DNA from: Escherichia phage vB_EcoS-G3B1 | Reading direction: 5' to 3' (one strand) | DNA: 51,299 bases | Sequence record: MZ234033.1 | Shown: positions 1-51,299 of the stretch, piece after piece | Position numbering within the stretch: position 1 is the stretch's first letter | Layout: the number at the start of each line of letters is the position of its first letter | Notes under the pieces: model-generated | Databases searched by the model: none | What the model was told of the DNA's origin: nothing | Seen by the model: the letters and a program-made list of their open reading frames with translations, nothing else | Translations under genes and position numbers: made by a program

Positions 1-127
1 AAGGAGTCAATAAGCCACGATGAATTTATGGGGATCTTGTTGTTCGGTGACTCTTATCGTCTTGGTTACAAGATGGTTGAGCTTGTGGAAGAGGTCAAAT
101 TCTAAATAGCACTTTTTGTTAAAACTC
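1..127. repeat. Terminal 127-bp sequence identical to 51173-51299 (circular closure overlap)
   Basis: First 127 bases of the window are repeated exactly at its end; the ORF 51092..51277 reads through the junction. Confidence 0.9.
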
Positions 128-149
128 GAAAACGATAACCAGGCATAAT
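104..149 (+). promoter_or_regulatory. Cassette motif + CATAAT (copy also at 51276-51299)
   Basis: AAATAGCACTTTTTGTTAAAAC at 104-125 beginning on stop codon; CATAAT at 144-149. Confidence 0.55.
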
Positions 150-203
150 AAATCACATAGGGCGGCACTGCGTCGCCCACAAAACCAATCAGGAGAAAGC
201 ACC

Positions 204-1097
204 ATGTTAAAACTTGCTGACATTAAATTCCCGATCACCTTCGAATCTCGCGGCATTGGTCATTACATTTTTACCGATGAAAAAACATGCCATAAGGTTG
301 ATATGAATAGCGACAAACTAAGCCCATCAGACATGGAGATTGAACACTTTATTGATGCGCACAATACGCAGTACAACGCACTTAAAGACTATGGCTATGC
401 AATGCCAGGATATACCAGCTTCCACTACAAGCCATATAAAGGCCAGGTGTTGCCAGTGCGCTCACCGGAACGCGCAGAGATTCCGATGGTCGAGATGAAA
501 ACATGCGACTATAAAAAGCTGTGGTGCTTAAGTGTTGACAATATCAAGTATCCGATCACGTTCTACACGGTTGGTAATTCAACGATTCGATTCACATCGC
601 GCGACAATGGAGTTTATAGCGATGGTACGAAATCAGAGTTGAAAGTTGATTTCTTTGTTAACGGTCACAATAGATACAATCCGCACAACGAAGAGGATAA
701 AGTGTACTACGTGGAAGACATTACAAAACACTTGTTTGGAGAAACTCCATTCGGCGGCGGTAAGACGTCAATTCAAAAAATCATTGGCGATGAGATCCAC
801 AAAGCGGCTGCCGAAATGAAAGCGCCTGGAGGCTGGCGCATTGACAAGAGCGCATTTGCAAATCAAGAAATCGTAACGCAGGGCGCAATTGAAGATATGC
901 CAGTTGCAGCCACTCTAAAAGGAGTCCGGCTTGATGACGGCACCTGGTATGAAGTAACGGCTACGCCAAAGACGATCGAGATTCATGATGACGTTGTTAT
1001 CCTTCTGCTTCACTACGGCGGCTATAAAAACCGGACGATTGCAGGTGAGATCAGCATTAAGCGCGGAACGATGGTTAAGTGGAAGGTCAAAGTGTAA
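204..1097 (+). CDS. Hypothetical protein with internal duplication (297 aa)
   Basis: ATG preceded by AGGAG; two related segments (IKFPITFESRGIGHYIFTDEKT / IKYPITFYTVGNSTIRFTSRDNG); stop TAA embedded in cassette motif. Confidence 0.6.
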   Translation: MLKLADIKFPITFESRGIGHYIFTDEKTCHKVDMNSDKLSPSDMEIEHFIDAHNTQYNALKDYGYAMPGYTSFHYKPYKGQVLPVRSPERAEIPMVEMKTCDYKKLWCLSVDNIKYPITFYTVGNSTIRFTSRDNGVYSDGTKSELKVDFFVNGHNRYNPHNEEDKVYYVEDITKHLFGETPFGGGKTSIQKIIGDEIHKAAAEMKAPGGWRIDKSAFANQEIVTQGAIEDMPVAATLKGVRLDDGTWYEVTATPKTIEIHDDVVILLLHYGGYKNRTIAGEISIKRGTMVKWKVKV

Positions 1098-1140
1098 ATA
1101 GCACTTTTTGTTAAAACTCAAATGTGGGGCCAGGTATAAT
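1096..1140 (+). promoter_or_regulatory. Cassette motif + hairpin + TATAAT
   Basis: AAATAGCACTTTTTGTTAAAAC at 1096-1117; GGGCCAGGTATAATGGCCC with TATAAT at 1135-1140. Confidence 0.55.
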
Positions 1141-1170
1141 GGCCCTACTTTCAACGAAGGAGATAAAACG

Positions 1171-1392
1171 ATGTACATTAAAAAGAAGATGAAATGCGTT
1201 TCCGTTAACTATGCTTGCTCTGGCATGTTCAAGCCTGGCGAAATATATACGGCGCAAAAACTGAAATCATCAACCGGATCTTTTTACGTGAGCAATAGTA
1301 AGGGGCATCGCATGTTCCTGAACGGCGGCGAAGGCACTAAGGTTATGGCACACGCTATGGTAATGGCTGAATTTGAGGAAGTGAAACAATGA
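1171..1392 (+). CDS. Small hypothetical protein (73 aa), paralog of next gene
   Basis: RBS GGAGA upstream of ATG 1171; shares PGxxY...FLNGGEG...AEFEEVK pattern with 1389..1634. Confidence 0.55.
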   Translation: MYIKKKMKCVSVNYACSGMFKPGEIYTAQKLKSSTGSFYVSNSKGHRMFLNGGEGTKVMAHAMVMAEFEEVKQ

Positions 1393-1634
1393 TCATTGAA
1401 AACAATTTTCTTTGCGTTAAGAGCAATAGACCATTCTTCACGCCTGGCAAGGTGTACCAGGGCAAGAAGGACACAAGAGATGGTCACTCTTATCATGTTC
1501 ACTGCAACAACGGATACAAGTTTTACCTTAACGGCGAGAATGGAACAGAGATCGTTGCGTTTGAAAACGTAGTTGCCGAGTTTGAGCAGATTACAGACGC
1601 AGAATTTGAGGAAGTGAAAGATGAAAACAAATAA
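1389..1634 (+). CDS. Small hypothetical protein (81 aa), paralog of previous gene
   Basis: ATGA start/stop overlap with upstream gene; conserved YLNGENGTEIVAFENVVAEFE...EFEEVK. Confidence 0.55.
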   Translation: MIIENNFLCVKSNRPFFTPGKVYQGKKDTRDGHSYHVHCNNGYKFYLNGENGTEIVAFENVVAEFEQITDAEFEEVKDENK

Positions 1635-1842
1635 GCGCGTCAAGCACAGGTTTACTGATAACCACGGCGACGCGATTGATGTATACAAGTTTGGCGATCG
1701 AGTTTTTATTGATGGCACGTTTGAAGGTGGGCGTAGGCCGGATTTTAGGTCGATACTTACCGTTGACCAAGTGCGCAAGCTGGCAGATAAGTTAAATGAT
1801 CTGGCAGATGAAATAGAATACAAGCAAATCCATTTTAATTGA
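1621..1842 (+). CDS. Hypothetical protein (73 aa)
   Basis: ORF with overlapping start in early cassette array. Confidence 0.5.
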   Translation: MKTNKRVKHRFTDNHGDAIDVYKFGDRVFIDGTFEGGRRPDFRSILTVDQVRKLADKLNDLADEIEYKQIHFN

Positions 1843-1853
1843 TAGGTTTTATA

Positions 1854-2393
1854 ATGAAAAAATACACTTTCGAACTATGGGGCAAGAAGTACGAATTAAT
1901 AACCAGCAAGCCGATTGTTATCGTTGACCTGGACGGCACACTATCGGACGGATCGCATCGTTTGCATTTGCTGCCAACTGAAAACTTGCACCTTACGGAG
2001 TCGTGGAGCGAATTTAACAGGGCCGCCGCCGGAGATTCACCGATTAAAAGCACGATCGCGGTTATTAACGGTTTGTGGGTGTCGGGATTTGCCATCGTCA
2101 TCTTGACCGGACGCAGCGAAGAGGTGCGCTATGAAACCTGCAAATGGTTGAATGAGAGCGGCGTGAAGTTTGACGAAATCATCATGCGCCGCCAGGAGGA
2201 CAACCGAAAGGATACGGTTATTAAAGAAGAAGCCTTGCGCGCTATTGGCCTGGACAATATTGTTTGCGCCTTTGACGATTCGCCGAACGTTGTTAAGCAC
2301 TTCCGCAGCCTGGGAATCACAACCTATCAGGTCACGGAATACGACAAGCCGCACGCTCACCTGCAATCTCACGGCGTGGAGTGTTTAAAATGA
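1854..2393 (+). CDS. Polynucleotide 3'-phosphatase, HAD family (T4 Pnkp phosphatase-domain-like)
   Basis: DxDGT motif (VIVDLDGTL), TGRSEE and RRQEDNRKDTVIKEE segments, C-terminal AFDDSPNVV; resembles the phosphatase half of T4 Pnkp from memory. Confidence 0.7.
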   Translation: MKKYTFELWGKKYELITSKPIVIVDLDGTLSDGSHRLHLLPTENLHLTESWSEFNRAAAGDSPIKSTIAVINGLWVSGFAIVILTGRSEEVRYETCKWLNESGVKFDEIIMRRQEDNRKDTVIKEEALRAIGLDNIVCAFDDSPNVVKHFRSLGITTYQVTEYDKPHAHLQSHGVECLK

Positions 2394-2551
2394 CTTGGTT
2401 GCTTTTAATATTTGTCACAAGTTACAACTCCGCAGCTATTGAGTCGCAGGAGTTCCACGGCGAATCAAGATGCCAGGAAGCGCGAAAGCAAGTTATTCTC
2501 CACATGTCAGATAGTGGGAAGGATGTAACAGCGTTATGCGTTCGTAAATAG
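2390..2551 (+). CDS. Small hydrophobic-N-terminus peptide (53 aa)
   Basis: ATGA overlap with upstream stop; uninterrupted 54 codons translated by hand; stop TAG sits inside cassette motif; below the 60-aa ORF-track threshold. Confidence 0.3.
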   Translation: MTWLLLIFVTSYNSAAIESQEFHGESRCQEARKQVILHMSDSGKDVTALCVRK

Positions 2552-2596
2552 CACTTTTTGCAAAAAACAGATCATCGGGCTTGCTGTATAGTAAGC
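2546..2596 (+). promoter_or_regulatory. Cassette motif variant + hairpin with TATAGT
   Basis: AAATAGCACTTTTTGCAAAAAAC at 2546-2568; hairpin GGGCTTGCTGTATAGTAAGCCC. Confidence 0.5.
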
Positions 2597-2623
2597 CCAT
2601 CAACAACAAACGAGGATTAAATC

Positions 2624-2887
2624 ATGGCTAACAAGATCGAGTTTTTTAAAGCTGTAGACATTATCGACGGCGCGCCTAGCTTCTTTGCTATCCATTCTAT
2701 TGACGGCAAGGATATTGGGTACAACGTTATCCGTCGAGATGGAATATCAAAAATTAGTGACCTGGTAGGCCATATTGTGTCAAACGGGAAATGCGCATGG
2801 CCCGATTCGCCACGAGAGCCGCGCCGCCGCGACATGGTAGAGCCTGTTCTGCTTTACACTCTGGTAGTAGAGGGAGAAAATAAATGA
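2624..2887 (+). CDS. Hypothetical protein (87 aa)
   Basis: ATG 2624 preceded by GAGGA; downstream of cassette motif. Confidence 0.55.
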   Translation: MANKIEFFKAVDIIDGAPSFFAIHSIDGKDIGYNVIRRDGISKISDLVGHIVSNGKCAWPDSPREPRRRDMVEPVLLYTLVVEGENK

Positions 2888-3069
2888 TTTTGTTACTTGC
2901 TTTTTTGGTTGTTTTTCTTTACATTTCAGGCTTATTCACGTTCCGCGCGTTTGTGAAATATTCTGGCGCGACAAACAAGGACGATAAAATCGTTCTAGCT
3001 TTCTGGTTTGTTTGGGTGTGGTTAGCAATTTACGAGATCATCAGAGACAAACAGAAATTTGAGTGGTGA
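2884..3069 (+). CDS. Small membrane protein (61 aa, two predicted TM segments)
   Basis: ATGA overlap with upstream gene; hydrophobic stretches LLLAFLVVFLYISGLF and LAFWFVWVWLAIY. Confidence 0.5.
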   Translation: MILLLAFLVVFLYISGLFTFRAFVKYSGATNKDDKIVLAFWFVWVWLAIYEIIRDKQKFEW

Positions 3070-3125
3070 TTCTTGCTATGGCGCATTCATGCAGTGCGCC
3101 ATGTTGAGAAAACCTAAAGGGGGAA

Positions 3126-3278
3126 ATGATGCGTAACTTTGAAAAAATCATTACCAAAAAGAAGCGTCGCGGGTACGATGAGCATGTGGAGCTTGTGAAA
3201 AAGCAACGCAAGAAGCGCAACGAAGACAAGAAGCGCGGGAAAAAATTTAATGCGATTTTTCGCTATGGAGATCATTAA
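3126..3278 (+). CDS. Small highly basic protein (50 aa)
   Basis: Strong RBS AAAGGGGGAA before ATG; K/R-rich product (KKKRRG...KKQRKKRNEDKKRGKK); stop 3 nt before next ATG. Confidence 0.35.
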   Translation: MMRNFEKIITKKKRRGYDEHVELVKKQRKKRNEDKKRGKKFNAIFRYGDH

Positions 3279-3280
3279 TC

Positions 3281-3871
3281 ATGAAACGAGACATTATCAT
3301 CCTTAATGGGACGCCAGGTTGCGGGAAGGACACTATTGCAGCTTACCTAACGGGCCATAGTTACCCAGCGGTTAAGGCGTCATTCAAACAGCCGATGTTC
3401 GATATTGCGTTTTCCATGCTTGGCCCGACTCGATATGATGAGTTTATTGACCTGTACAACGACCGAGAGCAAAAAGAAAAGCCTCAAGTTATCTTAGGCG
3501 GCAAGTCACCTCGACAATTCATGATCTGGATTAGCGAGGATGTAATGAAGCCAGTCTTTGGGGATCACTATTTCGGGCGTCGAATGGTTGAAGAGATTAA
3601 CGAGATGTACCGAGATTTGGCGGTTGTGATCAGTGATGGCGGATTCCCCGAAGAAATCAAGCCGCTTGTTAAGGCAGGGCATGAAGTGCATATTTGCCGA
3701 TTGCATCGCGACGGCTTCACGTTTGCTGGCGATTCGAGAGACTACATTGACCTGAGCGGTTATCACTATCGAATCCATCACTATGACTTCCACTTGCAGG
3801 ACGGCAAGCCGGAACTGGCTGTAAACGAGATCGTCAATGCTGTCAAATGGAAGCACACACAGATTAAATAG
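3281..3871 (+). CDS. P-loop nucleotide or polynucleotide kinase (T4 gp1 dNMP-kinase-like Walker A)
   Basis: Walker A GTPGCGKDT near N-terminus; size 196 aa; adjacent to phosphatase gene cassette. Confidence 0.5.
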   Translation: MKRDIIILNGTPGCGKDTIAAYLTGHSYPAVKASFKQPMFDIAFSMLGPTRYDEFIDLYNDREQKEKPQVILGGKSPRQFMIWISEDVMKPVFGDHYFGRRMVEEINEMYRDLAVVISDGGFPEEIKPLVKAGHEVHICRLHRDGFTFAGDSRDYIDLSGYHYRIHHYDFHLQDGKPELAVNEIVNAVKWKHTQIK

Positions 3872-3911
3872 CACGAATTGCTAAACGCGGGGCGCAATGC
3901 CTCGCTATAAT
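3866..3911 (+). promoter_or_regulatory. Cassette motif variant + TATAAT
   Basis: AAATAGCACGAATTGCTAAAC at 3866-3886 on stop codon; TATAAT 3906-3911. Confidence 0.5.
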
Positions 3912-3941
3912 GCAAGCACCAATCAACGAGAGGAAACAATC

Positions 3942-4343
3942 ATGGTGGAGTTAAACGACATTCGCGTTGGAACAAAATTTCGCGTAACCTGGGCAGATAA
4001 ATATTGTGGCGTTAGCAAGGGCCAGGTTGTTGCGGTGGATAGTATTTATCGTGGTGTTAGTGGTGACTTTCGCCGTCCGCGCATCAATAATGGCTATATC
4101 ATTACTCGCCGTATTGGCTTTGATAATTATTGCGTAGTGGCGACTCAAGGAGTTTTGATTGAGCTTAAGAGAATCAGCGATCATCGCGGTCGTCATGTTA
4201 AGGCAATTAAAACACCATTTCAGCGAGCGAGATACGATGCGCGACGTATGCGCCGACTTGCGCGAAATGCGATCAAGTTCAAAAAGCCTGGCGATGATTT
4301 TTACGGCATGTATAAGGGGATTGCTCGCAATGCTGGGAAATAA
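3942..4343 (+). CDS. Hypothetical protein (133 aa)
   Basis: Downstream of cassette motif and TATAAT at 3906-3911; RBS GAGAGGAAA. Confidence 0.5.
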   Translation: MVELNDIRVGTKFRVTWADKYCGVSKGQVVAVDSIYRGVSGDFRRPRINNGYIITRRIGFDNYCVVATQGVLIELKRISDHRGRHVKAIKTPFQRARYDARRMRRLARNAIKFKKPGDDFYGMYKGIARNAGK

Positions 4344-4442
4344 CAATAACGCAACGAATCCTAAGCCACCTTTTGATTTTCATTCCGCAATGATTGCGGT
4401 ATTATCAATGCTACTTTTTCTTTATAGCATGAGGGCGCTACT

Positions 4443-4691
4443 ATGGTTTTTAACGCATTGAAACGACTGTTTAAGCCGGAATACCGGATCGTATTTTGCC
4501 GCGACTGTTCTACTTATCATGTGCAGCGACGCAGCTTAGGCGGCAATTGGCACTATGTTACAGACGACTTTTTCGGCATCATTGCCACTGAATTTAAGTA
4601 TTACAGCGATGCTTATATGTACGTCAAGAAGCGCCACCGCTTACGCAAGTGTCGTTTTTCCGTGCTGATTCACGTTAATGATTGTTACTGA
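4443..4691 (+). CDS. Hypothetical Cys-containing protein (82 aa)
   Basis: ORF in early array; FCRDCSTYH segment. Confidence 0.4.
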   Translation: MVFNALKRLFKPEYRIVFCRDCSTYHVQRRSLGGNWHYVTDDFFGIIATEFKYYSDAYMYVKKRHRLRKCRFSVLIHVNDCY

Positions 4692-4698
4692 GGTGAAA

Positions 4699-4881
4699 AT
4701 GAAAACTGGTGTTATTATTCTTTTTCTGATCCTTTTAGGCAGCCACTTAACCATTAACTATGAGGGCATTATGGCCTTTTGGGGCAACTTGATGATGTTT
4801 GCTGCTGGTTCAATTGCTGGCTACTCTGACGGGAAAAAGGATGGTGTGCGCAAGATGCTGATGGGGCTTAAACAAAAATAA
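4699..4881 (+). CDS. Small membrane protein (60 aa)
   Basis: RBS GAGGTGAAA before ATG 4699; hydrophobic VIILFLILLGSHL and LMMFAAGSIAGY. Confidence 0.5.
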   Translation: MKTGVIILFLILLGSHLTINYEGIMAFWGNLMMFAAGSIAGYSDGKKDGVRKMLMGLKQK

Positions 4882-4892
4882 GGGGATATGAA

Positions 4893-5183
4893 ATGGCAAA
4901 CAAAACTTACCGCAAACTACTGGTTAACGCTTTTGAAAACATCGCGCAGTGTAACAAGTGGAACGACTCTAAACACTCGCCAATCACAATGAAGCGCGCC
5001 GGATTCAAAAATACTCGTTCATGGGCGCGAGCTTTCGCAGCTTGCTATATGCCGGATGGCGGACTAGGGGTGATGAACGATTTTTTGATCAACATGATAG
5101 AGGAAGCGGCGCGAGAGGATCGACCGCTGACACAGCGAGATTTTGACGGCTTCGCGCGCGATGAGCTTTACTATCTGAGTTAA
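4893..5183 (+). CDS. Hypothetical protein (96 aa)
   Basis: RBS AGGGGA; stop TAA embedded in cassette motif at 5182. Confidence 0.55.
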   Translation: MANKTYRKLLVNAFENIAQCNKWNDSKHSPITMKRAGFKNTRSWARAFAACYMPDGGLGVMNDFLINMIEEAAREDRPLTQRDFDGFARDELYYLS

Positions 5184-5232
5184 TAGCACTTTTTGTTAAA
5201 ACTTCCGCAAGGGCATTTGGTAAAGTGCCCTT
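5182..5232 (+). promoter_or_regulatory. Cassette motif + hairpin
   Basis: AATAGCACTTTTTGTTAAAAC at 5182-5202; hairpin AAGGGCATTTGGTAAAGTGCCCTT. Confidence 0.55.
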
Positions 5233-5258
5233 ATTGAAGCGAAACAGAGGAAAGCGCA

Positions 5259-5471
5259 ATGAAAATCAAAATCACCAAAATCGACACTATCAACGGCGAC
5301 GGATCAATCACTCTTGAGCAATGTGGCTTGGTTGTTGGTGATGTGCTGGAAGTTGACGGACATTTCAGCGACGGATCTTATTGTGTTATTGCGCCGCGCA
5401 ACAGCGAGTTTATCAAGGCTGGCGACAATATTAGTGTTAACCATGACGAATGCGAGGTAGTAGAAGAATGA
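5259..5471 (+). CDS. Small acidic protein (70 aa)
   Basis: Downstream of cassette motif; D/E-rich, ends ECEVVEE. Confidence 0.55.
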   Translation: MKIKITKIDTINGDGSITLEQCGLVVGDVLEVDGHFSDGSYCVIAPRNSEFIKAGDNISVNHDECEVVEE

Positions 5472-5701
5472 TCACGATTAACCTTTCAGAGAAGCAAGCA
5501 TATCAAGTGATGCGCTACATTTCTGGCTTTGGTATGGAAGGCGCTATGGGTGAAGTTGCGGATCAGATTTGCCGTCAACTTACACCAGCACCAACGCGAG
5601 CGGCAGAAACTGCCGCATGGCGCAACGAGGCTGGATACATCCAGAAAGCTATTGAAGACTGGAAGCGCATAAACGAGACTATGGAGGAATCAGGTTTATG
5701 A
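5468..5701 (+). CDS. Hypothetical protein (77 aa)
   Basis: ATGA overlap; RBS GAGGTAG. Confidence 0.5.
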   Translation: MITINLSEKQAYQVMRYISGFGMEGAMGEVADQICRQLTPAPTRAAETAAWRNEAGYIQKAIEDWKRINETMEESGL

Positions 5702-6012
5702 TTTATATTCACTACTACCAAATCGGAACTAACGAGAACAAGAAAGAGCATCGTTTCATCCATGATGATTTGGACAAGGCAAAGGCACAGCAACAGGTTT
5801 TAGGCGGTGTCATTCAGGCTTTTGAGCCTGTAGAAGATATTGAGTACCGCGAGCATTTAAAAGATGTTGTTATTGATGAGATCTCTTGCTTGATTGATGA
5901 TATGACAAATCACGGCCCTGGTTCCCCGTGGGAAGATGCAGGATCTGTAACGTGGGATAAGGCCAAAGTTAAGACGCTAAACAACTTTCGAGAGATTCTC
6001 GACGGTTTTTAA
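5698..6012 (+). CDS. Acidic hypothetical protein (104 aa)
   Basis: ATGA overlap with upstream gene. Confidence 0.5.
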   Translation: MIYIHYYQIGTNENKKEHRFIHDDLDKAKAQQQVLGGVIQAFEPVEDIEYREHLKDVVIDEISCLIDDMTNHGPGSPWEDAGSVTWDKAKVKTLNNFREILDGF

Positions 6013-6082
6013 TTAAAAACGCATAGCCGTTAGAGCGCCTAAATCGCATTCTAACGAGCTATTTTTCTGGTAAGGTGATTTA

Positions 6083-6211
6083 ATGGATGAGTACAAACAA
6101 CCCTCGCAATGGTGCAAAGAGAAGCAGGAGGAAGCACTTGAGCGCGGAGATGTAGAAGAAGCTATGAACTATTTCAAACTTGCGGAAGAATGGAAGGGGA
6201 GAGGATACTGA
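6083..6211 (+). CDS. Small hypothetical protein (42 aa)
   Basis: RBS AAGGTGA before ATG 6083; stop overlaps next start. Confidence 0.3.
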   Translation: MDEYKQPSQWCKEKQEEALERGDVEEAMNYFKLAEEWKGRGY

Positions 6212-6441
6212 TGTTCGGCATGAACGAGGCGCAATTCAACGCAGCTAAACGCCAGGCTAAAAAGTGCGGCGAGGCAATGAAAGCGGATGTGGAAAAGCGC
6301 GGGAAGTATGTTGATGAAGTAATGAAGGGCATCATTGCAGAACACTACCAGCCAATCGCGCCAATGTTGACGATCACTCAATTCATTTGGCTATGTGGTT
6401 ACTTGCGCGGACGTTGGGGGAACGCTTTCGACAGGGAATGA
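6211..6441 (+). CDS. Hypothetical protein (76 aa)
   Basis: ATG 6211 after GGAGAGGA; ORF-track entry 6190..6441 trimmed to first ATG. Confidence 0.45.
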   Translation: MFGMNEAQFNAAKRQAKKCGEAMKADVEKRGKYVDEVMKGIIAEHYQPIAPMLTITQFIWLCGYLRGRWGNAFDRE

Positions 6442-6602
6442 TTGACAACTCTTTCCTGATTGGTTAGCATGGCGTCGTTTACATAAGAGCGGCTTTGTCC
6501 GAACGCGTGACGCGATAGTCACACAACAACGGCGATATGCAGGAGGTTTTTGCAATGCAAAATAATCCGTAAGACGTATCGCCTTTTTAATGGAGATCCA
6601 AA

Positions 6603-6836
6603 ATGATTAAATACAAATTAACCGTTTCTTTCCGTGATACCGTTATTCATCCTTTCTACAATAGCTTTGTTAACAGCTTTACAGTAGAAGCGACAAATGA
6701 TCAGCTTGGCGGTGACGAAACTTGCATTTCTATCGGCAATGTTGCTTATCCGATTCACAACATTACCAGCATTAAGCGTGAGGTTGTCGCTGATGAATTA
6801 CAAAGTGAAGATGACGATCCGGCGAATGGGGCGTAA
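6603..6836 (+). CDS. Acidic hypothetical protein (77 aa)
   Basis: RBS TGGAGA before ATG 6603. Confidence 0.5.
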   Translation: MIKYKLTVSFRDTVIHPFYNSFVNSFTVEATNDQLGGDETCISIGNVAYPIHNITSIKREVVADELQSEDDDPANGA

Positions 6837-6974
6837 CTGCCAATCATGCAAACAGGAATATGAATGCGTAGTTGATGCTCTTGATGAACTGGAAGCAGTA
6901 GCAAAAGCAAAAGAGCAATCGGGCGCTAATCCTGAAACACATCAATTTTCAATTAATCTTGTGAGGGCTTTACA

Positions 6975-7199
6975 ATGATCGCATTATCTTTCTGCATTGG
7001 TTTTATCATGGCTATCATTATCTTTTCCGTTGTCATGCGCTTTGCTTATAAGTTCGTGATTAATAAAGGTTGGTACGCTTCTGCCATCTGGAGCGAAAAA
7101 CAAAAGAAATGGCTTGTACGTGGTCAATACCTGATGATCGGCAGCAAGATCCTAAATTCCATTCGAGCCAAAGATGGAAAAGTAAAATATACAGCTTAA
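6975..7199 (+). CDS. Small membrane protein (74 aa)
   Basis: N-terminal TM segment IALSFCIGFIMAIIIFSVVM; followed by intrinsic terminator. Confidence 0.5.
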   Translation: MIALSFCIGFIMAIIIFSVVMRFAYKFVINKGWYASAIWSEKQKKWLVRGQYLMIGSKILNSIRAKDGKVKYTA

Positions 7200-7203
7200 A
7201 AAT

Positions 7204-7228
7204 TACCCGCCGCACGGCGGGTTTTTTA
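7204..7228 (+). terminator. Rho-independent terminator ending early + block
   Basis: GC hairpin CCCGCCGCACGGCGGG followed by TTTTTT. Confidence 0.6.
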
Positions 7229-7277
7229 TTGCCCGTTGTCTGGTATAATCAGGCATCTAACCAAAGGAGGATTAATA

Positions 7278-7805
7278 ATGGCTAAAAATGTTGAGCCTGC
7301 TGTAAAGGCATTAAATTTCAAAGAGTTATACAATAAAACTTATGGCGATATTGTCACGCTAAACAACCGCCACAAGTACACGCCGGAACAGGTTTTTGAT
7401 ATGGCGATCCGCTATTTCACTTGGGCCGAAGAGAATCACATCCAGGCGGCTGAAACTGCTTCCTTTCAGGGTGACGTGTACGAGAGCAGAGTTTACAAGC
7501 CTCGCGTTTTCACGGTTAACGGATTCAGCTTGTATCTCGGCGTGACTGAGGCTGCCGTAAGCAAATGGCGTAAAGAGCCTGGATTCTGCGATGTGATGGA
7601 GTTTGTTGATAAAGTAATTTACGAGCAAAAATTCCAGCTTGCGGCAAATAACATGATTAATGCTGGATTTATCGGTAAAGAGATCGGCGTAGAGAAGCCA
7701 GCAACAGTGAGCGTTGAAGCTAGCGCGGCAGCTAATGCAAGCATTGACGCAGTAACTGCCGATGAGGTGAAAGAGGCTGTTATTGATATTCTGGAGCAAC
7801 TTTAA
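7278..7805 (+). CDS. Terminase small subunit (putative)
   Basis: RBS AAAGGAGG before ATG 7278; immediately upstream of and overlapping terminase large subunit. Confidence 0.5.
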   Translation: MAKNVEPAVKALNFKELYNKTYGDIVTLNNRHKYTPEQVFDMAIRYFTWAEENHIQAAETASFQGDVYESRVYKPRVFTVNGFSLYLGVTEAAVSKWRKEPGFCDVMEFVDKVIYEQKFQLAANNMINAGFIGKEIGVEKPATVSVEASAAANASIDAVTADEVKEAVIDILEQL

Positions 7806-9373
7806 TGATCATATGGGAAGATTTGACGGCGGCGCAAAAGCGAGCCATTAAAGAAATCAGTGAGCATTCATTCGAAAAGATGATCAGAATCTGGTTTCAG
7901 TTATTGCAGGGGCAAAAATTCCAGAGCAACTGGCATTTTAGCTTATTGTGCAGTGAGGTAGAGAAGATCATCAATGGAGAGTCGCAGAATGTGATTTTCA
8001 ACATTACGCCAGGTAGCGGTAAGACTGAGATTTTCTCGATCCACATGTCACCCTACGCGTCATTGAAAAGTCGGAAGGTGAGAAACCTTAACCTTTCGTT
8101 TAGTGATGGACTTGTCCAGCAAAACAGCAACAGGATAAAGGAGATTATCGGTTCTCCTGAGTGGCAAGAGCTATGGCCAGGAAAACTGGCAAAGGCGAGC
8201 GCAAAAGATCTCATAGTTACGGATGGCGGCAAGGTTAAATTGCAAGTTAACTCACGTTCTATTGGCGGACAGGTAACAGGTTTGCGTGGCGGCTATATGG
8301 ATGATGGTTTTACTGGTATGCTGGTTCTGGACGATCCAGACAAGCCTGATGATATGCTTTCTAAGGTCAAGCGTGAGGCGATCCACATGAGGTTAAAAAA
8401 CACAGTGCGATCTCGTCGAATGAAAGACACCACGCCAATTGTTATGGTGCAACAGCGACTACACGTTAATGATTCCACCTGGTTCATGCTTAATGGCGGG
8501 ATGGGCGGTATTGAGTTTAAAGTTGTGAGCATTCCTGCGCTGGTTACGAAAGAATACCGCGAAACGCTTCCTGATTGGTTGAAGCCTGAATTTGATCGTG
8601 ATGTGTTGTCAAGTAAGCCAGTGATGATAGATGGAGTTGCTCATTATTCATTTTGGCCTGCAAAGGAAAGCGCGGAGGAATTGCTTGCATTGCGCAATGC
8701 AGATCCTTACACGTTCGCCAGCCAATACCAACAACAACCCATCGCGCTTGGCGGCAACGTGTTTAAAACAGAGTGGTTCCAGTATTACGGCAGCGGCGAA
8801 AAATGCGCACTTCCTAAACCGGATCGCTTTGAATACACATTTATTACTGGAGATACAGCACAGAAGGCCGGAGAGCTTAACGACTATTCAGTTTTTTGTT
8901 ATTGGGGGATGTATAAAAATCGCGTTTACTTCATTGATGGCATTCGCGGCAAGTGGGAAGCGCCAGATCTTGAATTAAATTTTATTGCCTTCGTTAATCA
9001 GTGCTGGAAGCGCAATAAGGAGTGTGGCAGCTTGCGACGTATTCACATTGAGGATAAGGCCAGCGGCACGGGTTTGATTCAGGGGGCCAAAAAGAAGATC
9101 CCGATTGATATAAATCCCGTTCAGCGAAGCAATGACAAGGTAACGCGAGCAATGGACGCCGCGCCAGTAATGAGGGCAGGACGTGTGGCACTGCCAGAAA
9201 GTCATCCCATGTTACCTGAGATACTGGCAGAGGTTGCAGCGTTCACTTTTGACGATTCTCATCCCCATGATGATATTGTCGATAATATAGTTGATGCTGT
9301 TAACGTCGAAATGAACTTGGCTGATGATCCTGTAGCAAGGATGAAAAAGCTGGCTGGTCTACGCAATAAATAG
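7805..9373 (+). CDS. Terminase large subunit
   Basis: Walker A TPGSGKT, 522 aa, followed by portal gene. Confidence 0.8.
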   Translation: MIIWEDLTAAQKRAIKEISEHSFEKMIRIWFQLLQGQKFQSNWHFSLLCSEVEKIINGESQNVIFNITPGSGKTEIFSIHMSPYASLKSRKVRNLNLSFSDGLVQQNSNRIKEIIGSPEWQELWPGKLAKASAKDLIVTDGGKVKLQVNSRSIGGQVTGLRGGYMDDGFTGMLVLDDPDKPDDMLSKVKREAIHMRLKNTVRSRRMKDTTPIVMVQQRLHVNDSTWFMLNGGMGGIEFKVVSIPALVTKEYRETLPDWLKPEFDRDVLSSKPVMIDGVAHYSFWPAKESAEELLALRNADPYTFASQYQQQPIALGGNVFKTEWFQYYGSGEKCALPKPDRFEYTFITGDTAQKAGELNDYSVFCYWGMYKNRVYFIDGIRGKWEAPDLELNFIAFVNQCWKRNKECGSLRRIHIEDKASGTGLIQGAKKKIPIDINPVQRSNDKVTRAMDAAPVMRAGRVALPESHPMLPEILAEVAAFTFDDSHPHDDIVDNIVDAVNVEMNLADDPVARMKKLAGLRNK

Positions 9374-9426
9374 CACTAATTGCTAAAAAGTTATATAATC
9401 AAGGCTGGATTTTTCCAGCCTTTTTT
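9368..9426 (+). promoter_or_regulatory. Cassette motif variant (AAATAGCACTAATTGCTAAAAAG), TATAAT at about 9394-9399, and hairpin plus T-run
   Basis: Motif starts on TerL stop codon; hairpin GGCTGGATTTTTCCAGCC followed by TTTTTT also acts as likely terminator. Confidence 0.5.
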
Positions 9427-9443
9427 ATTATGGAGATTTGACG

Positions 9444-10736
9444 ATGAGCGAAAAAACAAGGCTAGTTAAGGCCGATGGATACAACGAGATTTTCAAGGGT
9501 AGTAATGGCAATGGGCGTGTAGAGTTGCCTTTCTTTATGCAGGGGTTCGAATACACCACGCACGCTGATTTTTACATTCGTGACGGCCTAGCAAAACGAA
9601 TCATCGACGTTGTTCCAGAAGAAATGGTGACGCCTGGATTTAATATTGATGGCGTGGAAGATGAGGAAAGTTTTAGATCTTTGTGGGATGAGAAGCGACT
9701 AAACGATAAAATCATTGATGCGCTTTGCTGGTCGCGTCTTTTTGGTGGCGCTGCAATCGTGGCAATCGTCCAGGATGGCAGGTCGTTAAAGTCACCTGTA
9801 GCGCCTGGTGCAATCCTTGAAGATGTTCGCGTTTACGATCGCTTTCAGGTTAGGGTAGAAAAGCGCGAAACTAATCCACGCAAGGTAAGATATGGTGAGC
9901 CATTAATTTACACCATTTCACCTGGTGCCGACTTGCCAGAATACCAGGTTCACTATTCGCGAGTCTGTATTATCGACGGTGAGCGGCTACCAAATCAGCG
10001 GCGTCAATCAAATGATGGGTGGGGTGAGTCGATCCTGAATAAGAGACTTGTTGAGGCTATTTGTGATTATAACTACTGCGAAAACTTAGCAACTCAATTG
10101 TTGCGACGTAAGCAACAGGCGGTATGGAAAGTTAAAGGTCTTGCTGATCTTTGTGATGATGATGATGGTGTTAGTGCCGCACGTTTGCGACTTGCTCAAG
10201 TTGATGATGAGGGTGGCGTAGGCCGTGCGATCGGCATTGATGCGGAAGATGAGGAATATGATGTTTTAAATTCTGATATTTCTGCCGTCGATTCGTTCTT
10301 GGAAAAGAAGATGGATCGCATTGTATCTCTTTCCGGCATCCATGAAATCATCCTCAAAAACAAGAACGTTGGCGGTGTTAGCGCGAGCCAAAACACGGCG
10401 CTTGAAACCTTCTACAAGCTGATCGACCGAAAGCGAAAGGAAGAATACAAACCAATCCTTGAATTTCTGATCCCGTTCCTTATTCAAGAGGAAGAATGGA
10501 GCATTCAGTTTGCGCCGTTAAGCGTTCCAAGCGAAAAGGACCAGGCCGAAATCTTGAACAAGAACATTGATTCTTTGAGTAAGGCTATTGACGGTCAATT
10601 CATGGATGCAGAAGAGGCGCGCGACACATTGCGAGCCATTGCGCCTAACGTTAAACTAAAAGACGGCAATGACATTAAATTACCTGAGCAAGACGTAGAG
10701 CCGGAGCCAGGAACAACAGAGGGTAGCAATCAATGA
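9444..10736 (+). CDS. Portal protein (putative)
   Basis: Size 430 aa, position directly after terminase large subunit. Confidence 0.6.
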   Translation: MSEKTRLVKADGYNEIFKGSNGNGRVELPFFMQGFEYTTHADFYIRDGLAKRIIDVVPEEMVTPGFNIDGVEDEESFRSLWDEKRLNDKIIDALCWSRLFGGAAIVAIVQDGRSLKSPVAPGAILEDVRVYDRFQVRVEKRETNPRKVRYGEPLIYTISPGADLPEYQVHYSRVCIIDGERLPNQRRQSNDGWGESILNKRLVEAICDYNYCENLATQLLRRKQQAVWKVKGLADLCDDDDGVSAARLRLAQVDDEGGVGRAIGIDAEDEEYDVLNSDISAVDSFLEKKMDRIVSLSGIHEIILKNKNVGGVSASQNTALETFYKLIDRKRKEEYKPILEFLIPFLIQEEEWSIQFAPLSVPSEKDQAEILNKNIDSLSKAIDGQFMDAEEARDTLRAIAPNVKLKDGNDIKLPEQDVEPEPGTTEGSNQ

Positions 10737-11488
10737 TAGTGAAAGGCGTCGTTAAACAATGGCGCTTTCCTGAAGCAAGCGAGCGGCAATTGCGCCGCTC
10801 AATTCAGGAGGCGATAAGGGATCTTGTTGTGCTGATGCGCAGCAAAACAAAGGAAATGAAATTTGACGCGGACACCGAAGAAATCAACGCCGCAGAGGAT
10901 GAGATTAGTAGCTTCGCGTTAAAGCTAATAGCTGGCATCGCCGCATCACTTCCGGCTATCGGTCTTGCTGTTTATAAATTCAACGCGAAGCAATTTATTA
11001 ACGTAGCCAAATCAACGGGAGGCAAGTCAAATTCAGCCGTTATCATCCTTATGGCTATTGGGGCCAATGCGAATGAGAGTTGGTATAGGACGCTATACGG
11101 TCAATGGCATGACATGACGATCGCATCTCTTCAAAAGCTATTTGGAAACATCGTGTCTGACTGGTCAACCAATATTAGATTGGCAAACTTTCGCGGAATG
11201 AGAGATAGCCAGGTTAATGAATTGGCTGGTAAGAGGTTCGCAGTGTATAGCTCTTGGGGTAAGACAAGGGCGGAAAACATCATAGGCGCTTGGAATAGTA
11301 GACTCATGCGCCAGCGTCTTTATGATTCAAAAGTAACTCATTATTTTTGGCATGGTATGCTTGATGACAGAGAGCGATTGCAGCATGTACAATGGGAAGG
11401 TAAGCGCATTGCGCTAGATTCTGAACATGATTTTCCTGGTGAGCCTTTCGGTTGTCGTTGTTGGGCCATACCAGATTGGAACAGTTAA
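10733..11488 (+). CDS. Head morphogenesis / minor capsid protein (putative)
   Basis: ATGA overlap with portal; position between portal and scaffold-like gene. Confidence 0.4.
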   Translation: MIVKGVVKQWRFPEASERQLRRSIQEAIRDLVVLMRSKTKEMKFDADTEEINAAEDEISSFALKLIAGIAASLPAIGLAVYKFNAKQFINVAKSTGGKSNSAVIILMAIGANANESWYRTLYGQWHDMTIASLQKLFGNIVSDWSTNIRLANFRGMRDSQVNELAGKRFAVYSSWGKTRAENIIGAWNSRLMRQRLYDSKVTHYFWHGMLDDRERLQHVQWEGKRIALDSEHDFPGEPFGCRCWAIPDWNS

Positions 11489-11498
11489 GAGGTATTAA

Positions 11499-12614
11499 AT
11501 GAAGGCAAAACAAAGATTTGATAGCGCCAAAGTAAAGGCGCACTTTGATGATAACGGGTTTTTAGTTGATCGCCCTATCGTGGCGCGAATTGGTTTACAA
11601 GTCTATCAGACTCCTTTCGGTGAGCGCAGAGAATTTCGCCCTGCGTCAGAAGTATTCAAGGCCGACTCGCTCGCCACATTTGCAGGGAAGCCGGTCACGG
11701 TTGGTCACGTCACGGTAACGCCAGAAAATGCCGAAAAGGTTGTGGTTGGTTCTTGTGCTGGCGCTGGTGTGCCTAACGGGATCGGCGTAGAGGTTCCGTT
11801 AAGCATTTACTCAAAACGAGCAATCGAAAGCGCAAAGAAGCGAGACACGGCGGAAATTTCAGTTGGTTATACATCGGTTGATATTGATAAACCAGGCTGG
11901 GGCAATAATAAAACTGGTGAGTACGTTTTCGATGAGGACGTTAGCGAAGACTGGAAACCTGATTCTCCTGATTGGGTTAAGTTTGATGCAATCCAGACTG
12001 AAATCAAGGTAAACCACATCGCGTTAGTTTTCCGAGGTCGAGCTGGCATTGCAAAATTAAACCTTGATAGCCAGCAAGATTTTCCGTATAGTGACGACGT
12101 TATTAACAACAAAGAGGATCAAATCATGACTGTAAAAATTAAACTGGATGGCGCTGTAGAGTTTGACGTGCCGAAAGCGGTTGCGGATCACATTGAATCA
12201 CTGAAAGCTGATACCAAAGCGCAGAAAGAAAAGGCTGACAGCCTGGAAGCTGAGCGAGACGCACTGCAAACCAAAGTAGATGGCATTCAGGATCAGATTG
12301 ATGCCGCAGTCAAGAAGGCCAAAGAAGATGCCGAGCAATATGCTCAATTAGTGGCAGACGCTAAAGAGTTAGGCATCAAGTGCGACGGCCTGGATGCGAA
12401 AGCAATCAAGGTTGCATACATCAAGGAAGTTATGGGCAATGACGTTTCTGATAAAACTGATGCCTATATCGAAACAGCTTTCGACATCGCCAAAAACTCT
12501 GATAAAATGGCGGCGCAGCGTAAGAGCATTAAAGGTGACTCTTTCGCGAATGAAAAGCAGGATGACGCAGGTTCTAAGCTGAATCCTAACGCTCGTTTTG
12601 AGAAACTGAAATAA
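11499..12614 (+). CDS. Scaffolding-like head protein (putative)
   Basis: C-terminal half is charged and coiled-coil-like (KADTKAQKEKADSLEAERDALQTKVDG); position upstream of capsid genes. Confidence 0.4.
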   Translation: MKAKQRFDSAKVKAHFDDNGFLVDRPIVARIGLQVYQTPFGERREFRPASEVFKADSLATFAGKPVTVGHVTVTPENAEKVVVGSCAGAGVPNGIGVEVPLSIYSKRAIESAKKRDTAEISVGYTSVDIDKPGWGNNKTGEYVFDEDVSEDWKPDSPDWVKFDAIQTEIKVNHIALVFRGRAGIAKLNLDSQQDFPYSDDVINNKEDQIMTVKIKLDGAVEFDVPKAVADHIESLKADTKAQKEKADSLEAERDALQTKVDGIQDQIDAAVKKAKEDAEQYAQLVADAKELGIKCDGLDAKAIKVAYIKEVMGNDVSDKTDAYIETAFDIAKNSDKMAAQRKSIKGDSFANEKQDDAGSKLNPNARFEKLK

Positions 12615-12626
12615 GGAGTAATTAAA

Positions 12627-13136
12627 ATGGCTAAAATTGGAGCAAGTTATTTTGACACTATGGCGCGTGCGCTTCCTGGTCAGGTATCCGATACTTCGGC
12701 ATATAACATCGACGGCGCTTGTGTTCTTGACAAGGAAGACGGCATCCCAATCCTGGTTGGCGTGGCTGTTAAGCTAAAAGGCGTTGACTCAATGGGTAAT
12801 AAGCTGATCGACGCTATTTCTGGTAGTGGTGATGTTCCTTATGGCGTTGGCATCCGTTCGCACTTTCAAACTACGGCTGATAATGGACGAATGGTTTATG
12901 AGGCTGGCGGCGGAATCAACGTTATGACAGAGGGCCGCGTTTGGATGGTTGGCGATGATACCGACAAGAGCAAAAAACCATCGTATCGTGAGCCTGTAAA
13001 AATTGATGAAAACACTGGCAAGGTGAAAAGTGCTGGCACTATCAATACCAACTGGATTTACACGGGAGATAAAACCACATTTGGAACTGGCGATGATGTG
13101 TTGACTTTGTTTGAAGTTCAGGTCTTCCCAAGCTAA
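12627..13136 (+). CDS. Head-associated structural protein (decoration-like), paralog of next
   Basis: RBS AAGGAG; shares NIDG...G..V.V..KG...TEGRVWMV pattern with 13187..13975. Confidence 0.45.
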   Translation: MAKIGASYFDTMARALPGQVSDTSAYNIDGACVLDKEDGIPILVGVAVKLKGVDSMGNKLIDAISGSGDVPYGVGIRSHFQTTADNGRMVYEAGGGINVMTEGRVWMVGDDTDKSKKPSYREPVKIDENTGKVKSAGTINTNWIYTGDKTTFGTGDDVLTLFEVQVFPS

Positions 13137-13142
13137 AATTAA

Positions 13143-13166
13143 GGCGCTCGCTTGAGCGCCTTTTTT
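13143..13166 (+). terminator. Rho-independent terminator
   Basis: Hairpin GGCGCTCGCTTGAGCGCC then TTTTTT. Confidence 0.6.
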
Positions 13167-13186
13167 ATTATGTAAGGAGAAATGAA

Positions 13187-13975
13187 ATGGCTAAAGATTA
13201 TTCATCTGTTATGGGTCTTTCTTGCCCTGGTTGTTTGGTTGATTCTACTCGCTACAATATTGATGGAACTGGTGTTTGCGGATCTGAGTCGATCATTGCT
13301 GGCAAGGTTGTTTTCTTCAAAGAGAGAGTAGAAGGTTATAACATATTTGTTGATCAAAAAGAGGATAATGCAGTAGTTGCTGGTATTGCGCTAAGGAGCA
13401 ACATAACAACAACAGTTAACGAGGATGGCGGGTACTCTGACTACAAAGAAGGTGATCCTATTAGCGTTGTAACTCGTGGTCGCGTGTGGGTGTTAACTGA
13501 AAGTATTGATGAAGCTCCTTCACACGGTGAAAAAGTATATGTTAATAACGATGGATTTGTTGGCAAGTCCGGCGACCAGGTTGTTGATGGGTGGATTTTT
13601 ACAGGTGATTTTATGAAATTTGACAGTAGCATTAACATTGTAGGGATTCATATCAAACCTGTAATAGTACATGTTCAAAAGTTAACAGCGGCTATTATTG
13701 AAGATGTTGAAGGTAACAAGCCTGATGGAAACAGACCAAACAATGAGCCTGTTAATCTCAAGGTTACTGTAGAGCCTGAATATGCAACAGATAAAACTGG
13801 AACATGGGAGATTTCATTAGGAGGAGAATACGCATCAATTTCGCCAAGTGGTGACACGGCGCAAGTAACGCCATCAAGCAATGGTGATGTATATGTAAAC
13901 TGGGTGGCAAATGACGGATCTGGTGTATCTGACACATTTATCATCAACTTTGTAGATCCAGAGCCTGGCCCTTAA
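13187..13975 (+). CDS. Head-associated structural protein with C-terminal Ig-like extension (paralog of previous)
   Basis: Conserved N-terminal region (RYNIDGTGV...VTRGRVWVL) plus extra C-terminal domain. Confidence 0.45.
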   Translation: MAKDYSSVMGLSCPGCLVDSTRYNIDGTGVCGSESIIAGKVVFFKERVEGYNIFVDQKEDNAVVAGIALRSNITTTVNEDGGYSDYKEGDPISVVTRGRVWVLTESIDEAPSHGEKVYVNNDGFVGKSGDQVVDGWIFTGDFMKFDSSINIVGIHIKPVIVHVQKLTAAIIEDVEGNKPDGNRPNNEPVNLKVTVEPEYATDKTGTWEISLGGEYASISPSGDTAQVTPSSNGDVYVNWVANDGSGVSDTFIINFVDPEPGP

Positions 13976-13993
13976 CATAAAAACATCTTGCAC

Positions 13994-14044
13994 GTTTAAC
14001 AAAAAGTGCTATCATCTAGGCCGTTACATTTAACGGCCTTTTAT
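13994..14044 (+). promoter_or_regulatory. Inverted cassette motif (GTTTAACAAAAAGTGCTAT) plus hairpin and T-tract upstream of major capsid gene
   Basis: Reverse-complement form of the dispersed motif; hairpin GGCCGTTACATTTAACGGCC followed by TTTTAT. Confidence 0.5.
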
Positions 14045-14056
14045 GGAGGAAACAAA

Positions 14057-15028
14057 ATGGCTAAAAAATACGATGAATTAGATGCTACTATTGTAGCAAA
14101 TCATTTGCAGATTCAGGGTGTCAAGACCGACGCTTCTGATATGGGTATTTGGACCGCTCAAGAGCTACACAAGATCCGCTCAACCGCATACGAGAAAGAA
14201 TATCCGGCAGGTTCCGCGCTTCGCGTATTCCCTGTAACAAACGAGCTTTCTGATACTGATAAGACTTTTGAGTATCAGACTTTTGATAAGGTTGGCTACG
14301 CGAAAATTATCGCCGACTACACCGACGATCTGCCGACCGTGGACGCGCTGATGACTTCTGAATTTGGCAAGGTGTTCCGCCTGGGTAACGCTTTTCTGAT
14401 CTCCATTGATGAGATTAAAGCAGGTCAGCGAACTGGCAAGAGCCTGTCAACTCGCAAGGCTAACGCCGCGCAAAATGCGCATGATCAGTTGATTAACTTC
14501 CTGGTGTTCAAAGGTTCCAAGCCTCATAAGATCGTTTCCGTTTTCGATCACCCTAACCTTACGAAAATTGTTTCTAAAGGATGGATGAGCAAGGATGGAA
14601 GCACCAAGTTCCCTGATGTGGCAAGCGATGAACTGGAGGCTGCAATCGAGACTATCGAGGAAGTAACCAAAGGTCAGCACCGCGCGACTAACATCCTGAT
14701 CCCGCCGTCCATGCGTAAAGTCTTGACGGTTCGAATGGAAAATACCACTGAAAGTTATCTTGAATACTTCCAGAAGCAAAACGGCGGCATCACTATCGAC
14801 TCTATCGCAGAGCTTGAGGATATTGACGGCAAAGGTACGAAAGGTTGCTTGGTTTACGAAAAAGATCCAATGAACATGAGCATTGAGATTCCAGAAGCGT
14901 TTAACATGCTTCCGGCGCAGCCAAAAGACCTTCATTTCAAGGTTCCTTGCACTTCCAAGTGTACTGGCCTTACTATTTACCGTCCGTTTACGATGGTGCT
15001 TATTACTGGCTTGAAAAAGTCAGCTTAA
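14057..15028 (+). CDS. Major capsid protein (putative)
   Basis: RBS GGAGGAAA before ATG 14057 (ORF-track start 14006 trimmed); 323 aa; flanked by terminators. Confidence 0.6.
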   Translation: MAKKYDELDATIVANHLQIQGVKTDASDMGIWTAQELHKIRSTAYEKEYPAGSALRVFPVTNELSDTDKTFEYQTFDKVGYAKIIADYTDDLPTVDALMTSEFGKVFRLGNAFLISIDEIKAGQRTGKSLSTRKANAAQNAHDQLINFLVFKGSKPHKIVSVFDHPNLTKIVSKGWMSKDGSTKFPDVASDELEAAIETIEEVTKGQHRATNILIPPSMRKVLTVRMENTTESYLEYFQKQNGGITIDSIAELEDIDGKGTKGCLVYEKDPMNMSIEIPEAFNMLPAQPKDLHFKVPCTSKCTGLTIYRPFTMVLITGLKKSA

Positions 15029-15039
15029 TTAGATAACAT

Positions 15040-15068
15040 GGGGAGCCTTAAGGGTTCCCCTTTTTTTA
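15040..15068 (+). terminator. Rho-independent terminator after capsid gene
   Basis: Hairpin GGGGAGCCTTAAGGGTTCCCC then TTTTTTT. Confidence 0.65.
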
Positions 15069-15085
15069 TTTACGGAGTACACAAA

Positions 15086-15352
15086 ATGAGCAAAACTTTA
15101 AAACTTAAAGTAACTGGCGTTTGCATGATTATTATGGACGGTAAGCGTTATCACCCTGGTGATGAGATTGAAATTGAATCTGATCGCATTAATGATTCCG
15201 CAATTGAATACCTGATCGCTCGCGGCGATGTGGAAGTTAAAGACAATTCCGAAATTAACGAGCAAATCAAGGAGAAAGCGGAGAAGAAGCGCAAAAAAGA
15301 TCCTACCGAGGGCAAGAGCCGCAAAGAGCTAGAGGATGGCGGCGAATATTAA
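15086..15352 (+). CDS. Hypothetical head/neck protein (88 aa)
   Basis: RBS GGAGTACACAAA before ATG 15086; K/E-rich C-terminus. Confidence 0.45.
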
Positions 15353-15398
15353 TAATTGGGGCGCTTATGCGCCCCTTGTCATATCTGGAGAAAACAAA

Positions 15399-15818
15399 AT
15401 GGTAGATGAATTTTACACAGACGCTGAAATCGTTCAGCAAATCGTAAAGTTGGCCCCACCAATGCAGCAGGTTGATCCCGATTTAATTGTGGCATGGATT
15501 GAGCTTGCTAAAGAATTTGTTTGCAAAAAACGGTTTAAAAACTCATACCCGAAAGCGGTTGCGCTTTACACTCTTCACCTTATGACCTTAGACGGGGCAA
15601 TGAAACAGGAAGGTGAAAGCGTAGAAAGCTATTCCCGCCGCGTTGCATCGTTCACTCTGACTGGTGAGTTTAGTCAGACGTTTGATCGAATTTCTTCCGA
15701 TACAAGCGGAAAGCAGATCCGACAAACGCCGTGGGGCAAAATGTACGAAGTGTTAAACCGTAAGCACGGTGGCGGCTTTGGACTTGTAACTGGATTGCGC
15801 CGGAGATGTTGCCGATGA
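15399..15818 (+). CDS. Head-tail connector/adaptor protein (putative)
   Basis: RBS CTGGAGAAAACAAA before ATG 15399; position in neck module. Confidence 0.4.
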
Positions 15819-16189
15819 ATTACAATGAGATTGCAAGAATGGCTACTGCTGGGATTAACTTTTTCAGCGACGCTAACGGTATGTTTAAGTGCATCACGCA
15901 GCAGGGAGGGGTTGAGATTATCGGCGGAGAGGAAGTTACCAAGCCTGAGATTTCAGTGATGATAAAGGGGCTTGTTAGATCTCCGAGGACTAGAGAGGTT
16001 GACGGTGAAACGATCCGAGTAACCGACAAGTTGGGGGTATTCACCAATGAAACTGAGATCAAAAATGGTTATCAGATTGAAATTGATGGCGATCGTTATG
16101 TTGTCGTTGAAGCAAGACCAGTCAGACAGACTAACATCACGGCAGCTTATCGTCCGATATTAAGGAGGATTGCAGTGCATGGCGGATAA
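15806..16189 (+). CDS. Head-tail joining protein (putative)
   Basis: Overlapping start; neck module position. Confidence 0.4.
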
Positions 16190-16622
16190 TTATAAGATCA
16201 GGGAATTTCACGGTGATATAAGCAGGTGGATTGATTCAGTAAGCAGCGGCCTTGTTGATTGCGTTGAAATGTTCGCGACAAACGTCCACGAGGATCTTGT
16301 AAAGCGTTCGCCAGTTGATACGGGCCGATATAAAGCTAACTGGCAGGTAACAGCAAACAAGCCGCCGCTATATGCTCTCAATCAATACGATCGCGATGGT
16401 AGTAAAACCATTGCAGAAGGCAAGCGAGCAATATATGCAATCATGCGGGGCGGTGGCGCGGTGCGGTCAATCTATTTTTCAAACATGCTTATTTACGCCA
16501 ATGCGCTTGAATACGGGCATTCAAAACAAGCGCCGTCCGGCGTGCTGGGAATCGTGGCTGTAAAGCTGCGATCCTATATGACTAAGGCAATAAAGGATTC
16601 GAGGGCAAAAAATGCACTATGA
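16179..16622 (+). CDS. Tail completion / neck protein (putative)
   Basis: RBS AAGGAGG before ATG 16179. Confidence 0.4.
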   Translation: MADNYKIREFHGDISRWIDSVSSGLVDCVEMFATNVHEDLVKRSPVDTGRYKANWQVTANKPPLYALNQYDRDGSKTIAEGKRAIYAIMRGGGAVRSIYFSNMLIYANALEYGHSKQAPSGVLGIVAVKLRSYMTKAIKDSRAKNAL

Positions 16623-17013
16623 TTTAATGTTAGCGGCAAGAAAGGCGCTGGCGGAGGAATATGAATCACGATTCAAGATCGCCTATGAAAACGTTGATTT
16701 TGTTCCTCCTGGTGATGGTTCGATGTGGTTAAAATTTGACTACATGGAAGCCGACACAGATCGCATATCTCTTGATAGAAAATGCGTTTCTTATATCGGA
16801 TTGGTTCAGGTTGGAATTGTTATGCCTCCTGGCGGCGGCACTGATAAAGCGCGTTTGCTGGCTAAAGAGATTGCGAGATTTTTCTATGATGGTAGAATGT
16901 TTGAAACTGGCTATATTAGCGAGGGGGCAAACGTCCACGCATTACTAAAAAGTGAAACAGGTTGGTTCTTACCGATCCGTTTCAGTGTTAGGCTTGACAC
17001 AAAGGAGGAATAA
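16612..17013 (+). CDS. Tail terminator-like protein (putative)
   Basis: Position immediately upstream of major tail protein. Confidence 0.4.
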   Translation: MHYDLMLAARKALAEEYESRFKIAYENVDFVPPGDGSMWLKFDYMEADTDRISLDRKCVSYIGLVQVGIVMPPGGGTDKARLLAKEIARFFYDGRMFETGYISEGANVHALLKSETGWFLPIRFSVRLDTKEE

Positions 17014-17015
17014 TC

Positions 17016-17678
17016 ATGCACTTGCCTAATGGTTCTCAAATTTTCATCGGCGTTAATATGGGTGAGCCAATTAGCGCGACTCAAATCAGCAATGCTGATA
17101 ATCCTGTTTTTACAACCGAAAACACTCAAAGCATCAAAAAAGGCGCTTATGTTCTTATTGAAACATCTTCTTGGGGCAAACTTGTTAGTCGAGTGCTTCG
17201 AGTTAAGGAAGTATCAGATAATGTAAGTGTTACTCTTGAGGGTGTTAGCACTAAAGATACAAACGTATTTCCAGAAGGACAGAACACAGCAACTTTCCGA
17301 GAAGTGAAATCTTGGGTAGAGGTTCCTTGCGTACAGGATCTTGCGCAGGACGGCGGCGAGCAACAGTATTACACTTATCAGTGTTTGGCTGATGACCAGG
17401 AGCAGCAGTTGCCGACCTACAAGAGCGCGGTTTCTCTTACCTACACTTTCGCTCATGAATATGATAACCCGATTTATCCGATCTTGCGCGAGGCTGAGGA
17501 ATCCGGCGACGTAACCGCTTTGCGTATGTACGTGCCGAAAGCTAAAGAGATGCGTTGCTGGGCTGGCGTATTGTCTTTTAATGACATTCCGCAAACAACT
17601 ATGAACGAAATGGAAACTGTTTCCCTTTCTGTATCTCTGAAAGGCCGATTCACGTTCTTACCTTCCGACGTTAAGTAA
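17016..17678 (+). CDS. Major tail protein (putative)
   Basis: RBS AAGGAGG before ATG; followed by strong terminator, then chaperone and tape measure genes. Confidence 0.5.
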   Translation: MHLPNGSQIFIGVNMGEPISATQISNADNPVFTTENTQSIKKGAYVLIETSSWGKLVSRVLRVKEVSDNVSVTLEGVSTKDTNVFPEGQNTATFREVKSWVEVPCVQDLAQDGGEQQYYTYQCLADDQEQQLPTYKSAVSLTYTFAHEYDNPIYPILREAEESGDVTALRMYVPKAKEMRCWAGVLSFNDIPQTTMNEMETVSLSVSLKGRFTFLPSDVK

Positions 17679-17681
17679 AAC

Positions 17682-17705
17682 AAGGGGCGTTGCGCCCCTT
17701 TTTTC
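17682..17705 (+). terminator. Rho-independent terminator after major tail gene
   Basis: Hairpin GGGGCGTTGCGCCCC then TTTTTTC. Confidence 0.65.
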
Positions 17706-17744
17706 ATTCCTGTAAAATCAATCTATCAAATAAATTAATTCCAC

Positions 17745-17763
17745 TTTTAACAAAAAGTGCTAT
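17745..17763 (+). promoter_or_regulatory. Inverted cassette motif (TTTTAACAAAAAGTGCTAT) abutting RBS of tail chaperone gene
   Basis: Reverse-complement form of dispersed motif followed directly by AAGGAGA and ATG 17778. Confidence 0.5.
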
Positions 17764-17777
17764 AAGGAGATCTTAAG

Positions 17778-18095
17778 ATGGCAAAGATGAAACTAACGTT
17801 AGGCCCACTGCCTGATTTTAAGCTGCCTGTTTCTTTCGTGCTTCCAAATGGTGATGAGCAAGTTATTGTTTTTACCGTGCGCCACAAGAAGGCAAGCGAA
17901 ATTCACGAACGATACACGGCAGAAAAGCCGATGAGCGACGTAGAAATGATCACCTTCCTTGCTTCCGGTTGGGATCTGGAAGATGAATTTAACGAGGAAA
18001 ACGTTGCTAAATTGCTGGATTATTACCCGTCTGCGTCATTATCGCTGACTGGTCATTATATGAAAGCACTTGCGGGGCAGCGGGTAAAAAACTAA
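17778..18095 (+). CDS. Tail assembly chaperone (lambda G-like)
   Basis: Position between major tail and tape measure genes; ends in slippery heptamer. Confidence 0.65.
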   Translation: MAKMKLTLGPLPDFKLPVSFVLPNGDEQVIVFTVRHKKASEIHERYTAEKPMSDVEMITFLASGWDLEDEFNEENVAKLLDYYPSASLSLTGHYMKALAGQRVKN

Positions 18096-18412
18096 AGCGG
18101 GCGGTTTACCTGTTTTACCTCAAGCCGCCAACTGACGCACAATTAGAGGCCGTCGGCCTATCCCGTTCAGACTACGAAGGGGAGGAGCCGCCGGAGGTAA
18201 TTTTTGATGAATCAATGTTTCAATCTTGGGATCTGTTTTGCGCTATGCAGACGCAATGGAGATCGACTAGCGGCAGTGTGTATGGGTTCGACTATAACGT
18301 TTTGCCTATGCTTTTTGACATTTACAAGATTGAGGATCGGGAGATGGCGCTAAATGATTTGCGCATCATGGAACAAAAGGCGCTAGAAATGATTCATTCA
18401 AACAAAACATAA
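17778..18412 (+). CDS. Tail assembly chaperone frameshift-extension product (lambda GT-like; -1 shift at 18086-18092)
   Basis: A_AAA_AAC heptamer at 18086-18092 just before stop 18093-18095; -1 frame stays open (hand-translated, no stops) through ORF 18215..18412. Confidence 0.6.
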
Positions 18413-18432
18413 GCGCCGCGAGGCGCTTTTTT
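18411..18432 (+). terminator. Hairpin plus T-run before tape measure gene
   Basis: AGCGCCGCGAGGCGCT then TTTTTT. Confidence 0.45.
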
Positions 18433-18451
18433 AATATCTGGAGGTTTTAAA

Positions 18452-21133
18452 ATGGCTGAAAAATACGCTGGCCTAACGCTAGGCGTTGACGTGTCGCAGG
18501 TCAACAATGCTGTTAAATCATTGCAGCAATTCAAGAAGGCAAACGACGACGCAAAAAAAAGCGTTAATGAATTTGTTGATTCTGAGGTTGTGGCCCGACA
18601 GCAAGCAAAACAGCTTGCCGAAGAACTGGCGCGCCAGAAAGCAGAATTTAAGAAAATCCAGGAGTCAATTGATCCCACTGCATCAAAGATGGATAAGCTG
18701 CGAAAGGCAGCGACACAGCTTGATGCGCTATGGAAAAAGGGCGTTGTTCCTGATCAGACTTTTTTTGAGCTTGGGGCAATTCTTGAGACGCAGCAAAACA
18801 AGCTGATCGCAACCAAAAAAGCGATGACAGAGGAAGGCCGCGCGGCGCTTGAGGAATCAAAGAACAAGGCGCGTGCAGCGGAAGAGGCTAAAAAATTCGT
18901 CCAGGCTTTGCGTGAGCAGGAAGAAGCAGCAGGAAAAAGCAAGTCTGAATTGCTGGAAATGAAAGCGGCACAGCTTGGAGTTAGCCAGGAGGCAGCACCT
19001 TACATCGCAAGGCTGAAAGAGCAGGAAAAGCAGATCCAGAAACTTGGGATTTCTACAGGCCAATACAAACAAGCAATGGCGCAATTGCCAATGCAGATCA
19101 CAGACGTGGTGACTTCACTTGCTTCTGGTATGCCAGTTTGGTTGGTCGCAGTCCAGCAGGGTGGACAGATCAAGGATTCTTTTGGTGGTGCATCCAATGC
19201 TTTAAAAGCGTTGCTATCTTTCCTGAATCCGGTAAACGTGGCGTTTGGCTTGCTTTCCGGCACGCTGGCAATTGCTGCATATAATGCCTACAAAGCACAG
19301 ACAGAGCTTGAGGCAATTAAAAAAACCGTTCAGGAAACAACTGGCTTGAGTGGTGAGTTTGCCGAAAAGATTGCTATAGGAATCCAGGAGCTTTCCGACA
19401 AGACAGGCGAAAGCGCCGAAGATCTGGCAAAGGCTTACATAACAACGAAAGACGGCGCGAGCGAGGCGATTAAAAAACTGGTTGACGTTGGGATGACTTA
19501 TGATGACGCAAAAAAGAAAGTCAACGAGTACAAGGGCGCGTCTAGCTTTGTCAGCTTGAATAACGAAATTGCAAACCACAAAAACAAAGTCCTTGAGTTG
19601 GGCGATTCGTGGTATGAGGTTTTGAAAGCGAAGCGTGATTACGCTTCCCCGTCCGGCGGCCTGTTAGGTAAGGAGCTTGGCTATGTTAACCCTATGCTTA
19701 AGTTTGCACTTAACACTTATGAAGACATTGGAAAGGTCGTAAAAGATGCGAATAAGGACATGGCGGAACGAGCGGAGCGAATCGACAAAGAAAACCTGGC
19801 CTTAAACAGAGTGCGCGCAGCACAGGAGGCTTTAAACAAAGCCATTGAGGATCAGAAAAATGTGGCGCGTTCGGCTGATGAAGAACTGAAAAAGCGCGCG
19901 GCTGAAAACGTGGAGTTTAGGCGCAAAGAGCTTGAGGAAATCAAGAAGCAGGAGCAGAAAAAGAAAGAGGCTAAAGGGGGAATAGTTCGCGGCCCTACTG
20001 AGCAGCTTGATAAAGAGTTGTACGTTTTAAAGGCGCAACTGGAAACTCTTAAAGAGCATCGCACTGTTAACGATGTTATTTCTCGCCAGCGTAAATCTTT
20101 ATGGAGCATCGAAAAGCAGATCGAGATCCTGGAGAATGCGCAGAGCAAGCGTAAATTGACCGGAGCGGAACAGGCGCTACTAAACGAGCAAAAGGCCGTT
20201 CTTGAAATGGCAAGACAAAAAGCTGAGCTAGGGGATCAGATTGTTTTGCAGGAGCGCAAAAACAAGCTGGAGCAAGATAGTATTAAGTTTATCCGTGAAA
20301 CTGAGGCTGCTATTGATGCGATTGGCCTTAAGCAACTTGGATACACTGAAAAGCAGATCGAGCGTGAGCTAGAGTTACGCAAGCTGCGCACCGACTACGA
20401 GGCGCAAGGCGGAAGCGTTAGCGACGAAGTTTTTCAGCAAATGGAGACGAAACTTAAGCTGTATTACCAGGCACAAGACGAGGCGCAAGGCAACTGGTTA
20501 GCCGGAGCAAAGAACGCATGGGAGCTATTCGCGGAAGATGCAAACAATGCCTATGGCAATGTTCAGCAGATCGCAAGCGAGGCGTTAAACGGCCTTACAA
20601 ACCAATTAGCGAATTTTATCGCTACTGGCAAGGCAAACTTTAAAGACTTCTCGACGGCTATCATCAAAATGATTATTCAGATGATCACGAAAATGGTCGT
20701 CTTTAATGCGTTATCTGGCCTGATGGGTGGTCAAACCTGGACGATGGGGAGCTTGCTTAAGAATATTGGCGGATTTGCTGGCGGTGGATACACTGGCGAC
20801 GGCGGGAAGTATGAGCCAGCCGGAATTGTCCATAAAGGTGAATTTGTCATGACGAAGGAGGCGACGCAGCGTATTGGGGTAGGAAACTTGTACCGCATGA
20901 TGCGAGGCTATGCTAACGGCGGCGTTGTTGGTAGTTCCGGCTATACTGGCGGTGGCGCTGTAACTGGTGGAGCACCTCAATTTAACATCGGCGGGATTGA
21001 TGTTAGCATCACTAACGGAAACGATCCGAAGGGCATCGAAACTGGTGTTAAGATGATCTTTACTGATATGATTAAACGTTCCTGTATGCAGGGCGGCGAG
21101 GTTTACGAATTTGTTATGAGCAAGCGAGGTTGA
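18452..21133 (+). CDS. Tail tape measure protein
   Basis: 893 aa, long coiled-coil-like charged regions, glycine-rich C-terminal part; precedes M-L-K-I-J genes. Confidence 0.85.
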   Translation: MAEKYAGLTLGVDVSQVNNAVKSLQQFKKANDDAKKSVNEFVDSEVVARQQAKQLAEELARQKAEFKKIQESIDPTASKMDKLRKAATQLDALWKKGVVPDQTFFELGAILETQQNKLIATKKAMTEEGRAALEESKNKARAAEEAKKFVQALREQEEAAGKSKSELLEMKAAQLGVSQEAAPYIARLKEQEKQIQKLGISTGQYKQAMAQLPMQITDVVTSLASGMPVWLVAVQQGGQIKDSFGGASNALKALLSFLNPVNVAFGLLSGTLAIAAYNAYKAQTELEAIKKTVQETTGLSGEFAEKIAIGIQELSDKTGESAEDLAKAYITTKDGASEAIKKLVDVGMTYDDAKKKVNEYKGASSFVSLNNEIANHKNKVLELGDSWYEVLKAKRDYASPSGGLLGKELGYVNPMLKFALNTYEDIGKVVKDANKDMAERAERIDKENLALNRVRAAQEALNKAIEDQKNVARSADEELKKRAAENVEFRRKELEEIKKQEQKKKEAKGGIVRGPTEQLDKELYVLKAQLETLKEHRTVNDVISRQRKSLWSIEKQIEILENAQSKRKLTGAEQALLNEQKAVLEMARQKAELGDQIVLQERKNKLEQDSIKFIRETEAAIDAIGLKQLGYTEKQIERELELRKLRTDYEAQGGSVSDEVFQQMETKLKLYYQAQDEAQGNWLAGAKNAWELFAEDANNAYGNVQQIASEALNGLTNQLANFIATGKANFKDFSTAIIKMIIQMITKMVVFNALSGLMGGQTWTMGSLLKNIGGFAGGGYTGDGGKYEPAGIVHKGEFVMTKEATQRIGVGNLYRMMRGYANGGVVGSSGYTGGGAVTGGAPQFNIGGIDVSITNGNDPKGIETGVKMIFTDMIKRSCMQGGEVYEFVMSKRG

Positions 21134-21135
21134 TA

Positions 21136-21486
21136 ATGAAGCTGGATCAGTTTAAGTGGTGCACGCAGGTTCAGAACGGCGGCGGGTCCATGACGTCATC
21201 AAATAACGATCGAGAGATTGCATTCGGTAACGGATACACACAGGTAGCATCTGGAGGCTTTAACACAATCAGGCGAGAGTTTAGCATTGTTTACGCTGGG
21301 CTTGATTACAGAGATGTTGTCAAGTTCCTGAATGAGCACAGACTAAAACCTTTCTTGTGGATCATGCCTGATGGAAGCCCTGGATTGTTCAGAGTGAAAA
21401 GCGGTAGCGTCGGCCTTACTCCATTGTCGCCAACCGTTCAGGAAGTAAAAGCCACTTTTACGGAGCAATTTACATCAATGCAGTAA
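21136..21486 (+). CDS. Minor tail protein (lambda M-like)
   Basis: Size about 117 aa directly after tape measure gene. Confidence 0.6.
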   Translation: MKLDQFKWCTQVQNGGGSMTSSNNDREIAFGNGYTQVASGGFNTIRREFSIVYAGLDYRDVVKFLNEHRLKPFLWIMPDGSPGLFRVKSGSVGLTPLSPTVQEVKATFTEQFTSMQ

Positions 21487-21490
21487 TTTA

Positions 21491-21516
21491 AAGCCGCCTT
21501 TGTGCGGCTTTTTTAT
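21491..21516 (+). terminator. Hairpin plus T-run
   Basis: AAGCCGCCTTTGTGCGGCTT then TTTTTT. Confidence 0.5.
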
Positions 21517-21548
21517 TGATGTTACAATGAGCAAAAAGGAGGTAGAAA

Positions 21549-22310
21549 ATGGCTAATAAAGAATCAGGTAGAGTTGAATTTGAGAACTGCCTACAAAGTT
21601 TGTACCCAGGAGAAATTATAACGCTTGTAGAGATTGACGGGACGAAGTTCGGAGCAAATATTTACCGATTTCACAATGAGAACATCTCTTATACTGCCGA
21701 GGAATTAATGCAAGCGCAGCAAACCGGAATCTTGCCGCCGAAAGATATTATTTTTCAGGGTGATGTTTACGGAGCGCGGCCTTTCGGTGTGAGCGGGATT
21801 AACTTCACAAGTAACGGCAGGGCAGATAAGCCTCAGCTTATAGTGTCAAACCTTGACAGCAGGGTGAGCGCCATGATCAGAAATTACAATGGCATGATGC
21901 AAGCAAAGGTGACTTTCTGGATAACGGCAAAGGAATTTATCGGAGAAGGCGGAGCAATCAAAGATGGCGCTTACAGAAAATTGGTTTATTACATTGAGCG
22001 CCCAAGCCAGTACAATAGAGAGATAGCGAAATTTGATCTAACATCGCCTTACGATATGGATGGACTGATGATCCCGCCGCGCATCACTCAAAGCGTTTGC
22101 TATTGGGCGCAAAGGGGATGGTACAGGAGCGGAAAGGGTTGCTCTTATAACGGATCGGCAATGTTCGATAAAGACAATAAGCCAGTAACAGATCCATCAC
22201 AAGACTATTGCGCCGGAACTGTAACGGCTTGCAAATTGAGGTTCGGTCAGCAAAACGAATTGGATTTCGGCGGTTGCGCGGTTGCTTCACTGCTACGGAG
22301 GAATCAATAA
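21549..22310 (+). CDS. Minor tail protein (lambda L-like)
   Basis: 253 aa, position and C-terminal Cys cluster (CYWAQ...CSYNG...C). Confidence 0.6.
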   Translation: MANKESGRVEFENCLQSLYPGEIITLVEIDGTKFGANIYRFHNENISYTAEELMQAQQTGILPPKDIIFQGDVYGARPFGVSGINFTSNGRADKPQLIVSNLDSRVSAMIRNYNGMMQAKVTFWITAKEFIGEGGAIKDGAYRKLVYYIERPSQYNREIAKFDLTSPYDMDGLMIPPRITQSVCYWAQRGWYRSGKGCSYNGSAMFDKDNKPVTDPSQDYCAGTVTACKLRFGQQNELDFGGCAVASLLRRNQ

Positions 22311-23041
22311 TGATTAGTGCAAAAATTAAACTTGAAATAATGCAGCACGTTAAAGAGGAATACCCTAAAGAGGCTTGCGGCGTCATAACTCAAAAGTCAC
22401 GGGTACAGAAATATCACCGCATAACCAACGTGCATGACGATCCAGAAAATTATTTTGAAATGGACGCCGTAGAATACGCTGAATCGCTCGACAAAGGCGA
22501 ATTAATCGCGGTGGTGCATTCCCATTGCGGGGATGGTGCTAGCACGATACCGAGCGCGCACGACTCATGTATGTGCGATGAAATGGGTGTATCGTGGATT
22601 ATAGTTTCATGGCCCGAAGGTGATATGAGAATTGTCGAGCCGCAGGAGAGGCCGCTTATCGGTCGCCCGTGGTCGCTGGGGTCGTTCGATTGCTGGGGTC
22701 TTATCATGGCATGGCATAAACAGCACGGAGTAGTATTGAATGACTTCCGAAAACCTTACGAGTGGTGGAAGTCAGAATATGGTGAAAATCTTTACCAGGA
22801 TAATTATTTGAAAGAGGGATTTATTGAAACTAACGAGCCTCCAAAACCTGGTGATATGGTGATTATGCAGCTATCATCGCCAGTCTGGAATCATGCGGGG
22901 ATTTATTTGGGTAACAATCAGCTATTACATCATGCGTTTGGAAAGCTATCTCGCATTGACTTGTATTCTGGATGGTATCAGGAGCACACTGTAAAAATTT
23001 GCCGACATAAGGATCTGAAATATGACATTGAAAGTAATTAA
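22310..23041 (+). CDS. Tail assembly protein (lambda K-like; JAB/MPN plus NlpC/P60 peptidase motifs)
   Basis: HSHCGDGAS...SAHD (JAMM-like) and DCWGLIMAWH (Cys-His peptidase) motifs; ATG 22310 overlaps upstream stop. Confidence 0.75.
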   Translation: MISAKIKLEIMQHVKEEYPKEACGVITQKSRVQKYHRITNVHDDPENYFEMDAVEYAESLDKGELIAVVHSHCGDGASTIPSAHDSCMCDEMGVSWIIVSWPEGDMRIVEPQERPLIGRPWSLGSFDCWGLIMAWHKQHGVVLNDFRKPYEWWKSEYGENLYQDNYLKEGFIETNEPPKPGDMVIMQLSSPVWNHAGIYLGNNQLLHHAFGKLSRIDLYSGWYQEHTVKICRHKDLKYDIESN

Positions 23042-23618
23042 ACTATCTGGTTCCCTGGGGCGTAGATTTGGCGTCTTTCACAAAATGGCGGTTGACTCAT
23101 ACCCCGAAGCAATACGAGCGTTATCTTCCCAGGTTGATGGGTTCAAAGACTACATGCAAAGCGAAGTAGGATCGCGAATGAAGTATGCTGTATTTGTTGA
23201 TGGAAAAAACGTTAGTCAGCATGATGAAAAATCATGGAAGTGCGCGCGAGAGGTTCGAATAGTTCCCGTTCCAACTGGTTCTAAGTCCGGCGGCCTGTTC
23301 AATGTTGTTTTTGGTGCTGTAATTATGGCTACTGCGTTCTTTACTGGTGGTGCAAGCCTGGCGGCTATGGGCGCTTTTGCATCTTCCGCATTTATGATTG
23401 GTGGGGCTATCGCGTTGGGCGGTGTAATGCAAATGATCTCACCGCAGCAGGGAGGAATGAAACTGCAAAGCCAATCAGCAGAAAACAAGCCTTCTTACGC
23501 TTTCGGCGGTGCTGTAAATACCACGGCGGCAGGTTATCCGGTTCCTTTGCCATATGGATATAGGACAGTAGGCGGAGCAATCTGGTCGGCTGGCAGCTAC
23601 GCAGAAGATAAAGCATAA
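23022..23618 (+). CDS. Tail assembly protein (lambda I-like)
   Basis: 198 aa with Gly/Ala-rich hydrophobic C-terminal half; position between K-like and J-like genes. Confidence 0.6.
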   Translation: MTLKVIKLSGSLGRRFGVFHKMAVDSYPEAIRALSSQVDGFKDYMQSEVGSRMKYAVFVDGKNVSQHDEKSWKCAREVRIVPVPTGSKSGGLFNVVFGAVIMATAFFTGGASLAAMGAFASSAFMIGGAIALGGVMQMISPQQGGMKLQSQSAENKPSYAFGGAVNTTAAGYPVPLPYGYRTVGGAIWSAGSYAEDKA

Positions 23619-23624
23619 AAAAAT

Positions 23625-23648
23625 ACCCGCCTTGCGCGGGTTTTTTTG
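23625..23648 (+). terminator. Hairpin plus T-run before J-like gene
   Basis: CCCGCCTTGCGCGGG then TTTTTTT. Confidence 0.55.
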
Positions 23649-23696
23649 TGCATTTATAATGTGCAAACCAAGAAACAGCACAAAAGGTTAAAAGTC

Positions 23697-26600
23697 ATGG
23701 CTAAATATATGATAAGCGGCAGTAAGGGAGGCGGTCAAAAGCCCTACGTGCCAAAAGAGATGGAAGATAACCTGATCTCGATAAACAAGATTAAAGTTTT
23801 GCTGGCTGTATCTGATGGCGAGTGCGATCCAGATTTTACGTTGCGTGATCTTTATCTTGATGATGTTCCGGTTATTGCCAGCGATGGCACTGTTAACTAC
23901 GAGGGAGTTACGGCTGAATATCGACCAGGCACGCAGACGCAAGATTACATCCAGGGTTTTACTGACACATCAAGTGAGGTTACAGTTGCCAGAGATATTA
24001 CCGGAGACAATCCTTATGTTATTTCTGTTACAAATAAAAATCTATCTGCGGTAAGAATAAAGATCCTGATGCCAGTAGGCATTAAAACAGAGGATAACGG
24101 CGATCTTGTTGGCGTAAGGGTTGAGTATGCCGTAGATATGGCTGTTGATGGCGGTTCTTATAGCGAGGTTATGAGAGATGTAATTGACGGCAAGACAAGA
24201 TCAGGATACGACCGCAGCAGAAGGATTGATCTTCCTAAGTTTGATGAGCGCGTTTTAATCCGAGTAAAGCGACTGACTCCAGACAGCACATCTTCAAAGG
24301 TGACTGATAAAATCAAGCTGCAAAGTTACGCTGAGGTTGTTGATGCAAAATTCCGCTATCCTCTGACTGGACTTGTATTCGTAGAATTTGACAGCGAATT
24401 GTTTCCTACGCAAATCCCTAACATTTCTATAAAAAAGAAATGGAAGATTATTAATGTGCCAAGCAACTATGATCCAATATCAAGAGAATATCACGGGTCA
24501 TGGGATGGGACTTTTAAAAAAGCGTGGTCAAATAATCCTGCTTGGGTTCTTTATGATCTGGTGACAAATCAGCGTTATGGACTTGATCAGCGAGAGTTAG
24601 GAATACAGATCGACAAGTGGAGCTTATACGAGGCGGGCGTTTACTGCGATCAGAAAGTTCCAGACGGTAAAGGCGGCACTGAGCCTCGCTACCTATGCGA
24701 TGTGGTGATTCAGAATCAAGTTGAGGCTTATCAGCTAATCCGTGACATTTGCTCAATCTTTCGCGGAATGAGTTTTTGGAATGGTGAGAGCTTATCAATC
24801 GTGATTGATAAGCCGCGCGATCCATCATACGTGTTTACTAATGAAAACGTCATCAACGGTGATTTTCAGTACACAAACGCAAGCGAAAAAAGCATGTACA
24901 CGCAGTGTAACGTGACGTTTGACGACGAACAAAACATGTATCAGCAGGACGTAGAGGGGGTTTTTGATACTGAGGCGGCATTACGATTTGGATACAACCC
25001 AACAAGCATTACAGCGATCGGGTGTACGCGCAGGAGCGAAGCGAATCGTCGCGGTCGTTGGGTTTTGAAAACAAACCTTAGAAGCACTACTGTAAACTTT
25101 GCTACCGGACTAGAGGGGATGATTCCATCAATAGGTGATGTTATTGCTATCGCTGATAATTTTCAGAGTAGCAACCTAACGTTAAACCTATCGGGCCGAG
25201 TAATGGAAGTTTCAGGGCTGCAGGTTTTCGTTCCGTTTAAGGTTGATGCTCGCCCTGGTGATTTTATTATCATCAACAAGCCGGACGGCAAGCCAGTTAA
25301 GCGCACGATCTCAAAGGTTAGCGCAGACGGAAAAACCATTGAGTTAAATATTGGATTTGGTTTTGATGTTAAGCCTGATACTGTTTTTGCGATTGACCGT
25401 ACTGATCTTGCGTTGCAGCAATACGTTGTGACAACCATCAGCAAGGGTGATGACGAAAACGAGTTTACCTATTCAATCACGGCTGTAGAGTACGATCCGA
25501 ACAAATACGACGAGATTGATTATGGAGTAAACATTGATGACAGACCGACTTCAATTGTTCAGCCTGACGTGATGGCAGCGCCTGAGAACGTTAAGATCTC
25601 ATCTTATTCTCGCGTCGTGCAGGGTGTTAGCGTTGAGACTATGGTTGTTTCATGGGATAAGGTTCCTTACGCATCGCTTTATGAAATGCAGTGGCGAAAA
25701 GGTGATGGTAACTGGCTGAATACGCCGCAGACCGCTAACAAAGAGATAGAGGTAGAAGGGATTTACTCTGGCAACTACCAAGTAAGGGTGAGATCCGTTT
25801 CTGCAAGCGGTAACGCTTCCCCGTGGTCAAAGATTGCAACCGCCACTCTGACAGGTAAAGTTGGCGAGCCAGGAGCGCCGATTAATCTTACGGCTTCTGA
25901 TAATGAAGTTTTTGGCATTCGTGTCAAATGGGGTATGCCGGAAGGATCAGGCGATACGGCTTACATTGAGCTTCACCAATCGCCAGACGGAACGGTTGAA
26001 AACTCAAGTCTGCTTACGCTGATTCCATATCCTCAATATGAGTATTGGCATAGCACGTTACCAGCGGGGCAAGTTGTATGGTATAGAATCCGCAGCGTTG
26101 ACAGAATAGGCAACGTTTCAAGCTGGACTGACTTTGTTCGCGGCATGGCGTCAGATGACGTTGAATCTGTTTTGGGCGACATTCTGGACAAGATTTTTGA
26201 TACAGAAGCTGGTCAAGAAATCAAAGAGAACGCCATAGACAGTGCCAATAAAATCAAAGACCAGGCGCAATCAATCATACAGAACGCGTTGGCAAATGAT
26301 GCAGATGTGAAGTGGACGCGAGTGCAAAACGGAAAGCGCAAGGCTGAATATGGTCATGCTCTTGAGCTTATCGCCAATGAAACAGAAGCGCGCGTAACTC
26401 AAATCGAAGAGTTAAGGGCTTCAATTGATGGCGAGATAACATCAAGCATCAAGACAGTGCAGGAGGCAATTGCCACTGAATCAGAGACGCGAGCGACTCA
26501 AATTCAGCAGCTTGATTCTAAATTCACAAAAGAAATCGACGGCGTGCGCAAGGATACTTCTGCAAGCATTAGCGATGTAAGGCAGACAATCACTAACGAG

Positions 26601-27275
26601 TCAGAAGCGCGCGCTCAGGCCGTTCAGCAGCTTGACGCTAAGTTCACGAAAGAGATAAACGACCTTGACGGAGTTATCAAAACAGAAGTCGAGGCTAACA
26701 TCTCAGAAGTGAAACAGGCGATCGCCAATGAGACAGAGGCAAGGGTTCAGGCTGACCAGGCATTAACAGCACGATTTGGCGACGTTGAATCTGCATTGGT
26801 TGAAAAGTTGGATTCTTGGGCGAGCGTTGATTCAGTTGGGGCTAAATACGCTATGAAACTTGGCCTTACTTACAAAGGCCAGCAATACAGCGCAGGAATG
26901 GTGATGCAGCTTTCGCAGGGTTCATCCGGCCTTATCTCGCAAATTTTGTTTGATGCTAACAGGTTCGCCATTATGACTAGCTCTACTGGAGGGACTTTTA
27001 CTTTGCCTTTCGTGGTTGAGAATAATCAGGTTTTCATTAATAGTCTTTTGGTGAAGAACGGTTCAATCACTAATGCGATGATTGGTAATGTGATTCAGTC
27101 AAACAACTTTGTTCAAAACCAGCAAGGATGGAGGCTTGATAAAAACGGAATCTTTGAGAATTACGGATCAACGCCAGGAGAAGGAGCTACTAAATTCACC
27201 AATGAGGGATTGAAGGTAAAAGATGCAAACGGAGTATTGAGGGTTGAAGTCGGAAGGATTACCGGAAGATGGTAA
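23697..27275 (+). CDS. Tail tip / host specificity protein (lambda J-like) with C-terminal ~40-aa repeats
   Basis: 1192 aa after I-like gene; RBS AAAGG before ATG 23697; repeat units NETEARVTQIEEL.., SETRATQIQQLDSKFTKEI.., SEARAQAVQQLDAKFTKEI.. Confidence 0.8.
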   Translation: MAKYMISGSKGGGQKPYVPKEMEDNLISINKIKVLLAVSDGECDPDFTLRDLYLDDVPVIASDGTVNYEGVTAEYRPGTQTQDYIQGFTDTSSEVTVARDITGDNPYVISVTNKNLSAVRIKILMPVGIKTEDNGDLVGVRVEYAVDMAVDGGSYSEVMRDVIDGKTRSGYDRSRRIDLPKFDERVLIRVKRLTPDSTSSKVTDKIKLQSYAEVVDAKFRYPLTGLVFVEFDSELFPTQIPNISIKKKWKIINVPSNYDPISREYHGSWDGTFKKAWSNNPAWVLYDLVTNQRYGLDQRELGIQIDKWSLYEAGVYCDQKVPDGKGGTEPRYLCDVVIQNQVEAYQLIRDICSIFRGMSFWNGESLSIVIDKPRDPSYVFTNENVINGDFQYTNASEKSMYTQCNVTFDDEQNMYQQDVEGVFDTEAALRFGYNPTSITAIGCTRRSEANRRGRWVLKTNLRSTTVNFATGLEGMIPSIGDVIAIADNFQSSNLTLNLSGRVMEVSGLQVFVPFKVDARPGDFIIINKPDGKPVKRTISKVSADGKTIELNIGFGFDVKPDTVFAIDRTDLALQQYVVTTISKGDDENEFTYSITAVEYDPNKYDEIDYGVNIDDRPTSIVQPDVMAAPENVKISSYSRVVQGVSVETMVVSWDKVPYASLYEMQWRKGDGNWLNTPQTANKEIEVEGIYSGNYQVRVRSVSASGNASPWSKIATATLTGKVGEPGAPINLTASDNEVFGIRVKWGMPEGSGDTAYIELHQSPDGTVENSSLLTLIPYPQYEYWHSTLPAGQVVWYRIRSVDRIGNVSSWTDFVRGMASDDVESVLGDILDKIFDTEAGQEIKENAIDSANKIKDQAQSIIQNALANDADVKWTRVQNGKRKAEYGHALELIANETEARVTQIEELRASIDGEITSSIKTVQEAIATESETRATQIQQLDSKFTKEIDGVRKDTSASISDVRQTITNESEARAQAVQQLDAKFTKEINDLDGVIKTEVEANISEVKQAIANETEARVQADQALTARFGDVESALVEKLDSWASVDSVGAKYAMKLGLTYKGQQYSAGMVMQLSQGSSGLISQILFDANRFAIMTSSTGGTFTLPFVVENNQVFINSLLVKNGSITNAMIGNVIQSNNFVQNQQGWRLDKNGIFENYGSTPGEGATKFTNEGLKVKDANGVLRVEVGRITGRW

Positions 27276-27300
27276 AAAAGGGGGCATAGCCCCCTTTAAT
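27274..27300. terminator. Bidirectional intrinsic terminator between convergent genes
   Basis: A-run, hairpin GGGGGCATAGCCCCC, T-run. Confidence 0.65.
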
Positions 27301-27301
27301 T

Positions 27302-27916
27302 TTAATCATAGTGTGATGCATTTATAACCAAAACAGATGAAGCGGTGTAAATACCAACAGGTCCAGGAGTTTGTGCAACCTGCCTAGAAAAAGAGTAGAT
27401 CCCGTTACCATACGCGGCAGCTTGAGACTCAAAAATCATGAATCCACCTAAAGCCGGATTAGGAACAGAGTTTAATGCTGTCAGTGATGGCATTATGGCG
27501 CAAGGATAGCCCATGTTAACATCAAATGCGATCCCGCTTACGCCTACTTGCTTTGCATCTAGCGGCCTCATTTTTCCATGATAAACCATTTCACCATGAG
27601 CATTATAAAACGCTATGCCGTGACTACCTGGGGGAGTAACCATATTACTAAAAGCATAAACAATAACCTCACCCTGATTATCAGATCTATCAAGTCTTAT
27701 TGCGTGCCTTCCACCATTGTTAAATTGCGTGAATGATATGTATGATTTAGCGGTCAATCTAACAAAGAAAAAACATACCCTATCAACAGGAATTGACGAA
27801 GTAAAAACGGTTCCGGTATTAGCAGATATTACGGCCCGATCAATTAGATTAACTGGAGTGAAATCTGGACTTAACCATAACGATCCGTCTGATTTTTTTA
27901 TACTCATCCCGTACAT
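27302..27916 (-). CDS. Hypothetical tail-associated protein (204 aa)
   Basis: First ATG at 27916 preceded by GGGGGTGA; co-transcribed with lipoprotein gene downstream of J-like gene. Confidence 0.45.
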   Translation of the reverse strand: MYGMSIKKSDGSLWLSPDFTPVNLIDRAVISANTGTVFTSSIPVDRVCFFFVRLTAKSYISFTQFNNGGRHAIRLDRSDNQGEVIVYAFSNMVTPPGSHGIAFYNAHGEMVYHGKMRPLDAKQVGVSGIAFDVNMGYPCAIMPSLTALNSVPNPALGGFMIFESQAAAYGNGIYSFSRQVAQTPGPVGIYTASSVLVINASHYD

Positions 27917-27918
27917 TA

Positions 27919-28197
27919 TCACCCCCAAAAAGTATATATATATCTTGAATCAGATCCAGAAAGCCCACTCCATGTAACGGTGTCGCCACTCACCCCTAAG
28001 TTTGGTGCGCCAGGGTCGCCACCACGCCAGGAATTCATGCCAACATATATTGCTTTCAATGATTTACCTGGCGGCCTGTTTTGGTAAGTCTTGCTACCTG
28101 ATGGCTGAGTGAATTTATCAAGGAAGAAAACAGGCGTTAAAAGTCCTGTAACTTCCCTTCCTCGATCGTCATATATTGCATAACCATATTGCGCCAT
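27919..28197 (-). CDS. Hypothetical protein (92 aa)
   Basis: ORF between lipoprotein and 204-aa gene. Confidence 0.45.
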   Translation of the reverse strand: MAQYGYAIYDDRGREVTGLLTPVFFLDKFTQPSGSKTYQNRPPGKSLKAIYVGMNSWRGGDPGAPNLGVSGDTVTWSGLSGSDSRYIYTFWG

Positions 28198-28466
28198 TAA
28201 TTACACCTCAAATCAATAAATTTACTTTCATTTTGCCAACGGTTGATAAATTTAACTTCTTTATTGTCAACGCTCAACCTGTATTGCTTTTGGCTGAATC
28301 TGTTTTCGCGGACTGCATTAATTTTGACTTCATGGAATCCGTTAACAGGGAATGTTTTAACGTTAAATTTTGCCGTGCAATCGATCTCCTTGAAGTTGCC
28401 AGTAGGCGACGCTGCGCATCCTGTCAGAGCGGCTACAGTGGCGATAACTGCGATTAACTTTTTCAT
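28197..28466 (-). CDS. Cor-like outer-membrane lipoprotein (candidate superinfection exclusion)
   Basis: Signal peptide with lipobox LTGC (MKKLIAVIATVAALTGC), 89 aa, located by receptor-binding module. Confidence 0.6.
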   Translation of the reverse strand: MKKLIAVIATVAALTGCAASPTGNFKEIDCTAKFNVKTFPVNGFHEVKINAVRENRFSQKQYRLSVDNKEVKFINRWQNESKFIDLRCN

Positions 28467-28496
28467 CTTTATATCTCCTTAGTTGTTGTTGTTTTC

Positions 28497-28542
28497 AACT
28501 ATACACGATCTTGGGCATCGCGTTTAGCAAAAAGTGCTATTT
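28497..28542 (-). promoter_or_regulatory. Cassette motif (minus orientation) with TATAGT -10-like element for lipoprotein operon
   Basis: Minus-strand reading CAAATAGCACTTTTTGCTAAAC...TATAGT...AAGGAG ATG. Confidence 0.5.
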
Positions 28543-28967
28543 GTTATTTTTTGTTTTCCGGTGTTATCGAATTTAAGACGGCGTAAATTTAGCGCAAAAT
28601 TTAGACAACATAAGATCAATAAACAATCAATAAAATAGATATATACATATAAAATCAATAGTTTATTTATTTATGTATGTATATTTGTTTTTTCTTGTTA
28701 TCTGCGTTTCTTGTGGTTTTGGTTGTTTGTGGTGATTTTTCTTTCTGAGTATCTGTATGTGCCATCATTCATGTGTATGTATATAATCCGGCGTATCTGA
28801 GAGAACATGGTAACAAGAAAAATAACACACATTAATCATTAACTTATGAGTCAAATCTGTTTTCTTGCCATCTGAGAACGTTTAGAAAACAGAAAAAACA
28901 AAACAGCTATTGACTAAATCAACCAAATGGCTACAATGCACGCATAAAGCAACAAGGAGCATTAAAG
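28543..28967. promoter_or_regulatory. AT-rich divergent intergenic island with ATCAATA repeats, GT-rich tract and promoter-like TTGACT-N17-TACAAT
   Basis: About 425 bp with no credible ORF; paralogous blocks shared with 49473-50084. Confidence 0.5.
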
Positions 28968-30023
28968 ATGAGTGATTTTAACGCCTACACTAGCGAAGAA
29001 ATGAGCAACGAGCTTTATCATGATCCTAACGCGTGGACTGCTGAATATGTCAGCGGTTCCAGCCTAGCGGAGATTTACAGCACTTGCCCGGCGTACTGGA
29101 AGTACAAGCCGCGCCAGGAAACTAAGGCACTTGTTTTCGGTACGCAGTCGCATACCAACTTTGAAAGCAAGGAGCTATTCGAAAAAACATATCGCCGCGC
29201 ACCGTCGCAGGATGATTTTAAAGATCTGATCACTAGTCAAACGGCGTTAGCATCAAAGCTGAAATCTTTTGGCCTGAAAGGTACAACGGGTAAACAATAC
29301 CCTGAATTACTGGAAATGCTGTACAAGTGCGGCGAGGATCTCAATGTGTGGTGGCTTATCGAAATGATGGCAGAATGCCAGGCCGCAGCGGACGGAGTGC
29401 AGTTAATAGACGCTAAAGATTATGATGCCTGTGTAGCGATGCGGCGCGTACTTGAGGCCATACCGGAGCATAACGCTTGCATGAACAGCCCAACCGCGCA
29501 GCGTGAAATGTCAATATTTGGGATCATCAACGGCGTAAAAGTAAAAGTGCGTCTTGATCACGTTGACGTAAACAAGGATGTAAAGGCAACAATCATTAAC
29601 GGTTACGACGAAAAAGGCAGGCCGATTTATGAAGAAGTCACCTATCCAGAAGCGGTGATTATCACTGACTACAAAACAACGGTTAGCGCAAATCCGGTTG
29701 ACTTCCAGCGCCTGGCTTACAATCACGGCTATTATCTTAAAATGGCTTTGCAACATGACTTATTCAAAAAGGCTTATCCAGACGAGGAAAGGCCAGTAAT
29801 TGTAAGATTGCTTGCGCAGGAGAAGAAAGAGCCTTACTTGCCGCTTGCTTTCCGCATGAATATTGAGCAATTGAAGATCGGGCGCATCCAGTACATGAGC
29901 GTGATCAACAAGTTCAACGTTTGCCAGCAGTTAGACGAATGGCCTTCGTATGCAAACGGGCAACCGGAAATTGATCTTGATACTCCTGATTGGGTTCGTG
30001 CTCAATTCAGGCATTATCTTTGA
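28968..30023 (+). CDS. Exonuclease (RecE/PD-(D/E)XK-like, putative)
   Basis: 351 aa first gene of recombination module; IITDYK motif; followed by Erf and SSB genes. Confidence 0.45.
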   Translation: MSDFNAYTSEEMSNELYHDPNAWTAEYVSGSSLAEIYSTCPAYWKYKPRQETKALVFGTQSHTNFESKELFEKTYRRAPSQDDFKDLITSQTALASKLKSFGLKGTTGKQYPELLEMLYKCGEDLNVWWLIEMMAECQAAADGVQLIDAKDYDACVAMRRVLEAIPEHNACMNSPTAQREMSIFGIINGVKVKVRLDHVDVNKDVKATIINGYDEKGRPIYEEVTYPEAVIITDYKTTVSANPVDFQRLAYNHGYYLKMALQHDLFKKAYPDEERPVIVRLLAQEKKEPYLPLAFRMNIEQLKIGRIQYMSVINKFNVCQQLDEWPSYANGQPEIDLDTPDWVRAQFRHYL

Positions 30024-30098
30024 TAAACTAAACAAATAGCTAAACTTTTATAATGGTTGGTGATATAATTCGCCAACCAGATAACGGGAGAATGAGAA

Positions 30099-30356
30099 AT
30101 GACAGACAAAGACAATGCCACATTATTGCATTTAGAACGATTCATTGATCGAGTAACCATTGCAATGAAAGAATTTATTAAGCCGATGAACATTAAAGAG
30201 TCGGAAGAAATGAAGACTTACATCAAGGACGTGGTTGCATCCATTGACAACGTTATCCTTGTTGCAACGATGAGCAAGGGAAACAAAGAGCGCGAGAGGT
30301 TGGTTGCTGAATCAACAGAAGAATTTATTAAAATGCTTGAAAGCGAGAAGGAATAA
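30099..30356 (+). CDS. Hypothetical protein (85 aa)
   Basis: RBS GGGAGAATGAGAA; between exonuclease and Erf genes. Confidence 0.5.
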   Translation: MTDKDNATLLHLERFIDRVTIAMKEFIKPMNIKESEEMKTYIKDVVASIDNVILVATMSKGNKERERLVAESTEEFIKMLESEKE

Positions 30357-31013
<657 letters not shown>

Positions 31014-31018
31014 TAAAC

Positions 31019-31038
31019 GGGGCGCTTGCGCCCCTTTT
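31019..31038 (+). terminator. Hairpin plus short T-run
   Basis: GGGGCGCTTGCGCCCC then TTTT. Confidence 0.4.
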
Positions 31039-31056
31039 GTCATAGGAGAAAACAAA

Positions 31057-31515
31057 ATGCACGTTATTACAGGTGAGATTCGAAAAGAGCCAAAAGTAAA
31101 GCAAATGCCTAACGGCAGCACGCTATATGTTATTGAGCTTTCCGAACGATACAAAGACCGAGAAGGAAATTGGCAGTATACAAACTATGTGTTTTTCTTT
31201 AACGCGAAAACAGACGGCCTGAATGGTTGGTATGCCGAGGCGTTCCAGGTAGGCAAGGTTGTTTCTGTTTCCTGCGATACCTTGCGAGTTGAAACGCGAG
31301 AATACAACGGAAAGATTTACAGCACCGTGCAGCCTGGCGGATTTGCAAACTTGCTATTTAGCCAGAGAGGTGAAAGCCAGCAACAATATCAGCAGCGAAC
31401 GCAAGGAGGCTGGTGGCAACCACAACAGCAACAGCAACAGCAACAAAATACTCAACAGCAGCCGCAGCAAAGCAATCAGCCTCCGATTGACTTTGACGAC
31501 GATATACCATTCTGA
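31057..31515 (+). CDS. ssb: Single-stranded DNA-binding protein
   Basis: Gln-rich tail and acidic C-terminal tip DFDDDIPF characteristic of SSB; RBS AGGAGAAAACAAA. Confidence 0.8.
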   Translation: MHVITGEIRKEPKVKQMPNGSTLYVIELSERYKDREGNWQYTNYVFFFNAKTDGLNGWYAEAFQVGKVVSVSCDTLRVETREYNGKIYSTVQPGGFANLLFSQRGESQQQYQQRTQGGWWQPQQQQQQQQNTQQQPQQSNQPPIDFDDDIPF

Positions 31516-31524
31516 TAACAAAAA

Positions 31525-31549
31525 GCCCCGCATATGCGGGGCATTTTTT
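31525..31549. terminator. Bidirectional intrinsic terminator
   Basis: A-run, hairpin GCCCCGCATATGCGGGGC, T-run; between convergent ssb and fibre genes. Confidence 0.65.
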
Positions 31550-32222
31550 AGTCTAACGTGGTTGGTTTGTTTACCAGTGCCGCTACAACCGCTTTTAGCT
31601 CGTCAATTTCTTTTCTCATCTCATCGTTTTCCGCTTTCAGTTTCTTAACGTGGTGAATCAGTGGAACAGTGAGGCGGTCATACATAACGCCTTCCGCCAC
31701 CATGCCATTACTTGAAGCAATGGCAGGATCTTCTCCTTCTTGCAGCGGTCGCCAGTGAACGTACTCCGGCGCAATTTCTCCAACCTCTTCCGCGATTAGC
31801 CCGTACCATCCCCAATCTTTACGGTCGCTTTCACAAGTTGACCGATACCAAACAGGACGCATTTCAAGCATCAGATCCGCATATTCATCAATAACCGATT
31901 CTACGCTGCGCTTATAACGAGAAGAGGAAGTGGAGCGTAAAACTTGCGAAACTCCAGCATTTGGATCAAGCCATAAGTTTGCTGATTGAGCGGTTGTGTT
32001 AAGATTAAATAAATAAAATGCATCTTTACCAGTTAGGGGGTAAAAACTCCCACTATACCTTCCGCTACCCAACTCGGATGATAGATCAGTTTGTTTTAGA
32101 TACAACTTCAACTTATTGTCAACATCAGTAGTTGATGCTTTTCCTGCAACATCCTGTTTTAGTGTTGAAACGTCATTTTTCAGCTTCGTTATATCACTAG
32201 GTATAACAGTGACTGTAGCCAT
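31548..32222 (-). CDS. Short tail fibre-like protein with C-terminal S74-type intramolecular chaperone domain
   Basis: C-terminal segment SDRKDWGWYGLIAEEVGEIAPEYV...LKAENDEMRKEIDELK resembles self-cleaving chaperone domains of phage fibres; RBS AAGGAG. Confidence 0.5.
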   Translation of the reverse strand: MATVTVIPSDITKLKNDVSTLKQDVAGKASTTDVDNKLKLYLKQTDLSSELGSGRYSGSFYPLTGKDAFYLFNLNTTAQSANLWLDPNAGVSQVLRSTSSSRYKRSVESVIDEYADLMLEMRPVWYRSTCESDRKDWGWYGLIAEEVGEIAPEYVHWRPLQEGEDPAIASSNGMVAEGVMYDRLTVPLIHHVKKLKAENDEMRKEIDELKAVVAALVNKPTTLD

Positions 32223-32234
32223 TTTCCTAACTCC

Positions 32235-32513
32235 TTAAGCCCATTCTCTAATAGGCTGATCTAACTCAACCACGTATCCATTAAAAATTACGGCATCAAA
32301 CTTATCATCAATGATTCGCACATTAACGAAATAGCCGTCGTTCTTTCGCGCAATCTCCTCGCCATCGTCAGTTCGTGCAATTACTGTATAAGTATTGCCG
32401 ATTACATCGAGCAGGATTGCATCCTGAATGGATTCGTTATCATCCCAATTAATTTTTCCTAAAAAGGCCGAAAACTCGGCCTTGTCTGAAAATTTTAATG
32501 TTAAATCACGCAT
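32235..32513 (-). CDS. Hypothetical protein downstream of tail fibre (92 aa)
   Basis: Start overlaps tail fibre stop. Confidence 0.45.
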   Translation of the reverse strand: MRDLTLKFSDKAEFSAFLGKINWDDNESIQDAILLDVIGNTYTVIARTDDGEEIARKNDGYFVNVRIIDDKFDAVIFNGYVVELDQPIREWA

Positions 32514-34504
32514 TAAACAATTTCCCCCAATTGATGATCTGTTAGTGCCTTGTGCCAGATTCGCAAGTTCTTGACGTGTCCGAACAAGTGCCTGTTACCA
32601 GATGCAGACTGTCCGCCAATATTTATGTTTCCTGCAATGTATCGTTGCTTAGTCCACAATGAAGGAGACTCACTGCCAAGAACGCCATCAACTACAACTT
32701 GTAATTTTTTTTCTTCCGTAAATATGAATCCAGCAACAAACTTATTCTTAACTCTATCCCCATATGCTTTATATTCAGTTTTGCTACCTTTGCCGTTAGT
32801 GATTATCAACCTTCTTCCTCCGCTTGTTAAACCAAAATACATGTAACTCTCGTCTTGTATTTCAGTTGTAGATCCAGTAATTGATACATTTAGAAGTCTT
32901 GCTGATCCTTCTATGTTTGGCATTTTATTTACAGCGCCCCAATTAACATTAACCTCCATCAATGCGCATATAGGCGGAGTCGCCCAGTTCATAGGAATTG
33001 GAATGAGCACAATATCGCTAGCTCTTGTTGTTGGTGATCCTTCTGTTATTATGAATGATGATGCACACGAGCCAACCTCAATCTGAGGGGTTGTAAGATC
33101 CATAAAGCTAGTTTCATCAAGAATACCACCACCTGTTTTGTTGGCAATTGTAATAACACCTCTAACATGAGTTGTTTCATCTGTTATTTTATACACAACC
33201 TCTACAAAAACCCACTCACCAACACGAACAGCATTTTTTGCAACAATATTTTCTATATCGCCACCGGACAAATGAATACCTAGACTATCGCAATCAATGT
33301 ATGCAATTGCTACAGCAGATAGAGGATCGCCCTTATCAAATCTTGCACCAAATCTAACATTATTCCCTTTCGCTCTGAAAGATATAGTTACCATATCATT
33401 TTTTACAACTGGTATTTTATTTGGTGTCAGTCCTGCAATGACAGTATATGCACCAGTACCACCAGAAAATTCTCCTGGCTTGAATGTTGCATATTTAAAG
33501 CCTAATGGATCGGTCTTTGTTTTGCTTATTTCAAGCCCTGGGTTTGGATTCCATAACTCCGGTGAGTTTGAATTTATGAAATAGTTAGTTCTCTGACCTT
33601 CGATCAGTAAACCATCCCTTTCAAATCGAGGTTCATCAACATCTGCAATAGTAAGCACGCCAGCTTTATTTATGTAAGTTGCACCGGATGCGCGCTTAAA
33701 GTTGACAACCTTATCTGATGGCATTGTGATCACATCATCGCCAACAGTTATTTTTTTGTAACCAGGAGCAAAGCCGGTGATCATATCCAGGGAATCATTA
33801 AACGGTATCCACACGTCCGGCAACGGTTGCAATAAATCTTTGTAAGGTTCTGCGGCCTGCTTTGCGTATTCCTCCGCTTGATCTCGCGCGCTTTCAGCGC
33901 CTGCCTTTGCAGTGTTCGCAGCATCACGCGCAGTTTCAGCGCCTTCTCTTGCTGTTTCAGCGCCAGTCTTTGCAGTGTTTGCAGCGTCGCGCGCGGATTC
34001 AGCGGCAGCCTTTGCAGTATCAGCACCTTTCTTGCTATTCGCTGCATTTGTTGCGCTTGTCTTCGCGTTATTCTCGCTGGTTTTAGCTGCCTGCTGGCTT
34101 GCTGCTGCTGCGTCAGCATTTGTCTTTACGTCTTCCTGGATCTTCTGTAGCTTATCCCAATCAAAATCCTTGATGATCTCAATAAATCCAGCAAACTCAG
34201 ATTCCTTCCCCTGGTAATAACGCAGCGTTTCCGCTACGTCTTGCGCAAGACCGTCAACCGTTAACGAGTCATGAAGCAAGATCAGGTAATTTGTCTTCTG
34301 TACTACCGCGCCGCCAGTAGTAATTGCGCGAATGCTTGTATCGCTAATCACTTCAGTAATCACAGCAGCTTGCAAAGGTTGAGAAAGAAAGAAAATAGTT
34401 GCACCTGGGCGAATCAAGGTTAATTGCTCACGCCATTTTGTACCGTAACCAGTTACATAACCTTGCGCGTCCATAGACGCTTGGCCTTGTCTGTAAATCG
34501 CCAT
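32513..34504 (-). CDS. Side tail fibre protein with Ala-rich tandem repeats
   Basis: 663 aa; N-terminal MAIYRQGQA; repeat block AKTSATNAANSKKGADTAKAAAESARDAANTAKTGAETAREGAETARDAANTAKAGAESARD. Confidence 0.7.
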   Translation of the reverse strand: MAIYRQGQASMDAQGYVTGYGTKWREQLTLIRPGATIFFLSQPLQAAVITEVISDTSIRAITTGGAVVQKTNYLILLHDSLTVDGLAQDVAETLRYYQGKESEFAGFIEIIKDFDWDKLQKIQEDVKTNADAAAASQQAAKTSENNAKTSATNAANSKKGADTAKAAAESARDAANTAKTGAETAREGAETARDAANTAKAGAESARDQAEEYAKQAAEPYKDLLQPLPDVWIPFNDSLDMITGFAPGYKKITVGDDVITMPSDKVVNFKRASGATYINKAGVLTIADVDEPRFERDGLLIEGQRTNYFINSNSPELWNPNPGLEISKTKTDPLGFKYATFKPGEFSGGTGAYTVIAGLTPNKIPVVKNDMVTISFRAKGNNVRFGARFDKGDPLSAVAIAYIDCDSLGIHLSGGDIENIVAKNAVRVGEWVFVEVVYKITDETTHVRGVITIANKTGGGILDETSFMDLTTPQIEVGSCASSFIITEGSPTTRASDIVLIPIPMNWATPPICALMEVNVNWGAVNKMPNIEGSARLLNVSITGSTTEIQDESYMYFGLTSGGRRLIITNGKGSKTEYKAYGDRVKNKFVAGFIFTEEKKLQVVVDGVLGSESPSLWTKQRYIAGNINIGGQSASGNRHLFGHVKNLRIWHKALTDHQLGEIV

Positions 34505-34520
34505 TTTGTAAAATCCTCCT

Positions 34521-34537
34521 AAATAGCACTTTTTGCC
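34521..34537 (-). promoter_or_regulatory. Inverted cassette motif abutting RBS of tail fibre gene
   Basis: Minus-strand reading GGCAAAAAGTGCTATTTAGGAGG...ATG. Confidence 0.5.
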
Positions 34538-34570
34538 AATGACAATTCAGATAATAGCATTTTTAAATGC

Positions 34571-34596
34571 AAAAAAAAACCCCGCATAAGCGGGGC
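34571..34596 (-). terminator. Rho-independent terminator for minus-strand primase transcript
   Basis: Hairpin CCCCGCATAAGCGGGG with A9 on + strand (T-run on minus). Confidence 0.6.
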
Positions 34597-34611
34597 AATA
34601 CTAGCGGAGTT

Positions 34612-35541
34612 TTATAGCAGTGATTCAGGCTTGTAGAGTTTTCTTTCTACGCCCTGTTTAAAATTATCGTTAACAGGCATCATTATGTCAAGCCCTCTTT
34701 CCTCTGCCGCGATTATCACATCACGATCATCTTTCCGGCAGACTACGCGCATTCTTCTTTCTCCTTTATATCTATGCGCAACCATTTCAAGATTTGAAGG
34801 AGTAAAACAGGCCCACACCTCTTGACCAGTTGATAAATGAACATGCTGAGAATCAATCCAATCAAGGCACAAATAGATCGTCTTATCTGTACTACCTGTT
34901 TTAACAACAGATCCGCGCGTGTAGTCGCGAGCTAAAAACCAATCCTTTCCATCCTCATCAATGAAAAGCACGTTACACATTTCATCATCCAGCCCGTCAT
35001 CATGCACCAGGTGACAAGGTAGCGCGTGAATGTATCGACCATCCTTGACGCCGCAATCATAATGACAATCTTCCGGCGGATATATCCCCTCATAAACGCT
35101 TAAAGGTGTGCGATCGAATTTTAATGTTTTTGCCATCACTTTTTCGCAACATTCATGACTTGCCTGTTTCCCGAACGAGTAACCAGAAGAACGCGAAGCG
35201 CGTTTGTTTGCTCTGATCCTGTAATCTTGTGGCACTTTTCCGAGGAAGCGGCCCAAAATGTTGATGGCCTCGCTGTAAGGTTCGCCAGTTAATTTCATTA
35301 ACCAACCGATCCCCGTGTCGTTGCCGCACACGTTGCAGATCGCGCCGCCGTCGCCCTCTTCATTTAGCTTATCAGTCCATCTAAAACGATCCTTACCGCC
35401 GCAGTGTGGGCAAGGTTGATGCTTTTTGTTGAAAACATCGCTATGCAGTCCGCAAATGCTTTGTAGTGCTTCACGCCATAACCCCTTCATATATGGCAAA
35501 ACATCTTCTTTCTGATAGGTCATAAAGTTTTCAGTATTCAT
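34612..35541 (-). CDS. DNA primase (zinc-finger containing, putative)
   Basis: CPHCGG...CNVCG zinc-binding motif; RBS GAGG before ATG at 35541 (ORF-track start trimmed). Confidence 0.5.
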   Translation of the reverse strand: MNTENFMTYQKEDVLPYMKGLWREALQSICGLHSDVFNKKHQPCPHCGGKDRFRWTDKLNEEGDGGAICNVCGNDTGIGWLMKLTGEPYSEAINILGRFLGKVPQDYRIRANKRASRSSGYSFGKQASHECCEKVMAKTLKFDRTPLSVYEGIYPPEDCHYDCGVKDGRYIHALPCHLVHDDGLDDEMCNVLFIDEDGKDWFLARDYTRGSVVKTGSTDKTIYLCLDWIDSQHVHLSTGQEVWACFTPSNLEMVAHRYKGERRMRVVCRKDDRDVIIAAEERGLDIMMPVNDNFKQGVERKLYKPESLL

Positions 35542-35553
35542 GGCAAACCTCAA

Positions 35554-35590
35554 TAAAAAAGCCCAGCAAATATTATCATTTCGCTGGGCC
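35554..35590 (-). terminator. Hairpin plus T-run between HTH gene and primase (possible attenuator)
   Basis: Minus-strand GCCCAGCGAAATGATAATATTTGCTGGGC then TTTTTT. Confidence 0.4.
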
Positions 35591-35596
35591 TTATCA

Positions 35597-36073
35597 TTAG
35601 CTATTCGTGCTGTTATCACCTTTGTAGAATCGTCCGCCTGGTTCGTAGTCTGAATTTTTGACTACGCGCAACATATCGTATTTGTCGCAACGGGTAGTAA
35701 GAGGCTTACCGTTAGAATCAAACCGCAGATCTGGACGACAAAATGATGCGCGGTATCCTTTGCATCCATTATATTTGTAGTCGTTATGCACCTTTTGTGC
35801 TCCAGCGGCTGAAATCATACCACGCTTTCGCCACTGGTTAACGACTTGCTGAGATACGCGCAGACGTCGAGCCATAGCAGGAACGCCGCCGTAATACTCG
35901 ATCAGAATGTCAAGGCGAGATTTCAGGCTTGCTTTTACCTCATCTCGCAGGATAAGAAATCCGGTTCGGTGTTTTCGTGGTTTTTTGTCTTTACCTCGTC
36001 GCGTTCCGTTGTTACCGTTAATAGTGCGCTTGTCGATCTCACCCGTAGATACTGCAATTCGTGCATCTTTCAT
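35597..36073 (-). CDS. HTH DNA-binding protein (Cro/CI-type-like)
   Basis: Segment GGVPAMARRLRVSQQVVNQWRKRG typical of helix-turn-helix; 158 aa. Confidence 0.45.
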   Translation of the reverse strand: MKDARIAVSTGEIDKRTINGNNGTRRGKDKKPRKHRTGFLILRDEVKASLKSRLDILIEYYGGVPAMARRLRVSQQVVNQWRKRGMISAAGAQKVHNDYKYNGCKGYRASFCRPDLRFDSNGKPLTTRCDKYDMLRVVKNSDYEPGGRFYKGDNSTNS

Positions 36074-36084
36074 CTAGTCACCTC

Positions 36085-36160
36085 ATAGCATTTTTTGTTA
36101 AAACAGTTTATTGTAATGAGTCTATTATATACTCCAAATGGCATTTTTTAAAGGTTTAAG
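36085..36160 (+). promoter_or_regulatory. Divergent regulatory region: cassette motif variant (ATAGCATTTTTTGTTAAAAC) serving helicase (+) and abutting RBS of HTH gene (-)
   Basis: Motif lies 11 bp from the HTH gene start and about 55 bp upstream of helicase ATG with TATTATAT -10-like element. Confidence 0.45.
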
Positions 36161-38158
36161 ATGATTCCAAATATCGAAAAACAAATATCAGCATTAGGCG
36201 AGGCAGTAATAAAAAGCATCCAAGAGCGATTCACGGTTGGCAATATAGTGCCTTATCCTTATCAGTGCGTTGCGTATGCAGAGATCGCAAAGCGCATGAA
36301 AAACTATGAGCATCCTTTCTTTGTTAAGGCTTCTGTATCGGCTGGCAAAACATTGATGTTTGCGATGGTTGCGGCGCAATGCCGCAAAATGGGATTGAAA
36401 ATGATGGTCCTTGCTCGCCAGGCTGAAATTGTTGATCAGGATTCGGAGGAGATCAGCAATCTTGGCGTGCCAAACTCAATCTATTGCGCCGGACTGAAAA
36501 CAAAAAGCGCATACTTTCCGATCGTAGTCGGTTCTGAGGGCACTGTAGTAAACGGATTGTTTAAGTCGTTAGGTGATTATGTTCCGCACGTTATCGGTAT
36601 TGATGAATGTCACCAGGTGGATTGGGAGGATCTCGCGGACGCGATAGAAAATAATGAATCTTACCAGCAGATGACCACTAAGAAGGATTTGCCTGTACTG
36701 ATTGGAGAAGAACAGCAATTTGATTCCAATGGCGATCCAATGTTCGGAACAGGGCGCACACAGTACACCGTAATAATCATGGAAATGATGCGTAGGTGTC
36801 GCGAGGCATACGGGCACGAATTGCGAATATTCGGCATGACTGGATCTGAGTTTCGCGGCGTGGTTCCAATACTGGTTGAAGATAAGAACAAAAAGGGATT
36901 CTGGCGTGAGCAGGTGACTAACATAGACACAAACTACTTAATCAAATTCGGTTCGGTAGTGCCAACAAACTTCGGCGACGTAGGCGACCTGGGTTATGAC
37001 CTTTCAGAGTTCGAAGCCAGTAGCGAGGATGGCGTTTCAGACTTTGACGCTAAAACATTGCGCAAGATGGAAGAAAAGATCCATCAAGACGCAACAATGA
37101 CACAGAAAATCATGGCTAAAGTCCATGAGATATGCAAAGACAGGAACGGAGTTTTAGTTACATGCGCAGGGGAAAGGCACTGCAAGGAGGCCGCCGCCGC
37201 ACTGCCGCCAGGCGTTGAATACAGGATCATAACTGGCAAGACTGGAGATAATCAGCGTAAAGAGTGGCTGAGGGAGGCATACGAGGGAAAAGTAAAATAC
37301 ATCTTCCAGGTACAGGCGCTTACCACTGGCGTTAACGTTCCGTTTTGGGATACTTCGGTAATACTGAGAAAGATAGGATCTCTAACATTGCTTATCCAGC
37401 TTTTGGGGCGCGGCATGCGACTGCTTAAGCAATGGCACATTGAACAGGGATTCAAGAAAAAAGATCATCTTGTATTGGATTTTGCAGGTACTATGGATGA
37501 GTTAGGTGATTTGTATTTCGATCCAATCCTTGAGCAAGCGCAATTCCAAAAGAGATTTACAAACGGGAAAGAGCCTAAGACTTGTCCGATATGTGGAACG
37601 CTAAACAGCTTTTACGCTCGCCGATGTATGCACGTAGACGATAACGGGAAGCGATGTGAGCATTTTTGGACTTACAGAATTTGCGAGGACCAGGTAGATC
37701 AGAGAACGAAAAAGATAATCAAGCGCGGTTGCGGAACAAAAAACGACGTAGTGGCGAGAGTATGCCGTTGTTGCGATATTTCTCTTGTCGATCCTAACGA
37801 GAAGTTAAGCGGCAAGCACTACACCAAAAACGATTGGTGCAACGTTAAATCTTTCCGCGTTGATATGACGAAAAACCAGAAAGGAATTATTTTTTGCTAT
37901 GAGCTTGAGGCCAACGGCGACACGTTCAAGGCATACGAAAGATTTTTCCCTGAGTCAGAAAGCAACATTTGCCGGACGATATGGAGAAAAATAGCATTGC
38001 AGCACATACCGGATCGCAAGATTGCTGGTATGGTGGCGAGCTATAGAAATGCTCGTAAAATAATATCATACGCTCATCACATCATGCCGCCTGTACGCGT
38101 AACGCATCGCAAAAACGGCAAAGGTGAGGATAACATTGCAAAACGGGAGTTTGTTTAA
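36161..38158 (+). CDS. SF2 helicase (DEAD/DEAH-box type)
   Basis: Walker A SVSAGKT and motif II GIDECHQ; 665 aa; followed by VRR-NUC gene. Confidence 0.75.
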   Translation: MIPNIEKQISALGEAVIKSIQERFTVGNIVPYPYQCVAYAEIAKRMKNYEHPFFVKASVSAGKTLMFAMVAAQCRKMGLKMMVLARQAEIVDQDSEEISNLGVPNSIYCAGLKTKSAYFPIVVGSEGTVVNGLFKSLGDYVPHVIGIDECHQVDWEDLADAIENNESYQQMTTKKDLPVLIGEEQQFDSNGDPMFGTGRTQYTVIIMEMMRRCREAYGHELRIFGMTGSEFRGVVPILVEDKNKKGFWREQVTNIDTNYLIKFGSVVPTNFGDVGDLGYDLSEFEASSEDGVSDFDAKTLRKMEEKIHQDATMTQKIMAKVHEICKDRNGVLVTCAGERHCKEAAAALPPGVEYRIITGKTGDNQRKEWLREAYEGKVKYIFQVQALTTGVNVPFWDTSVILRKIGSLTLLIQLLGRGMRLLKQWHIEQGFKKKDHLVLDFAGTMDELGDLYFDPILEQAQFQKRFTNGKEPKTCPICGTLNSFYARRCMHVDDNGKRCEHFWTYRICEDQVDQRTKKIIKRGCGTKNDVVARVCRCCDISLVDPNEKLSGKHYTKNDWCNVKSFRVDMTKNQKGIIFCYELEANGDTFKAYERFFPESESNICRTIWRKIALQHIPDRKIAGMVASYRNARKIISYAHHIMPPVRVTHRKNGKGEDNIAKREFV

Positions 38159-38577
38159 TGGCTATAACTGATAAAGGAGATTATCTTGAGTTTTACGAAA
38201 GAGATCCAACCGACACGAGAAAGGAAGTTAATCACCAGATAGATAGCTTTCAGTGGTTGACTTATGCTCATCCTTATTTGCTAGCGTGGCATACGGTAAA
38301 CGAGAATGAGAAGTCGAAAGTAACGGCGATGATTGATCAGCAGTCCGGCTTGGTTAAGGGGGTAAGCGATTTCATCATCCTGATTGGTTCAAACGGAAAA
38401 TACCCCTTTGCAGCGATTGAGATCAAACGAGTTAATAAATCAGGCAAGGGGAAAGCATCACCAGTCAGCGATGAACAAAAGGCTTTTTTGCGTCGCGTTC
38501 GCAGCTTAGGAGGATTCGCTGCGGTCGCCTACGGATTTAATCAGTTTAAGTTAGCTATTGAATACATGCTTAAATAG
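38158..38577 (+). CDS. VRR-NUC family nuclease
   Basis: SDFIIL...AIEIKRV...SDEQKAFL pattern (PD-(D/E)XK-like); typical helicase-associated arrangement. Confidence 0.55.
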   Translation: MAITDKGDYLEFYERDPTDTRKEVNHQIDSFQWLTYAHPYLLAWHTVNENEKSKVTAMIDQQSGLVKGVSDFIILIGSNGKYPFAAIEIKRVNKSGKGKASPVSDEQKAFLRRVRSLGGFAAVAYGFNQFKLAIEYMLK

Positions 38578-38618
38578 CACTTTTTGTTAAAACTGGCGCG
38601 ATGGATTGCGCCATAATT
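38572..38618 (+). promoter_or_regulatory. Cassette motif + hairpin + ATAAT
   Basis: AAATAGCACTTTTTGTTAAAAC starting on stop codon, hairpin GGCGCGATGGATTGCGCC, then CATAAT. Confidence 0.55.
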
Positions 38619-38657
38619 CAATAACACGAGATTGCTTTTAATAGCGGAGAAATGAAA

Positions 38658-39383
38658 ATGGCTAAAGATATTTTAGATAAAGACACACATGACGCATTCG
38701 TTAGCTTTGAGCAGTTGGAGAGAGAAACGTTTATAGGAAATGCTCTTGCAACTGGAGGCCATTACCAGGCAGTAAAGCCAAATCAATATTATAAGGTAAG
38801 CGGCAACCGATACGCTGGAAGCACTACGCCGGACGTTGTGCGCGATATGTGGAGCACACCTCAAGAGATCGTGGAGTGGATGGAATCAGAATTTGGCGAA
38901 TACGATCTCGACGCGGCAGCAAGCCATGAAAACGCAGTTTGCGAGAAGTTCTATAGCAAGGAAACAAACTGCTTAAAGCGTTGGTGGGGTAGCAACAAGC
39001 ACGTATGGCTTAACCCGCCGTACAGCAACCCAACGCCATTTATCAAGAAAGCAATTGAGCAAATGGAGCACAACAACCAAATTGATGTTTTGCTGCCTGC
39101 CGACAATTCCACGGCCTGGTTTTATGAGGCGCAGAAAAACGCGGCTGAAATCATCTGGATCACTGGAGAAGTTTACGAAGAGGGGGGAGTGGAATATTCC
39201 CGCACCGGAAGAATCGCCTTTGTGTCTGGATTGACTGGCGAGCCTGTACAGGGCAACAATAAGGGAAGCGTGATTTTTGTCATGCGCAAACTTAAAGAAG
39301 GCGAGGAGCAGAAAACGCGATACGTTAAGATCAGCGATATTTGCCCCTCTGTAACCGAACGCCGCGCGCGCAAACGGAGCTAA
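38658..39383 (+). CDS. dam: DNA N6-adenine methyltransferase (phage Dam-like)
   Basis: Catalytic NPPY motif (VWLNPPYSN); ATG 38658 chosen over 38652. Confidence 0.75.
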   Translation: MAKDILDKDTHDAFVSFEQLERETFIGNALATGGHYQAVKPNQYYKVSGNRYAGSTTPDVVRDMWSTPQEIVEWMESEFGEYDLDAAASHENAVCEKFYSKETNCLKRWWGSNKHVWLNPPYSNPTPFIKKAIEQMEHNNQIDVLLPADNSTAWFYEAQKNAAEIIWITGEVYEEGGVEYSRTGRIAFVSGLTGEPVQGNNKGSVIFVMRKLKEGEEQKTRYVKISDICPSVTERRARKRS

Positions 39384-39387
39384 CACG

Positions 39388-39645
39388 ATGAAAAAAGAGA
39401 GAAGCGTTTATTTAAATGAAACTGGCGAGTGGTTGTTATTTCGCGCTATGGTGTGCGATGCACTTGATAAAAACCCTAACGTGAAAAAGATGATTGATTG
39501 CGATCCGTGGGAATTTTCAAGCGCATTAGATATGAGCTTTGATGAGACAAGAAAACTCCCTCTTGAAAAATGGCACGAACAAATCAGAAATGATATGCAA
39601 GAGTTTGTAGATTCGTGGAATTTTCAGAACGGAATGATCCACTAA
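39388..39645 (+). CDS. Hypothetical protein (85 aa)
   Basis: ORF directly after Dam gene; stop TAA embedded in cassette motif. Confidence 0.5.
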   Translation: MKKERSVYLNETGEWLLFRAMVCDALDKNPNVKKMIDCDPWEFSSALDMSFDETRKLPLEKWHEQIRNDMQEFVDSWNFQNGMIH

Positions 39646-39707
39646 TAGCACTTTTTGTTAAAACGCCCGGCATTTTGTCGGGCATAATTATTTCATCGAA
39701 ACGAACG
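39644..39707 (+). promoter_or_regulatory. Cassette motif + hairpin + CATAAT + conserved leader CATCGAAACGAAC
   Basis: AATAGCACTTTTTGTTAAAAC, hairpin GCCCGGCATTTTGTCGGGC, CATAAT, then TCATCGAAACGAACGTGAGGAAA. Confidence 0.55.
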
Positions 39708-39720
39708 TGAGGAAATGAAA

Positions 39721-39900
39721 ATGGTAGTATATAGCAAGAAAGCATTTGACCAGGCGCAACAAGCCGCACGAGAGGCGGTAAAAGGTGGAACGAAAAACAA
39801 TATGCAGCTTGATTGGGGCGCTGCAATGATTCTACTTCGCGTTGCATATGGTCACTACCCATTAGAATTTGCGGAGGCATATTATAAGCATGAAGGTTGA
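39721..39900 (+). CDS. Small hypothetical protein (59 aa)
   Basis: RBS GAGGAAATGAAA before ATG 39721. Confidence 0.45.
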   Translation: MVVYSKKAFDQAQQAAREAVKGGTKNNMQLDWGAAMILLRVAYGHYPLEFAEAYYKHEG

Positions 39901-40132
39901 ACAAGGTAGAGAGGCGGTATGGAATCACGCTAAAGAATGCGGAATAGCCGACGATATAAAGAAGATCGCGCAATACTTTGATATTGCAGATGTGAGCATA
40001 ATTAGCGGCGATAAGATGACTTTCCTCAAGGAAAGGCCGCGAAAAATGGTAAGAGTTCCAGCAGTTCCAACAAAAATTGATTTCAAAGAGGCAATGGCTA
40101 AAATCCGAGAGCCTCGCAAATATTATAAATGA
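39890..40132 (+). CDS. Hypothetical protein (80 aa)
   Basis: First ATG in ORF overlapping upstream stop. Confidence 0.4.
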   Translation: MKVEQGREAVWNHAKECGIADDIKKIAQYFDIADVSIISGDKMTFLKERPRKMVRVPAVPTKIDFKEAMAKIREPRKYYK

Positions 40133-40226
40133 GGATAGTTATCATGTGGCGCTTGTTTGTTCTACCGTTACCCGTTATCATCGCTGTTACAGTTATGTAC
40201 CATATAGTGATGAGATAGGTGGCAGA

Positions 40227-41342
40227 ATGAAAAATGTAAAAATTACAGATGAGCAATTCAAGATCGAACGGGCGGCGGGTAAGACATATAAACAGATCGC
40301 TCAAGAGTACGGAATGAATGTGAGAAGCGTCGAGCGTCGCGCGGCGCGACTTGCAAAGCAAGGCCAGGTATCCACCATTGGAGCGCCTGGTTTTGGCGTT
40401 CATGGTGAGTCAGTAATGACTGACAAAGAAGGCAACATAATCCTAAAGTGGACTAAAACCAGCAAGGATAAAGAGCAATTAGAAGCATTAATGCGCGCAG
40501 CAATGGAGGCATTTAGCGAGGAAGTGCCGCGATTAGATCCGGTTCCATTACAGGAGCGCGACTATAACGAAACGCTTTCCTTGTATCCGATCTTTGACAT
40601 GCACTTAGGCGCTATGGCCCATAAGCACGAATGCGGCGAAAATTGGGATACTGCCACGGCAGAGCGCGTTATGAATAACTTTATCGACTATGCTTTAATG
40701 TGCGCACCGGATAGCGAAAAGGCTGTCATCCTGATTGGTGGCGATATGCTGCATAGCGACGGCCTGGAGGCGGTTACACCTGCAAGCGGTCACGTACTGG
40801 ATCAAGATAGTCGATATGCAAAATTGGTTTACGTTGCCATCCGTGCAATGCGACGAGCAATCAATAAAATGTTGTTAAAGCATAAACATGTTGAAGTCCA
40901 GATCGTAGAGGGCAATCATGACCAATCAGGAATGATTTGGCTGCGCGCAGCAATGGCGGCAGCATATGAAAACGAGCCGCGCGTTTACGTTGATGTTTCC
41001 CCTCGCGTTGTGCACCACACGCAATACGGAAAAACTTTCCTTGCGTACCATCACGGGCACACAGTGCGTAAACCGGAGACTTTGCTAATGATGTGCGCGT
41101 CAGATTGGCGGGAGGACTTCGGAAACTCAAAAACGATGTATGCGCACGTAGGGCACTGGCATCACCAGACCGTAACGGAAACGTCGCTTGGCATCGTGGA
41201 AGTACATAGCACCCTGGCGGCAAAAGACGCATACGCAGCGCGCGGTGGCTGGCGATCTCGACGCCGTGCGGCGGTTATCATTTACGACAAAGAGCATGGA
41301 GAGGTTGGGCGATTTGTTCACTATCCAGAAATGATGAATTGA
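40227..41342 (+). CDS. HTH-domain fused to calcineurin-like metallophosphoesterase
   Basis: N-terminal HTH (TYKQIAQEYGMNVRSVERRAARL); phosphoesterase motifs GDMLHSDG, GNHD, GHWHH; RBS AGGTGG before ATG 40227. Confidence 0.6.
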   Translation: MKNVKITDEQFKIERAAGKTYKQIAQEYGMNVRSVERRAARLAKQGQVSTIGAPGFGVHGESVMTDKEGNIILKWTKTSKDKEQLEALMRAAMEAFSEEVPRLDPVPLQERDYNETLSLYPIFDMHLGAMAHKHECGENWDTATAERVMNNFIDYALMCAPDSEKAVILIGGDMLHSDGLEAVTPASGHVLDQDSRYAKLVYVAIRAMRRAINKMLLKHKHVEVQIVEGNHDQSGMIWLRAAMAAAYENEPRVYVDVSPRVVHHTQYGKTFLAYHHGHTVRKPETLLMMCASDWREDFGNSKTMYAHVGHWHHQTVTETSLGIVEVHSTLAAKDAYAARGGWRSRRRAAVIIYDKEHGEVGRFVHYPEMMN

Positions 41343-41388
41343 TGAATTTTTATTTAAATCAATGACAAATTAAATCAAAAACTTGCAA

Positions 41389-41418
41389 AGGGGCGGCGTT
41401 TGTCGCCTCTTTTTTTTG
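41389..41418 (+). terminator. Rho-independent terminator before lysis cassette
   Basis: GC-rich hairpin (GGCGGCGTTTGTCGCC) then T8. Confidence 0.6.
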
Positions 41419-41487
41419 TTTAATTTTTTACCATGTACGTTTATCATGCGGTCAATATATTGACTTTAATTAATATGGAGAATAAAA

Positions 41488-41703
41488 ATGAAAGATTTTA
41501 TTAACGCAGCTACCGCTGGATCTGGCGGTTCATCTATCGCAAGCGCCGCTACAGGGCAGTTAACCATTGCTATTGCCAGCTTTGTTTTAATGGCTGCATT
41601 CGGTGCATGGGGCGCTTACCTTCGCTGGCGTGATAGTAAAAAATTCCACGAAGCGATCGAAAAAGGTGATATTCAAAAAGCTATTGAAATCAGGGGCAAG
41701 TAA
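41488..41703 (+). CDS. Holin (putative)
   Basis: 71 aa, hydrophobic core [21 protein letters not shown] with charged C-terminus; immediately upstream of endolysin. Confidence 0.6.
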
Positions 41704-42194
41704 TGAGCATAAAGAACAGGGTAGCGGCTGCGGCCTTTGGCGTTGCGGTTGCCTTGACTTCTCCACTTCTTGAAGAGATCGAAGGGGTAAGATACAAGCC
41801 ATACAAAGATATTGCTGGAGTATGGACTGTTTGCGCAGGAATCACCGGACCAGATGTTATCCTGGGGAAAACGTACACTAAAAAAGAGTGTGATGCTTTG
41901 TTGGCTAAGCATATCCAGGTTGCTAAAAAGGAAGTTGACAAGCAAGTTAAGGTTGATATTCCTGATAGTATGCGTGCAGCAATGTACTCATTCACTTACA
42001 ATGCAGGTGTGGGAGCTTTCAGAAATTCAACAATGCTGAAACTCATCAACCAGGGGAAATTAAACGAGGCTTGCGATCAGCTTTATCGTTGGACTTATTA
42101 CCATAACCAAAAAACAGGAAAGCGCGAGAAGTCTAAAGGCTTACTTAACAGGCGCAAGGTCGAATACAAATATTGCACAATGGATCTGAAATGA
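41703..42194 (+). CDS. SAR endolysin (lysozyme-like muramidase)
   Basis: N-terminal weakly hydrophobic signal-anchor ([14 protein letters not shown]) and E-x8-D-x5-T catalytic spacing ([16 protein letters not shown]). Confidence 0.75.
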
Positions 42195-42586
42195 TGAAGA
42201 ATTTTTTACTTACACCAATCGCAATGGCGGTGATCTTGTCTGGATGTTCAAGCGTTACGCCACTGACCGGATTAATCGGCAGTAAGCCGGAAATCACAGC
42301 ACAGGCTGGAGCGGAGAACGTGAAGCAGACAGTTGGCATTACAGCAAAGCAGGACGCCAGCACAAAACAGGAAACCACAATAAAGGAATCTGCGGTTGAC
42401 AAGGTGGACACGTCCAGCAAGAAGGATTTCACAACATCAACCATTCAGGCCAATACCATCAAGGCAGACAAAATTCAGGTCGTGCAGGGTAATAACGGCA
42501 GATGGTACGATCCAGTAATCATATGCGTGGTTGTGTTTCTTGTGCTGATTTGTCTTTACTGGAGAGAAAAGAAAAAGGAGGCTTAA
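42191..42586 (+). CDS. Unimolecular spanin (T1 gp11-like)
   Basis: N-terminal lipoprotein signal with lipobox LSGC plus C-terminal TM helix ([16 protein letters not shown]); last gene of lysis cassette. Confidence 0.7.
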
Positions 42587-42602
42587 TGCCTCCTTTATTT
42601 TT
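42576..42602. terminator. Bidirectional intrinsic terminator
   Basis: A-run, hairpin GGAGGCTTAATGCCTCC, T-rich tail; between convergent spanin and minus-strand genes. Confidence 0.6.
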
Positions 42603-42825
42603 ATGCGTCGGGCCACATATGAGTTTCGTTTGTTGGCTTGTTCGATTCGTCGTACTGCCTTACTTCAATGCTGCAAGTGTCGCCGTACATTTCTGCAATC
42701 TTGCGCTCATTTTCAACCGCCGATTGCTCACTCCAGCCTGAATCCTTATCGTAAACTGTCGGAATTTCAGAAGAAGATCCATTTGCATGATTGTATACGC
42801 GAACTACTAAAAACTTGCTGGACAT
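42601..42825 (-). CDS. Small hypothetical protein (74 aa)
   Basis: ATG 42825 preceded by AAGGAAAA and cassette leader; ORF-track start trimmed. Confidence 0.5.
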   Translation of the reverse strand: MSSKFLVVRVYNHANGSSSEIPTVYDKDSGWSEQSAVENERKIAEMYGDTCSIEVRQYDESNKPTNETHMWPDA

Positions 42826-42845
42826 AATTTTTCCTTTTTGGTTGG

Positions 42846-42907
42846 TTCGTTTCGATGAAACAAATATACCCGACACAAGGTCGGGAGTTTTAACAAAAAA
42901 TGCTATT
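42846..42907 (-). promoter_or_regulatory. Cassette motif variant + hairpin + TATATT + conserved CATCGAAACGAAC leader (minus)
   Basis: Minus-strand GGAATAGCATTTTTTGTTAAAAC, hairpin CCCGACCTTGTGTCGGG, TATATT, TTTCATCGAAACGAACC. Confidence 0.55.
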
Positions 42908-43023
42908 CCATACGCTTTACTGTAACCAATAACACACCATCATCATTGCATAAAACGTGTTCAGTGGTGCTAAAAGCTCGCATATCTGAATAAAGTAGCG
43001 TAAGTAAAGCATGAATAAAATCA

Positions 43024-43419
43024 TCATGTGATATTGAATTTACGGCGCAGTGCTTCAAGATCTTGTCTATTAGCTTTTGCCTGGAACAATTCATCATCGC
43101 CCATCTCCCCTATTCTAGCTATATCCCTGATCCAGTCGTTGCGCATACCATCCAGGCTATACAATTCGAATCCGAAAGGCCGCTTTGACGATCCTTTGGA
43201 CCAGTATTTTCCGCAGACTCCATCTATATAACCAGCCGTCATCATTCTTGCGCAAAATTCCTTAGATGCAAGGCTGGCGAACATTCGCGGCGTAAGTCCG
43301 GCGGCCCGTGCGAGCCGCTCACATTCTCTATGCTGATAGATAAATTTGGCTATGTGCTGCCTGTTAAACCAATCGTATGACTCACACCATTTATACAGAT
43401 CAAGCAAAAACATAATCAT
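43024..43419 (-). CDS. Hypothetical protein (131 aa)
   Basis: Start overlaps stop of upstream P-loop gene. Confidence 0.5.
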   Translation of the reverse strand: MIMFLLDLYKWCESYDWFNRQHIAKFIYQHRECERLARAAGLTPRMFASLASKEFCARMMTAGYIDGVCGKYWSKGSSKRPFGFELYSLDGMRNDWIRDIARIGEMGDDELFQAKANRQDLEALRRKFNIT

Positions 43420-44996
43420 CCCAGCAGTATTGGATTGACAAAAATAACACCATTAATCACACAAACATAATTTCTTTCTTCCAGCATTGGCAGTAAGTGC
43501 CCTTCTATCCTTTTCATTACTCCAGCCTGACCAACGAAAGGTTTTACCTTTCTCGCTGATTCGTACAGGGCGCGGATATTCAGAATCCCTTTATTAGCCT
43601 TGCCGTGCCTCGTGATCAATTCAATCAATTTACCCATTTCAGCATCATCACCAGCATAACCAGAAGCATTGGCGGCGCTAATGTATGTTTTGCTCAATTC
43701 CTGAAACATGATCAACGCCTCTTGCATTGTTTCCACGTCGATCTCTTTCGACTTCTGCGGGTATCCGGCAGGATTAAACCAGTTACGGATAACATGCAGG
43801 ACGGAAGCAAGCCTGATCACCTGTTTATCCATTTTACCCAGCGCACCGCGTAACATTGTATGAGAATACTTTCCTCCGTCTGCAAGATGCGGTTCCATAT
43901 CCTGGCGAGCAATGTTGAGCACTCGCATAGCTGAACGGCTTATTTTCAGCGATATATTTGATTCGCTCATGATGTTATGCACCAATTGATAATATTGGGC
44001 TTTCAATTCAGAATCCACCGCCTCATAGGTAGAATCACCATTTTCATCAATGAATGAGCGACGGCCTAAGAATGATTCCTCTCGGACCAACAAAAAACGC
44101 TCACTAACACCGATGCCTCGCGATCCAGCGTCCATGATTCCGCTTATCGTTTCATCCTGGGCTATGACGCTCATACATCCAAGCGCGCGAAAACTCATAT
44201 TATTGTCAGCATTAGCACGGGCAATTGATACGTGACCATTATCCCACGCCTTAAGCACTAACTCACTGTTAGTCTTCCTTTCGCTATTTGCATATGTCAA
44301 GCCTAACAGACTGTTAATACTTGTTGCTTCATCAGATATTACGGCAAAGTTACCTTGCTTGTTGTTGATTTTCGCCAAGCCTTCTGGAGTTGTATCTGAA
44401 ACAGGAAAAGTTATATCACACATTTTTTCCAGCTTTTCCTCCAGATCCTCTTTTTCCTGGTATAGAGATTCCATATCAGCGCCGGATCTTTCGCTTTTCA
44501 TCTCCTTTGCAAGACCTGCCAGCTTTGCCTGTATTTTCTTTCTTTCCTTGCGGCGTTGCTCGTTGATCTTCTCAACTTCCGCAATCATCGGAGCAATAGC
44601 CATGCTGTTGATCGCAGATTTACCAGTTGACGGCGGCTGGCTTGTAACGACGTAAAGCGCAGTCGGCTGATCGGTTCCGTGATAGTCAACCGTAAAGCGT
44701 CCAAGCATAGCGGCAGAAATGCAGCCGATAAAGTGCATGTAAGCCGATGATTCAGGGAATTGAACGGATCGCGCAATGCTGCGTGATAACTTGCCGACAA
44801 CATCAATATCATTACCAAGAGAAATAACGGGGTAGCGATCGTGACCGCTATTCACATCCTTTACGTCGCCCCAAAAGCTGGACGACTGGCGATAGCCGTT
44901 AGCCTGAATTGATACGCGAACTGGCGAAAGGTTCTGGCTTTCAGCCATAGCGATTATTTGTTGTGGAGTTAATTTGTTCGTTTCTAATGAAAACAT
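43416..44996 (-). CDS. P-loop NTPase of unknown function (526 aa)
   Basis: Walker A SQPPSTGKSA and Walker B-like AVISDEAT; RBS AAAGGAGAAG before ATG 44996; first gene of a cassette. Confidence 0.6.
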   Translation of the reverse strand: MFSLETNKLTPQQIIAMAESQNLSPVRVSIQANGYRQSSSFWGDVKDVNSGHDRYPVISLGNDIDVVGKLSRSIARSVQFPESSAYMHFIGCISAAMLGRFTVDYHGTDQPTALYVVTSQPPSTGKSAINSMAIAPMIAEVEKINEQRRKERKKIQAKLAGLAKEMKSERSGADMESLYQEKEDLEEKLEKMCDITFPVSDTTPEGLAKINNKQGNFAVISDEATSINSLLGLTYANSERKTNSELVLKAWDNGHVSIARANADNNMSFRALGCMSVIAQDETISGIMDAGSRGIGVSERFLLVREESFLGRRSFIDENGDSTYEAVDSELKAQYYQLVHNIMSESNISLKISRSAMRVLNIARQDMEPHLADGGKYSHTMLRGALGKMDKQVIRLASVLHVIRNWFNPAGYPQKSKEIDVETMQEALIMFQELSKTYISAANASGYAGDDAEMGKLIELITRHGKANKGILNIRALYESARKVKPFVGQAGVMKRIEGHLLPMLEERNYVCVINGVIFVNPILLG

Positions 44997-45014
44997 TCGT
45001 TAGCTTCTCCTTTG

Positions 45015-45070
45015 TGGGCCGTAAATTTTAACGGCCCAATACTACCCCGTTTTGTCAAAAAGTGCTATTT
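45015..45070 (-). promoter_or_regulatory. Cassette motif variant + hairpin (minus)
   Basis: Minus-strand AAATAGCACTTTTTGACAAAAC then hairpin GGGCCGTTAAAATTTACGGCCC then RBS. Confidence 0.5.
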
Positions 45071-45286
45071 GATCCGCTCTATTGCAACCAGAAGTCGATC
45101 AGGCTGGCGGTCGCTGTAGCATTCTCCTGTAATCCCATCCTTAAACGTAAAGTAAAGCGCCTTATGATATGAAAAACCAATCAGCCAACCTACCGCCGTT
45201 TTTTTGGTTGGCCTGACTATATCGCCAGGCTTGAAAGTCTTTGTGGTAGAATGCGTTACTTTGTAACGGTTCTCACTGTTTATCAC
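45065..45286 (-). CDS. Small hypothetical protein (73 aa)
   Basis: ORF in minus cassette array with overlapping start. Confidence 0.5.
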   Translation of the reverse strand: MINSENRYKVTHSTTKTFKPGDIVRPTKKTAVGWLIGFSYHKALYFTFKDGITGECYSDRQPDRLLVAIERIK

Positions 45287-45669
45287 AGATATTTGCCCTC
45301 AAACAGATAACATCCGCCAGCAGAGAATCCGACCTCTTCACGGTACAGGTTCCAGCGGTCGCCGCACTCATCAAAAACATAACCCGCAACGCTTCCAAGC
45401 GGTCGCCCTTTCTCGATCTGGTATCGCTTTCCCTGCTTAAAGTGCTTTTTGCACGGCATGTTATGATCTACAAACGTGCAAATAACGGTTTTTGTGTTAA
45501 TTGCGCGGTAATCATCTCGGTTTGCTGGAAGCCAACGGCTACCCTTAACAAGCGTCTTAACCTGGAACTCTTCCAACTCGATCACATCATTACTTCCTGC
45601 AATCTTCTGATAAACCGTTTTAAAACGGCCTTTCATCAATACGTTGGTTTCATTACAGATAACATTCAT
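45283..45669 (-). CDS. Hypothetical Cys-containing protein (128 aa)
   Basis: RBS AAAGGAGATCTAATC before ATG 45669; first gene after cassette motif. Confidence 0.55.
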   Translation of the reverse strand: MNVICNETNVLMKGRFKTVYQKIAGSNDVIELEEFQVKTLVKGSRWLPANRDDYRAINTKTVICTFVDHNMPCKKHFKQGKRYQIEKGRPLGSVAGYVFDECGDRWNLYREEVGFSAGGCYLFEGKYL

Positions 45670-45689
45670 GATTAGATCTCCTTTGTTTG

Positions 45690-45744
45690 TTCGATGTGAT
45701 TATGCCAGGTTTTTACACCTGGCTTTTAACAAAAAGTGCTATTT
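45690..45744 (-). promoter_or_regulatory. Cassette motif + hairpin + CATAAT + CACATCGAAC leader (minus)
   Basis: Minus-strand AAATAGCACTTTTTGTTAAAA, hairpin GCCAGGTGTAAAAACCTGGC, CATAATCACATCGAACAAAC. Confidence 0.55.
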
Positions 45745-46455
45745 TGAGTTTGACTCAAATACGGCGCGAGCAAATCCGCGCGGAGTGAGGGAGCGGATCA
45801 TCTTTGTGCGTGATGAATTGCCGCCAGTTTTGGCCCACCCTGGATTATCTTTGTCTTTCTCTTTCGGCAGGATTAAAGCGCGTGGAGGAATAACAAAGCC
45901 GTTGCCAGTCCAGAGGCATGTTTTCTTAAAGTAGCGATCCCGCGCCGGAATAATATCAGGGAAGTCGGGATGTTTATCATCTTCCGGCAGATAGCCAGCG
46001 TAATCGCACGGATGGAACGTATAATCAGGCTTTCGCCATAACGTTGACAACTTGCCAACCGGATTTTCGATCATGTATGGAACACCGAAATAATCAGCTA
46101 TATCAGCCGCGATCCTGCAAGTGTCTGCGGCCTCATCCTGGAAAGATGGATTTTTAAGGCGCTTTTTAGCCCAATGGCGAGATCCGCTATTTGCAAGGTC
46201 GGTGCATGGTGGGAAGGCCATAATAAAATCAGGATTGCCCCACTCATTATTGATTGCCTTAACATAAAAAGCATCATCAATCCAGACGTTAACGTATTCG
46301 ATATTCTCATGCTGTATGCGCACTGACTGGTAATCACCGTGATCGCCGCCGTCAGCATTAAAGCAAATGCACTTATAGCCATTATCAGCCCAATCTTTAA
46401 CGGCTTTACCAGATCCATCAAATAGGGAGAATATTAAACCTTTATACATCGTCAT
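45739..46455 (-). CDS. Minimal C5-cytosine-methyltransferase-like protein (no obvious target-recognition domain)
   Basis: Motif I-like FSLFDGSG, PC dipeptide in MAFPPCTDLANSG, ENV-like MIENPVG, C-terminal RSLTPRGFARA; only about 238 aa. Confidence 0.4.
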   Translation of the reverse strand: MTMYKGLIFSLFDGSGKAVKDWADNGYKCICFNADGGDHGDYQSVRIQHENIEYVNVWIDDAFYVKAINNEWGNPDFIMAFPPCTDLANSGSRHWAKKRLKNPSFQDEAADTCRIAADIADYFGVPYMIENPVGKLSTLWRKPDYTFHPCDYAGYLPEDDKHPDFPDIIPARDRYFKKTCLWTGNGFVIPPRALILPKEKDKDNPGWAKTGGNSSRTKMIRSLTPRGFARAVFESNSK

Positions 46456-46459
46456 TACC

Positions 46460-46684
46460 TCAAAACGGAAAACAGCGTGGACAACTAGGATCAAAATCGC
46501 ATCCACAATCATTAACAATCATAGTGGGATCTGCAAATATTGCGCTTGATTCAAGATCCATATCCATATCACCTAAAGCCTCATCAAGAGTCTTAATTTT
46601 ATATGCCACTTCAAGCGCCGCCTCTTTATTTAGTCCGGCATCTTCTGCCATTTGAAGGCGTTCAAAAAATCCGTCTTGACTCAT
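46460..46684 (-). CDS. Small acidic Cys-cluster protein (74 aa)
   Basis: D/E-rich with C-terminal CGCDFDPSCPRC; translationally coupled to neighbours. Confidence 0.5.
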   Translation of the reverse strand: MSQDGFFERLQMAEDAGLNKEAALEVAYKIKTLDEALGDMDMDLESSAIFADPTMIVNDCGCDFDPSCPRCFPF

Positions 46685-46797
46685 CGCATAATCCCCTTAA
46701 TAACAGCCAAGATAATAGCTAGGCCAGCAGCAGTAACCAAAAAACCAACCGCGCCAATAATCGAATAAAAAAAGAAATCAATAGCTTTATCTATCAT
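46681..46797 (-). CDS. Small hydrophobic peptide (38 aa)
   Basis: RBS GAGGTGGAA before ATG 46797; hand translation MIDKAIDFFFYSIIGAVGFLVTAAGLAIILAVIKGIMR; ATGA overlap with next gene. Confidence 0.3.
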   Translation of the reverse strand: MIDKAIDFFFYSIIGAVGFLVTAAGLAIILAVIKGIMR

Positions 46798-46838
46798 TTC
46801 CACCTCATTTAAAAGGCGGCAAAACGCCGCCAGATTAA

Positions 46839-47066
46839 TCAAAGAGCGCGCCAACTTTGAATATAGAAAGCATTTTCTTCCAGTAATTCTTTTACCTGAT
46901 CTTTATTGTATTTGCGCACCTTACCGCCTGGATGGATACCAATAAGATAGCCGCCTTTGCCCTCGGTGATAGTGATTTGGCTAATTCCGCAAGACTTATC
47001 AAGTTTTACAGCCACGCGGTGATGAGCGTCAATAGTTGACATAATGTTTAAAACTTTTGCTTTCAT
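46839..47066 (-). CDS. Small hypothetical protein (75 aa)
   Basis: ORF followed by hairpin GGCGGCAAAACGCCGCC. Confidence 0.5.
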   Translation of the reverse strand: MKAKVLNIMSTIDAHHRVAVKLDKSCGISQITITEGKGGYLIGIHPGGKVRKYNKDQVKELLEENAFYIQSWRAL

Positions 47067-47174
47067 TTAAATATCCTCAATTGAAATATGAATGGCGTCG
47101 TGCTCTTTTTCCGTCGCCGCCGTAATGGTCATTTGCAACCGCTACCATCCAGGCATTTTTAAAAATAAATAGCC

Positions 47175-47387
47175 TCATTTCTTATTTTTCATCTTAAATT
47201 TATGGCCCGGAACACCAGCGCCAATATAGCCATCGTTGTATTCCATCAAATAAAGGTGAAGACCATTATCTGAAATTAAATGAGGATCTTCTTTGAGGTT
47301 TCCCATTAGTGGGTATTCTTTTCCGCGCGTAAATTTCCAAATTGAGTTATAAGTTTCTACGCATTTAAGTTTTAATTGCTTTGCCAT
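47175..47387 (-). CDS. Small hypothetical protein (70 aa)
   Basis: Start overlaps upstream stop. Confidence 0.5.
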   Translation of the reverse strand: MAKQLKLKCVETYNSIWKFTRGKEYPLMGNLKEDPHLISDNGLHLYLMEYNDGYIGAGVPGHKFKMKNKK

Positions 47388-47584
47388 TAAATGATCTCCA
47401 TGTATGTTTCAAAGCCATTTAACTTGAACAGGCCGTTTTCACATTTGCGCACGTTCCAAGTTAGCCCTGAGTGGTACGCCTCCATATCATCAAGGTCAAT
47501 GGTGATTTCAGCACCTTTCTTAAACAAACCCTTTTCGTGAGACTTGTCGCGCTTAACAACTTTAACATCAACCTGATTTTCCAT
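47387..47584 (-). CDS. Small hypothetical protein (65 aa)
   Basis: RBS GAGGATTTAAAG before ATG 47584 after cassette leader; ORF-track start trimmed. Confidence 0.5.
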   Translation of the reverse strand: MENQVDVKVVKRDKSHEKGLFKKGAEITIDLDDMEAYHSGLTWNVRKCENGLFKLNGFETYMEII

Positions 47585-47599
47585 CTTTAAATCCTCGCT

Positions 47600-47660
47600 T
47601 GTTGTCGATGGGTGTAATATACCATTCAGGCGCACATCGTTTTTAACGAAAAGTGCTATT
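47600..47660 (-). promoter_or_regulatory. Cassette motif variant + TATATT + CCCATCGACAAC leader (minus)
   Basis: Minus-strand AATAGCACTTTTCGTTAAAA ... GGTATATTACACCCATCGACAACAAGCGAGGA. Confidence 0.5.
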
Positions 47661-47946
47661 CAACAACTTTTCCAGTTAAAGAGATAAGTTGCCTTGTAAT
47701 CTTGTGGCGGCGATACTTACGCGCAACAACAGGAAGGCTTTCACCGCTTTGATGACCAAAGCAGATCGGCAATTCACCTTCAAGGGAGCGGAAGCCACCA
47801 AATTCAAGATCCCGCACTGGCTTAGCGCGCCAGGCTTCAATAAATCCGCGTTCGTCACGAGTGATATAGCGGTATATGTTCGGGAGGGGCAATTGTATCC
47901 CCTCAAAATCCACGGTATCGGTATAGCTATAAAACTTAGAACTCAT
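47656..47946 (-). CDS. Small hypothetical protein (96 aa)
   Basis: Start taken at ATG 47946 (MSSKFYSY...); stop embedded in cassette motif. Confidence 0.45.
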   Translation of the reverse strand: MSSKFYSYTDTVDFEGIQLPLPNIYRYITRDERGFIEAWRAKPVRDLEFGGFRSLEGELPICFGHQSGESLPVVARKYRRHKITRQLISLTGKVVE

Positions 47947-48088
47947 AGTCAACAACTCCAAACTCATTGACGATTTGCGCCTTGTAGAATCCGCCATTTT
48001 TCGCCAGGTTGTAACAAGCGGCTACGGTTTCAAATTCGCGCGCTTCCGGCTGGCTGTTTTCGTGTTCCCAGGTAATCAGAGTAACCAT
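47936..48088 (-). CDS. Small hypothetical protein (50 aa)
   Basis: RBS GAGGATTTGAAA before ATG 48088 right after cassette leader; hand-translated MVTLITWEHENSQPEAREFETVAACYNLAKNGGFYKAQIVNEFGVVDYEF. Confidence 0.3.
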   Translation of the reverse strand: MVTLITWEHENSQPEAREFETVAACYNLAKNGGFYKAQIVNEFGVVDYEF

Positions 48089-48094
48089 TTTCAA

Positions 48095-48167
48095 ATCCTC
48101 GCATTCGTTGTCGATGCGTGTAATGTACAGGAATACGAGGATTGAGTTTTAACAAAAAGTGCTATTT
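48095..48167 (-). promoter_or_regulatory. Cassette motif + TACATT + CGCATCGACAACGA leader (minus)
   Basis: Minus-strand AAATAGCACTTTTTGTTAAAAC ... TACATTACACGCATCGACAACGAATGCGAGGA. Confidence 0.55.
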
Positions 48168-48429
48168 AGTCCAGAAATTCGATTTCACGCTCTCCAGTTA
48201 ACGGATCTGCAAGCCAGAATCCGAGCGGTTCGCCGTGAGCACCGCCATAGAATCCAAGCGCCGCCAGATCTTCACCTTTAACGAATACCAGATTTCCGCT
48301 ACGACTTACGTGAGAAACGTTAACGATAACCGGAAATGTGCGATCCTTAAATGCAGGCCGCAGGGCGTAACATCCGTTATTGAGCAAACGTGCTTTGCGC
48401 TTAACTGGAATAGGTGCATTAATTTTCAT
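48166..48429 (-). CDS. Small hypothetical protein (87 aa)
   Basis: RBS GGAGTAATAACC before ATG 48429. Confidence 0.5.
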   Translation of the reverse strand: MKINAPIPVKRKARLLNNGCYALRPAFKDRTFPVIVNVSHVSRSGNLVFVKGEDLAALGFYGGAHGEPLGFWLADPLTGEREIEFLD

Positions 48430-48655
48430 GGTTATTACTCCTTATCGTAAAGATTTAAAGACGTATAGTTTATTTCGGTAACTATATATCCGCATTGTTA
48501 TTTCTCGCAGCGCAATATATTCCTTCCTGTTTTCCGGAAGACTGGCGAGCAACAACAGACAGTATTTATAAGCGCGGTCAAGATTCCTTTCCGTGCCCCT
48601 GCAATATCCCTTATTGCGCCTGGAGCGGTACAGCCATAACAATTTCTTGAACATT
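48430..48655 (-). promoter_or_regulatory. Probable noncoding regulatory island inside the minus cassette array
   Basis: Inverted repeat TATAGTTA-N8-TAACTATA near 48463-48490 and TTTTCCGGAAG element; the overlapping ORFs lack an RBS and are arginine/tyrosine-rich. Confidence 0.35.
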
Positions 48656-48865
48656 TCAGATCCGCCCATACAGATCGCAAACTTCGTTGATAAAACAGCG
48701 TTGAGAATCTTTATCCTGCTTCTCAAAAATTGCGCGGCATTCAAACTTAAGATTATGCACGATGACTACAACCATATTTTCAGGCATTGAGCGGTTATAG
48801 CGTCGCGCGTCAGTGATTAAAACATCCATACCCATCTCATGTGCTTTCTTGATCACATCCAACAT
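48656..48865 (-). CDS. Small hypothetical protein (69 aa)
   Basis: RBS GGAGAAG before ATG 48865; ORF-track start trimmed. Confidence 0.45.
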   Translation of the reverse strand: MLDVIKKAHEMGMDVLITDARRYNRSMPENMVVVIVHNLKFECRAIFEKQDKDSQRCFINEVCDLYGRI

Positions 48866-49119
48866 TTTTTCTTCTCCTGCAATAAGCAAACATCATTGAT
48901 AAAATCAGCACGGCCCTTAATGTTGCTGATGTGGAACGTCTTTTCAGCGTACAGGCCATCACCTTCAATCACGATCATTACGCGAGTCGGTTTATTCACG
49001 GGCGCACACGAAAAGAGTGGTCGCGCCGGAAGAAATTTAGTGGTCACATCCAGGTTAGCCCTTGCGGCCCTGCAAAATGCCTCCGCCAGATCCAAATCAT
49101 TTTCGGTAATCACCGCCAT
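48853..49119 (-). CDS. Small hypothetical protein (88 aa)
   Basis: Start overlaps upstream stop. Confidence 0.5.
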   Translation of the reverse strand: MAVITENDLDLAEAFCRAARANLDVTTKFLPARPLFSCAPVNKPTRVMIVIEGDGLYAEKTFHISNIKGRADFINDVCLLQEKKKCWM

Positions 49120-49391
49120 TACTTCTTGATCTCCTTACTGATAAATTTCAGCACCTGGCGCAAGAAAACTTCGTTGTTGATAGTCGCTGGCAATTCTTCT
49201 TTCACTTCTTGCGGCAGATAGATATTGCCGTGCCAGGTCAAGCAATCGTAGTTGATACGATAAGAGCAAAGCCACTCGCAATCGTTATCTGCTTCCCAAA
49301 TGCAGAGTTGCAGAACATCGCCAAAATCTTCAACAGTCAGATCCAGACCGTGACGCTTGGCGAAATTGAAAGTGGTTTTGCTGATGTTCAT
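49119..49391 (-). CDS. Small acidic hypothetical protein (90 aa)
   Basis: First gene after cassette leader; RBS CAGGAGATAG. Confidence 0.5.
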   Translation of the reverse strand: MNISKTTFNFAKRHGLDLTVEDFGDVLQLCIWEADNDCEWLCSYRINYDCLTWHGNIYLPQEVKEELPATINNEVFLRQVLKFISKEIKK

Positions 49392-49411
49392 TTACTATCT
49401 CCTGAGCGGTT

Positions 49412-49472
49412 CGTTTCGATGTGTGTAATGTACCCGATCAGGTGGCCTGAGTTTTAACAAAAAGTGCTATTT
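49412..49472 (-). promoter_or_regulatory. Cassette motif + TACATT + CACATCGAAACGAAC leader (first minus cassette)
   Basis: Minus-strand AAATAGCACTTTTTGTTAAAAC ... GGGTACATTACACACATCGAAACGAACCGCTCAGGAG. Confidence 0.55.
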
Positions 49473-50084
49473 GACAGTTAGCACCAGGATTGTGATCGAA
49501 ATAATCAAAAGTAATCATTCGTAATCAAATCACGTCAAAATGATGATTGTCTTTGCAAATTTGATGAGAAAAGTAATCACGTTTAATCATTGGTTGCAGG
49601 GGAGATAGTGAAACCTTCCCCTCTTGCCTCACTTTTCCGCCTGGCTGTCAGTGGTTGTTGTCTTTTGTTCACCACTGTTACCGATTTCATGCGGCGTGTT
49701 TCCGCGCGGTTTTCCGGTGTATCGAAAACGGAAAAAACAAAAAAAATCCTTTATAATACATTGAAAATAAAGATTATTTATTTATATATATCTATAATGT
49801 TTTCTTTTTGTTCTCACTGTTACAGTGCTTTTTGTTGGGTGTGGTGTGGTTGTGTGTTGGTATATATGGATAGTTGCGCGCGCGGCGGATTGCATATGTA
49901 TATATACTTTTTCCGGCGGATTGCGTTAACAGCGTGAACAGAAAAATAACAGCACTGAAATCAATAACTTGCGCATGATTTTGTAGTTTTTCGATATTGG
50001 TAACGTTTTGAATACAACAAAAACATTGACACGCACCAAATAGCTTTTATAATGCGCCAACAGTCAACAACTGGAGGAAAGGAA
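49473..50084. promoter_or_regulatory. AT-rich divergent intergenic island with GTAATCA iterons, GT-rich tract and near-consensus sigma70 promoter (TTGACA 50026-50031, TATAAT 50048-50053)
   Basis: About 610 bp without credible ORF; shares GTTTTCCGGTGT(T)ATCGAA, GT-rich and TGTATGTATATA blocks with 28543-28967. Confidence 0.55.
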
Positions 50085-50549
50085 ATGGAACAGAAGACCA
50101 CTAAGGACTATTGCGATTGGCTTCGCGAGCTTGGTCGCCGCCTGGCTAGTGGCGATATTGAAGAGTATAAAATGTCACTAATTGACCTGGCCGGAATGTT
50201 AAGCGGTGACGACTGCTACAAGATCACGCGCAGTTCATCCTACAGCCGGACCATTATCAACCGCGTTCCAGAAGTAAGGGCCGCAGGTCGGGTAAGCATC
50301 AAGGTAGAGGAAACGGAAGATGATAAATTTTACGTTTTCCGCATGGTCCGCGAATCGAAAAGGAAAATCATCACACCCGAAGAATTGCCAGCCATCAAGG
50401 CAAGGGCGATCAAAAAGTTTGCCGATCGCATACTGGCAGCAATCCCGAATATCGTGGACCTGGAAGGGGATAAACTGGCTGGGGCTTGCGAGGGTGTAAG
50501 CCGCTACCAGGATATGATCCGCGAAATCATCAAAGAGGAAGAGCAATGA
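50085..50549 (+). CDS. Hypothetical early protein (154 aa)
   Basis: RBS GGAGGAAAGGAA before ATG 50085, directly downstream of consensus promoter; ORF-track start 50052 lies inside the -10. Confidence 0.55.
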   Translation: MEQKTTKDYCDWLRELGRRLASGDIEEYKMSLIDLAGMLSGDDCYKITRSSSYSRTIINRVPEVRAAGRVSIKVEETEDDKFYVFRMVRESKRKIITPEELPAIKARAIKKFADRILAAIPNIVDLEGDKLAGACEGVSRYQDMIREIIKEEEQ

Positions 50550-50818
50550 AAAAGGCATTAATCAGCGTTTTGGCGGCAATGGCATTCCTGACCGGATGCA
50601 AAGAAGATGGCGCGCATGTTGGCAATGTGCAGATGGCTAACCCTGGCGATGACTACAGCGTAAGGGAGCTATTCACCGCTGACGGTTGCACCGTTTACCG
50701 ATTCTATGACGATCGCACTGTTTACTTCACCAACTGCAAGGGCACTACTAGCTGGGAAGTGTCGAAAAGCAATGGCAAAGGCACGAAGACAGAACATATG
50801 ACCGTCGAGACAAAATAG
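50546..50818 (+). CDS. Early lipoprotein (90 aa; candidate superinfection exclusion or receptor-masking protein)
   Basis: Signal peptide with lipobox LTGC (MKKALISVLAAMAFLTGC); ATGA overlap with upstream gene. Confidence 0.55.
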   Translation: MKKALISVLAAMAFLTGCKEDGAHVGNVQMANPGDDYSVRELFTADGCTVYRFYDDRTVYFTNCKGTTSWEVSKSNGKGTKTEHMTVETK

Positions 50819-50874
50819 CACTTTTTGTTAAAACGCCAGGCGCAAAGCCTGGCATAATAGCCTCATCGAAACGA
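50813..50874 (+). promoter_or_regulatory. Cassette motif + hairpin + CATAAT + CATCGAAACGAGATTG leader
   Basis: AAATAGCACTTTTTGTTAAAAC on stop codon, hairpin GCCAGGCGCAAAGCCTGGC, CATAAT, CTCATCGAAACGAGATTGAGGAAA. Confidence 0.55.
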
Positions 50875-50890
50875 GATTGAGGAAACAAAA

Positions 50891-51076
50891 ATGGCACGTC
50901 GCATCACCAAAGACCTTAAAGTCCTGAACAAAGAAAACGTAGTTAAAATCCTGGTTATCTGGGGCTACAACGAAGAAACAGCAAAGCAGAAGGTAGAGGC
51001 AGGTTATGACCTGGCTGTAAAAGCAATGCCAAACGATGACGCCAAAGGCATTGCAAACTATGTAGCGTTCTTTTAA
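50891..51076 (+). CDS. Small hypothetical protein (61 aa)
   Basis: First ORF after cassette leader. Confidence 0.5.
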   Translation: MARRITKDLKVLNKENVVKILVIWGYNEETAKQKVEAGYDLAVKAMPNDDAKGIANYVAFF

Positions 51077-51091
51077 TTAGCAGGTGAATAG

Positions 51092-51277
51092 ATGAAAACG
51101 AAACTAGTCCATAAGTCAGAAATCAAGATCGGCGATACTGTGATTCACAACGGCGAGCTTAGAACGGTTGGCAAGGAGTCAATAAGCCACGATGAATTTA
51201 TGGGGATCTTGTTGTTCGGTGACTCTTATCGTCTTGGTTACAAGATGGTTGAGCTTGTGGAAGAGGTCAAATTCTAA
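51092..51277 (+). CDS. Small hypothetical protein (61 aa), runs across the circular junction
   Basis: RBS AGGTGAATAG; C-terminal ELVEEVKF resembles the EFEEVK ends of 1171..1634 proteins; stop inside cassette motif. Confidence 0.5.
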   Translation: MKTKLVHKSEIKIGDTVIHNGELRTVGKESISHDEFMGILLFGDSYRLGYKMVELVEEVKF

Positions 51278-51299
51278 ATAGCACTTTTTGTTAAAACTC

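What the first reader, a model, noticed from the sequence alone, without database searches (positions are those of the whole stretch)
40133..41342. HTH-phosphoesterase fusion preceded by GTTATCAT repeats
A calcineurin-like metallophosphoesterase (GDxxH, GNHD, GHWHH) carries an N-terminal helix-turn-helix, an unusual pairing suggesting a DNA-targeted nuclease/phosphatase or an enzyme-linked regulator. The 94-bp region upstream (40133-40226) contains three GTTATCAT-like repeats that could be its operator.
Basis: partly seen in the sequence, partly recalled or inferred. Interest (0 to 1): 0.4.

Follow-up and report, generated by a model that had tools for sequence, protein, structure and literature searches.

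The report
Phage nuclease-like gene with hidden micro-gene
The gene is an ordinary, very widespread but untested phage enzyme (a DNA-binding domain fused to a nuclease-like metallophosphoesterase). The supposed "operator repeats" in front of it are codons of a conserved, mostly unannotated 24-codon gene for a tiny membrane-type peptide.

Summary
The window is a complete T1-like coliphage genome (Drexlerviridae, Warwickvirus; 99.7% identical to phage tinuso over the 1.8-kb query 39800-41600).

**The gene.** The 371-aa gene at 40227..41342 is real.
- It has an N-terminal three-helix HTH.
- It has a metallophosphoesterase domain in which all five metal-binding motifs are invariant across distant relatives.
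- The pairing is not unusual. It is the standard architecture of PHROG 704 ("DNA repair exonuclease"), found in 2,047 phage records and 4,616 protein clusters. It is a persistent gene of Drexlerviridae.
- No member has been tested experimentally.
- The fold, the motif pattern (GDxxH, GNHD, GHxH) and recurring neighbours in other phages (exonuclease, endonuclease VII, polynucleotide kinase, dNMP kinase) point to a DNA-tethered nuclease of phage DNA metabolism. This is an inference.

**The "operator".** This reading is refuted.
- The 94-bp "upstream region" is filled by a small ORF, 40144..40218, encoding MWRLFVLPLPVIIAVTVMYHIVMR.
- A counterpart is present in every Drexlerviridae lineage sampled and intact in 41 of 43 loci.
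- Substitutions follow a coding pattern.
- Its stop codon overlaps the Shine-Dalgarno sequence of the enzyme gene.
- The GTTATCAT copies are the spacer plus start codon, Val-Ile-Ile, and Val-Met-Tyr.

**Regulation.** The likely regulatory element is a repeated promoter-like motif at 39644-39704.

Interest is low to moderate.

The parts
39644..39704 (+). Promoter-like repeated element: AATAGCACTTTTTGTTAAAAC (39644-39664), GC-rich hairpin (39665-39683), -10-like CATAAT (39683-39688), TTCATCGAAACGA (39692-39704). Likely start of the transcription unit that ends with the phosphoesterase gene.
   Evidence: There are 11 distinct near-exact copies in the genome, all intergenic and all oriented towards the downstream gene. 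The 12th listed copy is the 127-bp assembly overlap. The same element lies directly upstream of micro-ORF+PE in Rogunavirus C119. Function is inferred, not shown.
39715..39900 (+). Small gene, 61 aa, unknown function (PHROG 2180)
39890..40132 (+). Small gene, 80 aa from ATG 39890, unknown function (PHROG 2817). Its stop TGA (40130-40132) overlaps the SD of the micro-ORF.
40131..40135 (+). Shine-Dalgarno GAGGA, 8 nt before the micro-ORF start
   Evidence: Read from the sequence. Conserved as GAGG(A/G) or GGAG in most relatives.
40144..40218 (+). Micro-ORF, 24 codons plus stop: MWRLFVLPLPVIIAVTVMYHIVMR. A hydrophobic peptide of single-TM length. Contains 'repeats' 2 and 3; 'repeat' 1 (40138-40145) ends in the first two bases of its ATG.
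   Evidence: A counterpart is found in 14 of 14 annotated Drexlerviridae loci examined. It is intact in 41 of 43 Drexlerviridae-like IMG/VR loci. pN/pS is 0.41 in this frame against 1.82 in the frame of the enzyme gene. Pairwise differences per codon position are 6.4/3.0/10.0. Kyte-Doolittle mean is 1.58.
40217..40222 (+). Shine-Dalgarno AGGTGG of the phosphoesterase gene, overlapping the micro-ORF stop TAG (40216-40218)
   Evidence: Read from the sequence. The stop-in-SD arrangement (TAAGGAG, TAGGAG, TAAGGA) recurs in relatives.
40227..41342 (+). HTH-metallophosphoesterase gene (371 aa), PHROG 704 'DNA repair exonuclease'
40248..40358 (+). N-terminal three-helix HTH (aa 8-44), LuxR/GerE/sigma-70 region 4-like
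40398..40523 (+). Beta-hairpin (aa 58-78; G69 and W75 nearly invariant) plus helix (aa 82-99), linking the HTH to the catalytic domain
40566..41321 (+). Metallophosphoesterase catalytic domain (aa 114-365). Motif I 40596-40604, II 40740-40754, III 40911-40922, IV 41052-41060, V 41151-41165.
41387..41412 (+). Intrinsic-terminator-like hairpin plus T run that ends the unit, ahead of the holin gene (41488)

Best explanation
This locus is the distal end of a four-gene operon of a T1-like phage. The order is two small genes of unknown function, a 24-codon micro-gene, and a 371-aa enzyme.

**The enzyme.** It is a member of the very widespread phage family PHROG 704. It has an N-terminal LuxR/sigma-region-4-like HTH, a beta-hairpin/helix linker, and a binuclear metallophosphoesterase domain with every metal ligand intact. 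The most likely mechanism has two parts. The HTH and linker hold the protein on DNA. The Mre11/SbcD-like active site (GDxxH, GNHD, GHxH) cuts phosphodiester bonds in DNA. The probable role is phage DNA metabolism: breakdown of host DNA for nucleotide salvage, and/or processing of replication and recombination intermediates.

**The micro-gene (40144..40218).** It encodes a conserved hydrophobic peptide of about 23 residues. The peptide has a central Pro and a Tyr five or six residues from the C-terminus (six in this window). The micro-gene is translationally chained to its neighbours. The upstream gene's stop overlaps its SD, and its own stop overlaps the enzyme's SD. Ribosomes finishing the micro-gene are therefore delivered onto the enzyme's start.

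**Shown:** the gene structure, the domain folds (predicted), motif invariance, the family's breadth, and the conservation and coding signature of the micro-ORF.

**Inferred:** DNA binding, nuclease activity, biological role, membrane insertion of the peptide, translational coupling, and promoter function of the 39644-39704 element.
For: **Identity**
- The 1.8-kb query 39800-41600 is 99.7% identical to phage tinuso. The protein is 100% identical to that of phage tunzivis.

**Family**
- PHROG 704 at E=5.4e-149 over the full length.
- 2,047 phage records across Drexlerviridae, Guernseyvirinae, Dhillonvirus, Autographiviridae, Casjensviridae, and Vibrio, Campylobacter and Flavobacterium phages.
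- 4,616 clusters at 50% identity.
- The module exonuclease-holin-endolysin-spanin is persistent in 508 of 522 Drexlerviridae (PMC13164509).

**Catalysis**
- Metal-ligand residues are invariant in 134 representatives at 31-56% identity.

**HTH**
- Supported.
- Among 102 distant members, individual HTH Pfam models each hit up to 20: HTH_1 20, HTH_8 13, HTH_50 12, Sigma70_r4_2 10 (best 1.5e-9), GerE 4 (2.4e-8).

**Neighbourhood in other phages**
- Exonuclease and endonuclease VII upstream, polynucleotide kinase downstream, in ECBP5.
- PNK and dNMP kinase downstream in Yersinia vB_YenM_646.
- A phosphatase and a P-loop ATPase-domain protein downstream in Webervirus Sanco; PMC13164509 reports polynucleotide kinase and dNMP kinase as the commonest genes after the exonuclease in phages lacking SH3.
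- Between replication protein O and a DnaB-type helicase in temperate mEp044.

**Micro-ORF**
-.
- No conserved RNA structure and no Rfam family, so peptide coding is the explanation left for the conservation.
- Retained beside the upstream gene when an HNH gene is inserted between it and the enzyme gene.
Against: - No member of the family has been assayed. I found none in four literature searches aimed at the family and T1 or in PDB sequence searches.
- Sequence-level links to Mre11/SbcD and to P. putida MPE are not significant, E about 0.7-1.6.
- No Rad50/SbcC partner is annotated nearby.
- Gene context is variable. In Jerseyvirus and Kagunavirus the gene sits in a small cassette among tail genes.
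- In this window the gene is not adjacent to PNK (1839..2393) or dNMP kinase (3281..3871).
- For the micro-ORF, pN/pS of 0.41 is only moderate constraint. 2 of 43 loci carry a nonsense or frameshift change. The temperate relatives lack it. No expression data exist.
Confidence: 0.6

Rival explanations
1. First reader's model. 40133-40226 is a non-coding control region, and the three GTTATCAT-like repeats are operators bound by the enzyme's own HTH (autoregulation).
For: Two exact copies lie 36 bp apart, with a third degenerate copy. The 8-mer is over-represented in the genome, 7 against 1.69 expected. The protein does have an HTH.
Against: The interval is occupied by an SD, a conserved 24-codon ORF and the next SD. 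The repeat positions vary as codons (GTTATCAT, GTTATGAT, GCTATCAT, GTTATTAT) and are absent in T1, C119, Sanco, SRT8, Pocis76 and LF82-19, which keep the peptide. There is no dyad symmetry. The + strand copies checked are in-frame Val-Ile-Ile codons. No promoter above chance lies in the interval.
Confidence: 0.03
2. The enzyme starts at GTG 40146 (398 aa, as annotated in RefSeq for phage tonn and others). On this reading the 'upstream region' is an N-terminal extension and the micro-ORF is spurious.
For: The enzyme's frame is open back to 40077 in this phage. RefSeq NC_049815 annotates the 398-aa form. A 398-aa cluster with 193 members exists.
Against: Nearly all homologues are 370-380 aa. In PGN590 and pSf-1 the micro-ORF is in the same frame as the enzyme and separated from it by a stop codon. 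pN/pS in the extension frame is 1.82. A good SD (AGGTGG) precedes ATG 40227. The conserved N-terminus M-x-x-x-K-I-T-D-E-Q starts there.
Confidence: 0.03
3. The micro-ORF is translated only as a leader (upstream ORF) that sets the translation level of the enzyme. The peptide itself has no function.
For: Its stop codon overlaps or abuts the enzyme's SD in nearly all lineages. In this phage a hairpin could pair micro-ORF codons with the SD. The temperate relatives manage without it.
Against: Peptide features persist where the DNA is no longer alignable: length 22-26, a central Pro, and a Tyr five or six residues from the end followed by phi-phi-M in most lineages, T1, SRT8 and LF82-19 included. 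The hairpin is not conserved, with consensus energy -1.5 kcal/mol, and its z-score is only -1.7. The ORF is kept with the upstream gene when an HNH gene separates it from the enzyme gene.
Confidence: 0.2
4. The enzyme is an anti-defence phosphodiesterase that destroys cyclic (oligo)nucleotide immune signals, or another small-molecule phosphodiesterase, rather than a DNA nuclease.
Against: An HTH is conserved family-wide. The gene is persistent rather than variable in Drexlerviridae (PMC13164509). Recurrent neighbours are DNA and nucleotide-metabolism enzymes. There is no PADLOC hit, though that library covers defence systems, not anti-defence genes.
Confidence: 0.12
5. The protein acts mainly as a transcription factor or as a protein phosphatase (lambda-PPase-like) that reprograms the host.
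For: The HTH resembles sigma region 4 and LuxR-type activators. Lambda phosphatase is an MPE (my knowledge; PMC2190708 listed).
Confidence: 0.05

Closest known systems
Mre11 / SbcD nucleases (binuclear metallophosphoesterase nucleases of DNA end processing; in phage T4 gp47 with gp46)
   Different: Only 13-18% identity, and profile E-values of 0.7-1.6. No Rad50/SbcC partner is annotated nearby. No Mre11-type capping domain was recognised. Instead there is an N-terminal HTH plus beta-hairpin module and two family-specific invariant loops, aa 179-196 and 331-346.
Pseudomonas putida MPE / PdeM (ligase-associated Mn2+-dependent ssDNA endonuclease; PMC7826289)
   Different: Far below the family cut-off (16.5 against 150 bits). 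PdeM is about 200 aa, lacks an HTH, and sits in a bacterial Lhr-ligase repair operon.
Mycobacteriophage cluster A metallophosphoesterase (A10ZJ24 Gp48, Bxb1 gp47; PMC12287305)
   Same: A phage-encoded MPE with all five motifs. It was shown to have phosphodiesterase activity and to damage host genomic DNA. It offers a functional analogy for a phage MPE acting on DNA.
   Different: Not the same family. hhalign of the family profile against Bxb1 gp47 gives probability 8%, aligning only motifs III-V. It is 255 aa and has no HTH.
MJ0936 / YfcE-type small phosphodiesterases
   Different: 11% identity. These are single-domain proteins of 165-184 aa with no DNA-binding module.
Small phage membrane proteins placed just upstream of homologous genes (for example the 59-aa 'superinfection immunity' protein of Jerseyvirus SETP13)
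   Same: A short hydrophobic ORF immediately upstream of the HTH-MPE gene is also seen in Dhillonvirus B2 (26 aa), SETP13 (59 aa) and the metagenomic loci L103 (46 aa) and L104 (63 aa).
   Different: There is no detectable sequence similarity between these peptides, and no PHROG family for the Drexlerviridae peptide. The association was not tested statistically and could reflect proximity to lysis genes.

Membership tests
Calcineurin-like metallophosphoesterase superfamily | Five metal-binding motifs: D-x-H, GD-x-x-D/H, GNH[DE], H, GH-x-H | tested here: met
   D124/H126, D173/H176, N230/H231, H276 and H310/H312 are present, and invariant or nearly so in 134 distant relatives.
Calcineurin-like metallophosphoesterase superfamily | Beta-sandwich MPE fold | tested here: met
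Calcineurin-like metallophosphoesterase superfamily | Pfam PF00149 gathering score | tested here: not met
   16.8 bits against a 21.5 cut-off. Only 21 of 102 distant members match at E<=0.01. The clade is divergent and no Pfam model covers it.
PHROG 704 ('DNA repair exonuclease') | Full-length profile match | tested here: met
   E=5.4e-149; residues 5-370 match profile positions 3-389 of 390.
Mre11/SbcD | Significant sequence or profile similarity to Mre11/SbcD | tested here: not met
   The family profile against PDB gives E=0.7-1.6 for T. maritima Mre11.
Mre11/SbcD | Rad50/SbcC ATPase partner gene | tested here: inconclusive
   None is annotated within +/-5 kb in phage tonn, and no adjacent partner was seen in ten other contexts. 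The whole genome was not searched with a Rad50 profile.
Mre11/SbcD | DNA exo/endonuclease activity | not testable with these tools
   Needs biochemistry.
HTH DNA-binding domain (LuxR/GerE / sigma-70 region 4-like) | Three-helix bundle with helix-turn-helix geometry | tested here: met
HTH DNA-binding domain (LuxR/GerE / sigma-70 region 4-like) | Pfam or curated threshold for a specific HTH family | tested here: not met
   Sigma70_r4_2 scores 18.3 against 25.7 bits, and HTH_28 scores 17 against 25. Some distant members do reach strong scores: Sigma70_r4_2 1.5e-9, GerE 2.4e-8.
HTH DNA-binding domain (LuxR/GerE / sigma-70 region 4-like) | DNA binding | not testable with these tools
   Needs EMSA or ChIP.
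PPP-type Ser/Thr protein phosphatase (lambda phosphatase) | GDxVDRG and GNHE motifs | tested here: not met
Mycobacteriophage cluster A MPE (Bxb1 gp47 / A10ZJ24 Gp48) | Profile-level homology beyond the shared motifs | tested here: not met
   hhalign probability 8.4%, with 86 columns aligned.
Operator / repeated protein-binding site | Repeats lie in non-coding DNA and are conserved as DNA independently of any reading frame | tested here: not met
   The repeats lie in or abut a conserved ORF, vary as codons, and are lost in other genera.
Protein-coding small ORF (micro-protein gene) | Conserved ORF with start, SD and stop; substitutions biased to third codon positions; peptide-level conservation beyond DNA alignability | tested here: met
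   The 29-aa version is annotated as a hypothetical protein in a few GenBank records.
Protein-coding small ORF (micro-protein gene) | Evidence of translation and membrane insertion | not testable with these tools
   Hydropathy of 1.4-2.3 and a length of 22-26 residues fit one TM helix. No expression data were available.

The most novel reading that the evidence does not exclude
The roughly 23-residue hydrophobic peptide may be a genuine, so far undescribed membrane micro-protein of Drexlerviridae that works together with the HTH-metallophosphoesterase. It might, for example, anchor or time a DNA nuclease at the inner membrane, for host-DNA breakdown or for exclusion of superinfecting DNA. Analogous pairs of a small membrane protein and an HTH-MPE would then have arisen repeatedly in other phage groups: Dhillonvirus, Jerseyvirus (with an Imm-like protein) and metagenomic lineages.
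Probability: 0.12. Interest if true: 0.6.

Novelty: new member of a known kind. Interest (0 to 1): 0.3.

Why it matters
- **The enzyme.** It is one of the most common phage genes with no tested function. It is persistent in Drexlerviridae and present in more than 2,000 phage genomes of many families. It is routinely labelled "DNA repair exonuclease" purely by remote similarity. Knowing that the HTH is family-wide, which residues are invariant and which neighbours recur gives a concrete hypothesis to test: a DNA-tethered nuclease feeding nucleotide salvage.
- **Annotation.** The micro-ORF shows that a region read as regulatory, or annotated in RefSeq as an N-terminal extension, hides a conserved gene below the length cut-off of gene callers. 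This is an annotation error propagated across many T1-like genomes.
- **Scale.** None of this overturns current understanding. It is a modest correction and a lead.

Tried and rejected
1. **Operator reading.** Rejected; see the rival explanations.
2. **GTG-start 398-aa protein.** Rejected.
3. **Conserved RNA structure or riboswitch in 40130-40235.** RNAalifold consensus energy is -1.5 kcal/mol with essentially no covariation. The single-sequence z-score is -1.7. Rfam gives nothing at E<=1 in 40133-40226; the only hits are chance-level sRNA matches at the terminator.
4. **Sigma-70 promoter inside 40133-40226.** None was found. The nearest match (40077-40104, 9/12) lies within a region where counts are at chance, 10 found against 11.1 expected.
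5. **Defence-system membership.** No PADLOC hit.
6. **Homology to the characterised mycobacteriophage MPE.** Rejected.
7. **Direct PDB sequence homologues.** None: phmmer best E=1.7, spurious.
8. **PHROG family for the peptide.** None.
9. **Literature.** Searches for Drexlerviridae with phosphoesterase, for escape mutants, and for T1 host-DNA degradation found only annotation-level mentions. A search for the promoter motif string returned only an unrelated PCR primer among the hits examined. The Metis and escaper papers do not involve this gene.
10. **afdb50 fold library.** Unavailable.
11. **The search for related loci with the distant alignment.** Failed for lack of a conserved stretch; the closer alignment was used instead.
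12. **Conserved partner gene.** Gene-neighbourhood look-ups of distant representatives gave short or uninformative contigs and no universal partner.
Full report
**What the window is.** The last 127 bases repeat the first 127, an assembly overlap of a circularly permuted genome. The 1.8-kb stretch 39800-41600 is 99.7% identical to Escherichia phage tinuso and about 99% identical to many Warwickvirus isolates (Drexlerviridae, Tempevirinae). The finding lies at the end of the replication and DNA-metabolism block: helicase 36161..38158, VRR-NUC 38158..38577, and Dam-type methyltransferase 38652..39383. It sits just before the lysis cassette: holin 41488, endolysin 41703, spanin.

**Checking the observation.** The ORF 40227..41342 (371 aa) exists. 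GTTATCAT occurs exactly at 40138 and 40174, with a degenerate GTTATGTA at 40192. The statement that 40133-40226 is an upstream, non-coding region does not hold.

**What lies in the "94-bp upstream region".**
- The stop codon of the preceding gene (TGA, 40130-40132) overlaps a GAGGA Shine-Dalgarno sequence.
- Eight bases later an ATG (40144) opens a 24-codon ORF, MWRLFVLPLPVIIAVTVMYHIVMR.
- Its stop (TAG, 40216-40218) overlaps the AGGTGG Shine-Dalgarno sequence of the enzyme gene, whose ATG is at 40227.

**The small ORF is conserved across the family.**
- The same arrangement is found in every Drexlerviridae lineage I sampled, including ones whose DNA no longer aligns. Examples:
  - T1: MKLYFAVVLTPLISFSVMYFIIM
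  - Rogunavirus C119: MKTLLPLMAMPLTFIIMYFIIC
  - Webervirus Sanco: MRYIAILITAVVLTIAIFNYAIQLG
  - Also SRT8, Hafnia phage Pocis76, LF82-19, and several Hanrivervirus and Henuseptimavirus phages.
- The peptides share a length of 22-26 residues, strong hydrophobicity (Kyte-Doolittle 1.6-2.3), a central proline, and a tyrosine five or six residues from the end (six in this window). Sanco and its close relatives lack the central proline.
- Among 43 Drexlerviridae-like IMG/VR loci the ORF is intact in 41. One has a nonsense codon and one a frameshift. In two loci an HNH homing-endonuclease gene has been inserted between the ORF and the enzyme gene, and the ORF stays with the upstream gene.

**The substitutions follow a coding pattern.** In 20 distinct Tempevirinae sequences the mean pairwise differences per codon position are 6.4, 3.0 and 10.0. 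pN/pS is 0.41 in the ORF's frame and 1.82 in the frame of the enzyme gene.

**Neither RNA structure nor an N-terminal extension explains the conservation.**
- There is no conserved RNA structure and no Rfam match.
- The GTG-start 398-aa version of the enzyme, annotated in RefSeq for phage tonn, is not supported. Homologues are 370-380 aa.
- In PGN590 and pSf-1 the small ORF is in frame with the enzyme gene but separated from it by a stop codon.

**What the repeats are.** They are, in order, the spacer plus the first two bases of the start codon, Val-Ile-Ile, and Val-Met-Tyr. The + strand copies checked at 11039, 40174 and 41274 are also in-frame Val-Ile-Ile codons. This accounts for much of the genome-wide excess of the 8-mer.

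**The enzyme: catalytic domain.**
- PHROG 704 ("DNA repair exonuclease") matches over the full length at E=5e-149.
- Pfam sees only sub-threshold Metallophos and HTH signals.
- The AlphaFold2 model (mean pLDDT 76.6; the predicted strands and helices of the core mostly 85-95) gives an MPE domain from about residue 114 to 365.
- In an alignment of 134 representatives at 31-56% identity the invariant residues are D124, H126, D173, T184, N230, H231, H276 and H312. H176, H310 and D232 are nearly invariant. These are the canonical metal ligands, so the enzyme is very probably active.
- From my knowledge of these families, the combination GD-x-x-H, GNHD, GH-x-H is that of Mre11-type nucleases and many phosphodiesterases. 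It is not that of PPP protein phosphatases.
- Two further invariant segments fall in low-confidence loops and are specific to this family: VTPxSGHxLDxDxR (aa 183-196) and AKDAYAxRGGWRS (aa 332-344).

**The enzyme: N-terminal domain.**
- Modelled alone, residues 1-105 give three helices followed by a beta-hairpin and a long helix.
- A family profile finds GerE, RhlR and DesR first in the PDB, at E=0.013-0.09.

**The HTH is not a peculiarity of this phage.**
- Among 102 distant representatives, individual HTH Pfam models each hit up to 20 members, some strongly (Sigma70_r4_2 at 1.5e-9, GerE at 2.4e-8).
- The family is very large: 2,047 of 50,697 phage records, spanning siphoviruses, podoviruses and myoviruses of Proteobacteria, Campylobacter and Flavobacterium. 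It comprises 4,616 clusters at 50% identity.
- A 2026 survey found the module exonuclease-holin-endolysin-spanin in 508 of 522 Drexlerviridae (PMC13164509).
- The pairing is therefore the norm for a known, catalogued family.

**What the enzyme probably does.**
- I found no experimental work on any member. No solved structure turned up by sequence.
- The inference rests on architecture and context. In other phages the gene has these neighbours:
  - an exonuclease and endonuclease VII upstream, and polynucleotide kinase downstream (Autographiviridae ECBP5);
  - polynucleotide kinase/3'-phosphatase and dNMP kinase downstream (Yersinia vB_YenM_646);
  - a phosphatase and a P-loop ATPase-domain protein downstream (Webervirus Sanco), and, per PMC13164509, polynucleotide kinase and dNMP kinase as the commonest genes after the exonuclease in Drexlerviridae lacking the SH3 gene;
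  - replication protein O on one side and a DnaB-type helicase on the other (temperate mEp044).
- This fits a DNA-bound nuclease that breaks down DNA for nucleotide salvage and/or processes replication and recombination intermediates.
- From memory, T1 is known to degrade host DNA. I could not retrieve a source.
- A characterised mycobacteriophage MPE that damages host DNA (PMC12287305) is a functional analogy only. It is not homologous beyond the shared motifs.
- The context is not uniform. In Jerseyvirus and Kagunavirus the gene sits in a small cassette among tail genes. In this genome PNK and dNMP kinase are elsewhere.
- I put the nuclease reading at roughly 0.55-0.6. The anti-defence or small-molecule phosphodiesterase reading is about 0.12. 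Regulator or protein phosphatase is about 0.05.

**How the unit is probably expressed.**
- A 21-nt motif, AATAGCACTTTTTGTTAAAAC, occurs 11 times in the genome. It is always intergenic and always points at the next gene.
- It is followed after about 18 nt by a -10-like hexamer. In many copies the spacer forms a GC-rich hairpin of different sequence.
- One copy at 39644-39664 precedes the two small genes, the micro-ORF and the enzyme gene. A strong terminator-like hairpin follows at 41387-41412.
- In C119 the same element sits directly in front of micro-ORF plus enzyme gene.
- This is the better candidate for the control region. Its function is inferred.

**Verdict.**
- The gene and its motifs are confirmed.
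- The "unusual fusion" is a common, already catalogued but functionally untested phage family.
- The operator hypothesis is refuted and replaced by a conserved, largely unannotated micro-gene that is translationally chained to the enzyme gene.
- Whether the peptide has a function of its own (my preferred reading) or only serves as a leader remains open.

Noticed in passing
window 101-125 (same copy as 51273-51297), 1093-1117, 5178-5202, 36080-36104, 38569-38593, 39644-39664, 50810-50834 (+); 42887-42911, 48146-48170, 49451-49475 (-); weaker flank at 34898-34907 (-): A repeated 21-nt motif, AATAGCACTTTTTGTTAAAAC, has 11 distinct copies. All are intergenic and all point at the downstream gene. 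Each is followed about 18 nt later by a -10-like hexamer: (C/T)ATAAT in most copies, TACATT, TATATT or TAAAGT in others. In many copies the spacer is a GC-rich hairpin whose sequence differs between copies while the pairing is kept. Several copies are followed by TTCATCGAAACGA. It looks like a phage-specific promoter or terminator-promoter module. I did not find the motif string in the searchable literature.
   Followed up: partly
window 40146-40226; locus L001 5347-6543 (RefSeq NC_049815): RefSeq and several GenBank records annotate the enzyme with a GTG start 81 nt upstream, giving 398 aa. This swallows the micro-ORF region in another frame. The comparative data indicate the start is mis-called.
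   Followed up: yes
loci L048 and L051 (IMG/VR), nt about 222-697; also phages vB_Eco_mar001J1, Henu8 and phiE31-2: An HNH homing-endonuclease gene is inserted exactly between the micro-ORF and the enzyme gene in some relatives. T1 and C119 carry homing endonucleases just downstream of the enzyme gene. The gene's borders are hot spots for homing-endonuclease insertion.
   Followed up: partly
loci L014 (Dhillonvirus B2), L010 (Jerseyvirus SETP13), L103, L104, L102: In several unrelated lineages short membrane-type ORFs also lie immediately upstream of the homologous gene. They are 26 aa in B2, 59 aa ('superinfection immunity') in SETP13, 46 aa with two TM segments in L103, and 63 aa with a C-terminal TM segment in L104. 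This may be a recurring partnership, or a by-product of nearby lysis genes. No statistics were done.
   Followed up: partly
window 1-127 and 51173-51299: The last 127 bases are identical to the first 127. This is an assembly overlap of a circular or circularly permuted genome, so the unit length is 51,172 bp.
   Followed up: yes
GenBank MG065687, MG065649 and about 18 more: About 20 records named 'Campylobacter phage' (UNVERIFIED, host C. jejuni, unannotated) are Hanrivervirus-like Drexlerviridae, 79-87% identical to this E. coli phage over this locus. The host labels look doubtful.
   Followed up: no
window 1839-2393 and 3281-3871 (+): These encode polynucleotide kinase (PHROG 415, E=6.5e-65) and dNMP kinase (PHROG 139, E=3.5e-50). 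In other phages the same two functions sit directly downstream of the HTH-metallophosphoesterase gene. Here they are about 11-13 kb away around the circle.
   Followed up: partly
window 40761-40814 and 41220-41258 (aa 179-196 and 332-344 of the enzyme): Two segments are invariant or nearly so across the whole family, VTPxSGHxLDxDxR and AKDAYAxRGGWRS. Both are modelled with pLDDT below 50, and I could identify no counterpart in Mre11/SbcD. They are candidate substrate-binding or oligomerisation loops.
   Followed up: no
window 32436-32443 (+): This is the only GTTATCAT copy in a true intergenic region, between the two minus-strand genes 31548..32222 and 32513..34504. It is isolated, with no second copy nearby.
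   Followed up: no

What the first reader, a model, noticed from the sequence alone, without database searches (positions are those of the whole stretch)
43416..44996. Large P-loop NTPase of unknown function as first gene of a minus-strand cassette
526-aa protein with Walker A (PPSTGKSA) and Walker B-like (VISDEAT) motifs about 100 residues apart, and a long C-terminal region with no motif I recognise. It is not obviously the replicative helicase (a separate SF2 helicase and primase exist). Candidates include a replication initiator, a recombination ATPase or an anti-defence ATPase.
Basis: inference. Interest (0 to 1): 0.5.

Follow-up and report, generated by a model that had tools for sequence, protein, structure and literature searches.

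The report
MCM-like DUF3987 helicase of T1-like phage
The "unknown P-loop NTPase" is the conserved DUF3987 helicase of T1-like coliphages, an MCM-like ring ATPase already annotated as "DNA helicase" in public records and most likely the phage's replication-fork helicase, so the finding is real but ordinary.

The parts
43416..44996 (-). CDS, 526 aa (58 kDa): DUF3987-family, MCM-like AAA+ (SF6) helicase; ortholog of T1 ST9, tonn gp43 and the TLS 'yfiJ' gene
45007..45012 (-). Shine-Dalgarno AAGGAG, 10 nt upstream of the ATG
   Evidence: read directly from the sequence
44697..44996 (-). N-terminal all-helical domain (aa 1-100). The first ~60 aa align only among close relatives. In distant relatives this position is taken by DnaB_N, PriCT-2 or primase domains. 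Role as a partner-binding adaptor is inferred.
44067..44696 (-). AAA+ alpha/beta ATPase core (aa 101-310)
44616..44639 (-). Walker A / P-loop QPPSTGKS (aa 120-127); K126 invariant in 60 distant relatives
44424..44585 (-). Long helical hairpin (aa 138-191) inserted in the helix that follows the P-loop. It appears to be a family feature and, by my recollection of MCM structures, is absent there. Function unknown.
   Evidence: DSSP H126-166 and H172-191; coiled-coil-like chance hits on the same stretch of the family profile
44328..44348 (-). Walker B strand FAVISDE (aa 217-223). E223 is invariant. D222 is Ala in 5 of 23 orthologs.
44187..44234 (-). Beta-hairpin between Walker B and sensor 1 (aa 255-270) with invariant R260. 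Inferred equivalent of the MCM pre-sensor-1 DNA-binding hairpin.
   Evidence: DSSP E255-258 and E267-270; R260 invariant; assignment is inference
44151..44180 (-). Strand beta4 ending in IAQDE (aa 273-282). Q280 is invariant and is the inferred sensor 1.
44094..44105 (-). SERF motif (aa 298-301) immediately before beta5. R300 is invariant and is the inferred arginine finger (compare the MCM 'SRF' motif, recalled from memory).
   Evidence: assignment is inference
43662..44066 (-). Linker plus helical lid domain (aa 311-445) containing RGALGKMD (aa 383-390). K388 is invariant family-wide and R383 is invariant among orthologs; these are candidate sensor-2 residues.
43419..43661 (-). C-terminal winged-helix domain (aa 446-526), basic (pI 9.25). 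Also matches phrog_7327 on its own.
43024..43419 (-). Downstream 131-aa ORF (phrog_2794, function unknown; labelled 'YdbL' in records; T1 ST10 occupies the same position). Its ATG overlaps the helicase TGA (ATGA), suggesting translational coupling. Possible accessory factor; not seen next to the helicase in the distant relatives examined.
34612..35619 (-). Phage primase with a primase-helicase-type zinc ribbon (PF08273) and no recognised helicase domain. Inferred working partner of the DUF3987 helicase. The tonn record annotates a shorter 309-aa product.
42574..42596 (.). Bidirectional intrinsic terminator-like hairpin that closes the minus-strand block (and the plus-strand lysis cassette)
   Evidence: the same arrangement is annotated in T1

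Best explanation
The gene encodes the DUF3987-family helicase conserved across T1-like phages. It has a small helical N-terminal domain, an AAA+ ATPase core of the MCM-like (SF6) type, a helical lid and a basic C-terminal winged helix.

Proposed mechanism:
1. The protein assembles into a ring, presumably a hexamer. (Inferred.)
2. ATP binds at subunit interfaces, held by K126 and hydrolysed through E223, sensed by Q280 and by R300 from the neighbouring subunit. (Residue roles inferred.)
3. Hydrolysis drives a central beta-hairpin (R260) along single-stranded DNA, unwinding the phage replication fork. (Inferred.)
4. The phage primase makes primers and the host DNA polymerase III does the synthesis, because the phage has no polymerase gene. 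(Inferred; the lack of a polymerase gene is stated for T1 and TLS in PMC11447400.)
5. The winged helix and/or the N-terminal domain probably dock the ring on DNA or on partner proteins and may help with origin loading. (Inferred.)

Shown here: family membership, fold, conserved motifs, gene context and domain fusions. Inferred: ring assembly, individual residue roles, unwinding polarity, the partners, and the fork-helicase role in this phage.
For: - Family: Pfam DUF3987 E 1.7e-44, 152.9 bits against a cut-off of 27. PHROG 2373 'DNA helicase' over the full length, E 2.6e-244.
- Motifs: K126, E223, R260, Q280, R300 and K388 are invariant in 60 relatives at about 25% identity. Their order on the predicted strands fits Walker A, Walker B, hairpin, sensor 1 and Arg finger.
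- Fusions: relatives carry Prim-Pol, DnaG zinc ribbon, BT4734-like AEP, PriCT-2 or DnaB_N in front of DUF3987. No non-replicative fusion partner was recognised.
- Synteny: DUF3987, primase and SF2 helicase are contiguous in phage XCL1123 and in metagenomic locus L006. The primase lies about 800 bp away in Bas79. DUF3987 leads an operon containing an SF2 helicase, DUF3799 and SSB in L005. The position is conserved in T1 (ST9), and the protein occurs in 925 phage records.
- No competitor in the genome: the SF2 helicase is RadD-like, the primase matches only the first half of a 667-position primase profile, and no DnaB- or DnaC-type gene is annotated in the part of the tonn record examined.
- Literature: DUF3987 proteins classed as SF6 putative replicative helicases with a C-terminal wHTH, and N4 dns (treated there among these SF6 helicases) cited as essential for replication (PMC4889955). 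The PriCT-DUF3987 protein AgaPH is an oligomeric, ATP/dATP-dependent 5'->3' helicase that Walker A/B mutations abolish (PMC11724360).
Against: - There is no experiment on any T1-like ortholog, and I found none in the searchable literature.
- In T1-like genomes the gene is not adjacent to the primase. It lies about 8 kb away, in a separate minus-strand block of small early genes.
- The TLS re-annotation names only the SF2 helicase and the primase as the replication genes (PMC11447400).
- From memory, a 1980 study (Bourque & Christensen) reported that T1 DNA synthesis needs host elongation dna genes. I could not retrieve it. If dnaB is among those genes, the phage protein would not be the sole fork helicase.
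- The MCM link is structural only. HMM searches against PDB sequences did not reach MCM.
- The Walker B Asp is Ala in 5 of 23 orthologs.
- Polarity is unclear: MCMs move 3'->5' (established knowledge), whereas AgaPH moves 5'->3'.
Confidence: 0.7

Rival explanations
1. Origin-binding initiator only. The protein recognises and melts the (unknown) T1-type origin through its winged helix and AAA+ ring, in the manner of Orc1/Cdc6 or DnaA-type AAA+ initiators. It then hands over to host DnaB, which acts as the actual fork helicase.
For: The C-terminal winged helix is basic (pI 9.25) and resembles ORC2 and Cdc6 winged-helix domains. No other initiator is recognisable in the annotated genome region. 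Viral helicases are proposed to take part in origin recognition (PMC4889955). My unverified recollection that T1 needs host elongation dna genes would fit this reading.
Confidence: 0.13
2. Recombination or repair motor. The protein is an MCM8/9-, ComM- or RuvB-like branch-migration or fork-restart translocase that supports the phage's recombination-dependent replication, working with exonuclease VIII, Erf and SSB rather than unwinding the primary fork.
Against: Every recognisable domain fusion is to a primase or to DnaB_N, none to a recombinase. The RadD-like SF2 helicase with its neighbouring VRR-NUC nuclease already fits the branch-processing role. The best structural matches are replicative MCM2-7 and archaeal MCM.
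Confidence: 0.1
3. Anti-defence or host-takeover ATPase, unrelated to DNA replication. This was one of the first reader's suggestions.
Against: No PADLOC match. The gene is conserved at full length in 911 phage records, unlike typical variable accessory genes. The fusion and synteny evidence all points to replication.
Confidence: 0.02

Closest known systems
DUF3987 (PF13148) helicases of phages and mobile elements, e.g. AgaPH (PriCT-DUF3987) of Seonamhaeicola sp. S2-3, E. coli CP4-57 YfjI, T1 ST9
   Same: Same Pfam family, far above threshold. Same three-part layout reported for AgaPH: N-terminal domain, DUF3987 ATPase and a small C-terminal domain (PMC11724360). Conserved Walker A and B. C-terminal wHTH as described for the family (PMC4889955). 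Association with primases.
   Different: The N-terminal domain is a lineage-specific helical domain, not PriCT (no Pfam hit). The gene is separated from its primase in T1-like genomes. The partner primase has a primase-helicase-type zinc ribbon, whereas AgaPH works with an AEP PrimPol. No biochemistry exists for this ortholog. YfjI membership and the CP4-57 context are from my own knowledge and were not tested here.
MCM replicative helicases (SF6; archaeal MCM, eukaryotic MCM2-7, MCM8/9)
   Different: Only 11-18% identity over the top MCM matches. No match to the Pfam MCM model even at E<=1. No sequence-level PDB hit. The predicted N-terminal region is all-helical rather than the OB-fold/zinc-finger domain I recall for MCM. 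No helix-2 insert is evident. An extra helical hairpin of about 55 aa follows the P-loop. The only assayed family member moves 5'->3', opposite to MCM.
MCM-like helicases of staphylococcal elements: Cch (SCCmec) and the SaPI5 primase-helicase
   Different: Weaker structural similarity than to MCM. DUF927 is treated as a family separate from DUF3987 in PMC5862659; that Cch and SaPI Rep belong to DUF927 is my recollection.
DnaB / T7 gp4 (SF4) replicative helicases
   Same: The same proposed job. Relatives even carry the DnaB N-terminal domain in front of DUF3987 (P0193). The partner primase has a primase-helicase-type zinc ribbon (PF08273).

Membership tests
DUF3987 (Pfam PF13148) | Score above the curated gathering threshold over most of the model | tested here: met
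   152.9 bits against a cut-off of 27; aa 81-430 match model positions 3-350 of 364
DUF3987 (Pfam PF13148) | Conserved Walker A (GxxxxGK[ST], with variation) and Walker B (DExx), as described for the family (PMC11724360) | tested here: met
   PPSTGKS with invariant K126. SDE with invariant E223; D222 is Ala in 5 of 23 orthologs
DUF3987 (Pfam PF13148) | [quoted passage not shown] | tested here: met
DUF3987 (Pfam PF13148) | Genomic or physical association with a primase (PMC4889955) | tested here: met
   A primase is present in the same genome, about 8 kb away. It is adjacent in XCL1123 and L006, and fused in several relatives
DUF3987 (Pfam PF13148) | ATP-dependent DNA unwinding by an oligomer | not testable with these tools
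   Shown only for AgaPH (PMC11724360)
SF6 / MCM-like AAA+ helicases (fold level) | AAA+ core structurally closest to MCM | tested here: met
SF6 / MCM-like AAA+ helicases (fold level) | Sensor 1 on beta4 and a trans-acting arginine finger (SRF-type) before beta5 | tested here: inconclusive
   Invariant Q280 at the end of E273-279, and invariant R300 in SERF just before E301-305. The assignment rests on secondary-structure order, not on a superposition.
SF6 / MCM-like AAA+ helicases (fold level) | Pre-sensor-1 beta-hairpin carrying a basic DNA-contacting residue | tested here: inconclusive
   Hairpin E255-258/E267-270 with invariant R260. Equivalence is inferred.
MCM family proper (Pfam PF00493) | Sequence match to the MCM model | tested here: not met
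   No MCM hit at E<=1 in Pfam. No MCM among PDB sequence hits with profiles A1 or A2.
MCM family proper (Pfam PF00493) | N-terminal OB-fold/zinc-finger domain and a helix-2 insert hairpin (features recalled from my own knowledge of MCM) | tested here: not met
   The N-terminal 100 aa are predicted all-helical. Helix H204-214 is uninterrupted. Instead there is a helical hairpin at aa 138-191.
DnaB-type (SF4) helicase | RecA-type ATPase domain (DnaB_C) | tested here: not met
   No DnaB_C Pfam hit. The structural neighbours are AAA+ proteins, not RecA/DnaB.
Known anti-phage defence or anti-defence ATPases (PADLOC) | Match to any PADLOC model | tested here: not met
   0 families at E<=0.01

The most novel reading that the evidence does not exclude
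The T1-like DUF3987 protein could be a self-loading initiator-helicase. Its basic C-terminal winged helix would recognise the still-unmapped origin of T1-type phages. The MCM-like ring would melt the origin and then translocate 5'->3' like DnaB, despite its MCM-like fold. Its lineage-specific N-terminal domain would capture the phage primase and the host Pol III holoenzyme. One protein would then replace DnaA, DnaC and DnaB. This would explain how a 50-kb phage without a polymerase or a recognisable initiator replicates.
Probability: 0.2. Interest if true: 0.45.

Novelty: already known. Interest (0 to 1): 0.15.

Why it matters
It matters mainly for annotation. T1-like phages are very common coliphages and Klebsiella phages (925 records carry this gene), and they are used in therapy and defence-system studies. 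Their literature is inconsistent about which protein drives the fork: the TLS re-annotation credits the SF2 helicase, which is in fact RadD-like. Placing DUF3987 as the probable replicative helicase gives a specific target for experiments on T1 replication, which is still poorly understood (no mapped origin, no identified initiator, no known route for recruiting host Pol III). The broader puzzle of an MCM-like fold with reported 5'->3' polarity in a bacterial virus is interesting, but it has already been raised in the literature.

Tried and rejected
- NCBIfam: no hit.
- Sequence searches of the PDB with the single protein and with two family profiles gave only chance hits and no MCM. Residue-level motif mapping onto MCM could therefore not be done, and the mapping rests on secondary-structure order.
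- PADLOC: no hit, so the defence/anti-defence reading was rejected.
- Search for iterons, tandem repeats or inverted repeats that could mark an origin in or beside the gene found only short two-copy matches, consistent with chance.
- Test for a conserved small partner: the ~72-aa ORFs upstream of the helicase in three phages, and the downstream ORFs, show no detectable similarity. The 131-aa 'YdbL' ORF has no Pfam or PADLOC hit.
- Literature: two defence-system papers mentioning Drexlerviridae and helicases do not concern this protein. The Kazlauskas supplements are not held.
- DnaB-type identity was considered and rejected on fold.

Full report
**1. Observation**

An ATG-initiated ORF of 526 codons occupies 43416-44996 on the minus strand. 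An AAGGAG Shine-Dalgarno sits at 45007-45012, 10 nt upstream. The quoted motifs are present: PPSTGKSA at aa 121-128 and VISDEAT at aa 219-225, with K126 and D222 96 residues apart.

The claim that it is the first gene of a minus-strand cassette is wrong in the transcriptional sense. The minus-strand block runs from about 49.4 kb down to a bidirectional terminator at 42574-42596. In the almost identical phage tonn the gene is gp43, the 13th of 15 consecutive minus-strand genes. In T1 it is ST9 of ST1-ST10. Its TGA overlaps the ATG of the next ORF at 43024-43419 (ATGA).

**2. Where the window comes from**

The gene is 99.2-99.9% identical at DNA level to Escherichia phages tonn, orkinos, tunzivis, swan01 and Shigella phage JK16 (Drexlerviridae, Tempevirinae). 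It is annotated there as 'putative helicase', 'DNA helicase', 'YfiJ' or 'hypothetical protein'. By tblastn the protein is present in 925 phage records, at full length in 911, mostly Klebsiella, Escherichia, Salmonella and Shigella T1-like phages. These include TLS ('yfiJ: putative ATPase', 79.7% identity). T1 itself carries the ortholog as ST9 'DNA helicase'. It is a conserved gene of the T1-like phages.

**3. Family**

- Pfam places aa 81-430 in DUF3987 (PF13148) at E 1.7e-44, 152.9 bits against a cut-off of 27.
- PHROG 2373 'DNA helicase' matches end to end at E 2.6e-244, and the last 85 residues also match a separate PHROG.
- NCBIfam, PADLOC and PDB sequence searches find nothing.
- An exhaustive HMMER search finds 2635 cluster representatives at E<=1e-3.

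**4. Structure**

An AlphaFold2 model built from 23 homologues (36-88% identity) is confident, with pLDDT 86.5 and pTM 0.84.

- Foldseek returns MCM2-7 or archaeal MCM for the top 40 hits.

This independently reproduces the published classification of DUF3987 as divergent SF6 (MCM-like) helicases with a C-terminal wHTH (PMC4889955). The link is structural only. Profile-versus-sequence searches of the PDB did not reach MCM.

**5. Motifs**

Ten positions are invariant in 60 relatives at about 25% identity: K126, E205, G215, E223, R260, Q280, G296, R300, E306 and K388. Placed on the predicted secondary structure, they read as follows.

| Element | Residues | Assignment |
|---|---|---|
| beta1, then P-loop | 115-119, then QPPSTGKS (K126) | Walker A |
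| Helical hairpin insert | 138-191 | Family feature, function unknown |
| beta3 | FAVISDE (E223) | Walker B |
| Beta-hairpin | 255-270 (R260) | Pre-sensor-1 hairpin (inferred) |
| beta4 | ends IAQDE (Q280) | Sensor 1 (inferred) |
| SERF, just before beta5 | 298-301 (R300) | Arginine finger (inferred) |
| Lid | RGALGKMD (R383, K388) | Candidate sensor 2 |
| Winged helix | 446-526, pI 9.25 | DNA or partner binding (inferred) |

This order and the S-x-R-F motif fit an MCM-type active site assembled between subunits. The residue roles are inferred, because I could not superpose coordinates.

Differences from MCM proper, judged against MCM features I recall rather than tested:
- no OB-fold/zinc-finger N-terminal domain (the first 100 aa are predicted helical);
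- no evident helix-2 insert;
- an extra helical hairpin after the P-loop;
- no match to the Pfam MCM model.

The Walker B Asp is Ala in 5 of 23 orthologs, while the Glu is invariant.

**6. Context and fusions**

- Every recognisable domain fused to DUF3987 in distant relatives is a replication module: Prim-Pol, DnaG CHC2 zinc ribbon, BT4734-like AEP, PriCT-2 or the DnaB N-terminal domain. The viral structure library shows the same pattern.
- In Pseudoalteromonas phage XCL1123 (34% identity) and in metagenomic locus L006 (39%), DUF3987, primase and SF2 helicase are contiguous on one strand. An exonuclease-VIII-type or DUF3799 gene follows within about 300 bp downstream.
- In L005 the DUF3987 gene leads an operon containing an SF2 helicase, DUF3799, an AAA_24 protein and SSB.
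- In Bas79 the primase is about 800 bp away.
- In the T1-like window the same set of genes exists but is split into separate blocks. The primase is at 34612-35619 and the SF2 helicase at 36161-38158.

**7. Which helicase is replicative?**

That SF2 protein is a clear homologue of E. coli RadD, a repair helicase (PDB 6jde, E 3.3e-40). By the tonn annotation a VRR-NUC nuclease gene follows it. The primase has a primase-helicase-type zinc ribbon (PF08273) but covers only positions 6-316 of the 667-position PHROG 510 profile. I read that as a primase lacking a helicase half; I did not check what the rest of the profile encodes. No DnaB, DnaC or polymerase gene is annotated in the part of the tonn record examined, and PMC11447400 states that T1 and TLS have no polymerase gene. 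DUF3987 is therefore the only ring-helicase candidate in this genome. The TLS re-annotation nevertheless names only the SF2 helicase and the primase as replication proteins, so the T1-like literature is inconsistent on this point.

**8. Mechanism proposed**

A ring ATPase, presumably hexameric, unwinds the phage fork. The phage primase primes, and host Pol III synthesises. The winged helix and the lineage-specific N-terminal domain serve DNA or partner docking and possibly origin loading.

Support from the literature:
- The PriCT-DUF3987 protein AgaPH is an oligomeric, ATP/dATP-dependent 5'->3' helicase. It is abolished by Walker A/B mutations and binds its primase (PMC11724360).
- N4 dns, treated among these SF6 helicases in PMC4889955, is cited there as essential for replication.

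My confidence is graded: about 0.97 that this is a DUF3987, MCM-like AAA+ protein; about 0.8 that it is a DNA helicase; about 0.7 that it is the fork helicase of this phage.

**9. Rivals**

- **Initiator only, with host DnaB at the fork (0.13).** The ORC/Cdc6-like winged helix and the missing initiator support it. The MCM-like core, the absence of iterons and the helicase activity of a family member weaken it.
- **Recombination or repair motor (0.10).** MCM8/9 and ComM hits and the recombination genes nearby support it. The exclusively primase or DnaB_N fusions weaken it, as does the RadD-like helicase, which already fits that role.
- **Anti-defence ATPase (0.02).** There is no PADLOC hit, and the gene is conserved at full length across the T1-like phages.

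One caveat I could not resolve: I recall a 1980 report that T1 DNA synthesis requires host elongation dna genes. I could not retrieve it. If dnaB is among those genes, the first rival gains weight.

**10. Verdict**

The 'unknown function' label and the cassette position are not correct. Novelty: already known. Interest: low (0.15). The residual interest lies in the lack of any experiment on T1-type replication and in the polarity and loading questions for MCM-like helicases in bacteria.

Noticed in passing
GenBank records outside the window, e.g. MG065643 'Campylobacter phage E6': About 20 records named 'Campylobacter phage' (host Campylobacter jejuni) are ~50-kb genomes carrying a homologue of this T1-like helicase; the one inspected (E6) is 88% identical at protein level. 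The host assignment looks doubtful, perhaps coliphage contamination or mislabelling.
   Followed up: no
window 36161-38158 (+): The phage's 'ATP-dependent helicase' (SF2) is a clear homologue of the E. coli repair helicase RadD (PDB 6jde, E 3.3e-40). By the tonn annotation a VRR-NUC nuclease gene follows it. It looks like a branch- or fork-processing pair rather than the replicative helicase that some T1-like papers assume.
   Followed up: partly
window 34612-35619 (-): The primase has a primase-helicase-type zinc ribbon (PF08273) but matches only positions 6-316 of the 667-position PHROG 510 profile. I read this as a gp4-like primase that lacks the helicase half; what the rest of the profile encodes was not checked.
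   Followed up: partly
window 43024-43419 (-): A 131-aa ORF (phrog_2794, labelled 'YdbL' in records; no Pfam or PADLOC hit) starts with an ATG overlapping the helicase stop codon (ATGA). T1 ST10 occupies the same position. It is not seen next to the helicase in the distant relatives examined. It could be a lineage-specific helicase accessory factor.
   Followed up: partly
window 45015-45038 (-): An 8-bp GC-rich hairpin (TGGGCCGT-N8-ACGGCCCA) without a U-tract lies in the 68-nt gap just upstream of the helicase ribosome-binding site. It could be an mRNA processing, stability or translational control element.
   Followed up: no
window 45059-45071, 45439-45451, 45733-45745: A 13-nt motif AAAGTGCTATTTG occurs three times (at most 1 mismatch) within 700 bp. 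Two copies lie at the 3' ends of minus-strand genes.
   Followed up: no
window ~49400-50060: The region between the minus-strand block and the plus-strand ORFs that begin near 50 kb holds several short tandem repeats (49502-49529, 49833-49861, 49923-49941). It also holds a perfect sigma-70 consensus promoter, TTGACA-16-TATAAT, at 50026-50053 (+). This is a candidate early-promoter or origin region.
   Followed up: no
alignment A1, column of D222 (window 44331-44333): The Walker B aspartate is replaced by alanine in 5 of 23 orthologs (P0101, P0104, P0115-P0117), while the following glutamate is invariant. This is unusual for an active AAA+ ATPase.
   Followed up: no
window 46815-46831 (-): A strong intrinsic-terminator-like hairpin (GGCGGCG-TTT-TGCCGCC followed by TTTT) lies inside the minus-strand block. 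It may split the block into two transcription units; the helicase would still not be first in the downstream unit.
   Followed up: no
window 33894-34040: Imperfect 63-nt (and 21/42-nt) tandem repeats inside the large minus-strand ORF 32513-34504, which corresponds to the 'tail protein' gene of tonn. The tonn record annotates a repeat_region within that gene.
   Followed up: no
window 45739-46518 (-): The DNA methyltransferase two genes upstream of the helicase matches PHROG 757 (E 1.1e-85) but no Pfam family at E<=0.01.
   Followed up: no

What the first reader, a model, noticed from the sequence alone, without database searches (positions are those of the whole stretch)
45739..46797. Minimal C5-methyltransferase-like protein co-transcribed with an acidic Cys-cluster protein and a 38-aa membrane peptide
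The 238-aa protein carries elements resembling C5-cytosine methyltransferase motifs I, IV, VI and IX/X but is too short to contain a normal target-recognition domain and has PCT in place of the usual PCQ. It is translationally coupled to an acidic 74-aa protein ending CGCDFDPSCPRC and a hydrophobic peptide. This could be a nonspecific or partner-dependent DNA/RNA cytosine-modifying enzyme, a possible anti-restriction or novel modification module in addition to Dam.
Basis: inference. Interest (0 to 1): 0.65.

Follow-up and report, generated by a model that had tools for sequence, protein, structure and literature searches.

The report
Known phage Dcm-like cytosine methyltransferase
This is the small stand-alone DNA cytosine-5 methyltransferase that T1-like coliphages are already known to carry (an 89%-identical copy has been shown to make 5-methylcytosine and to set off the retron Ec86 defence), so the enzyme is ordinary; the only fresh lead is the small acidic neighbour protein, whose conserved tail resembles the tip of the SSB protein.

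Summary
On the minus strand lie a 38-aa membrane peptide (46797-46681), an acidic 74-aa Cys-cluster protein (46684-46460) and a compact C5-methyltransferase (46449-45739). They are joined by an ATGA overlap and a 10-nt gap.

The window is a Warwickvirus (Drexlerviridae). The enzyme is 100% identical to deposited phage proteins. It is 89% identical to Bas06 KarlJaspers 'Dcm-like C5 cytosine methyltransferase'. A close KarlJaspers strain (K42) encodes a Dcm that, expressed alone, puts 5mC on retron Ec86 msDNA and triggers that defence (Wang et al., Cell Rep 2024). The mutated residues C82, E128, K175 and K176 are all present here.

The enzyme is not partner-dependent. About 1,500 phage records carry it and only about 450 carry the 74-aa protein. 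T1 has the small protein but no dcm.

Indirect evidence favours CCWGG as the target.

The side lead is the 74-aa family. It always ends in [F/I]P[F/W], and in T1 in DDYIPW. The phage SSB ends in DDDIPF.

Verdict: already known, low interest.

The parts
45739..46449 (-). Orphan Dcm-like DNA cytosine-5 methyltransferase, 236 aa. An alternative ATG at 46455 would give 238 aa. Motif I is FDGSG (10-14), the catalytic Cys is C82 in PPCTD, ENP is at 128-130, the minimal recognition region spans about 148-212 (includes K175/K176), and motif IX-like RSLTPRGFA lies at 219-227.
46460..46684 (-). 74-aa acidic protein (16 D/E against 5 K/R, pI 4.05). It has an N-terminal helical domain (AGLN..E...VAY...LDEALGDMDMD.ES), an acidic linker, a Cys4 cluster (CGC-x5-CxxC) and a conserved C-terminal tip FPF. 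The family is restricted to Drexlerviridae and its function is unknown.
   Evidence: ORF. phrog_9323 E 2e-37, unknown function. 449 phage records. Alignments and tail variants. AF2 pLDDT 69.6, helices 6-37 and the rest coil. No structural match.
46681..46797 (-). 38-aa single-pass membrane peptide (MIDKAIDFFFYSIIGAVGFLVTAAGLAIILAVIKGIMR). Its stop overlaps the start of the 74-aa gene as ATGA. Function unknown.
   Evidence: It is conserved at 49-100% amino-acid identity in 102 phage records, including KarlJaspers. In Hanrivervirus it is 51% identical with the length and the ATGA overlap kept, and unrelated TM peptides sit at the same position in other lineages. No PHROG or Pfam hit.
46815..46831 (-). 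Terminator-like GC-rich hairpin (GGCGGCGTTTTGCCGCC followed by TTTT). It lies between the upstream 75-aa gene and the peptide ORF, and is followed by the SD GAGGTGG of the peptide.
   Evidence: 7 pairs, 6 G-C. The sequence is shown. It is present in the closest IMG/VR relatives L010 and L011.
46450..46462 (-). Coupling junction TGAGGTAATGACG. The stop codon of the 74-aa gene is embedded in the Shine-Dalgarno sequence of the methyltransferase gene.
   Evidence: In phage K42, escapers of retron Ec86 carried a point mutation 9 bp upstream of the dcm start, which falls in this element.
31006..31515 (+). Context only: the phage SSB, whose C-terminus is ...IDFDDDIPF (the canonical SSB-Ct tip). It is used for comparison with the tail of the 74-aa protein.
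   Evidence: C-terminal scan: 3 of 348 ORFs end this way. (PF00436 below cutoff; phrog_44 SSB).
38625..39380 (+). Context only: the open frame containing the phage Dam (N6-adenine) methyltransferase, which is the second methylase of this genome.
   Evidence: NPPY. (PF05869 E 1.5e-61).

Best explanation
The 236-aa gene encodes a stand-alone (orphan) phage DNA cytosine-5 methyltransferase of the compact 'Dcm-like' family (PHROG 757). It is carried by Drexlerviridae and by many other enterobacterial phages.

Mechanism, inferred from the established C5-MTase chemistry:
- SAM is bound by motif I (FDGSG).
- The target cytosine is flipped out.
- The Cys82 thiolate (PPCT) attacks C6 while Glu128 (ENP) protonates N3.
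- The methyl group goes to C5.
- A short recognition region of about 65 residues (148-212, including K175/K176) contacts the DNA, much as in DNMT3A/B.

The enzyme works without the two small neighbours.

Its most likely target is CCWGG in phage DNA. That would give self-protection against cytosine-sensitive restriction regardless of the host's Dcm status. This step is inferred, not shown.

A documented consequence is that it also methylates the CCTGG-bearing stem-loop of retron Ec86 (Eco1) msDNA. That activates the retron's effector, so this phage should be sensed by that defence.

The 74-aa acidic protein and the 38-aa membrane peptide are co-translated, lineage-specific early genes with separate functions that are still unknown.
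For: Identity and synteny:
- The window is about 98% identical to Warwickvirus phages.
- The protein is 100% identical to a deposited one.
- It is 89% identical to Bas06 KarlJaspers Dcm, with the same peptide, 74-aa and dcm order.

Experiment on the orthologue (final paper cited):
- Four K42 escapers of retron Ec86 all hit the 711-bp dcm or its upstream region.
- Dcm alone from pBAD is toxic only when Ec86 is present.
- LC-MS shows high 5mC on msDNA with wild-type Dcm, but not with the C82A/E128A/K175A/K176A mutant.
- All four of those residues are conserved here.

Fold:
- AF2 pLDDT 89.8.
- Foldseek top hits are DNMT3B/3A at E about 1e-6.

Family:
- 2,061 homologues.
- 1,163 cluster representatives at 50% identity, mostly 210-260 aa.
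- A natural fusion to a D12 adenine methyltransferase.

Independence from the neighbours:
- dcm occurs without the small protein in Dhillonvirus, in genomes of about 137-166 kb (e.g. FV3, ESCO13, kaaroe), and in Vibrio and Arthrobacter phages.
- T1 has the small protein but no dcm.
- L054 keeps the Cys4 protein although dcm has been replaced by an HNH-like ORF.

Specificity:
- The recognition region is as conserved as the core in 62 representatives at 31-57% identity.
- CCWGG (138 sites, O/E 1.08) and GATC (313 sites, O/E 1.02) are at expectation, while many other restriction palindromes are absent.
- The nanopore-only assembly of the related phage 2019SD1 miscalls every CCWGG: 0 in 50 kb, and 0 of 54 aligned sites intact.
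- Mutating CC in the msDNA CCTGG abolishes defence.
Against: - No methylation data exist for this phage itself.
- The sequence specificity of the family has never been measured directly. The K42 authors assumed CCWGG by analogy with host Dcm.
- In dcm+ MG1655 without the phage enzyme, msDNA carried little 5mC. So the phage enzyme does something host Dcm does not, through a different site, a different substrate form, or simply more activity.
- The 2019SD1 signal could come from the Shigella host's own Dcm.
- Pfam PF00145 and NCBIfam give no hit. A profile search against PDB sequences reaches only E 0.16, so membership of the canonical family rests on fold and motifs.
- BASEL found no simple relation between methylase genes and restriction resistance, so the protective role is unproven.
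Confidence: 0.85

Rival explanations
1. Partner-dependent module: the 74-aa Cys-cluster protein is a zinc-binding specificity or regulatory subunit of the methyltransferase, and the trio acts as one modification unit.
For: - Tight translational coupling.
- In 81 loci, every small-protein variant with a Cys4 cluster has dcm 7-244 nt downstream, with the single exception of L054. The two lineages without Cys (Tunavirus, Nouzillyvirus) have dcm elsewhere, 407 nt away, or not at all.
Against: - K42 Dcm alone methylates msDNA and triggers Ec86.
- About 1,500 phage records carry the enzyme and only about 450 carry the small protein.
- Dhillonvirus and large myoviruses have dcm without it.
- T1 keeps the small protein without dcm.
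- L054 keeps the Cys4 form after losing dcm.
- The co-occurrence rests on few independent lineages and is confounded by phylogeny.
Confidence: 0.08
2. The enzyme is a DNA C5-methyltransferase, but its target is not host-Dcm-like CCWGG. With its minimal recognition region it may read a shorter or different motif, or prefer hairpin or single-stranded DNA.
For: - The recognition region is only about 65 residues, in a DNMT3-like fold that reads 2 bp in DNMT3.
- msDNA in dcm+ MG1655 is poorly methylated until the phage enzyme is expressed.
- The authors mention toxicity of Dcm itself.
- The specificity was assumed, not measured.
Against: - All CCWGG sites, and no other obvious motif class apart from homopolymers, are miscalled in the native-DNA nanopore assembly of 2019SD1.
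- CCWGG is not avoided in this genome, whereas CCSGG (3 sites against 20 expected) and many palindromes are.
- ACTGG and CATGG variants of the msDNA site both abolish triggering.
Confidence: 0.15
3. It modifies RNA (DNMT2-like), or transfers a group other than methyl (for example carboxymethyl from Cx-SAM, as in PDB entry 8yf3).
Against: - LC-MS on the orthologue detected 5mC in DNA, dependent on C82, E128, K175 and K176.
- A natural fusion partner is a DNA adenine methyltransferase.
Confidence: 0.03
4. For the 74-aa protein alone: it is a DNA-mimic anti-restriction protein (Ocr/ArdA-like) rather than an SSB-tail mimic or a methylase partner.
For: It is very acidic (16 D/E against 5 K/R, pI 4.05). 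It sits in an early-gene position next to a methylase.
Against: - It has no similarity to any known family or fold.
- Half of the protein is predicted coil.
- The most conserved elements are a helical N-domain and a C-terminal [F/I]P[F/W] tip, not a charge array.
Confidence: 0.12

Closest known systems
Phage K42 / KarlJaspers (Bas06) Dcm, the trigger of retron Ec86 (Eco1) (Wang et al., bioRxiv 10.1101/2023.08.16.553469; Cell Rep 2024 43:114857)
   Same: Same length (236 aa, 711 bp) and 89% identity to Bas06 bas06_0055. It has the same catalytic and DNA-binding residues (C82, E128, K175, K176), the same gene order (peptide, 74-aa, dcm, then a 128-aa gene, a 73-aa gene and the helicase) and the same SD junction that was mutated in escapers.
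   Different: Different genus (Warwickvirus against Hanrivervirus). There are 25 amino-acid differences, and nothing has been tested on this allele.
Mammalian DNMT3A/DNMT3B catalytic domains
   Different: Identity is only 16-19%. There are no regulatory domains and no DNMT3L-type partner. The enzyme is 50 residues shorter. Oligomeric state and target motif are unknown.
E. coli Dcm / M.EcoRII (CCWGG C5-methyltransferases, Pfam PF00145)
   Same: Same chemistry, and probably the same target motif.
   Different: There is no detectable sequence relationship through Pfam or NCBIfam. The protein is roughly half the size of host Dcm (size recalled from general knowledge, not measured here). The name 'Dcm' is functional shorthand, not orthology.
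SSB C-terminal tip (SSB-Ct, DDDIPF), for the 74-aa neighbour
   Same: The family always ends in a hydrophobic residue, then Pro, then an aromatic residue at or next to the C-terminus, after an acidic stretch. T1 has ...DDYIPW, ESCO41 has ...FDDGIPF, and this phage has ...DFDPSCPRCFPF. The phage's own SSB ends ...DFDDDIPF. The SSB-Ct hexapeptide is defined in PMC5872125.
   Different: There is no OB fold. In this phage the DDD run is replaced by a Cys4 cluster. Webervirus forms carry an extra residue after PF (IPFW). No binding data exist.

Membership tests
DNA cytosine-5 methyltransferases (class I SAM-MTase fold, C5 subtype) | C5-MTase three-dimensional fold | tested here: met
DNA cytosine-5 methyltransferases (class I SAM-MTase fold, C5 subtype) | Motif I (FxGxG) SAM-binding loop | tested here: met
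   FDGSG at 10-14. G12, S13 and G14 are invariant, and F10 and D11 nearly so, in 45 homologues.
DNA cytosine-5 methyltransferases (class I SAM-MTase fold, C5 subtype) | Motif IV Pro-Cys with the catalytic cysteine | tested here: met
   P81-C82 is invariant. It aligns to the PC of DNMT3B. C82A is part of the inactive mutant of the orthologue.
DNA cytosine-5 methyltransferases (class I SAM-MTase fold, C5 subtype) | Motif VI (ENV) glutamate | tested here: met
   E128-N129-P130 is invariant.
DNA cytosine-5 methyltransferases (class I SAM-MTase fold, C5 subtype) | Motifs VIII, IX and X in the canonical order | tested here: inconclusive
   WRKPD (138-142) and RSLTPRGFA (219-227) are conserved and resemble motifs VIII and IX. 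No separate GNxV-type motif X follows before the protein ends at 236.
DNA cytosine-5 methyltransferases (class I SAM-MTase fold, C5 subtype) | Match to the curated family HMM (Pfam PF00145 or NCBIfam) | tested here: not met
   No hit at E<=1 in Pfam or NCBIfam. None of 10 longer relatives hits PF00145. A profile search against PDB sequences gives E 0.16.
DNA cytosine-5 methyltransferases (class I SAM-MTase fold, C5 subtype) | Forms 5-methylcytosine in DNA | not testable with these tools
   Reported for the K42 orthologue by LC-MS. The nearest available sequence (Bas06) is 89% identical. Not measured for this protein.
PHROG 757 / phage 'Dcm-like' compact methyltransferases | Full-length match to the family profile, with family-typical size | tested here: met
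   E 4.3e-85, residues 2-237 against profile 11-219 of 247. Relatives are mostly 210-260 aa.
PHROG 757 / phage 'Dcm-like' compact methyltransferases | Orthology and synteny with the characterised Bas06/K42 gene | tested here: met
   Same flanking genes and 89% identity.
Host-type Dcm (CCWGG-specific, EcoRII family) | Sequence homology to E. coli Dcm | tested here: not met
   No PF00145 or NCBIfam hit. The closest solved structures are DNMT3, not bacterial RM methylases.
Host-type Dcm (CCWGG-specific, EcoRII family) | Methylates the inner C of CCWGG | tested here: inconclusive
   Indirect only. CCWGG is not avoided. All CCWGG sites are miscalled in the native nanopore assembly of the related 2019SD1. 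msDNA CCTGG mutants lose triggering. Host Dcm is a confounder.
SSB-Ct-bearing proteins or mimics (74-aa neighbour) | C-terminal acidic run followed by I-P-F with a free carboxylate | tested here: inconclusive
   The tip [F/I/M/V]-P-[F/W] is conserved in essentially all 80 loci. The acidic run is present in the T1-type protein but replaced by Cys4 here. Some forms end in PFW or PFL.
SSB-Ct-bearing proteins or mimics (74-aa neighbour) | Binds SSB-interacting proteins | not testable with these tools
   No multimer prediction or binding assay is available.

The most novel reading that the evidence does not exclude
The enzyme itself is known, but the 74-aa protein translationally coupled to it may be a previously unrecognised SSB-tail mimic. 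It would be a small helical domain carrying an acidic linker and a C-terminal [F/I]-P-[F/W] tip like the DDDIPF of SSB. In this lineage the tip would be presented on a Cys4 (probably zinc) knuckle.

Such a protein could plug or redirect SSB-interacting host proteins (ExoI, RecQ, PriA and others) or the phage's own DUF3987 helicase.

The Cys4 form may have co-evolved with an adjacent dcm.

Separately, the true sequence specificity of this DNMT3-like minimal methylase is still unmeasured.
Probability: 0.25. Interest if true: 0.6.

Novelty: already known. Interest (0 to 1): 0.22.

Why it matters
The methyltransferase adds little. It confirms that this Warwickvirus carries the Dcm-like enzyme that T1-like phages use to methylate their DNA, and which retron Ec86 exploits as an infection signal. 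This phage is therefore predicted to be Ec86-sensitive.

Two things are practically useful. First, the family is invisible to Pfam and NCBIfam, so annotation pipelines mislabel or over-extend it. Second, its specificity has never been measured directly.

The 74-aa neighbour is a cheap, testable lead. If its conserved tail really mimics the SSB C-terminus, it would be a new way for a phage to interfere with, or borrow, the host SSB interaction network.

Tried and rejected
- Pfam and NCBIfam scans of all three proteins gave nothing.
- phmmer and profile searches against PDB sequences gave only sub-threshold DNMT3B similarity.
- The 74-aa model was of modest confidence (pLDDT 69.6), and its Foldseek search found nothing meaningful (best E 3.3).
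- Pfam on longer family members, looking for informative fusions, found only one (a D12 adenine methylase). The N-terminal extensions of the others are unassigned.
- I tested whether CCSGG depletion tracks dcm across Drexlerviridae. It does not. It is bimodal by lineage: zero in Warwickvirus- and Hanrivervirus-like loci, and 10-17 per 6 kb in other dcm-positive loci. I therefore dropped it as evidence about the enzyme.
- I first read the CCWGG-free genome of 2019SD1, with its broken dcm, as natural site purging after gene loss. I rejected that when the differences turned out to be motif-centred miscalls and indels in an unpolished Albacore/Canu nanopore assembly.
- The final Cell Reports paper is not in the library, so I used the preprint and later citations.
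- Literature searches for a known phage SSB-Ct mimic found none.
- I did not look for a Cx-SAM synthase gene in the window.
Full report
**What is there**

The window is a T1-like coliphage genome of the genus Warwickvirus (Drexlerviridae, Tempevirinae). The region is about 98% identical to phages tunus, XY3 and ExeQuayColi.

Three ORFs lie head to tail on the minus strand:
- a 38-aa hydrophobic peptide (46797-46681);
- a 74-aa acidic protein (46684-46460);
- a compact methyltransferase-like protein ending at 45739.

The peptide stop and the 74-aa start overlap as ATGA. The 74-aa stop TGA is embedded in the GAGG Shine-Dalgarno sequence of the third gene.

Two in-frame ATGs would give 238 or 236 aa. 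Several observations favour 236 aa:
- the spacing from the SD to the second ATG;
- the start positions of homologues;
- the Bas06 annotation;
- the 711-bp gene described for phage K42.

Many GenBank records instead over-extend the gene to 257 aa, overlapping the 74-aa gene.

A terminator-like hairpin (46831-46815) sits immediately upstream of the trio.

The 74-aa protein ends ...CPRCFPF, not ...CPRC.

**What the large protein is**

Pfam and NCBIfam give no hit, which explains why it looked unusual. Other evidence identifies it clearly:
- PHROG 757 'DNA methyltransferase' matches over the full length at E 4e-85.
- More than 2,000 homologues exist.
- There are 1,163 cluster representatives at 50% identity, nearly all 210-260 aa.
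- It occurs in about 1,500 phage records: Drexlerviridae, Dhillonvirus, large genomes of about 137-166 kb, and Vibrio and Arthrobacter phages.

FDGSG (motif I), P81-C82 (motif IV) and E128-N-P (motif VI) are invariant. The stretch between motif VIII and the motif IX-like RSLTPRGFA is only about 65 residues. This is a DNMT3-sized recognition region.

One relative is fused to a D12 adenine methyltransferase.

**What is already known about it**

BASEL phages annotate this gene as 'Dcm-like C5 cytosine methyltransferase'.

Wang et al. (bioRxiv 2023; Cell Rep 2024, cited) worked with K42, a strain of KarlJaspers. They reported:
- All four escapers of retron Ec86 disrupted this gene or its upstream region: one deletion removing dcm, one frameshift in dcm, and two point mutations 9 bp upstream of its start.
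- Dcm expressed alone is toxic only in the presence of Ec86.
- msDNA gains 5mC (by LC-MS) with wild-type Dcm, but not with the C82A/E128A/K175A/K176A mutant.
- 34 of 35 Ec86-sensitive phages encode it.

The protein here is 89% identical to Bas06 Dcm. It has the same length, all four residues and the same flanking genes. The enzyme is thus a known, characterised kind. Its exact sequence is already deposited (100% identical in ExeQuayColi).

**Is it partner-dependent?**

The evidence says no.
- The orthologue works alone.
- Only about 450 phage records, all of Drexlerviridae size and naming, carry the 74-aa family, against about 1,500 carrying the enzyme.
- Dhillonvirus has dcm between a helicase and a homing endonuclease, with no small protein.
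- T1 has the small protein but no dcm anywhere in its genome.
- One Webervirus-like contig keeps the Cys4 protein although dcm has been replaced by an HNH-like ORF.

One residual pattern remains. Across 81 loci, Cys4-bearing variants have dcm 7-244 nt downstream. Cys-less variants (Tunavirus, Nouzillyvirus) have it about 3 kb upstream, 407 nt away, or not at all. This rests on few independent lineages, so I keep a functional link at low probability.

**Specificity**

The K42 authors assumed CCWGG by analogy with host Dcm. They showed that changing either C of the msDNA CCTGG abolishes defence.

1. The recognition region is as conserved as the catalytic core in 62 representatives at 31-57% identity. 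This suggests one family-wide specificity.
2. This genome has purged many restriction palindromes: AAGCTT, AGCGCT, GGCGCC and GGATCC are absent, and CCSGG has 3 sites against 20 expected. It keeps CCWGG (138 sites, O/E 1.08) and GATC (313 sites, O/E 1.02) at expectation. Those are the two motifs that its Dcm-like enzyme (if CCWGG-specific) and its Dam would cover.
3. The RefSeq genome of the related Hanrivervirus 2019SD1 contains no CCWGG in 50 kb (67 expected). None of 54 CCWGG sites in congeneric loci is intact in it; they appear as CACGG, C--GG or CCSGG. That genome came from native DNA on ONT R9.4, with Albacore and Canu and no polishing. Systematic miscalling at Dcm-methylated CCWGG is a known artefact of that generation of basecallers (my background knowledge). 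The pattern therefore implies near-complete modification of CCWGG in virion DNA. The remaining indels are in homopolymers.

There are caveats. Host Dcm could contribute. In dcm+ MG1655, msDNA was poorly methylated until the phage enzyme was expressed, so the phage enzyme is not simply redundant with host Dcm. A relaxed or different specificity remains possible at about 15%.

**The two small neighbours**

The membrane peptide is a real gene. It is conserved in 102 records. At 51% identity in Hanrivervirus it keeps the same length and the ATGA overlap, and unrelated single-TM peptides occupy the same slot in other lineages. Its function is unknown.

The 74-aa protein (pI 4.05) has:
- a conserved helical N-terminal domain;
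- an acidic linker;
- an optional Cys4 cluster;
- a near-invariant C-terminal [F/I/M/V]-P-[F/W] tip.

In T1 the tail is ...NEDVDDYIPW and in ESCO41 it is ...FDDGIPF. The phage SSBs end ...DFDDDIPF (this window, 31006-31515) and ...TFDDDIPF (T1). DDDIPF is the SSB-Ct motif that docks SSB onto its partner proteins (PMC5872125).

Only 3 of 348 ORFs of 40 aa or more in the window end this way, and one of them is SSB.

I propose, as inference only, that this family presents an SSB-like tip. I found no report of such a phage protein. The model has no structural match.

**Verdict**

The methyltransferase reading is right. The 'novel, nonspecific or partner-dependent module' reading is not supported, and the enzyme is already known and characterised. 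Interest is low for the finding as stated. The SSB-tail resemblance of the 74-aa protein and the unmeasured specificity of this Pfam-invisible family are the only points worth follow-up.

Noticed in passing
L083 (NC_049820.1, Shigella phage 2019SD1) 1-50000; also L045: This RefSeq genome has zero CCWGG in 50 kb (67 expected). None of the 54 aligned CCWGG sites of congeneric phages is intact in it; they are replaced by CACGG, C--GG, CC-GG or CCSGG. Frameshifts break dcm, the 74-aa gene and the tape-measure gene. The paper states native-DNA ONT R9.4 sequencing with Albacore and Canu and no polishing, so these are methylation-induced basecalling errors. The record is unreliable at every CCWGG, and it accidentally reports full CCWGG modification of the virion DNA.
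   Followed up: yes
window, whole genome (CCSGG sites at 29087, 39666 and 47206): There is strong restriction-site avoidance. AAGCTT, AGCGCT, GGCGCC and GGATCC are absent (15-22 expected each). TCCGGA occurs once and CTGAAG twice. CCSGG has 3 sites against 20 expected, whereas T1 has 65. CCWGG and GATC are at expectation. The CCSGG depletion is bimodal among related lineages and does not track dcm.
   Followed up: partly
window 31006-31515 (+) and 46460-46684 (-): The phage SSB ends in the canonical DFDDDIPF. The 74-aa acidic protein family ends in a similar conserved tip (FPF here, DDYIPW in T1, IPFW in Webervirus), which suggests an SSB C-terminal-tail mimic.
   Followed up: partly
phage collection records MG0656xx ('Campylobacter phage' A120, C4, C5, C9, A13a and others): Some 20-39 records named Campylobacter jejuni phages match this T1-like coliphage region at 80-90% DNA identity, or match genomes of up to 128 kb that resemble large coliphages such as FV3. 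They are unannotated and look like mis-attributed enterobacterial phages.
   Followed up: no
L001 (MN781674.1), with hits H8-H10, H155-H158: Annotation noise has propagated among relatives. The 74-aa gene is called 'putative cytosine DNA methylase', the 75-aa upstream gene 'polyribonucleotide nucleotidyltransferase', and the membrane peptide 'translocation/assembly module TamB'. dcm is over-extended to 257 aa, overlapping the 74-aa gene.
   Followed up: partly
L054 3232-3798: In one Webervirus-like IMG/VR contig, the slot that normally holds dcm just downstream of the Cys4 small protein is occupied by a 188-aa Cys/His-rich HNH-like ORF. This indicates replacement of the methylase by a homing-endonuclease-type gene.
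   Followed up: partly
P0239 (563 aa): This is a natural fusion of the compact Dcm-like domain (N-terminal part) with a D12-class N6-adenine DNA methyltransferase (PF02086, residues 303-546).
   Followed up: no
L061, L065-L073, L075, L079 (Tunavirus-like IMG/VR loci): In T1 relatives that do carry dcm, the gene lies about 2.7-3.2 kb upstream of the small acidic protein instead of directly downstream. T1 itself lacks it. dcm has therefore moved or been re-acquired within Drexlerviridae.
   Followed up: partly

What the first reader, a model, noticed from the sequence alone, without database searches (positions are those of the whole stretch)
50026..50053. Near-consensus sigma70 promoter (TTGACA-N16-TATAAT) in front of the first + strand early gene
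TTGACA at 50026-50031 and TATAAT at 50048-50053 with 16-bp spacer, followed by RBS GGAGG and ATG 50085. Unlike the cassette promoters it has a canonical -35, marking a likely immediate-early start. The spacer contains AAATAGC, a partial cassette motif.
Basis: seen in the sequence. Interest (0 to 1): 0.4.

Follow-up and report, generated by a model that had tools for sequence, protein, structure and literature searches.

The report
Rightward early promoter of T1-like phage
This is a textbook-perfect host-type (sigma-70) promoter heading the rightward block of small early genes in a T1-like coliphage. Related phages keep a promoter at the same place, so it is almost certainly real, but it is an ordinary feature already predicted in a sister phage.

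Summary
TTGACA (50026-50031), a 16-nt spacer and TATAAT (50048-50053) are the only 12/12 sigma-70 match in the window (0.03 expected by chance). GGAGG (50073-50077) and ATG 50085 follow.

The window is a complete, circularly closed genome of a T1-like phage (Drexlerviridae, Warwickvirus; 98-99% identical to tunzivis, tonn and tonnikala). The site lies in the 693-bp divergent intergenic region. It sits 31 nt before the first rightward gene, a DUF7174 protein of unknown function.

In 24 of 35 distinct related upstream regions from several genera, a 10-12/12 sigma-70 site heads the same gene block, against about 0.04 expected per region. These sites share an A-tract before the -35 and a G+C-rich discriminator, while their spacers differ.

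The site matches in position the in-silico promoter P01 of phage TLS. It differs from the 18 repeat-cassette promoters, which lack a -35.

Best reading: the host-RNA-polymerase start point of the rightward early arm. The timing is inferred only, because no start-site data exist for any T1-like phage.

Two minor leads remain. The core is identical to E. coli rrnB P1 over TATAATGCGCCA and has the same 16-bp spacer. AAATAGC in the spacer fits chance here, but one relative carries the 9-mer AAATAGCAC there. Interest is low.

The parts
50012..50025 (+). A-rich tract directly upstream of the -35 (TACAACAAAAACA), a probable proximal UP-element subsite for the RNA polymerase alpha C-terminal domain
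   Evidence: Sequence. In 24 distinct orthologous promoters, A is the majority base at 71-96% in five of the positions 4-10 nt upstream of the -35, and the 12 nt upstream are 60% A. The comparison with the UP proximal consensus AAAAAARNR is from memory of Estrem et al. 1999 and is an inference.
50026..50031 (+). -35 hexamer TTGACA (6/6)
   Evidence: TTG and C are at 100%, the fourth base A at 92% and the last base A at 83% in the 24 orthologous sites. This is partly circular, because the sites were picked by hexamer match.
50032..50047 (+). 16-nt spacer CGCACCAAATAGCTTT, containing AAATAGC (50038-50044), which equals the first 7 nt of the 22-nt cassette repeat
   Evidence: The spacer sequence is not conserved between genera and its length is 15-17 nt.
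50048..50053 (+). -10 hexamer TATAAT (6/6)
50054..50061 (+). G+C-rich discriminator GCGCCAAC. The 12 nt TATAATGCGCCA are identical to E. coli rrnB P1.
   Evidence: The rrnB P1 sequence was read in PMC7822876. The 6 nt after the -10 are 72% G+C across orthologous promoters, against 44.6% for the genome.
50059..50062 (+). Predicted transcription start (A at 50059, 50060 or 50062, 6-9 nt after the -10), giving a 5' leader of about 23-26 nt
   Evidence: Inference from the usual sigma-70 geometry, not measured. The leader and start of the gene (50059-50130) are no more structured than shuffled sequence, z = -0.07, and the Shine-Dalgarno region is unpaired.
50073..50077 (+). Shine-Dalgarno sequence GGAGG, 7 nt before the ATG
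50085..50549 (+). First rightward gene: 154-aa DUF7174 / phrog_4841 protein of unknown function
50546..50818 (+). Second gene, start overlapping the stop of the first (ATGA): 90-aa predicted lipoprotein (signal peptide ending in the lipobox LTGC) with a DUF4884 match
   Evidence: Sequence. Pfam DUF4884 E 1e-7.
7205..7222 (+). First strong intrinsic terminator on the + strand downstream of the promoter (reading across the circular junction), just before the small terminase gene. It is the likely far end of the roughly 8.3-kb rightward arm.
   Evidence: T1 has an annotated terminator at the equivalent place, 8322-8344, before the small terminase gene at 8396. Whether transcripts from 50026 reach it is not known.

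Best explanation
The site is the rightward early promoter of this T1-like phage. Unmodified host RNA polymerase carrying sigma-70 recognises it as soon as the DNA is in the cell. The proposed contacts are sigma region 4 on TTGACA, sigma region 2 on TATAAT, and probably an alpha C-terminal domain on the A-tract just upstream. Transcription would start at an A 6-9 nt after the -10. It would yield a short, unstructured leader with a strong ribosome-binding site, then the DUF7174 gene and the translationally coupled lipoprotein gene. It would then run on into the block of small genes that crosses the circular junction towards the terminator in front of the terminase genes. Downstream genes carry additional repeat-cassette promoters that lack a -35 and so may need something more than host holoenzyme. 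The sequence and its conservation are shown. Sigma-70 dependence, the start point, the immediate-early timing and the length of the transcript are inferred.
For: The site is a 12/12 match, unique in 51.3 kb, with 0.03 expected by chance. It sits 31 nt before the first gene of the rightward arm of a divergent intergenic region. In 12 of 15 GenBank relatives, and in 24 of 35 distinct upstream regions once IMG/VR loci are added, a site of 10/12 or better lies within 450 nt upstream of the DUF7174 orthologue. In the GenBank relatives it lies 30-39 nt before the annotated start of that gene, or of an extra small ORF inserted ahead of it. The background is 0.079 sites per kb per strand, or about 0.036 per region. 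The A-tract and the G+C-rich discriminator are conserved without having been selected for. Hanrivervirus-type relatives share the left part of the intergenic region at about 85% identity but not the right part, and sampled members of that genus nevertheless carry a consensus promoter there. The 106 nt around the site are 99-100% identical in 43 GenBank phages. [quoted passage not shown] They also report no phage RNA polymerase or sigma gene in TLS. No + strand terminator is found between the promoter and 7205.
Against: There is no experimental start-site, in vitro transcription or time-course evidence for this or any T1-like phage. A 16-bp spacer is one base short of the optimum. T1 itself has only a 9/12 site in the equivalent place (TTGACA-17-AACACT). 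The phSE-2 group has 9/12, and Henu7-type loci show nothing at 9/12, so a strong promoter here is not universal in the family. The hexamer conservation figures are partly circular, because sites were chosen by hexamer match.
Confidence: 0.85

Rival explanations
1. The site is a real sigma-70 promoter, but its main role is not to open the temporal programme. It could be active throughout infection. Alternatively, together with the leftward cassette promoter at 49472-49428, it could drive divergent transcription that helps unwind the conserved AT-rich island between them (49700-49830), a candidate replication origin or packaging region.
For: The island is 25-26% G+C, is conserved across genera and lies between the two outward-facing promoters. 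The T1 record, whose first 2800 bp are annotated as the terminal repeat, begins in this same intergenic region about 200 nt left of the equivalent island. Five TAATCA copies at 10-bp phasing lie beside it. Nothing tested here bears on timing.
Against: The promoter is coupled at a fixed short distance to a strong ribosome-binding site and a conserved gene in every genus. That points to gene expression as its primary selected function. No origin has been mapped in any T1-like phage.
Confidence: 0.1
2. The match is a chance occurrence in AT-rich intergenic DNA and has no promoter function.
For: Consensus scans find about as many 9/12 sites in the region as in shuffled sequence (16 versus 21.9), so weak matches mean little here.
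Against: Only 0.03 perfect matches are expected per window. Sites of 10/12 or better are enriched by more than two orders of magnitude at the same position in relatives. The flanking promoter features are also conserved.
Confidence: 0.03
3. The site is a derivative of the repeat-cassette promoters and, like them, depends on or is controlled by the unknown factor that reads the 22-nt repeat. The AAATAGC box in the spacer would then act as an operator that shuts the promoter off when the cassettes switch on.
For: AAATAGC lies in the spacer. The homologous BEBK14 spacer has the 9-mer AAATAGCAC, the most conserved block of the repeat, and that 9-mer has only two non-repeat copies in this genome. 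A box at about -22 to -14 would put a bound protein where it blocks RNA polymerase.
Against: Only the first third of the repeat is present. It lies 1-3 nt from the -10, whereas in the cassettes that block ends 31 nt upstream of the -10. The conserved cassette leader CATCGAAACGA is absent. The 7-mer has 15 other non-repeat copies in the genome. Spacers in Jahat, W011D, TLS, Stevie, grams and others lack it.
Confidence: 0.07

Closest known systems
Promoter P01 of phage TLS (Tlsvirus), predicted in silico in PMC11447400, Supplementary Table S1
   Same: It holds the same position: in the divergent intergenic region, 39 nt before the first rightward gene gp01, which is the DUF7174 orthologue (41% identity). 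It has the same A-tract before the -35 (cacaaaaaactac TTGACG) and a strong -10 (GATAAT).
   Different: TLS P01 scores 10/12 with a 15-nt spacer and an ATGCCT discriminator. The window site scores 12/12 with a 16-nt spacer and GCGCCA. The two regions no longer align as DNA. Neither has been tested experimentally.
Strong early promoters of virulent coliphages read by host sigma-70 holoenzyme (T7 A1-A3, T5 early promoters, T4 early promoters)
   Same: Near-consensus -35 and -10 hexamers, A/T-rich DNA upstream, a position at the head of a block of small early genes, and a phage with no polymerase of its own at that stage. This comparison rests on established knowledge; the TLS paper also draws the T5/T4 comparison.
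   Different: Those promoters have mapped start sites and measured strengths, and this one has neither. T7 A1 has an A+T-rich discriminator (PMC7822876), whereas this one is G+C-rich.
E. coli rrnB P1 (ribosomal RNA promoter)
   Same: A 16-bp spacer, TATAAT, and an identical GCGCCA discriminator start, giving 12 contiguous identical nt. An A lies 9 nt after the -10 in both, and both have A/T-rich DNA upstream of the -35.
   Different: rrnB P1 has a non-consensus -35 (TTGTCA) and a full UP element. The phage site has a consensus -35, which from established knowledge of rrn P1 mutants would lengthen open-complex life and blunt ppGpp/DksA control. The exact 12-mer is found only in the window's near-identical relatives among the fetched loci, although G+C-rich discriminators are general in the family.
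The 21-22-nt intergenic direct-repeat cassettes of T1-like phages (aaATAGCACnnnTTGnTAAAA; PMC11447400)
   Same: Same genome and same orientation rule (upstream of start codons, in the direction of transcription). Each ends in a -10-like hexamer. They share the 7-mer AAATAGC.
   Different: The cassettes have the repeat in place of a -35, a fixed gap of mostly 17-18 nt to the -10, and a conserved CATCGAAACGA leader. The site at 50026 has a true -35, no repeat and a different leader.

Membership tests
Sigma-70 (housekeeping) -35/-10 promoter | -35 hexamer close to TTGACA | tested here: met
   TTGACA, 6/6, at 50026-50031.
Sigma-70 (housekeeping) -35/-10 promoter | -10 hexamer close to TATAAT, with A at position 2 and T at position 6 | tested here: met
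   TATAAT, 6/6, at 50048-50053.
Sigma-70 (housekeeping) -35/-10 promoter | Spacer of 17 +/- 1 bp | tested here: met
   16 bp. Orthologous sites have 15-17 bp.
Sigma-70 (housekeeping) -35/-10 promoter | Primary transcript 5' end 6-9 nt downstream of the -10, produced by sigma-70 holoenzyme | not testable with these tools
   Purines are available at 50059, 50060 and 50062. No start-site data were found for any T1-like phage.
Orthologue of TLS promoter P01 (rightward early promoter of Tempevirinae) | Lies in the divergent intergenic region, directly upstream of the DUF7174 gene or of a small ORF inserted before it | tested here: met
   31 nt before the DUF7174 gene in the window and 39 nt in TLS. 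The arrangement is the same in 24 of 35 distinct related regions.
rrn P1-type, ppGpp/DksA-sensitive promoter | G+C-rich discriminator between the -10 and the start site | tested here: met
   GCGCCAAC. The first six bases are identical to rrnB P1.
rrn P1-type, ppGpp/DksA-sensitive promoter | Sub-optimal 16-bp spacer | tested here: met
   The rrnB P1 spacer was counted from the sequence in PMC7822876.
rrn P1-type, ppGpp/DksA-sensitive promoter | Full UP element at -60 to -40 | tested here: inconclusive
   Only a proximal A-tract is evident (CAACAAAAA). The distal part, CGTTTTGAATA, matches poorly. This was judged by eye against a consensus recalled from memory.
rrn P1-type, ppGpp/DksA-sensitive promoter | Short-lived open complex; inhibition by ppGpp/DksA; start 9 nt from the -10 | not testable with these tools
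   This needs in vitro kinetics or reporter assays. The consensus -35 argues for a more stable complex than at rrnB P1.
T1-like direct-repeat cassette promoter | 22-nt repeat AAATAGCACnnnTTGnTAAAAC ending 17-18 nt upstream of the -10 | tested here: not met
   No copy with up to 4 mismatches lies between 49473 and 50812. Only the 7-mer AAATAGC is present, 3 nt from the -10.
T1-like direct-repeat cassette promoter | Conserved leader CATCGAAACGA-like sequence right after the -10 | tested here: not met
   The leader here is GCGCCAACAGTCAACAACTGG, unlike the cassette leaders.

The most novel reading that the evidence does not exclude
The promoter could act as a physiological gate and a timed switch as well as a strong start signal. 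Its rrnB-P1-like core (16-bp spacer, TATAATGCGCCA, G+C-rich discriminator, the last a family-wide trait) would tie the phage's first transcription to the host's growth state through ppGpp/DksA and initiating-NTP sensing. The repeat-core box in its spacer (AAATAGC here, AAATAGCAC in BEBK14) would let the still-unidentified protein that reads the 22-nt cassettes turn it off while turning the -35-less cassette promoters on. This would resemble the way phi29 p4 or T4 MotA/AsiA re-route host polymerase.
Probability: 0.12. Interest if true: 0.55.

Novelty: new member of a known kind. Interest (0 to 1): 0.2.

Why it matters
On its own it matters little: it is a canonical host-type promoter where one is expected. 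Its use is as an anchor. T1-like phages have very few canonical promoters (three accepted in TLS) and many -35-less repeat cassettes whose function the TLS authors list as an open question. Fixing the one clear host-polymerase entry point defines which genes can be made before any phage factor exists: DUF7174 and the lipoprotein first. That narrows the search for whatever reads the cassettes. The sequence is 99-100% identical in 43 sequenced phages, including a BASEL-collection phage, so one experiment would cover many isolates. As a compact perfect-consensus promoter with a G+C-rich discriminator, it could also serve to test stringent control of phage early transcription.

Tried and rejected
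1. Rfam scan of 48500-51299 at E up to 1 gave only a sub-threshold Ocean-V hit (23 bits against a gathering score of 75) on the minus strand at 49631-49747. No known RNA family lies at or near the promoter.

2. A leftward sigma-70 partner promoter was sought in the intergenic region. None scores 9/12 or better on the minus strand between 49392 and 50084. The first leftward gene is preceded by a repeat cassette instead.

3. Structure in the 5' leader was checked and is no different from shuffles.

4. I tested whether DUF7174 is the cassette-binding factor.
- Foldseek finds nothing significant, and a profile search of PDB sequences finds nothing.
- T1 has the same repeat sequence, yet its first gene is only a sub-threshold DUF7174 relative with a different putative recognition helix. 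That argues against the idea.
- The Cro/YdaS-like protein at 35597-36073 is 59% identical to T1 ST23 and is a better-conserved candidate. This was not pursued.

5. An IMG/VR scan for AACATTGACA-N16-TATAATG, meant to sample more spacers, returned 40 stretches. Only two could be matched to T1-like contigs already fetched; the rest were not examined. It was not informative.

The T1 genome paper was not held.

7. Literature searches for start-site or RNA-seq data on Drexlerviridae found none. The one RNA-seq paper that mentions the family studied a T5-like phage.

Full report
**What the window is**

The 1.9 kb around the finding is 98-99% identical to Escherichia phages tunzivis, tonn, tinuso, tonnikala and SECphi27. 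GenBank classifies tonnikala as Drexlerviridae, Tempevirinae, Warwickvirus. The first 127 nt of the window are identical to the last 127 nt. The window is therefore a circularly closed assembly of a genome of about 51,172 bp.

Genes on the minus strand run leftward from 49391 through small ORFs to a DNA methyltransferase and a helicase. Genes on the plus strand run rightward from 50085, across the junction, to the terminase genes at about 7236. The finding lies in the 693-bp divergent intergenic region between these two arms.

**The observation**

- TTGACA is at 50026-50031, the 16-nt spacer follows, and TATAAT is at 50048-50053.
- GGAGG is at 50073-50077, and the ATG is at 50085.
- The site scores 12/12. 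Nothing else in 40000-51299 exceeds 9/12, and nothing else in the whole window reaches 12/12.
- TTGACA-N15-19-TATAAT is expected 0.03 times per window from dinucleotide shuffles.

**Comparative evidence that it is a promoter**

The downstream gene encodes a 154-aa DUF7174 / phrog_4841 protein. tblastn matches it in 191 GenBank phage records. I fetched its upstream DNA from 15 GenBank relatives and 26 IMG/VR loci.

- Twelve of the 15 GenBank relatives have a site of 10/12 or better. It lies 30-39 nt before the start codon of the DUF7174 orthologue, or before a small extra ORF inserted ahead of it in Samwise and the K50 phages.
- Over all distinct upstream regions the figure is 24 of 35. The background in the same loci is 0.079 sites per kb per strand, or about 0.036 per 450-nt region.
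- The spacers differ completely between genera.
- An A-tract directly before the -35 recurs: A is at 71-96% in five of the positions 4-10 nt upstream.
- A G+C-rich stretch after the -10 also recurs: 72% G+C against 44.6% for the genome. Neither of these two features was used to find the sites.
- Hanrivervirus-type relatives share the left 450 bp of the intergenic region at about 85% identity but not the right part. Sampled members of that genus nevertheless carry a consensus promoter in the equivalent place. A promoter kept at the same spot while the surrounding DNA has diverged beyond alignment points to selection for the function.
- The conservation is not universal. T1 has only TTGACA-17-AACACT (9/12) 61 nt before its first gene. 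The phSE-2 group has 9/12, and Henu7-type loci show nothing at 9/12.

**Relation to what is published**

[quoted passage not shown] One of them is P01 at TLS 523-549, 39 nt before gp01. TLS gp01 is the DUF7174 orthologue, so P01 is the positional equivalent of the site in the window.

The same paper describes 18 intergenic 21-nt repeats (aaATAGCACnnnTTGnTAAAA) about 76 nt upstream of start codons. It lists their function as an open question.

The authors also report no phage RNA polymerase or sigma gene in TLS. All promoter statements I found for T1-like phages are in silico. I found no start-site or temporal transcript data.

**The cassettes, for contrast**

The window has 18 distinct copies of the repeat within 4 mismatches. 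In most copies the 22-nt repeat is followed by 17-18 nt, often a short hairpin. Then comes a -10-like hexamer (CATAAT, TATAAT, TACATT or TATAGT), a conserved CATCGAAACGA-like leader, a Shine-Dalgarno sequence and the ATG.

Where a -35 hexamer would sit, the cassettes have TAAAAC or AAAACn. They are -35-less, with the repeat spanning roughly -52 to -31. T1 has the same repeat and the same layout.

The first leftward gene (start at 49391) is served by such a cassette (49472-49451 on the minus strand). No sigma-70-type site of 9/12 or better faces left in the intergenic region. Whether the cassettes need a phage factor is not known.

**Mechanism proposed**

Host sigma-70 holoenzyme binds the -35 and -10, with the A-tract as a likely alpha-CTD contact, and starts at an A at 50059-50062. 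The leader is short and no more folded than shuffled sequence (z = -0.07), with an exposed GGAGG.

The DUF7174 gene is followed by a lipoprotein gene (lipobox LTGC, DUF4884) whose ATG overlaps the stop codon as ATGA. That suggests translational coupling.

No plus-strand terminator is predicted until 7205-7222, just before the small terminase gene. This matches the terminator annotated in T1 at 8322-8344. Transcripts could in principle run about 8.3 kb, reinforced by internal cassettes at 50813, 104, 1096, 2546 and 5181.

The sequence and its conservation are shown. Sigma-70 dependence, the start point, the timing and the transcript length are inferred.

**Two details worth recording**

First, the core resembles E. 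coli rrnB P1. The rrnB P1 sequence printed in PMC7822876 is TTGTCA, a 16-nt spacer, TATAAT, then GCGCCACCA with the last A as +1. The window has TTGACA, a 16-nt spacer, TATAAT, then GCGCCAACA.
- Twelve contiguous bases are identical and the spacer length is the same.
- That paper links G+C-rich discriminators to ppGpp/DksA sensitivity.
- The family-wide G+C-rich discriminator makes growth-state control of the first phage transcript a reasonable, testable idea.
- From established knowledge of rrn P1 mutants, the consensus -35 should stabilise the open complex and weaken any such control.
- The exact 12-mer occurs only in the window's near-identical relatives among the fetched loci.

Second, AAATAGC in the spacer.
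- The 7-mer has 15 other copies outside the repeats in this genome.
- A random 16-mer from this genome contains a 7-mer of the repeat 1.6% of the time, and a 7-mer of the AAATAGCAC core 0.2% of the time.
- Spacers of other genera lack it.
- The homologous BEBK14 spacer has the 9-mer AAATAGCAC, which has only two non-repeat copies in this genome.
- A protein that binds this block would activate from about -50 in a cassette and block RNA polymerase from about -20 here. I rate this as possible but unlikely.

**What the promoter expresses**

DUF7174 has no assigned function. An AlphaFold model built from 15 sequences has mean pLDDT 82. It shows an N-terminal helix/strand/three-helix/beta-hairpin half and two long C-terminal helices.

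T1's first gene is only a sub-threshold DUF7174 relative (E 2e-4), while T1's repeat is identical. That argues against DUF7174 being the repeat reader.

**Verdict**

The immediate-early label is plausible but untested. The feature is a canonical sigma-70 promoter whose counterpart in TLS has already been predicted, so it is a new member of a known kind and of low interest. Its practical value is as the defined host-polymerase entry point for studying the unexplained cassette promoters of T1-like phages.

Noticed in passing
window 1-127 and 51173-51299: The two ends of the window are exactly identical over 127 nt and not over 128. This looks like the overlap left by an assembler closing a circular or terminally redundant genome. 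The unique length is 51,172 bp, and the repeat copy at 104 is the same copy as the one at 51276.
   Followed up: yes
window 49700-49830: An AT-rich island (25-26% G+C) is conserved across Warwickvirus, Tlsvirus, Henuseptimavirus, and Salmonella and Klebsiella phages, while its flanks diverge. Its consensus reads roughly AAAAACAAA..CCTATAATACATTGAAAATAAAG..TTATTTATATATATCTAT..TTGTT..TGTT. It lies between the two outward-facing promoters, and several GenBank records start or end near it. It is a candidate replication origin or packaging region. The origin is unmapped in T1-like phages.
   Followed up: partly
window 49502-49589: There are five direct copies of TAATCA (49502, 49512, 49522, 49574, 49584), spaced exactly 10 bp apart within each of two groups, plus an inverted TGATTG at 49544-49549. 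T1 has similar GATTA/TAATC runs at 121-160 and 398-422, next to position 1 of its record, whose first 2800 bp are annotated as the terminal repeat. They may be binding sites for the small terminase or an initiator protein.
   Followed up: partly
window 49883-49893 and 49914-49924: An exact 11-nt direct repeat, CGGCGGATTGC, occurs twice 31 nt apart, flanking a TATATATA stretch in the variable right half of the intergenic region. It is unexplained.
   Followed up: no
window, 18 distinct cassette copies (e.g. 50813-50834, 49472-49451 minus strand, 48167-48146 minus strand): Each repeat cassette has a fixed layout: the 22-nt repeat, a gap of mostly 17-18 nt that often forms a 5-7-bp G+C-rich hairpin, a -10-like hexamer, the leader CATCGAAACGA, then the Shine-Dalgarno sequence. 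There is no -35, and the repeat spans about -52 to -31. T1 has the same layout. The geometry recalls activator-dependent or sigma-appropriation promoters such as T4 middle promoters. The TLS paper lists the function as an open question.
   Followed up: partly
window 35597-36073 (minus strand) and 36152-36124 (minus strand): A 157-aa protein has a sub-threshold Cro/YdaS-type helix-turn-helix match. It is 59% identical to T1 ST23, which is annotated 'transcriptional regulator'. It is preceded by a sigma-70-like site, TTTAAA-17-TATAAT, which equals TLS P57. It is much better conserved between T1 and this phage than DUF7174 is, which makes it a candidate reader of the conserved repeat.
   Followed up: partly
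window 28910-28937 (+) and 34691-34663 (minus strand): These are the other strong sigma-70-like sites. TTGACT-16-TACAAT lies 30 nt before the gene at 28968 and is the likely equivalent of TLS P51, judged by position and sequence resemblance. TTGACA-17-GATAAT lies upstream of the 663-aa gene that starts at 34504.
   Followed up: no
window 50546-50818: The second rightward gene encodes a 90-aa predicted lipoprotein (MKKALISVLAAMAFLTGC..., DUF4884). Its start codon overlaps the stop of the DUF7174 gene as ATGA. An early-expressed lipoprotein could be a superinfection-exclusion or envelope-modifying factor. In T1 the known Cor exclusion gene lies elsewhere.
   Followed up: no
window 7205-7222: A bidirectional intrinsic terminator (ACCCGCCGCACGGCGGGT with T-runs on both strands) separates the small-gene arm from the terminase genes.
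   Followed up: no
L015/L042 (T1) 539-1114: T1's first gene, ST77, gives a weak Pfam hit to the anti-CRISPR family AcrF2 (E 0.005, below the cutoff) alongside its sub-threshold DUF7174 hit. The window protein gives no such hit at E up to 0.01. It is probably noise.
   Followed up: no
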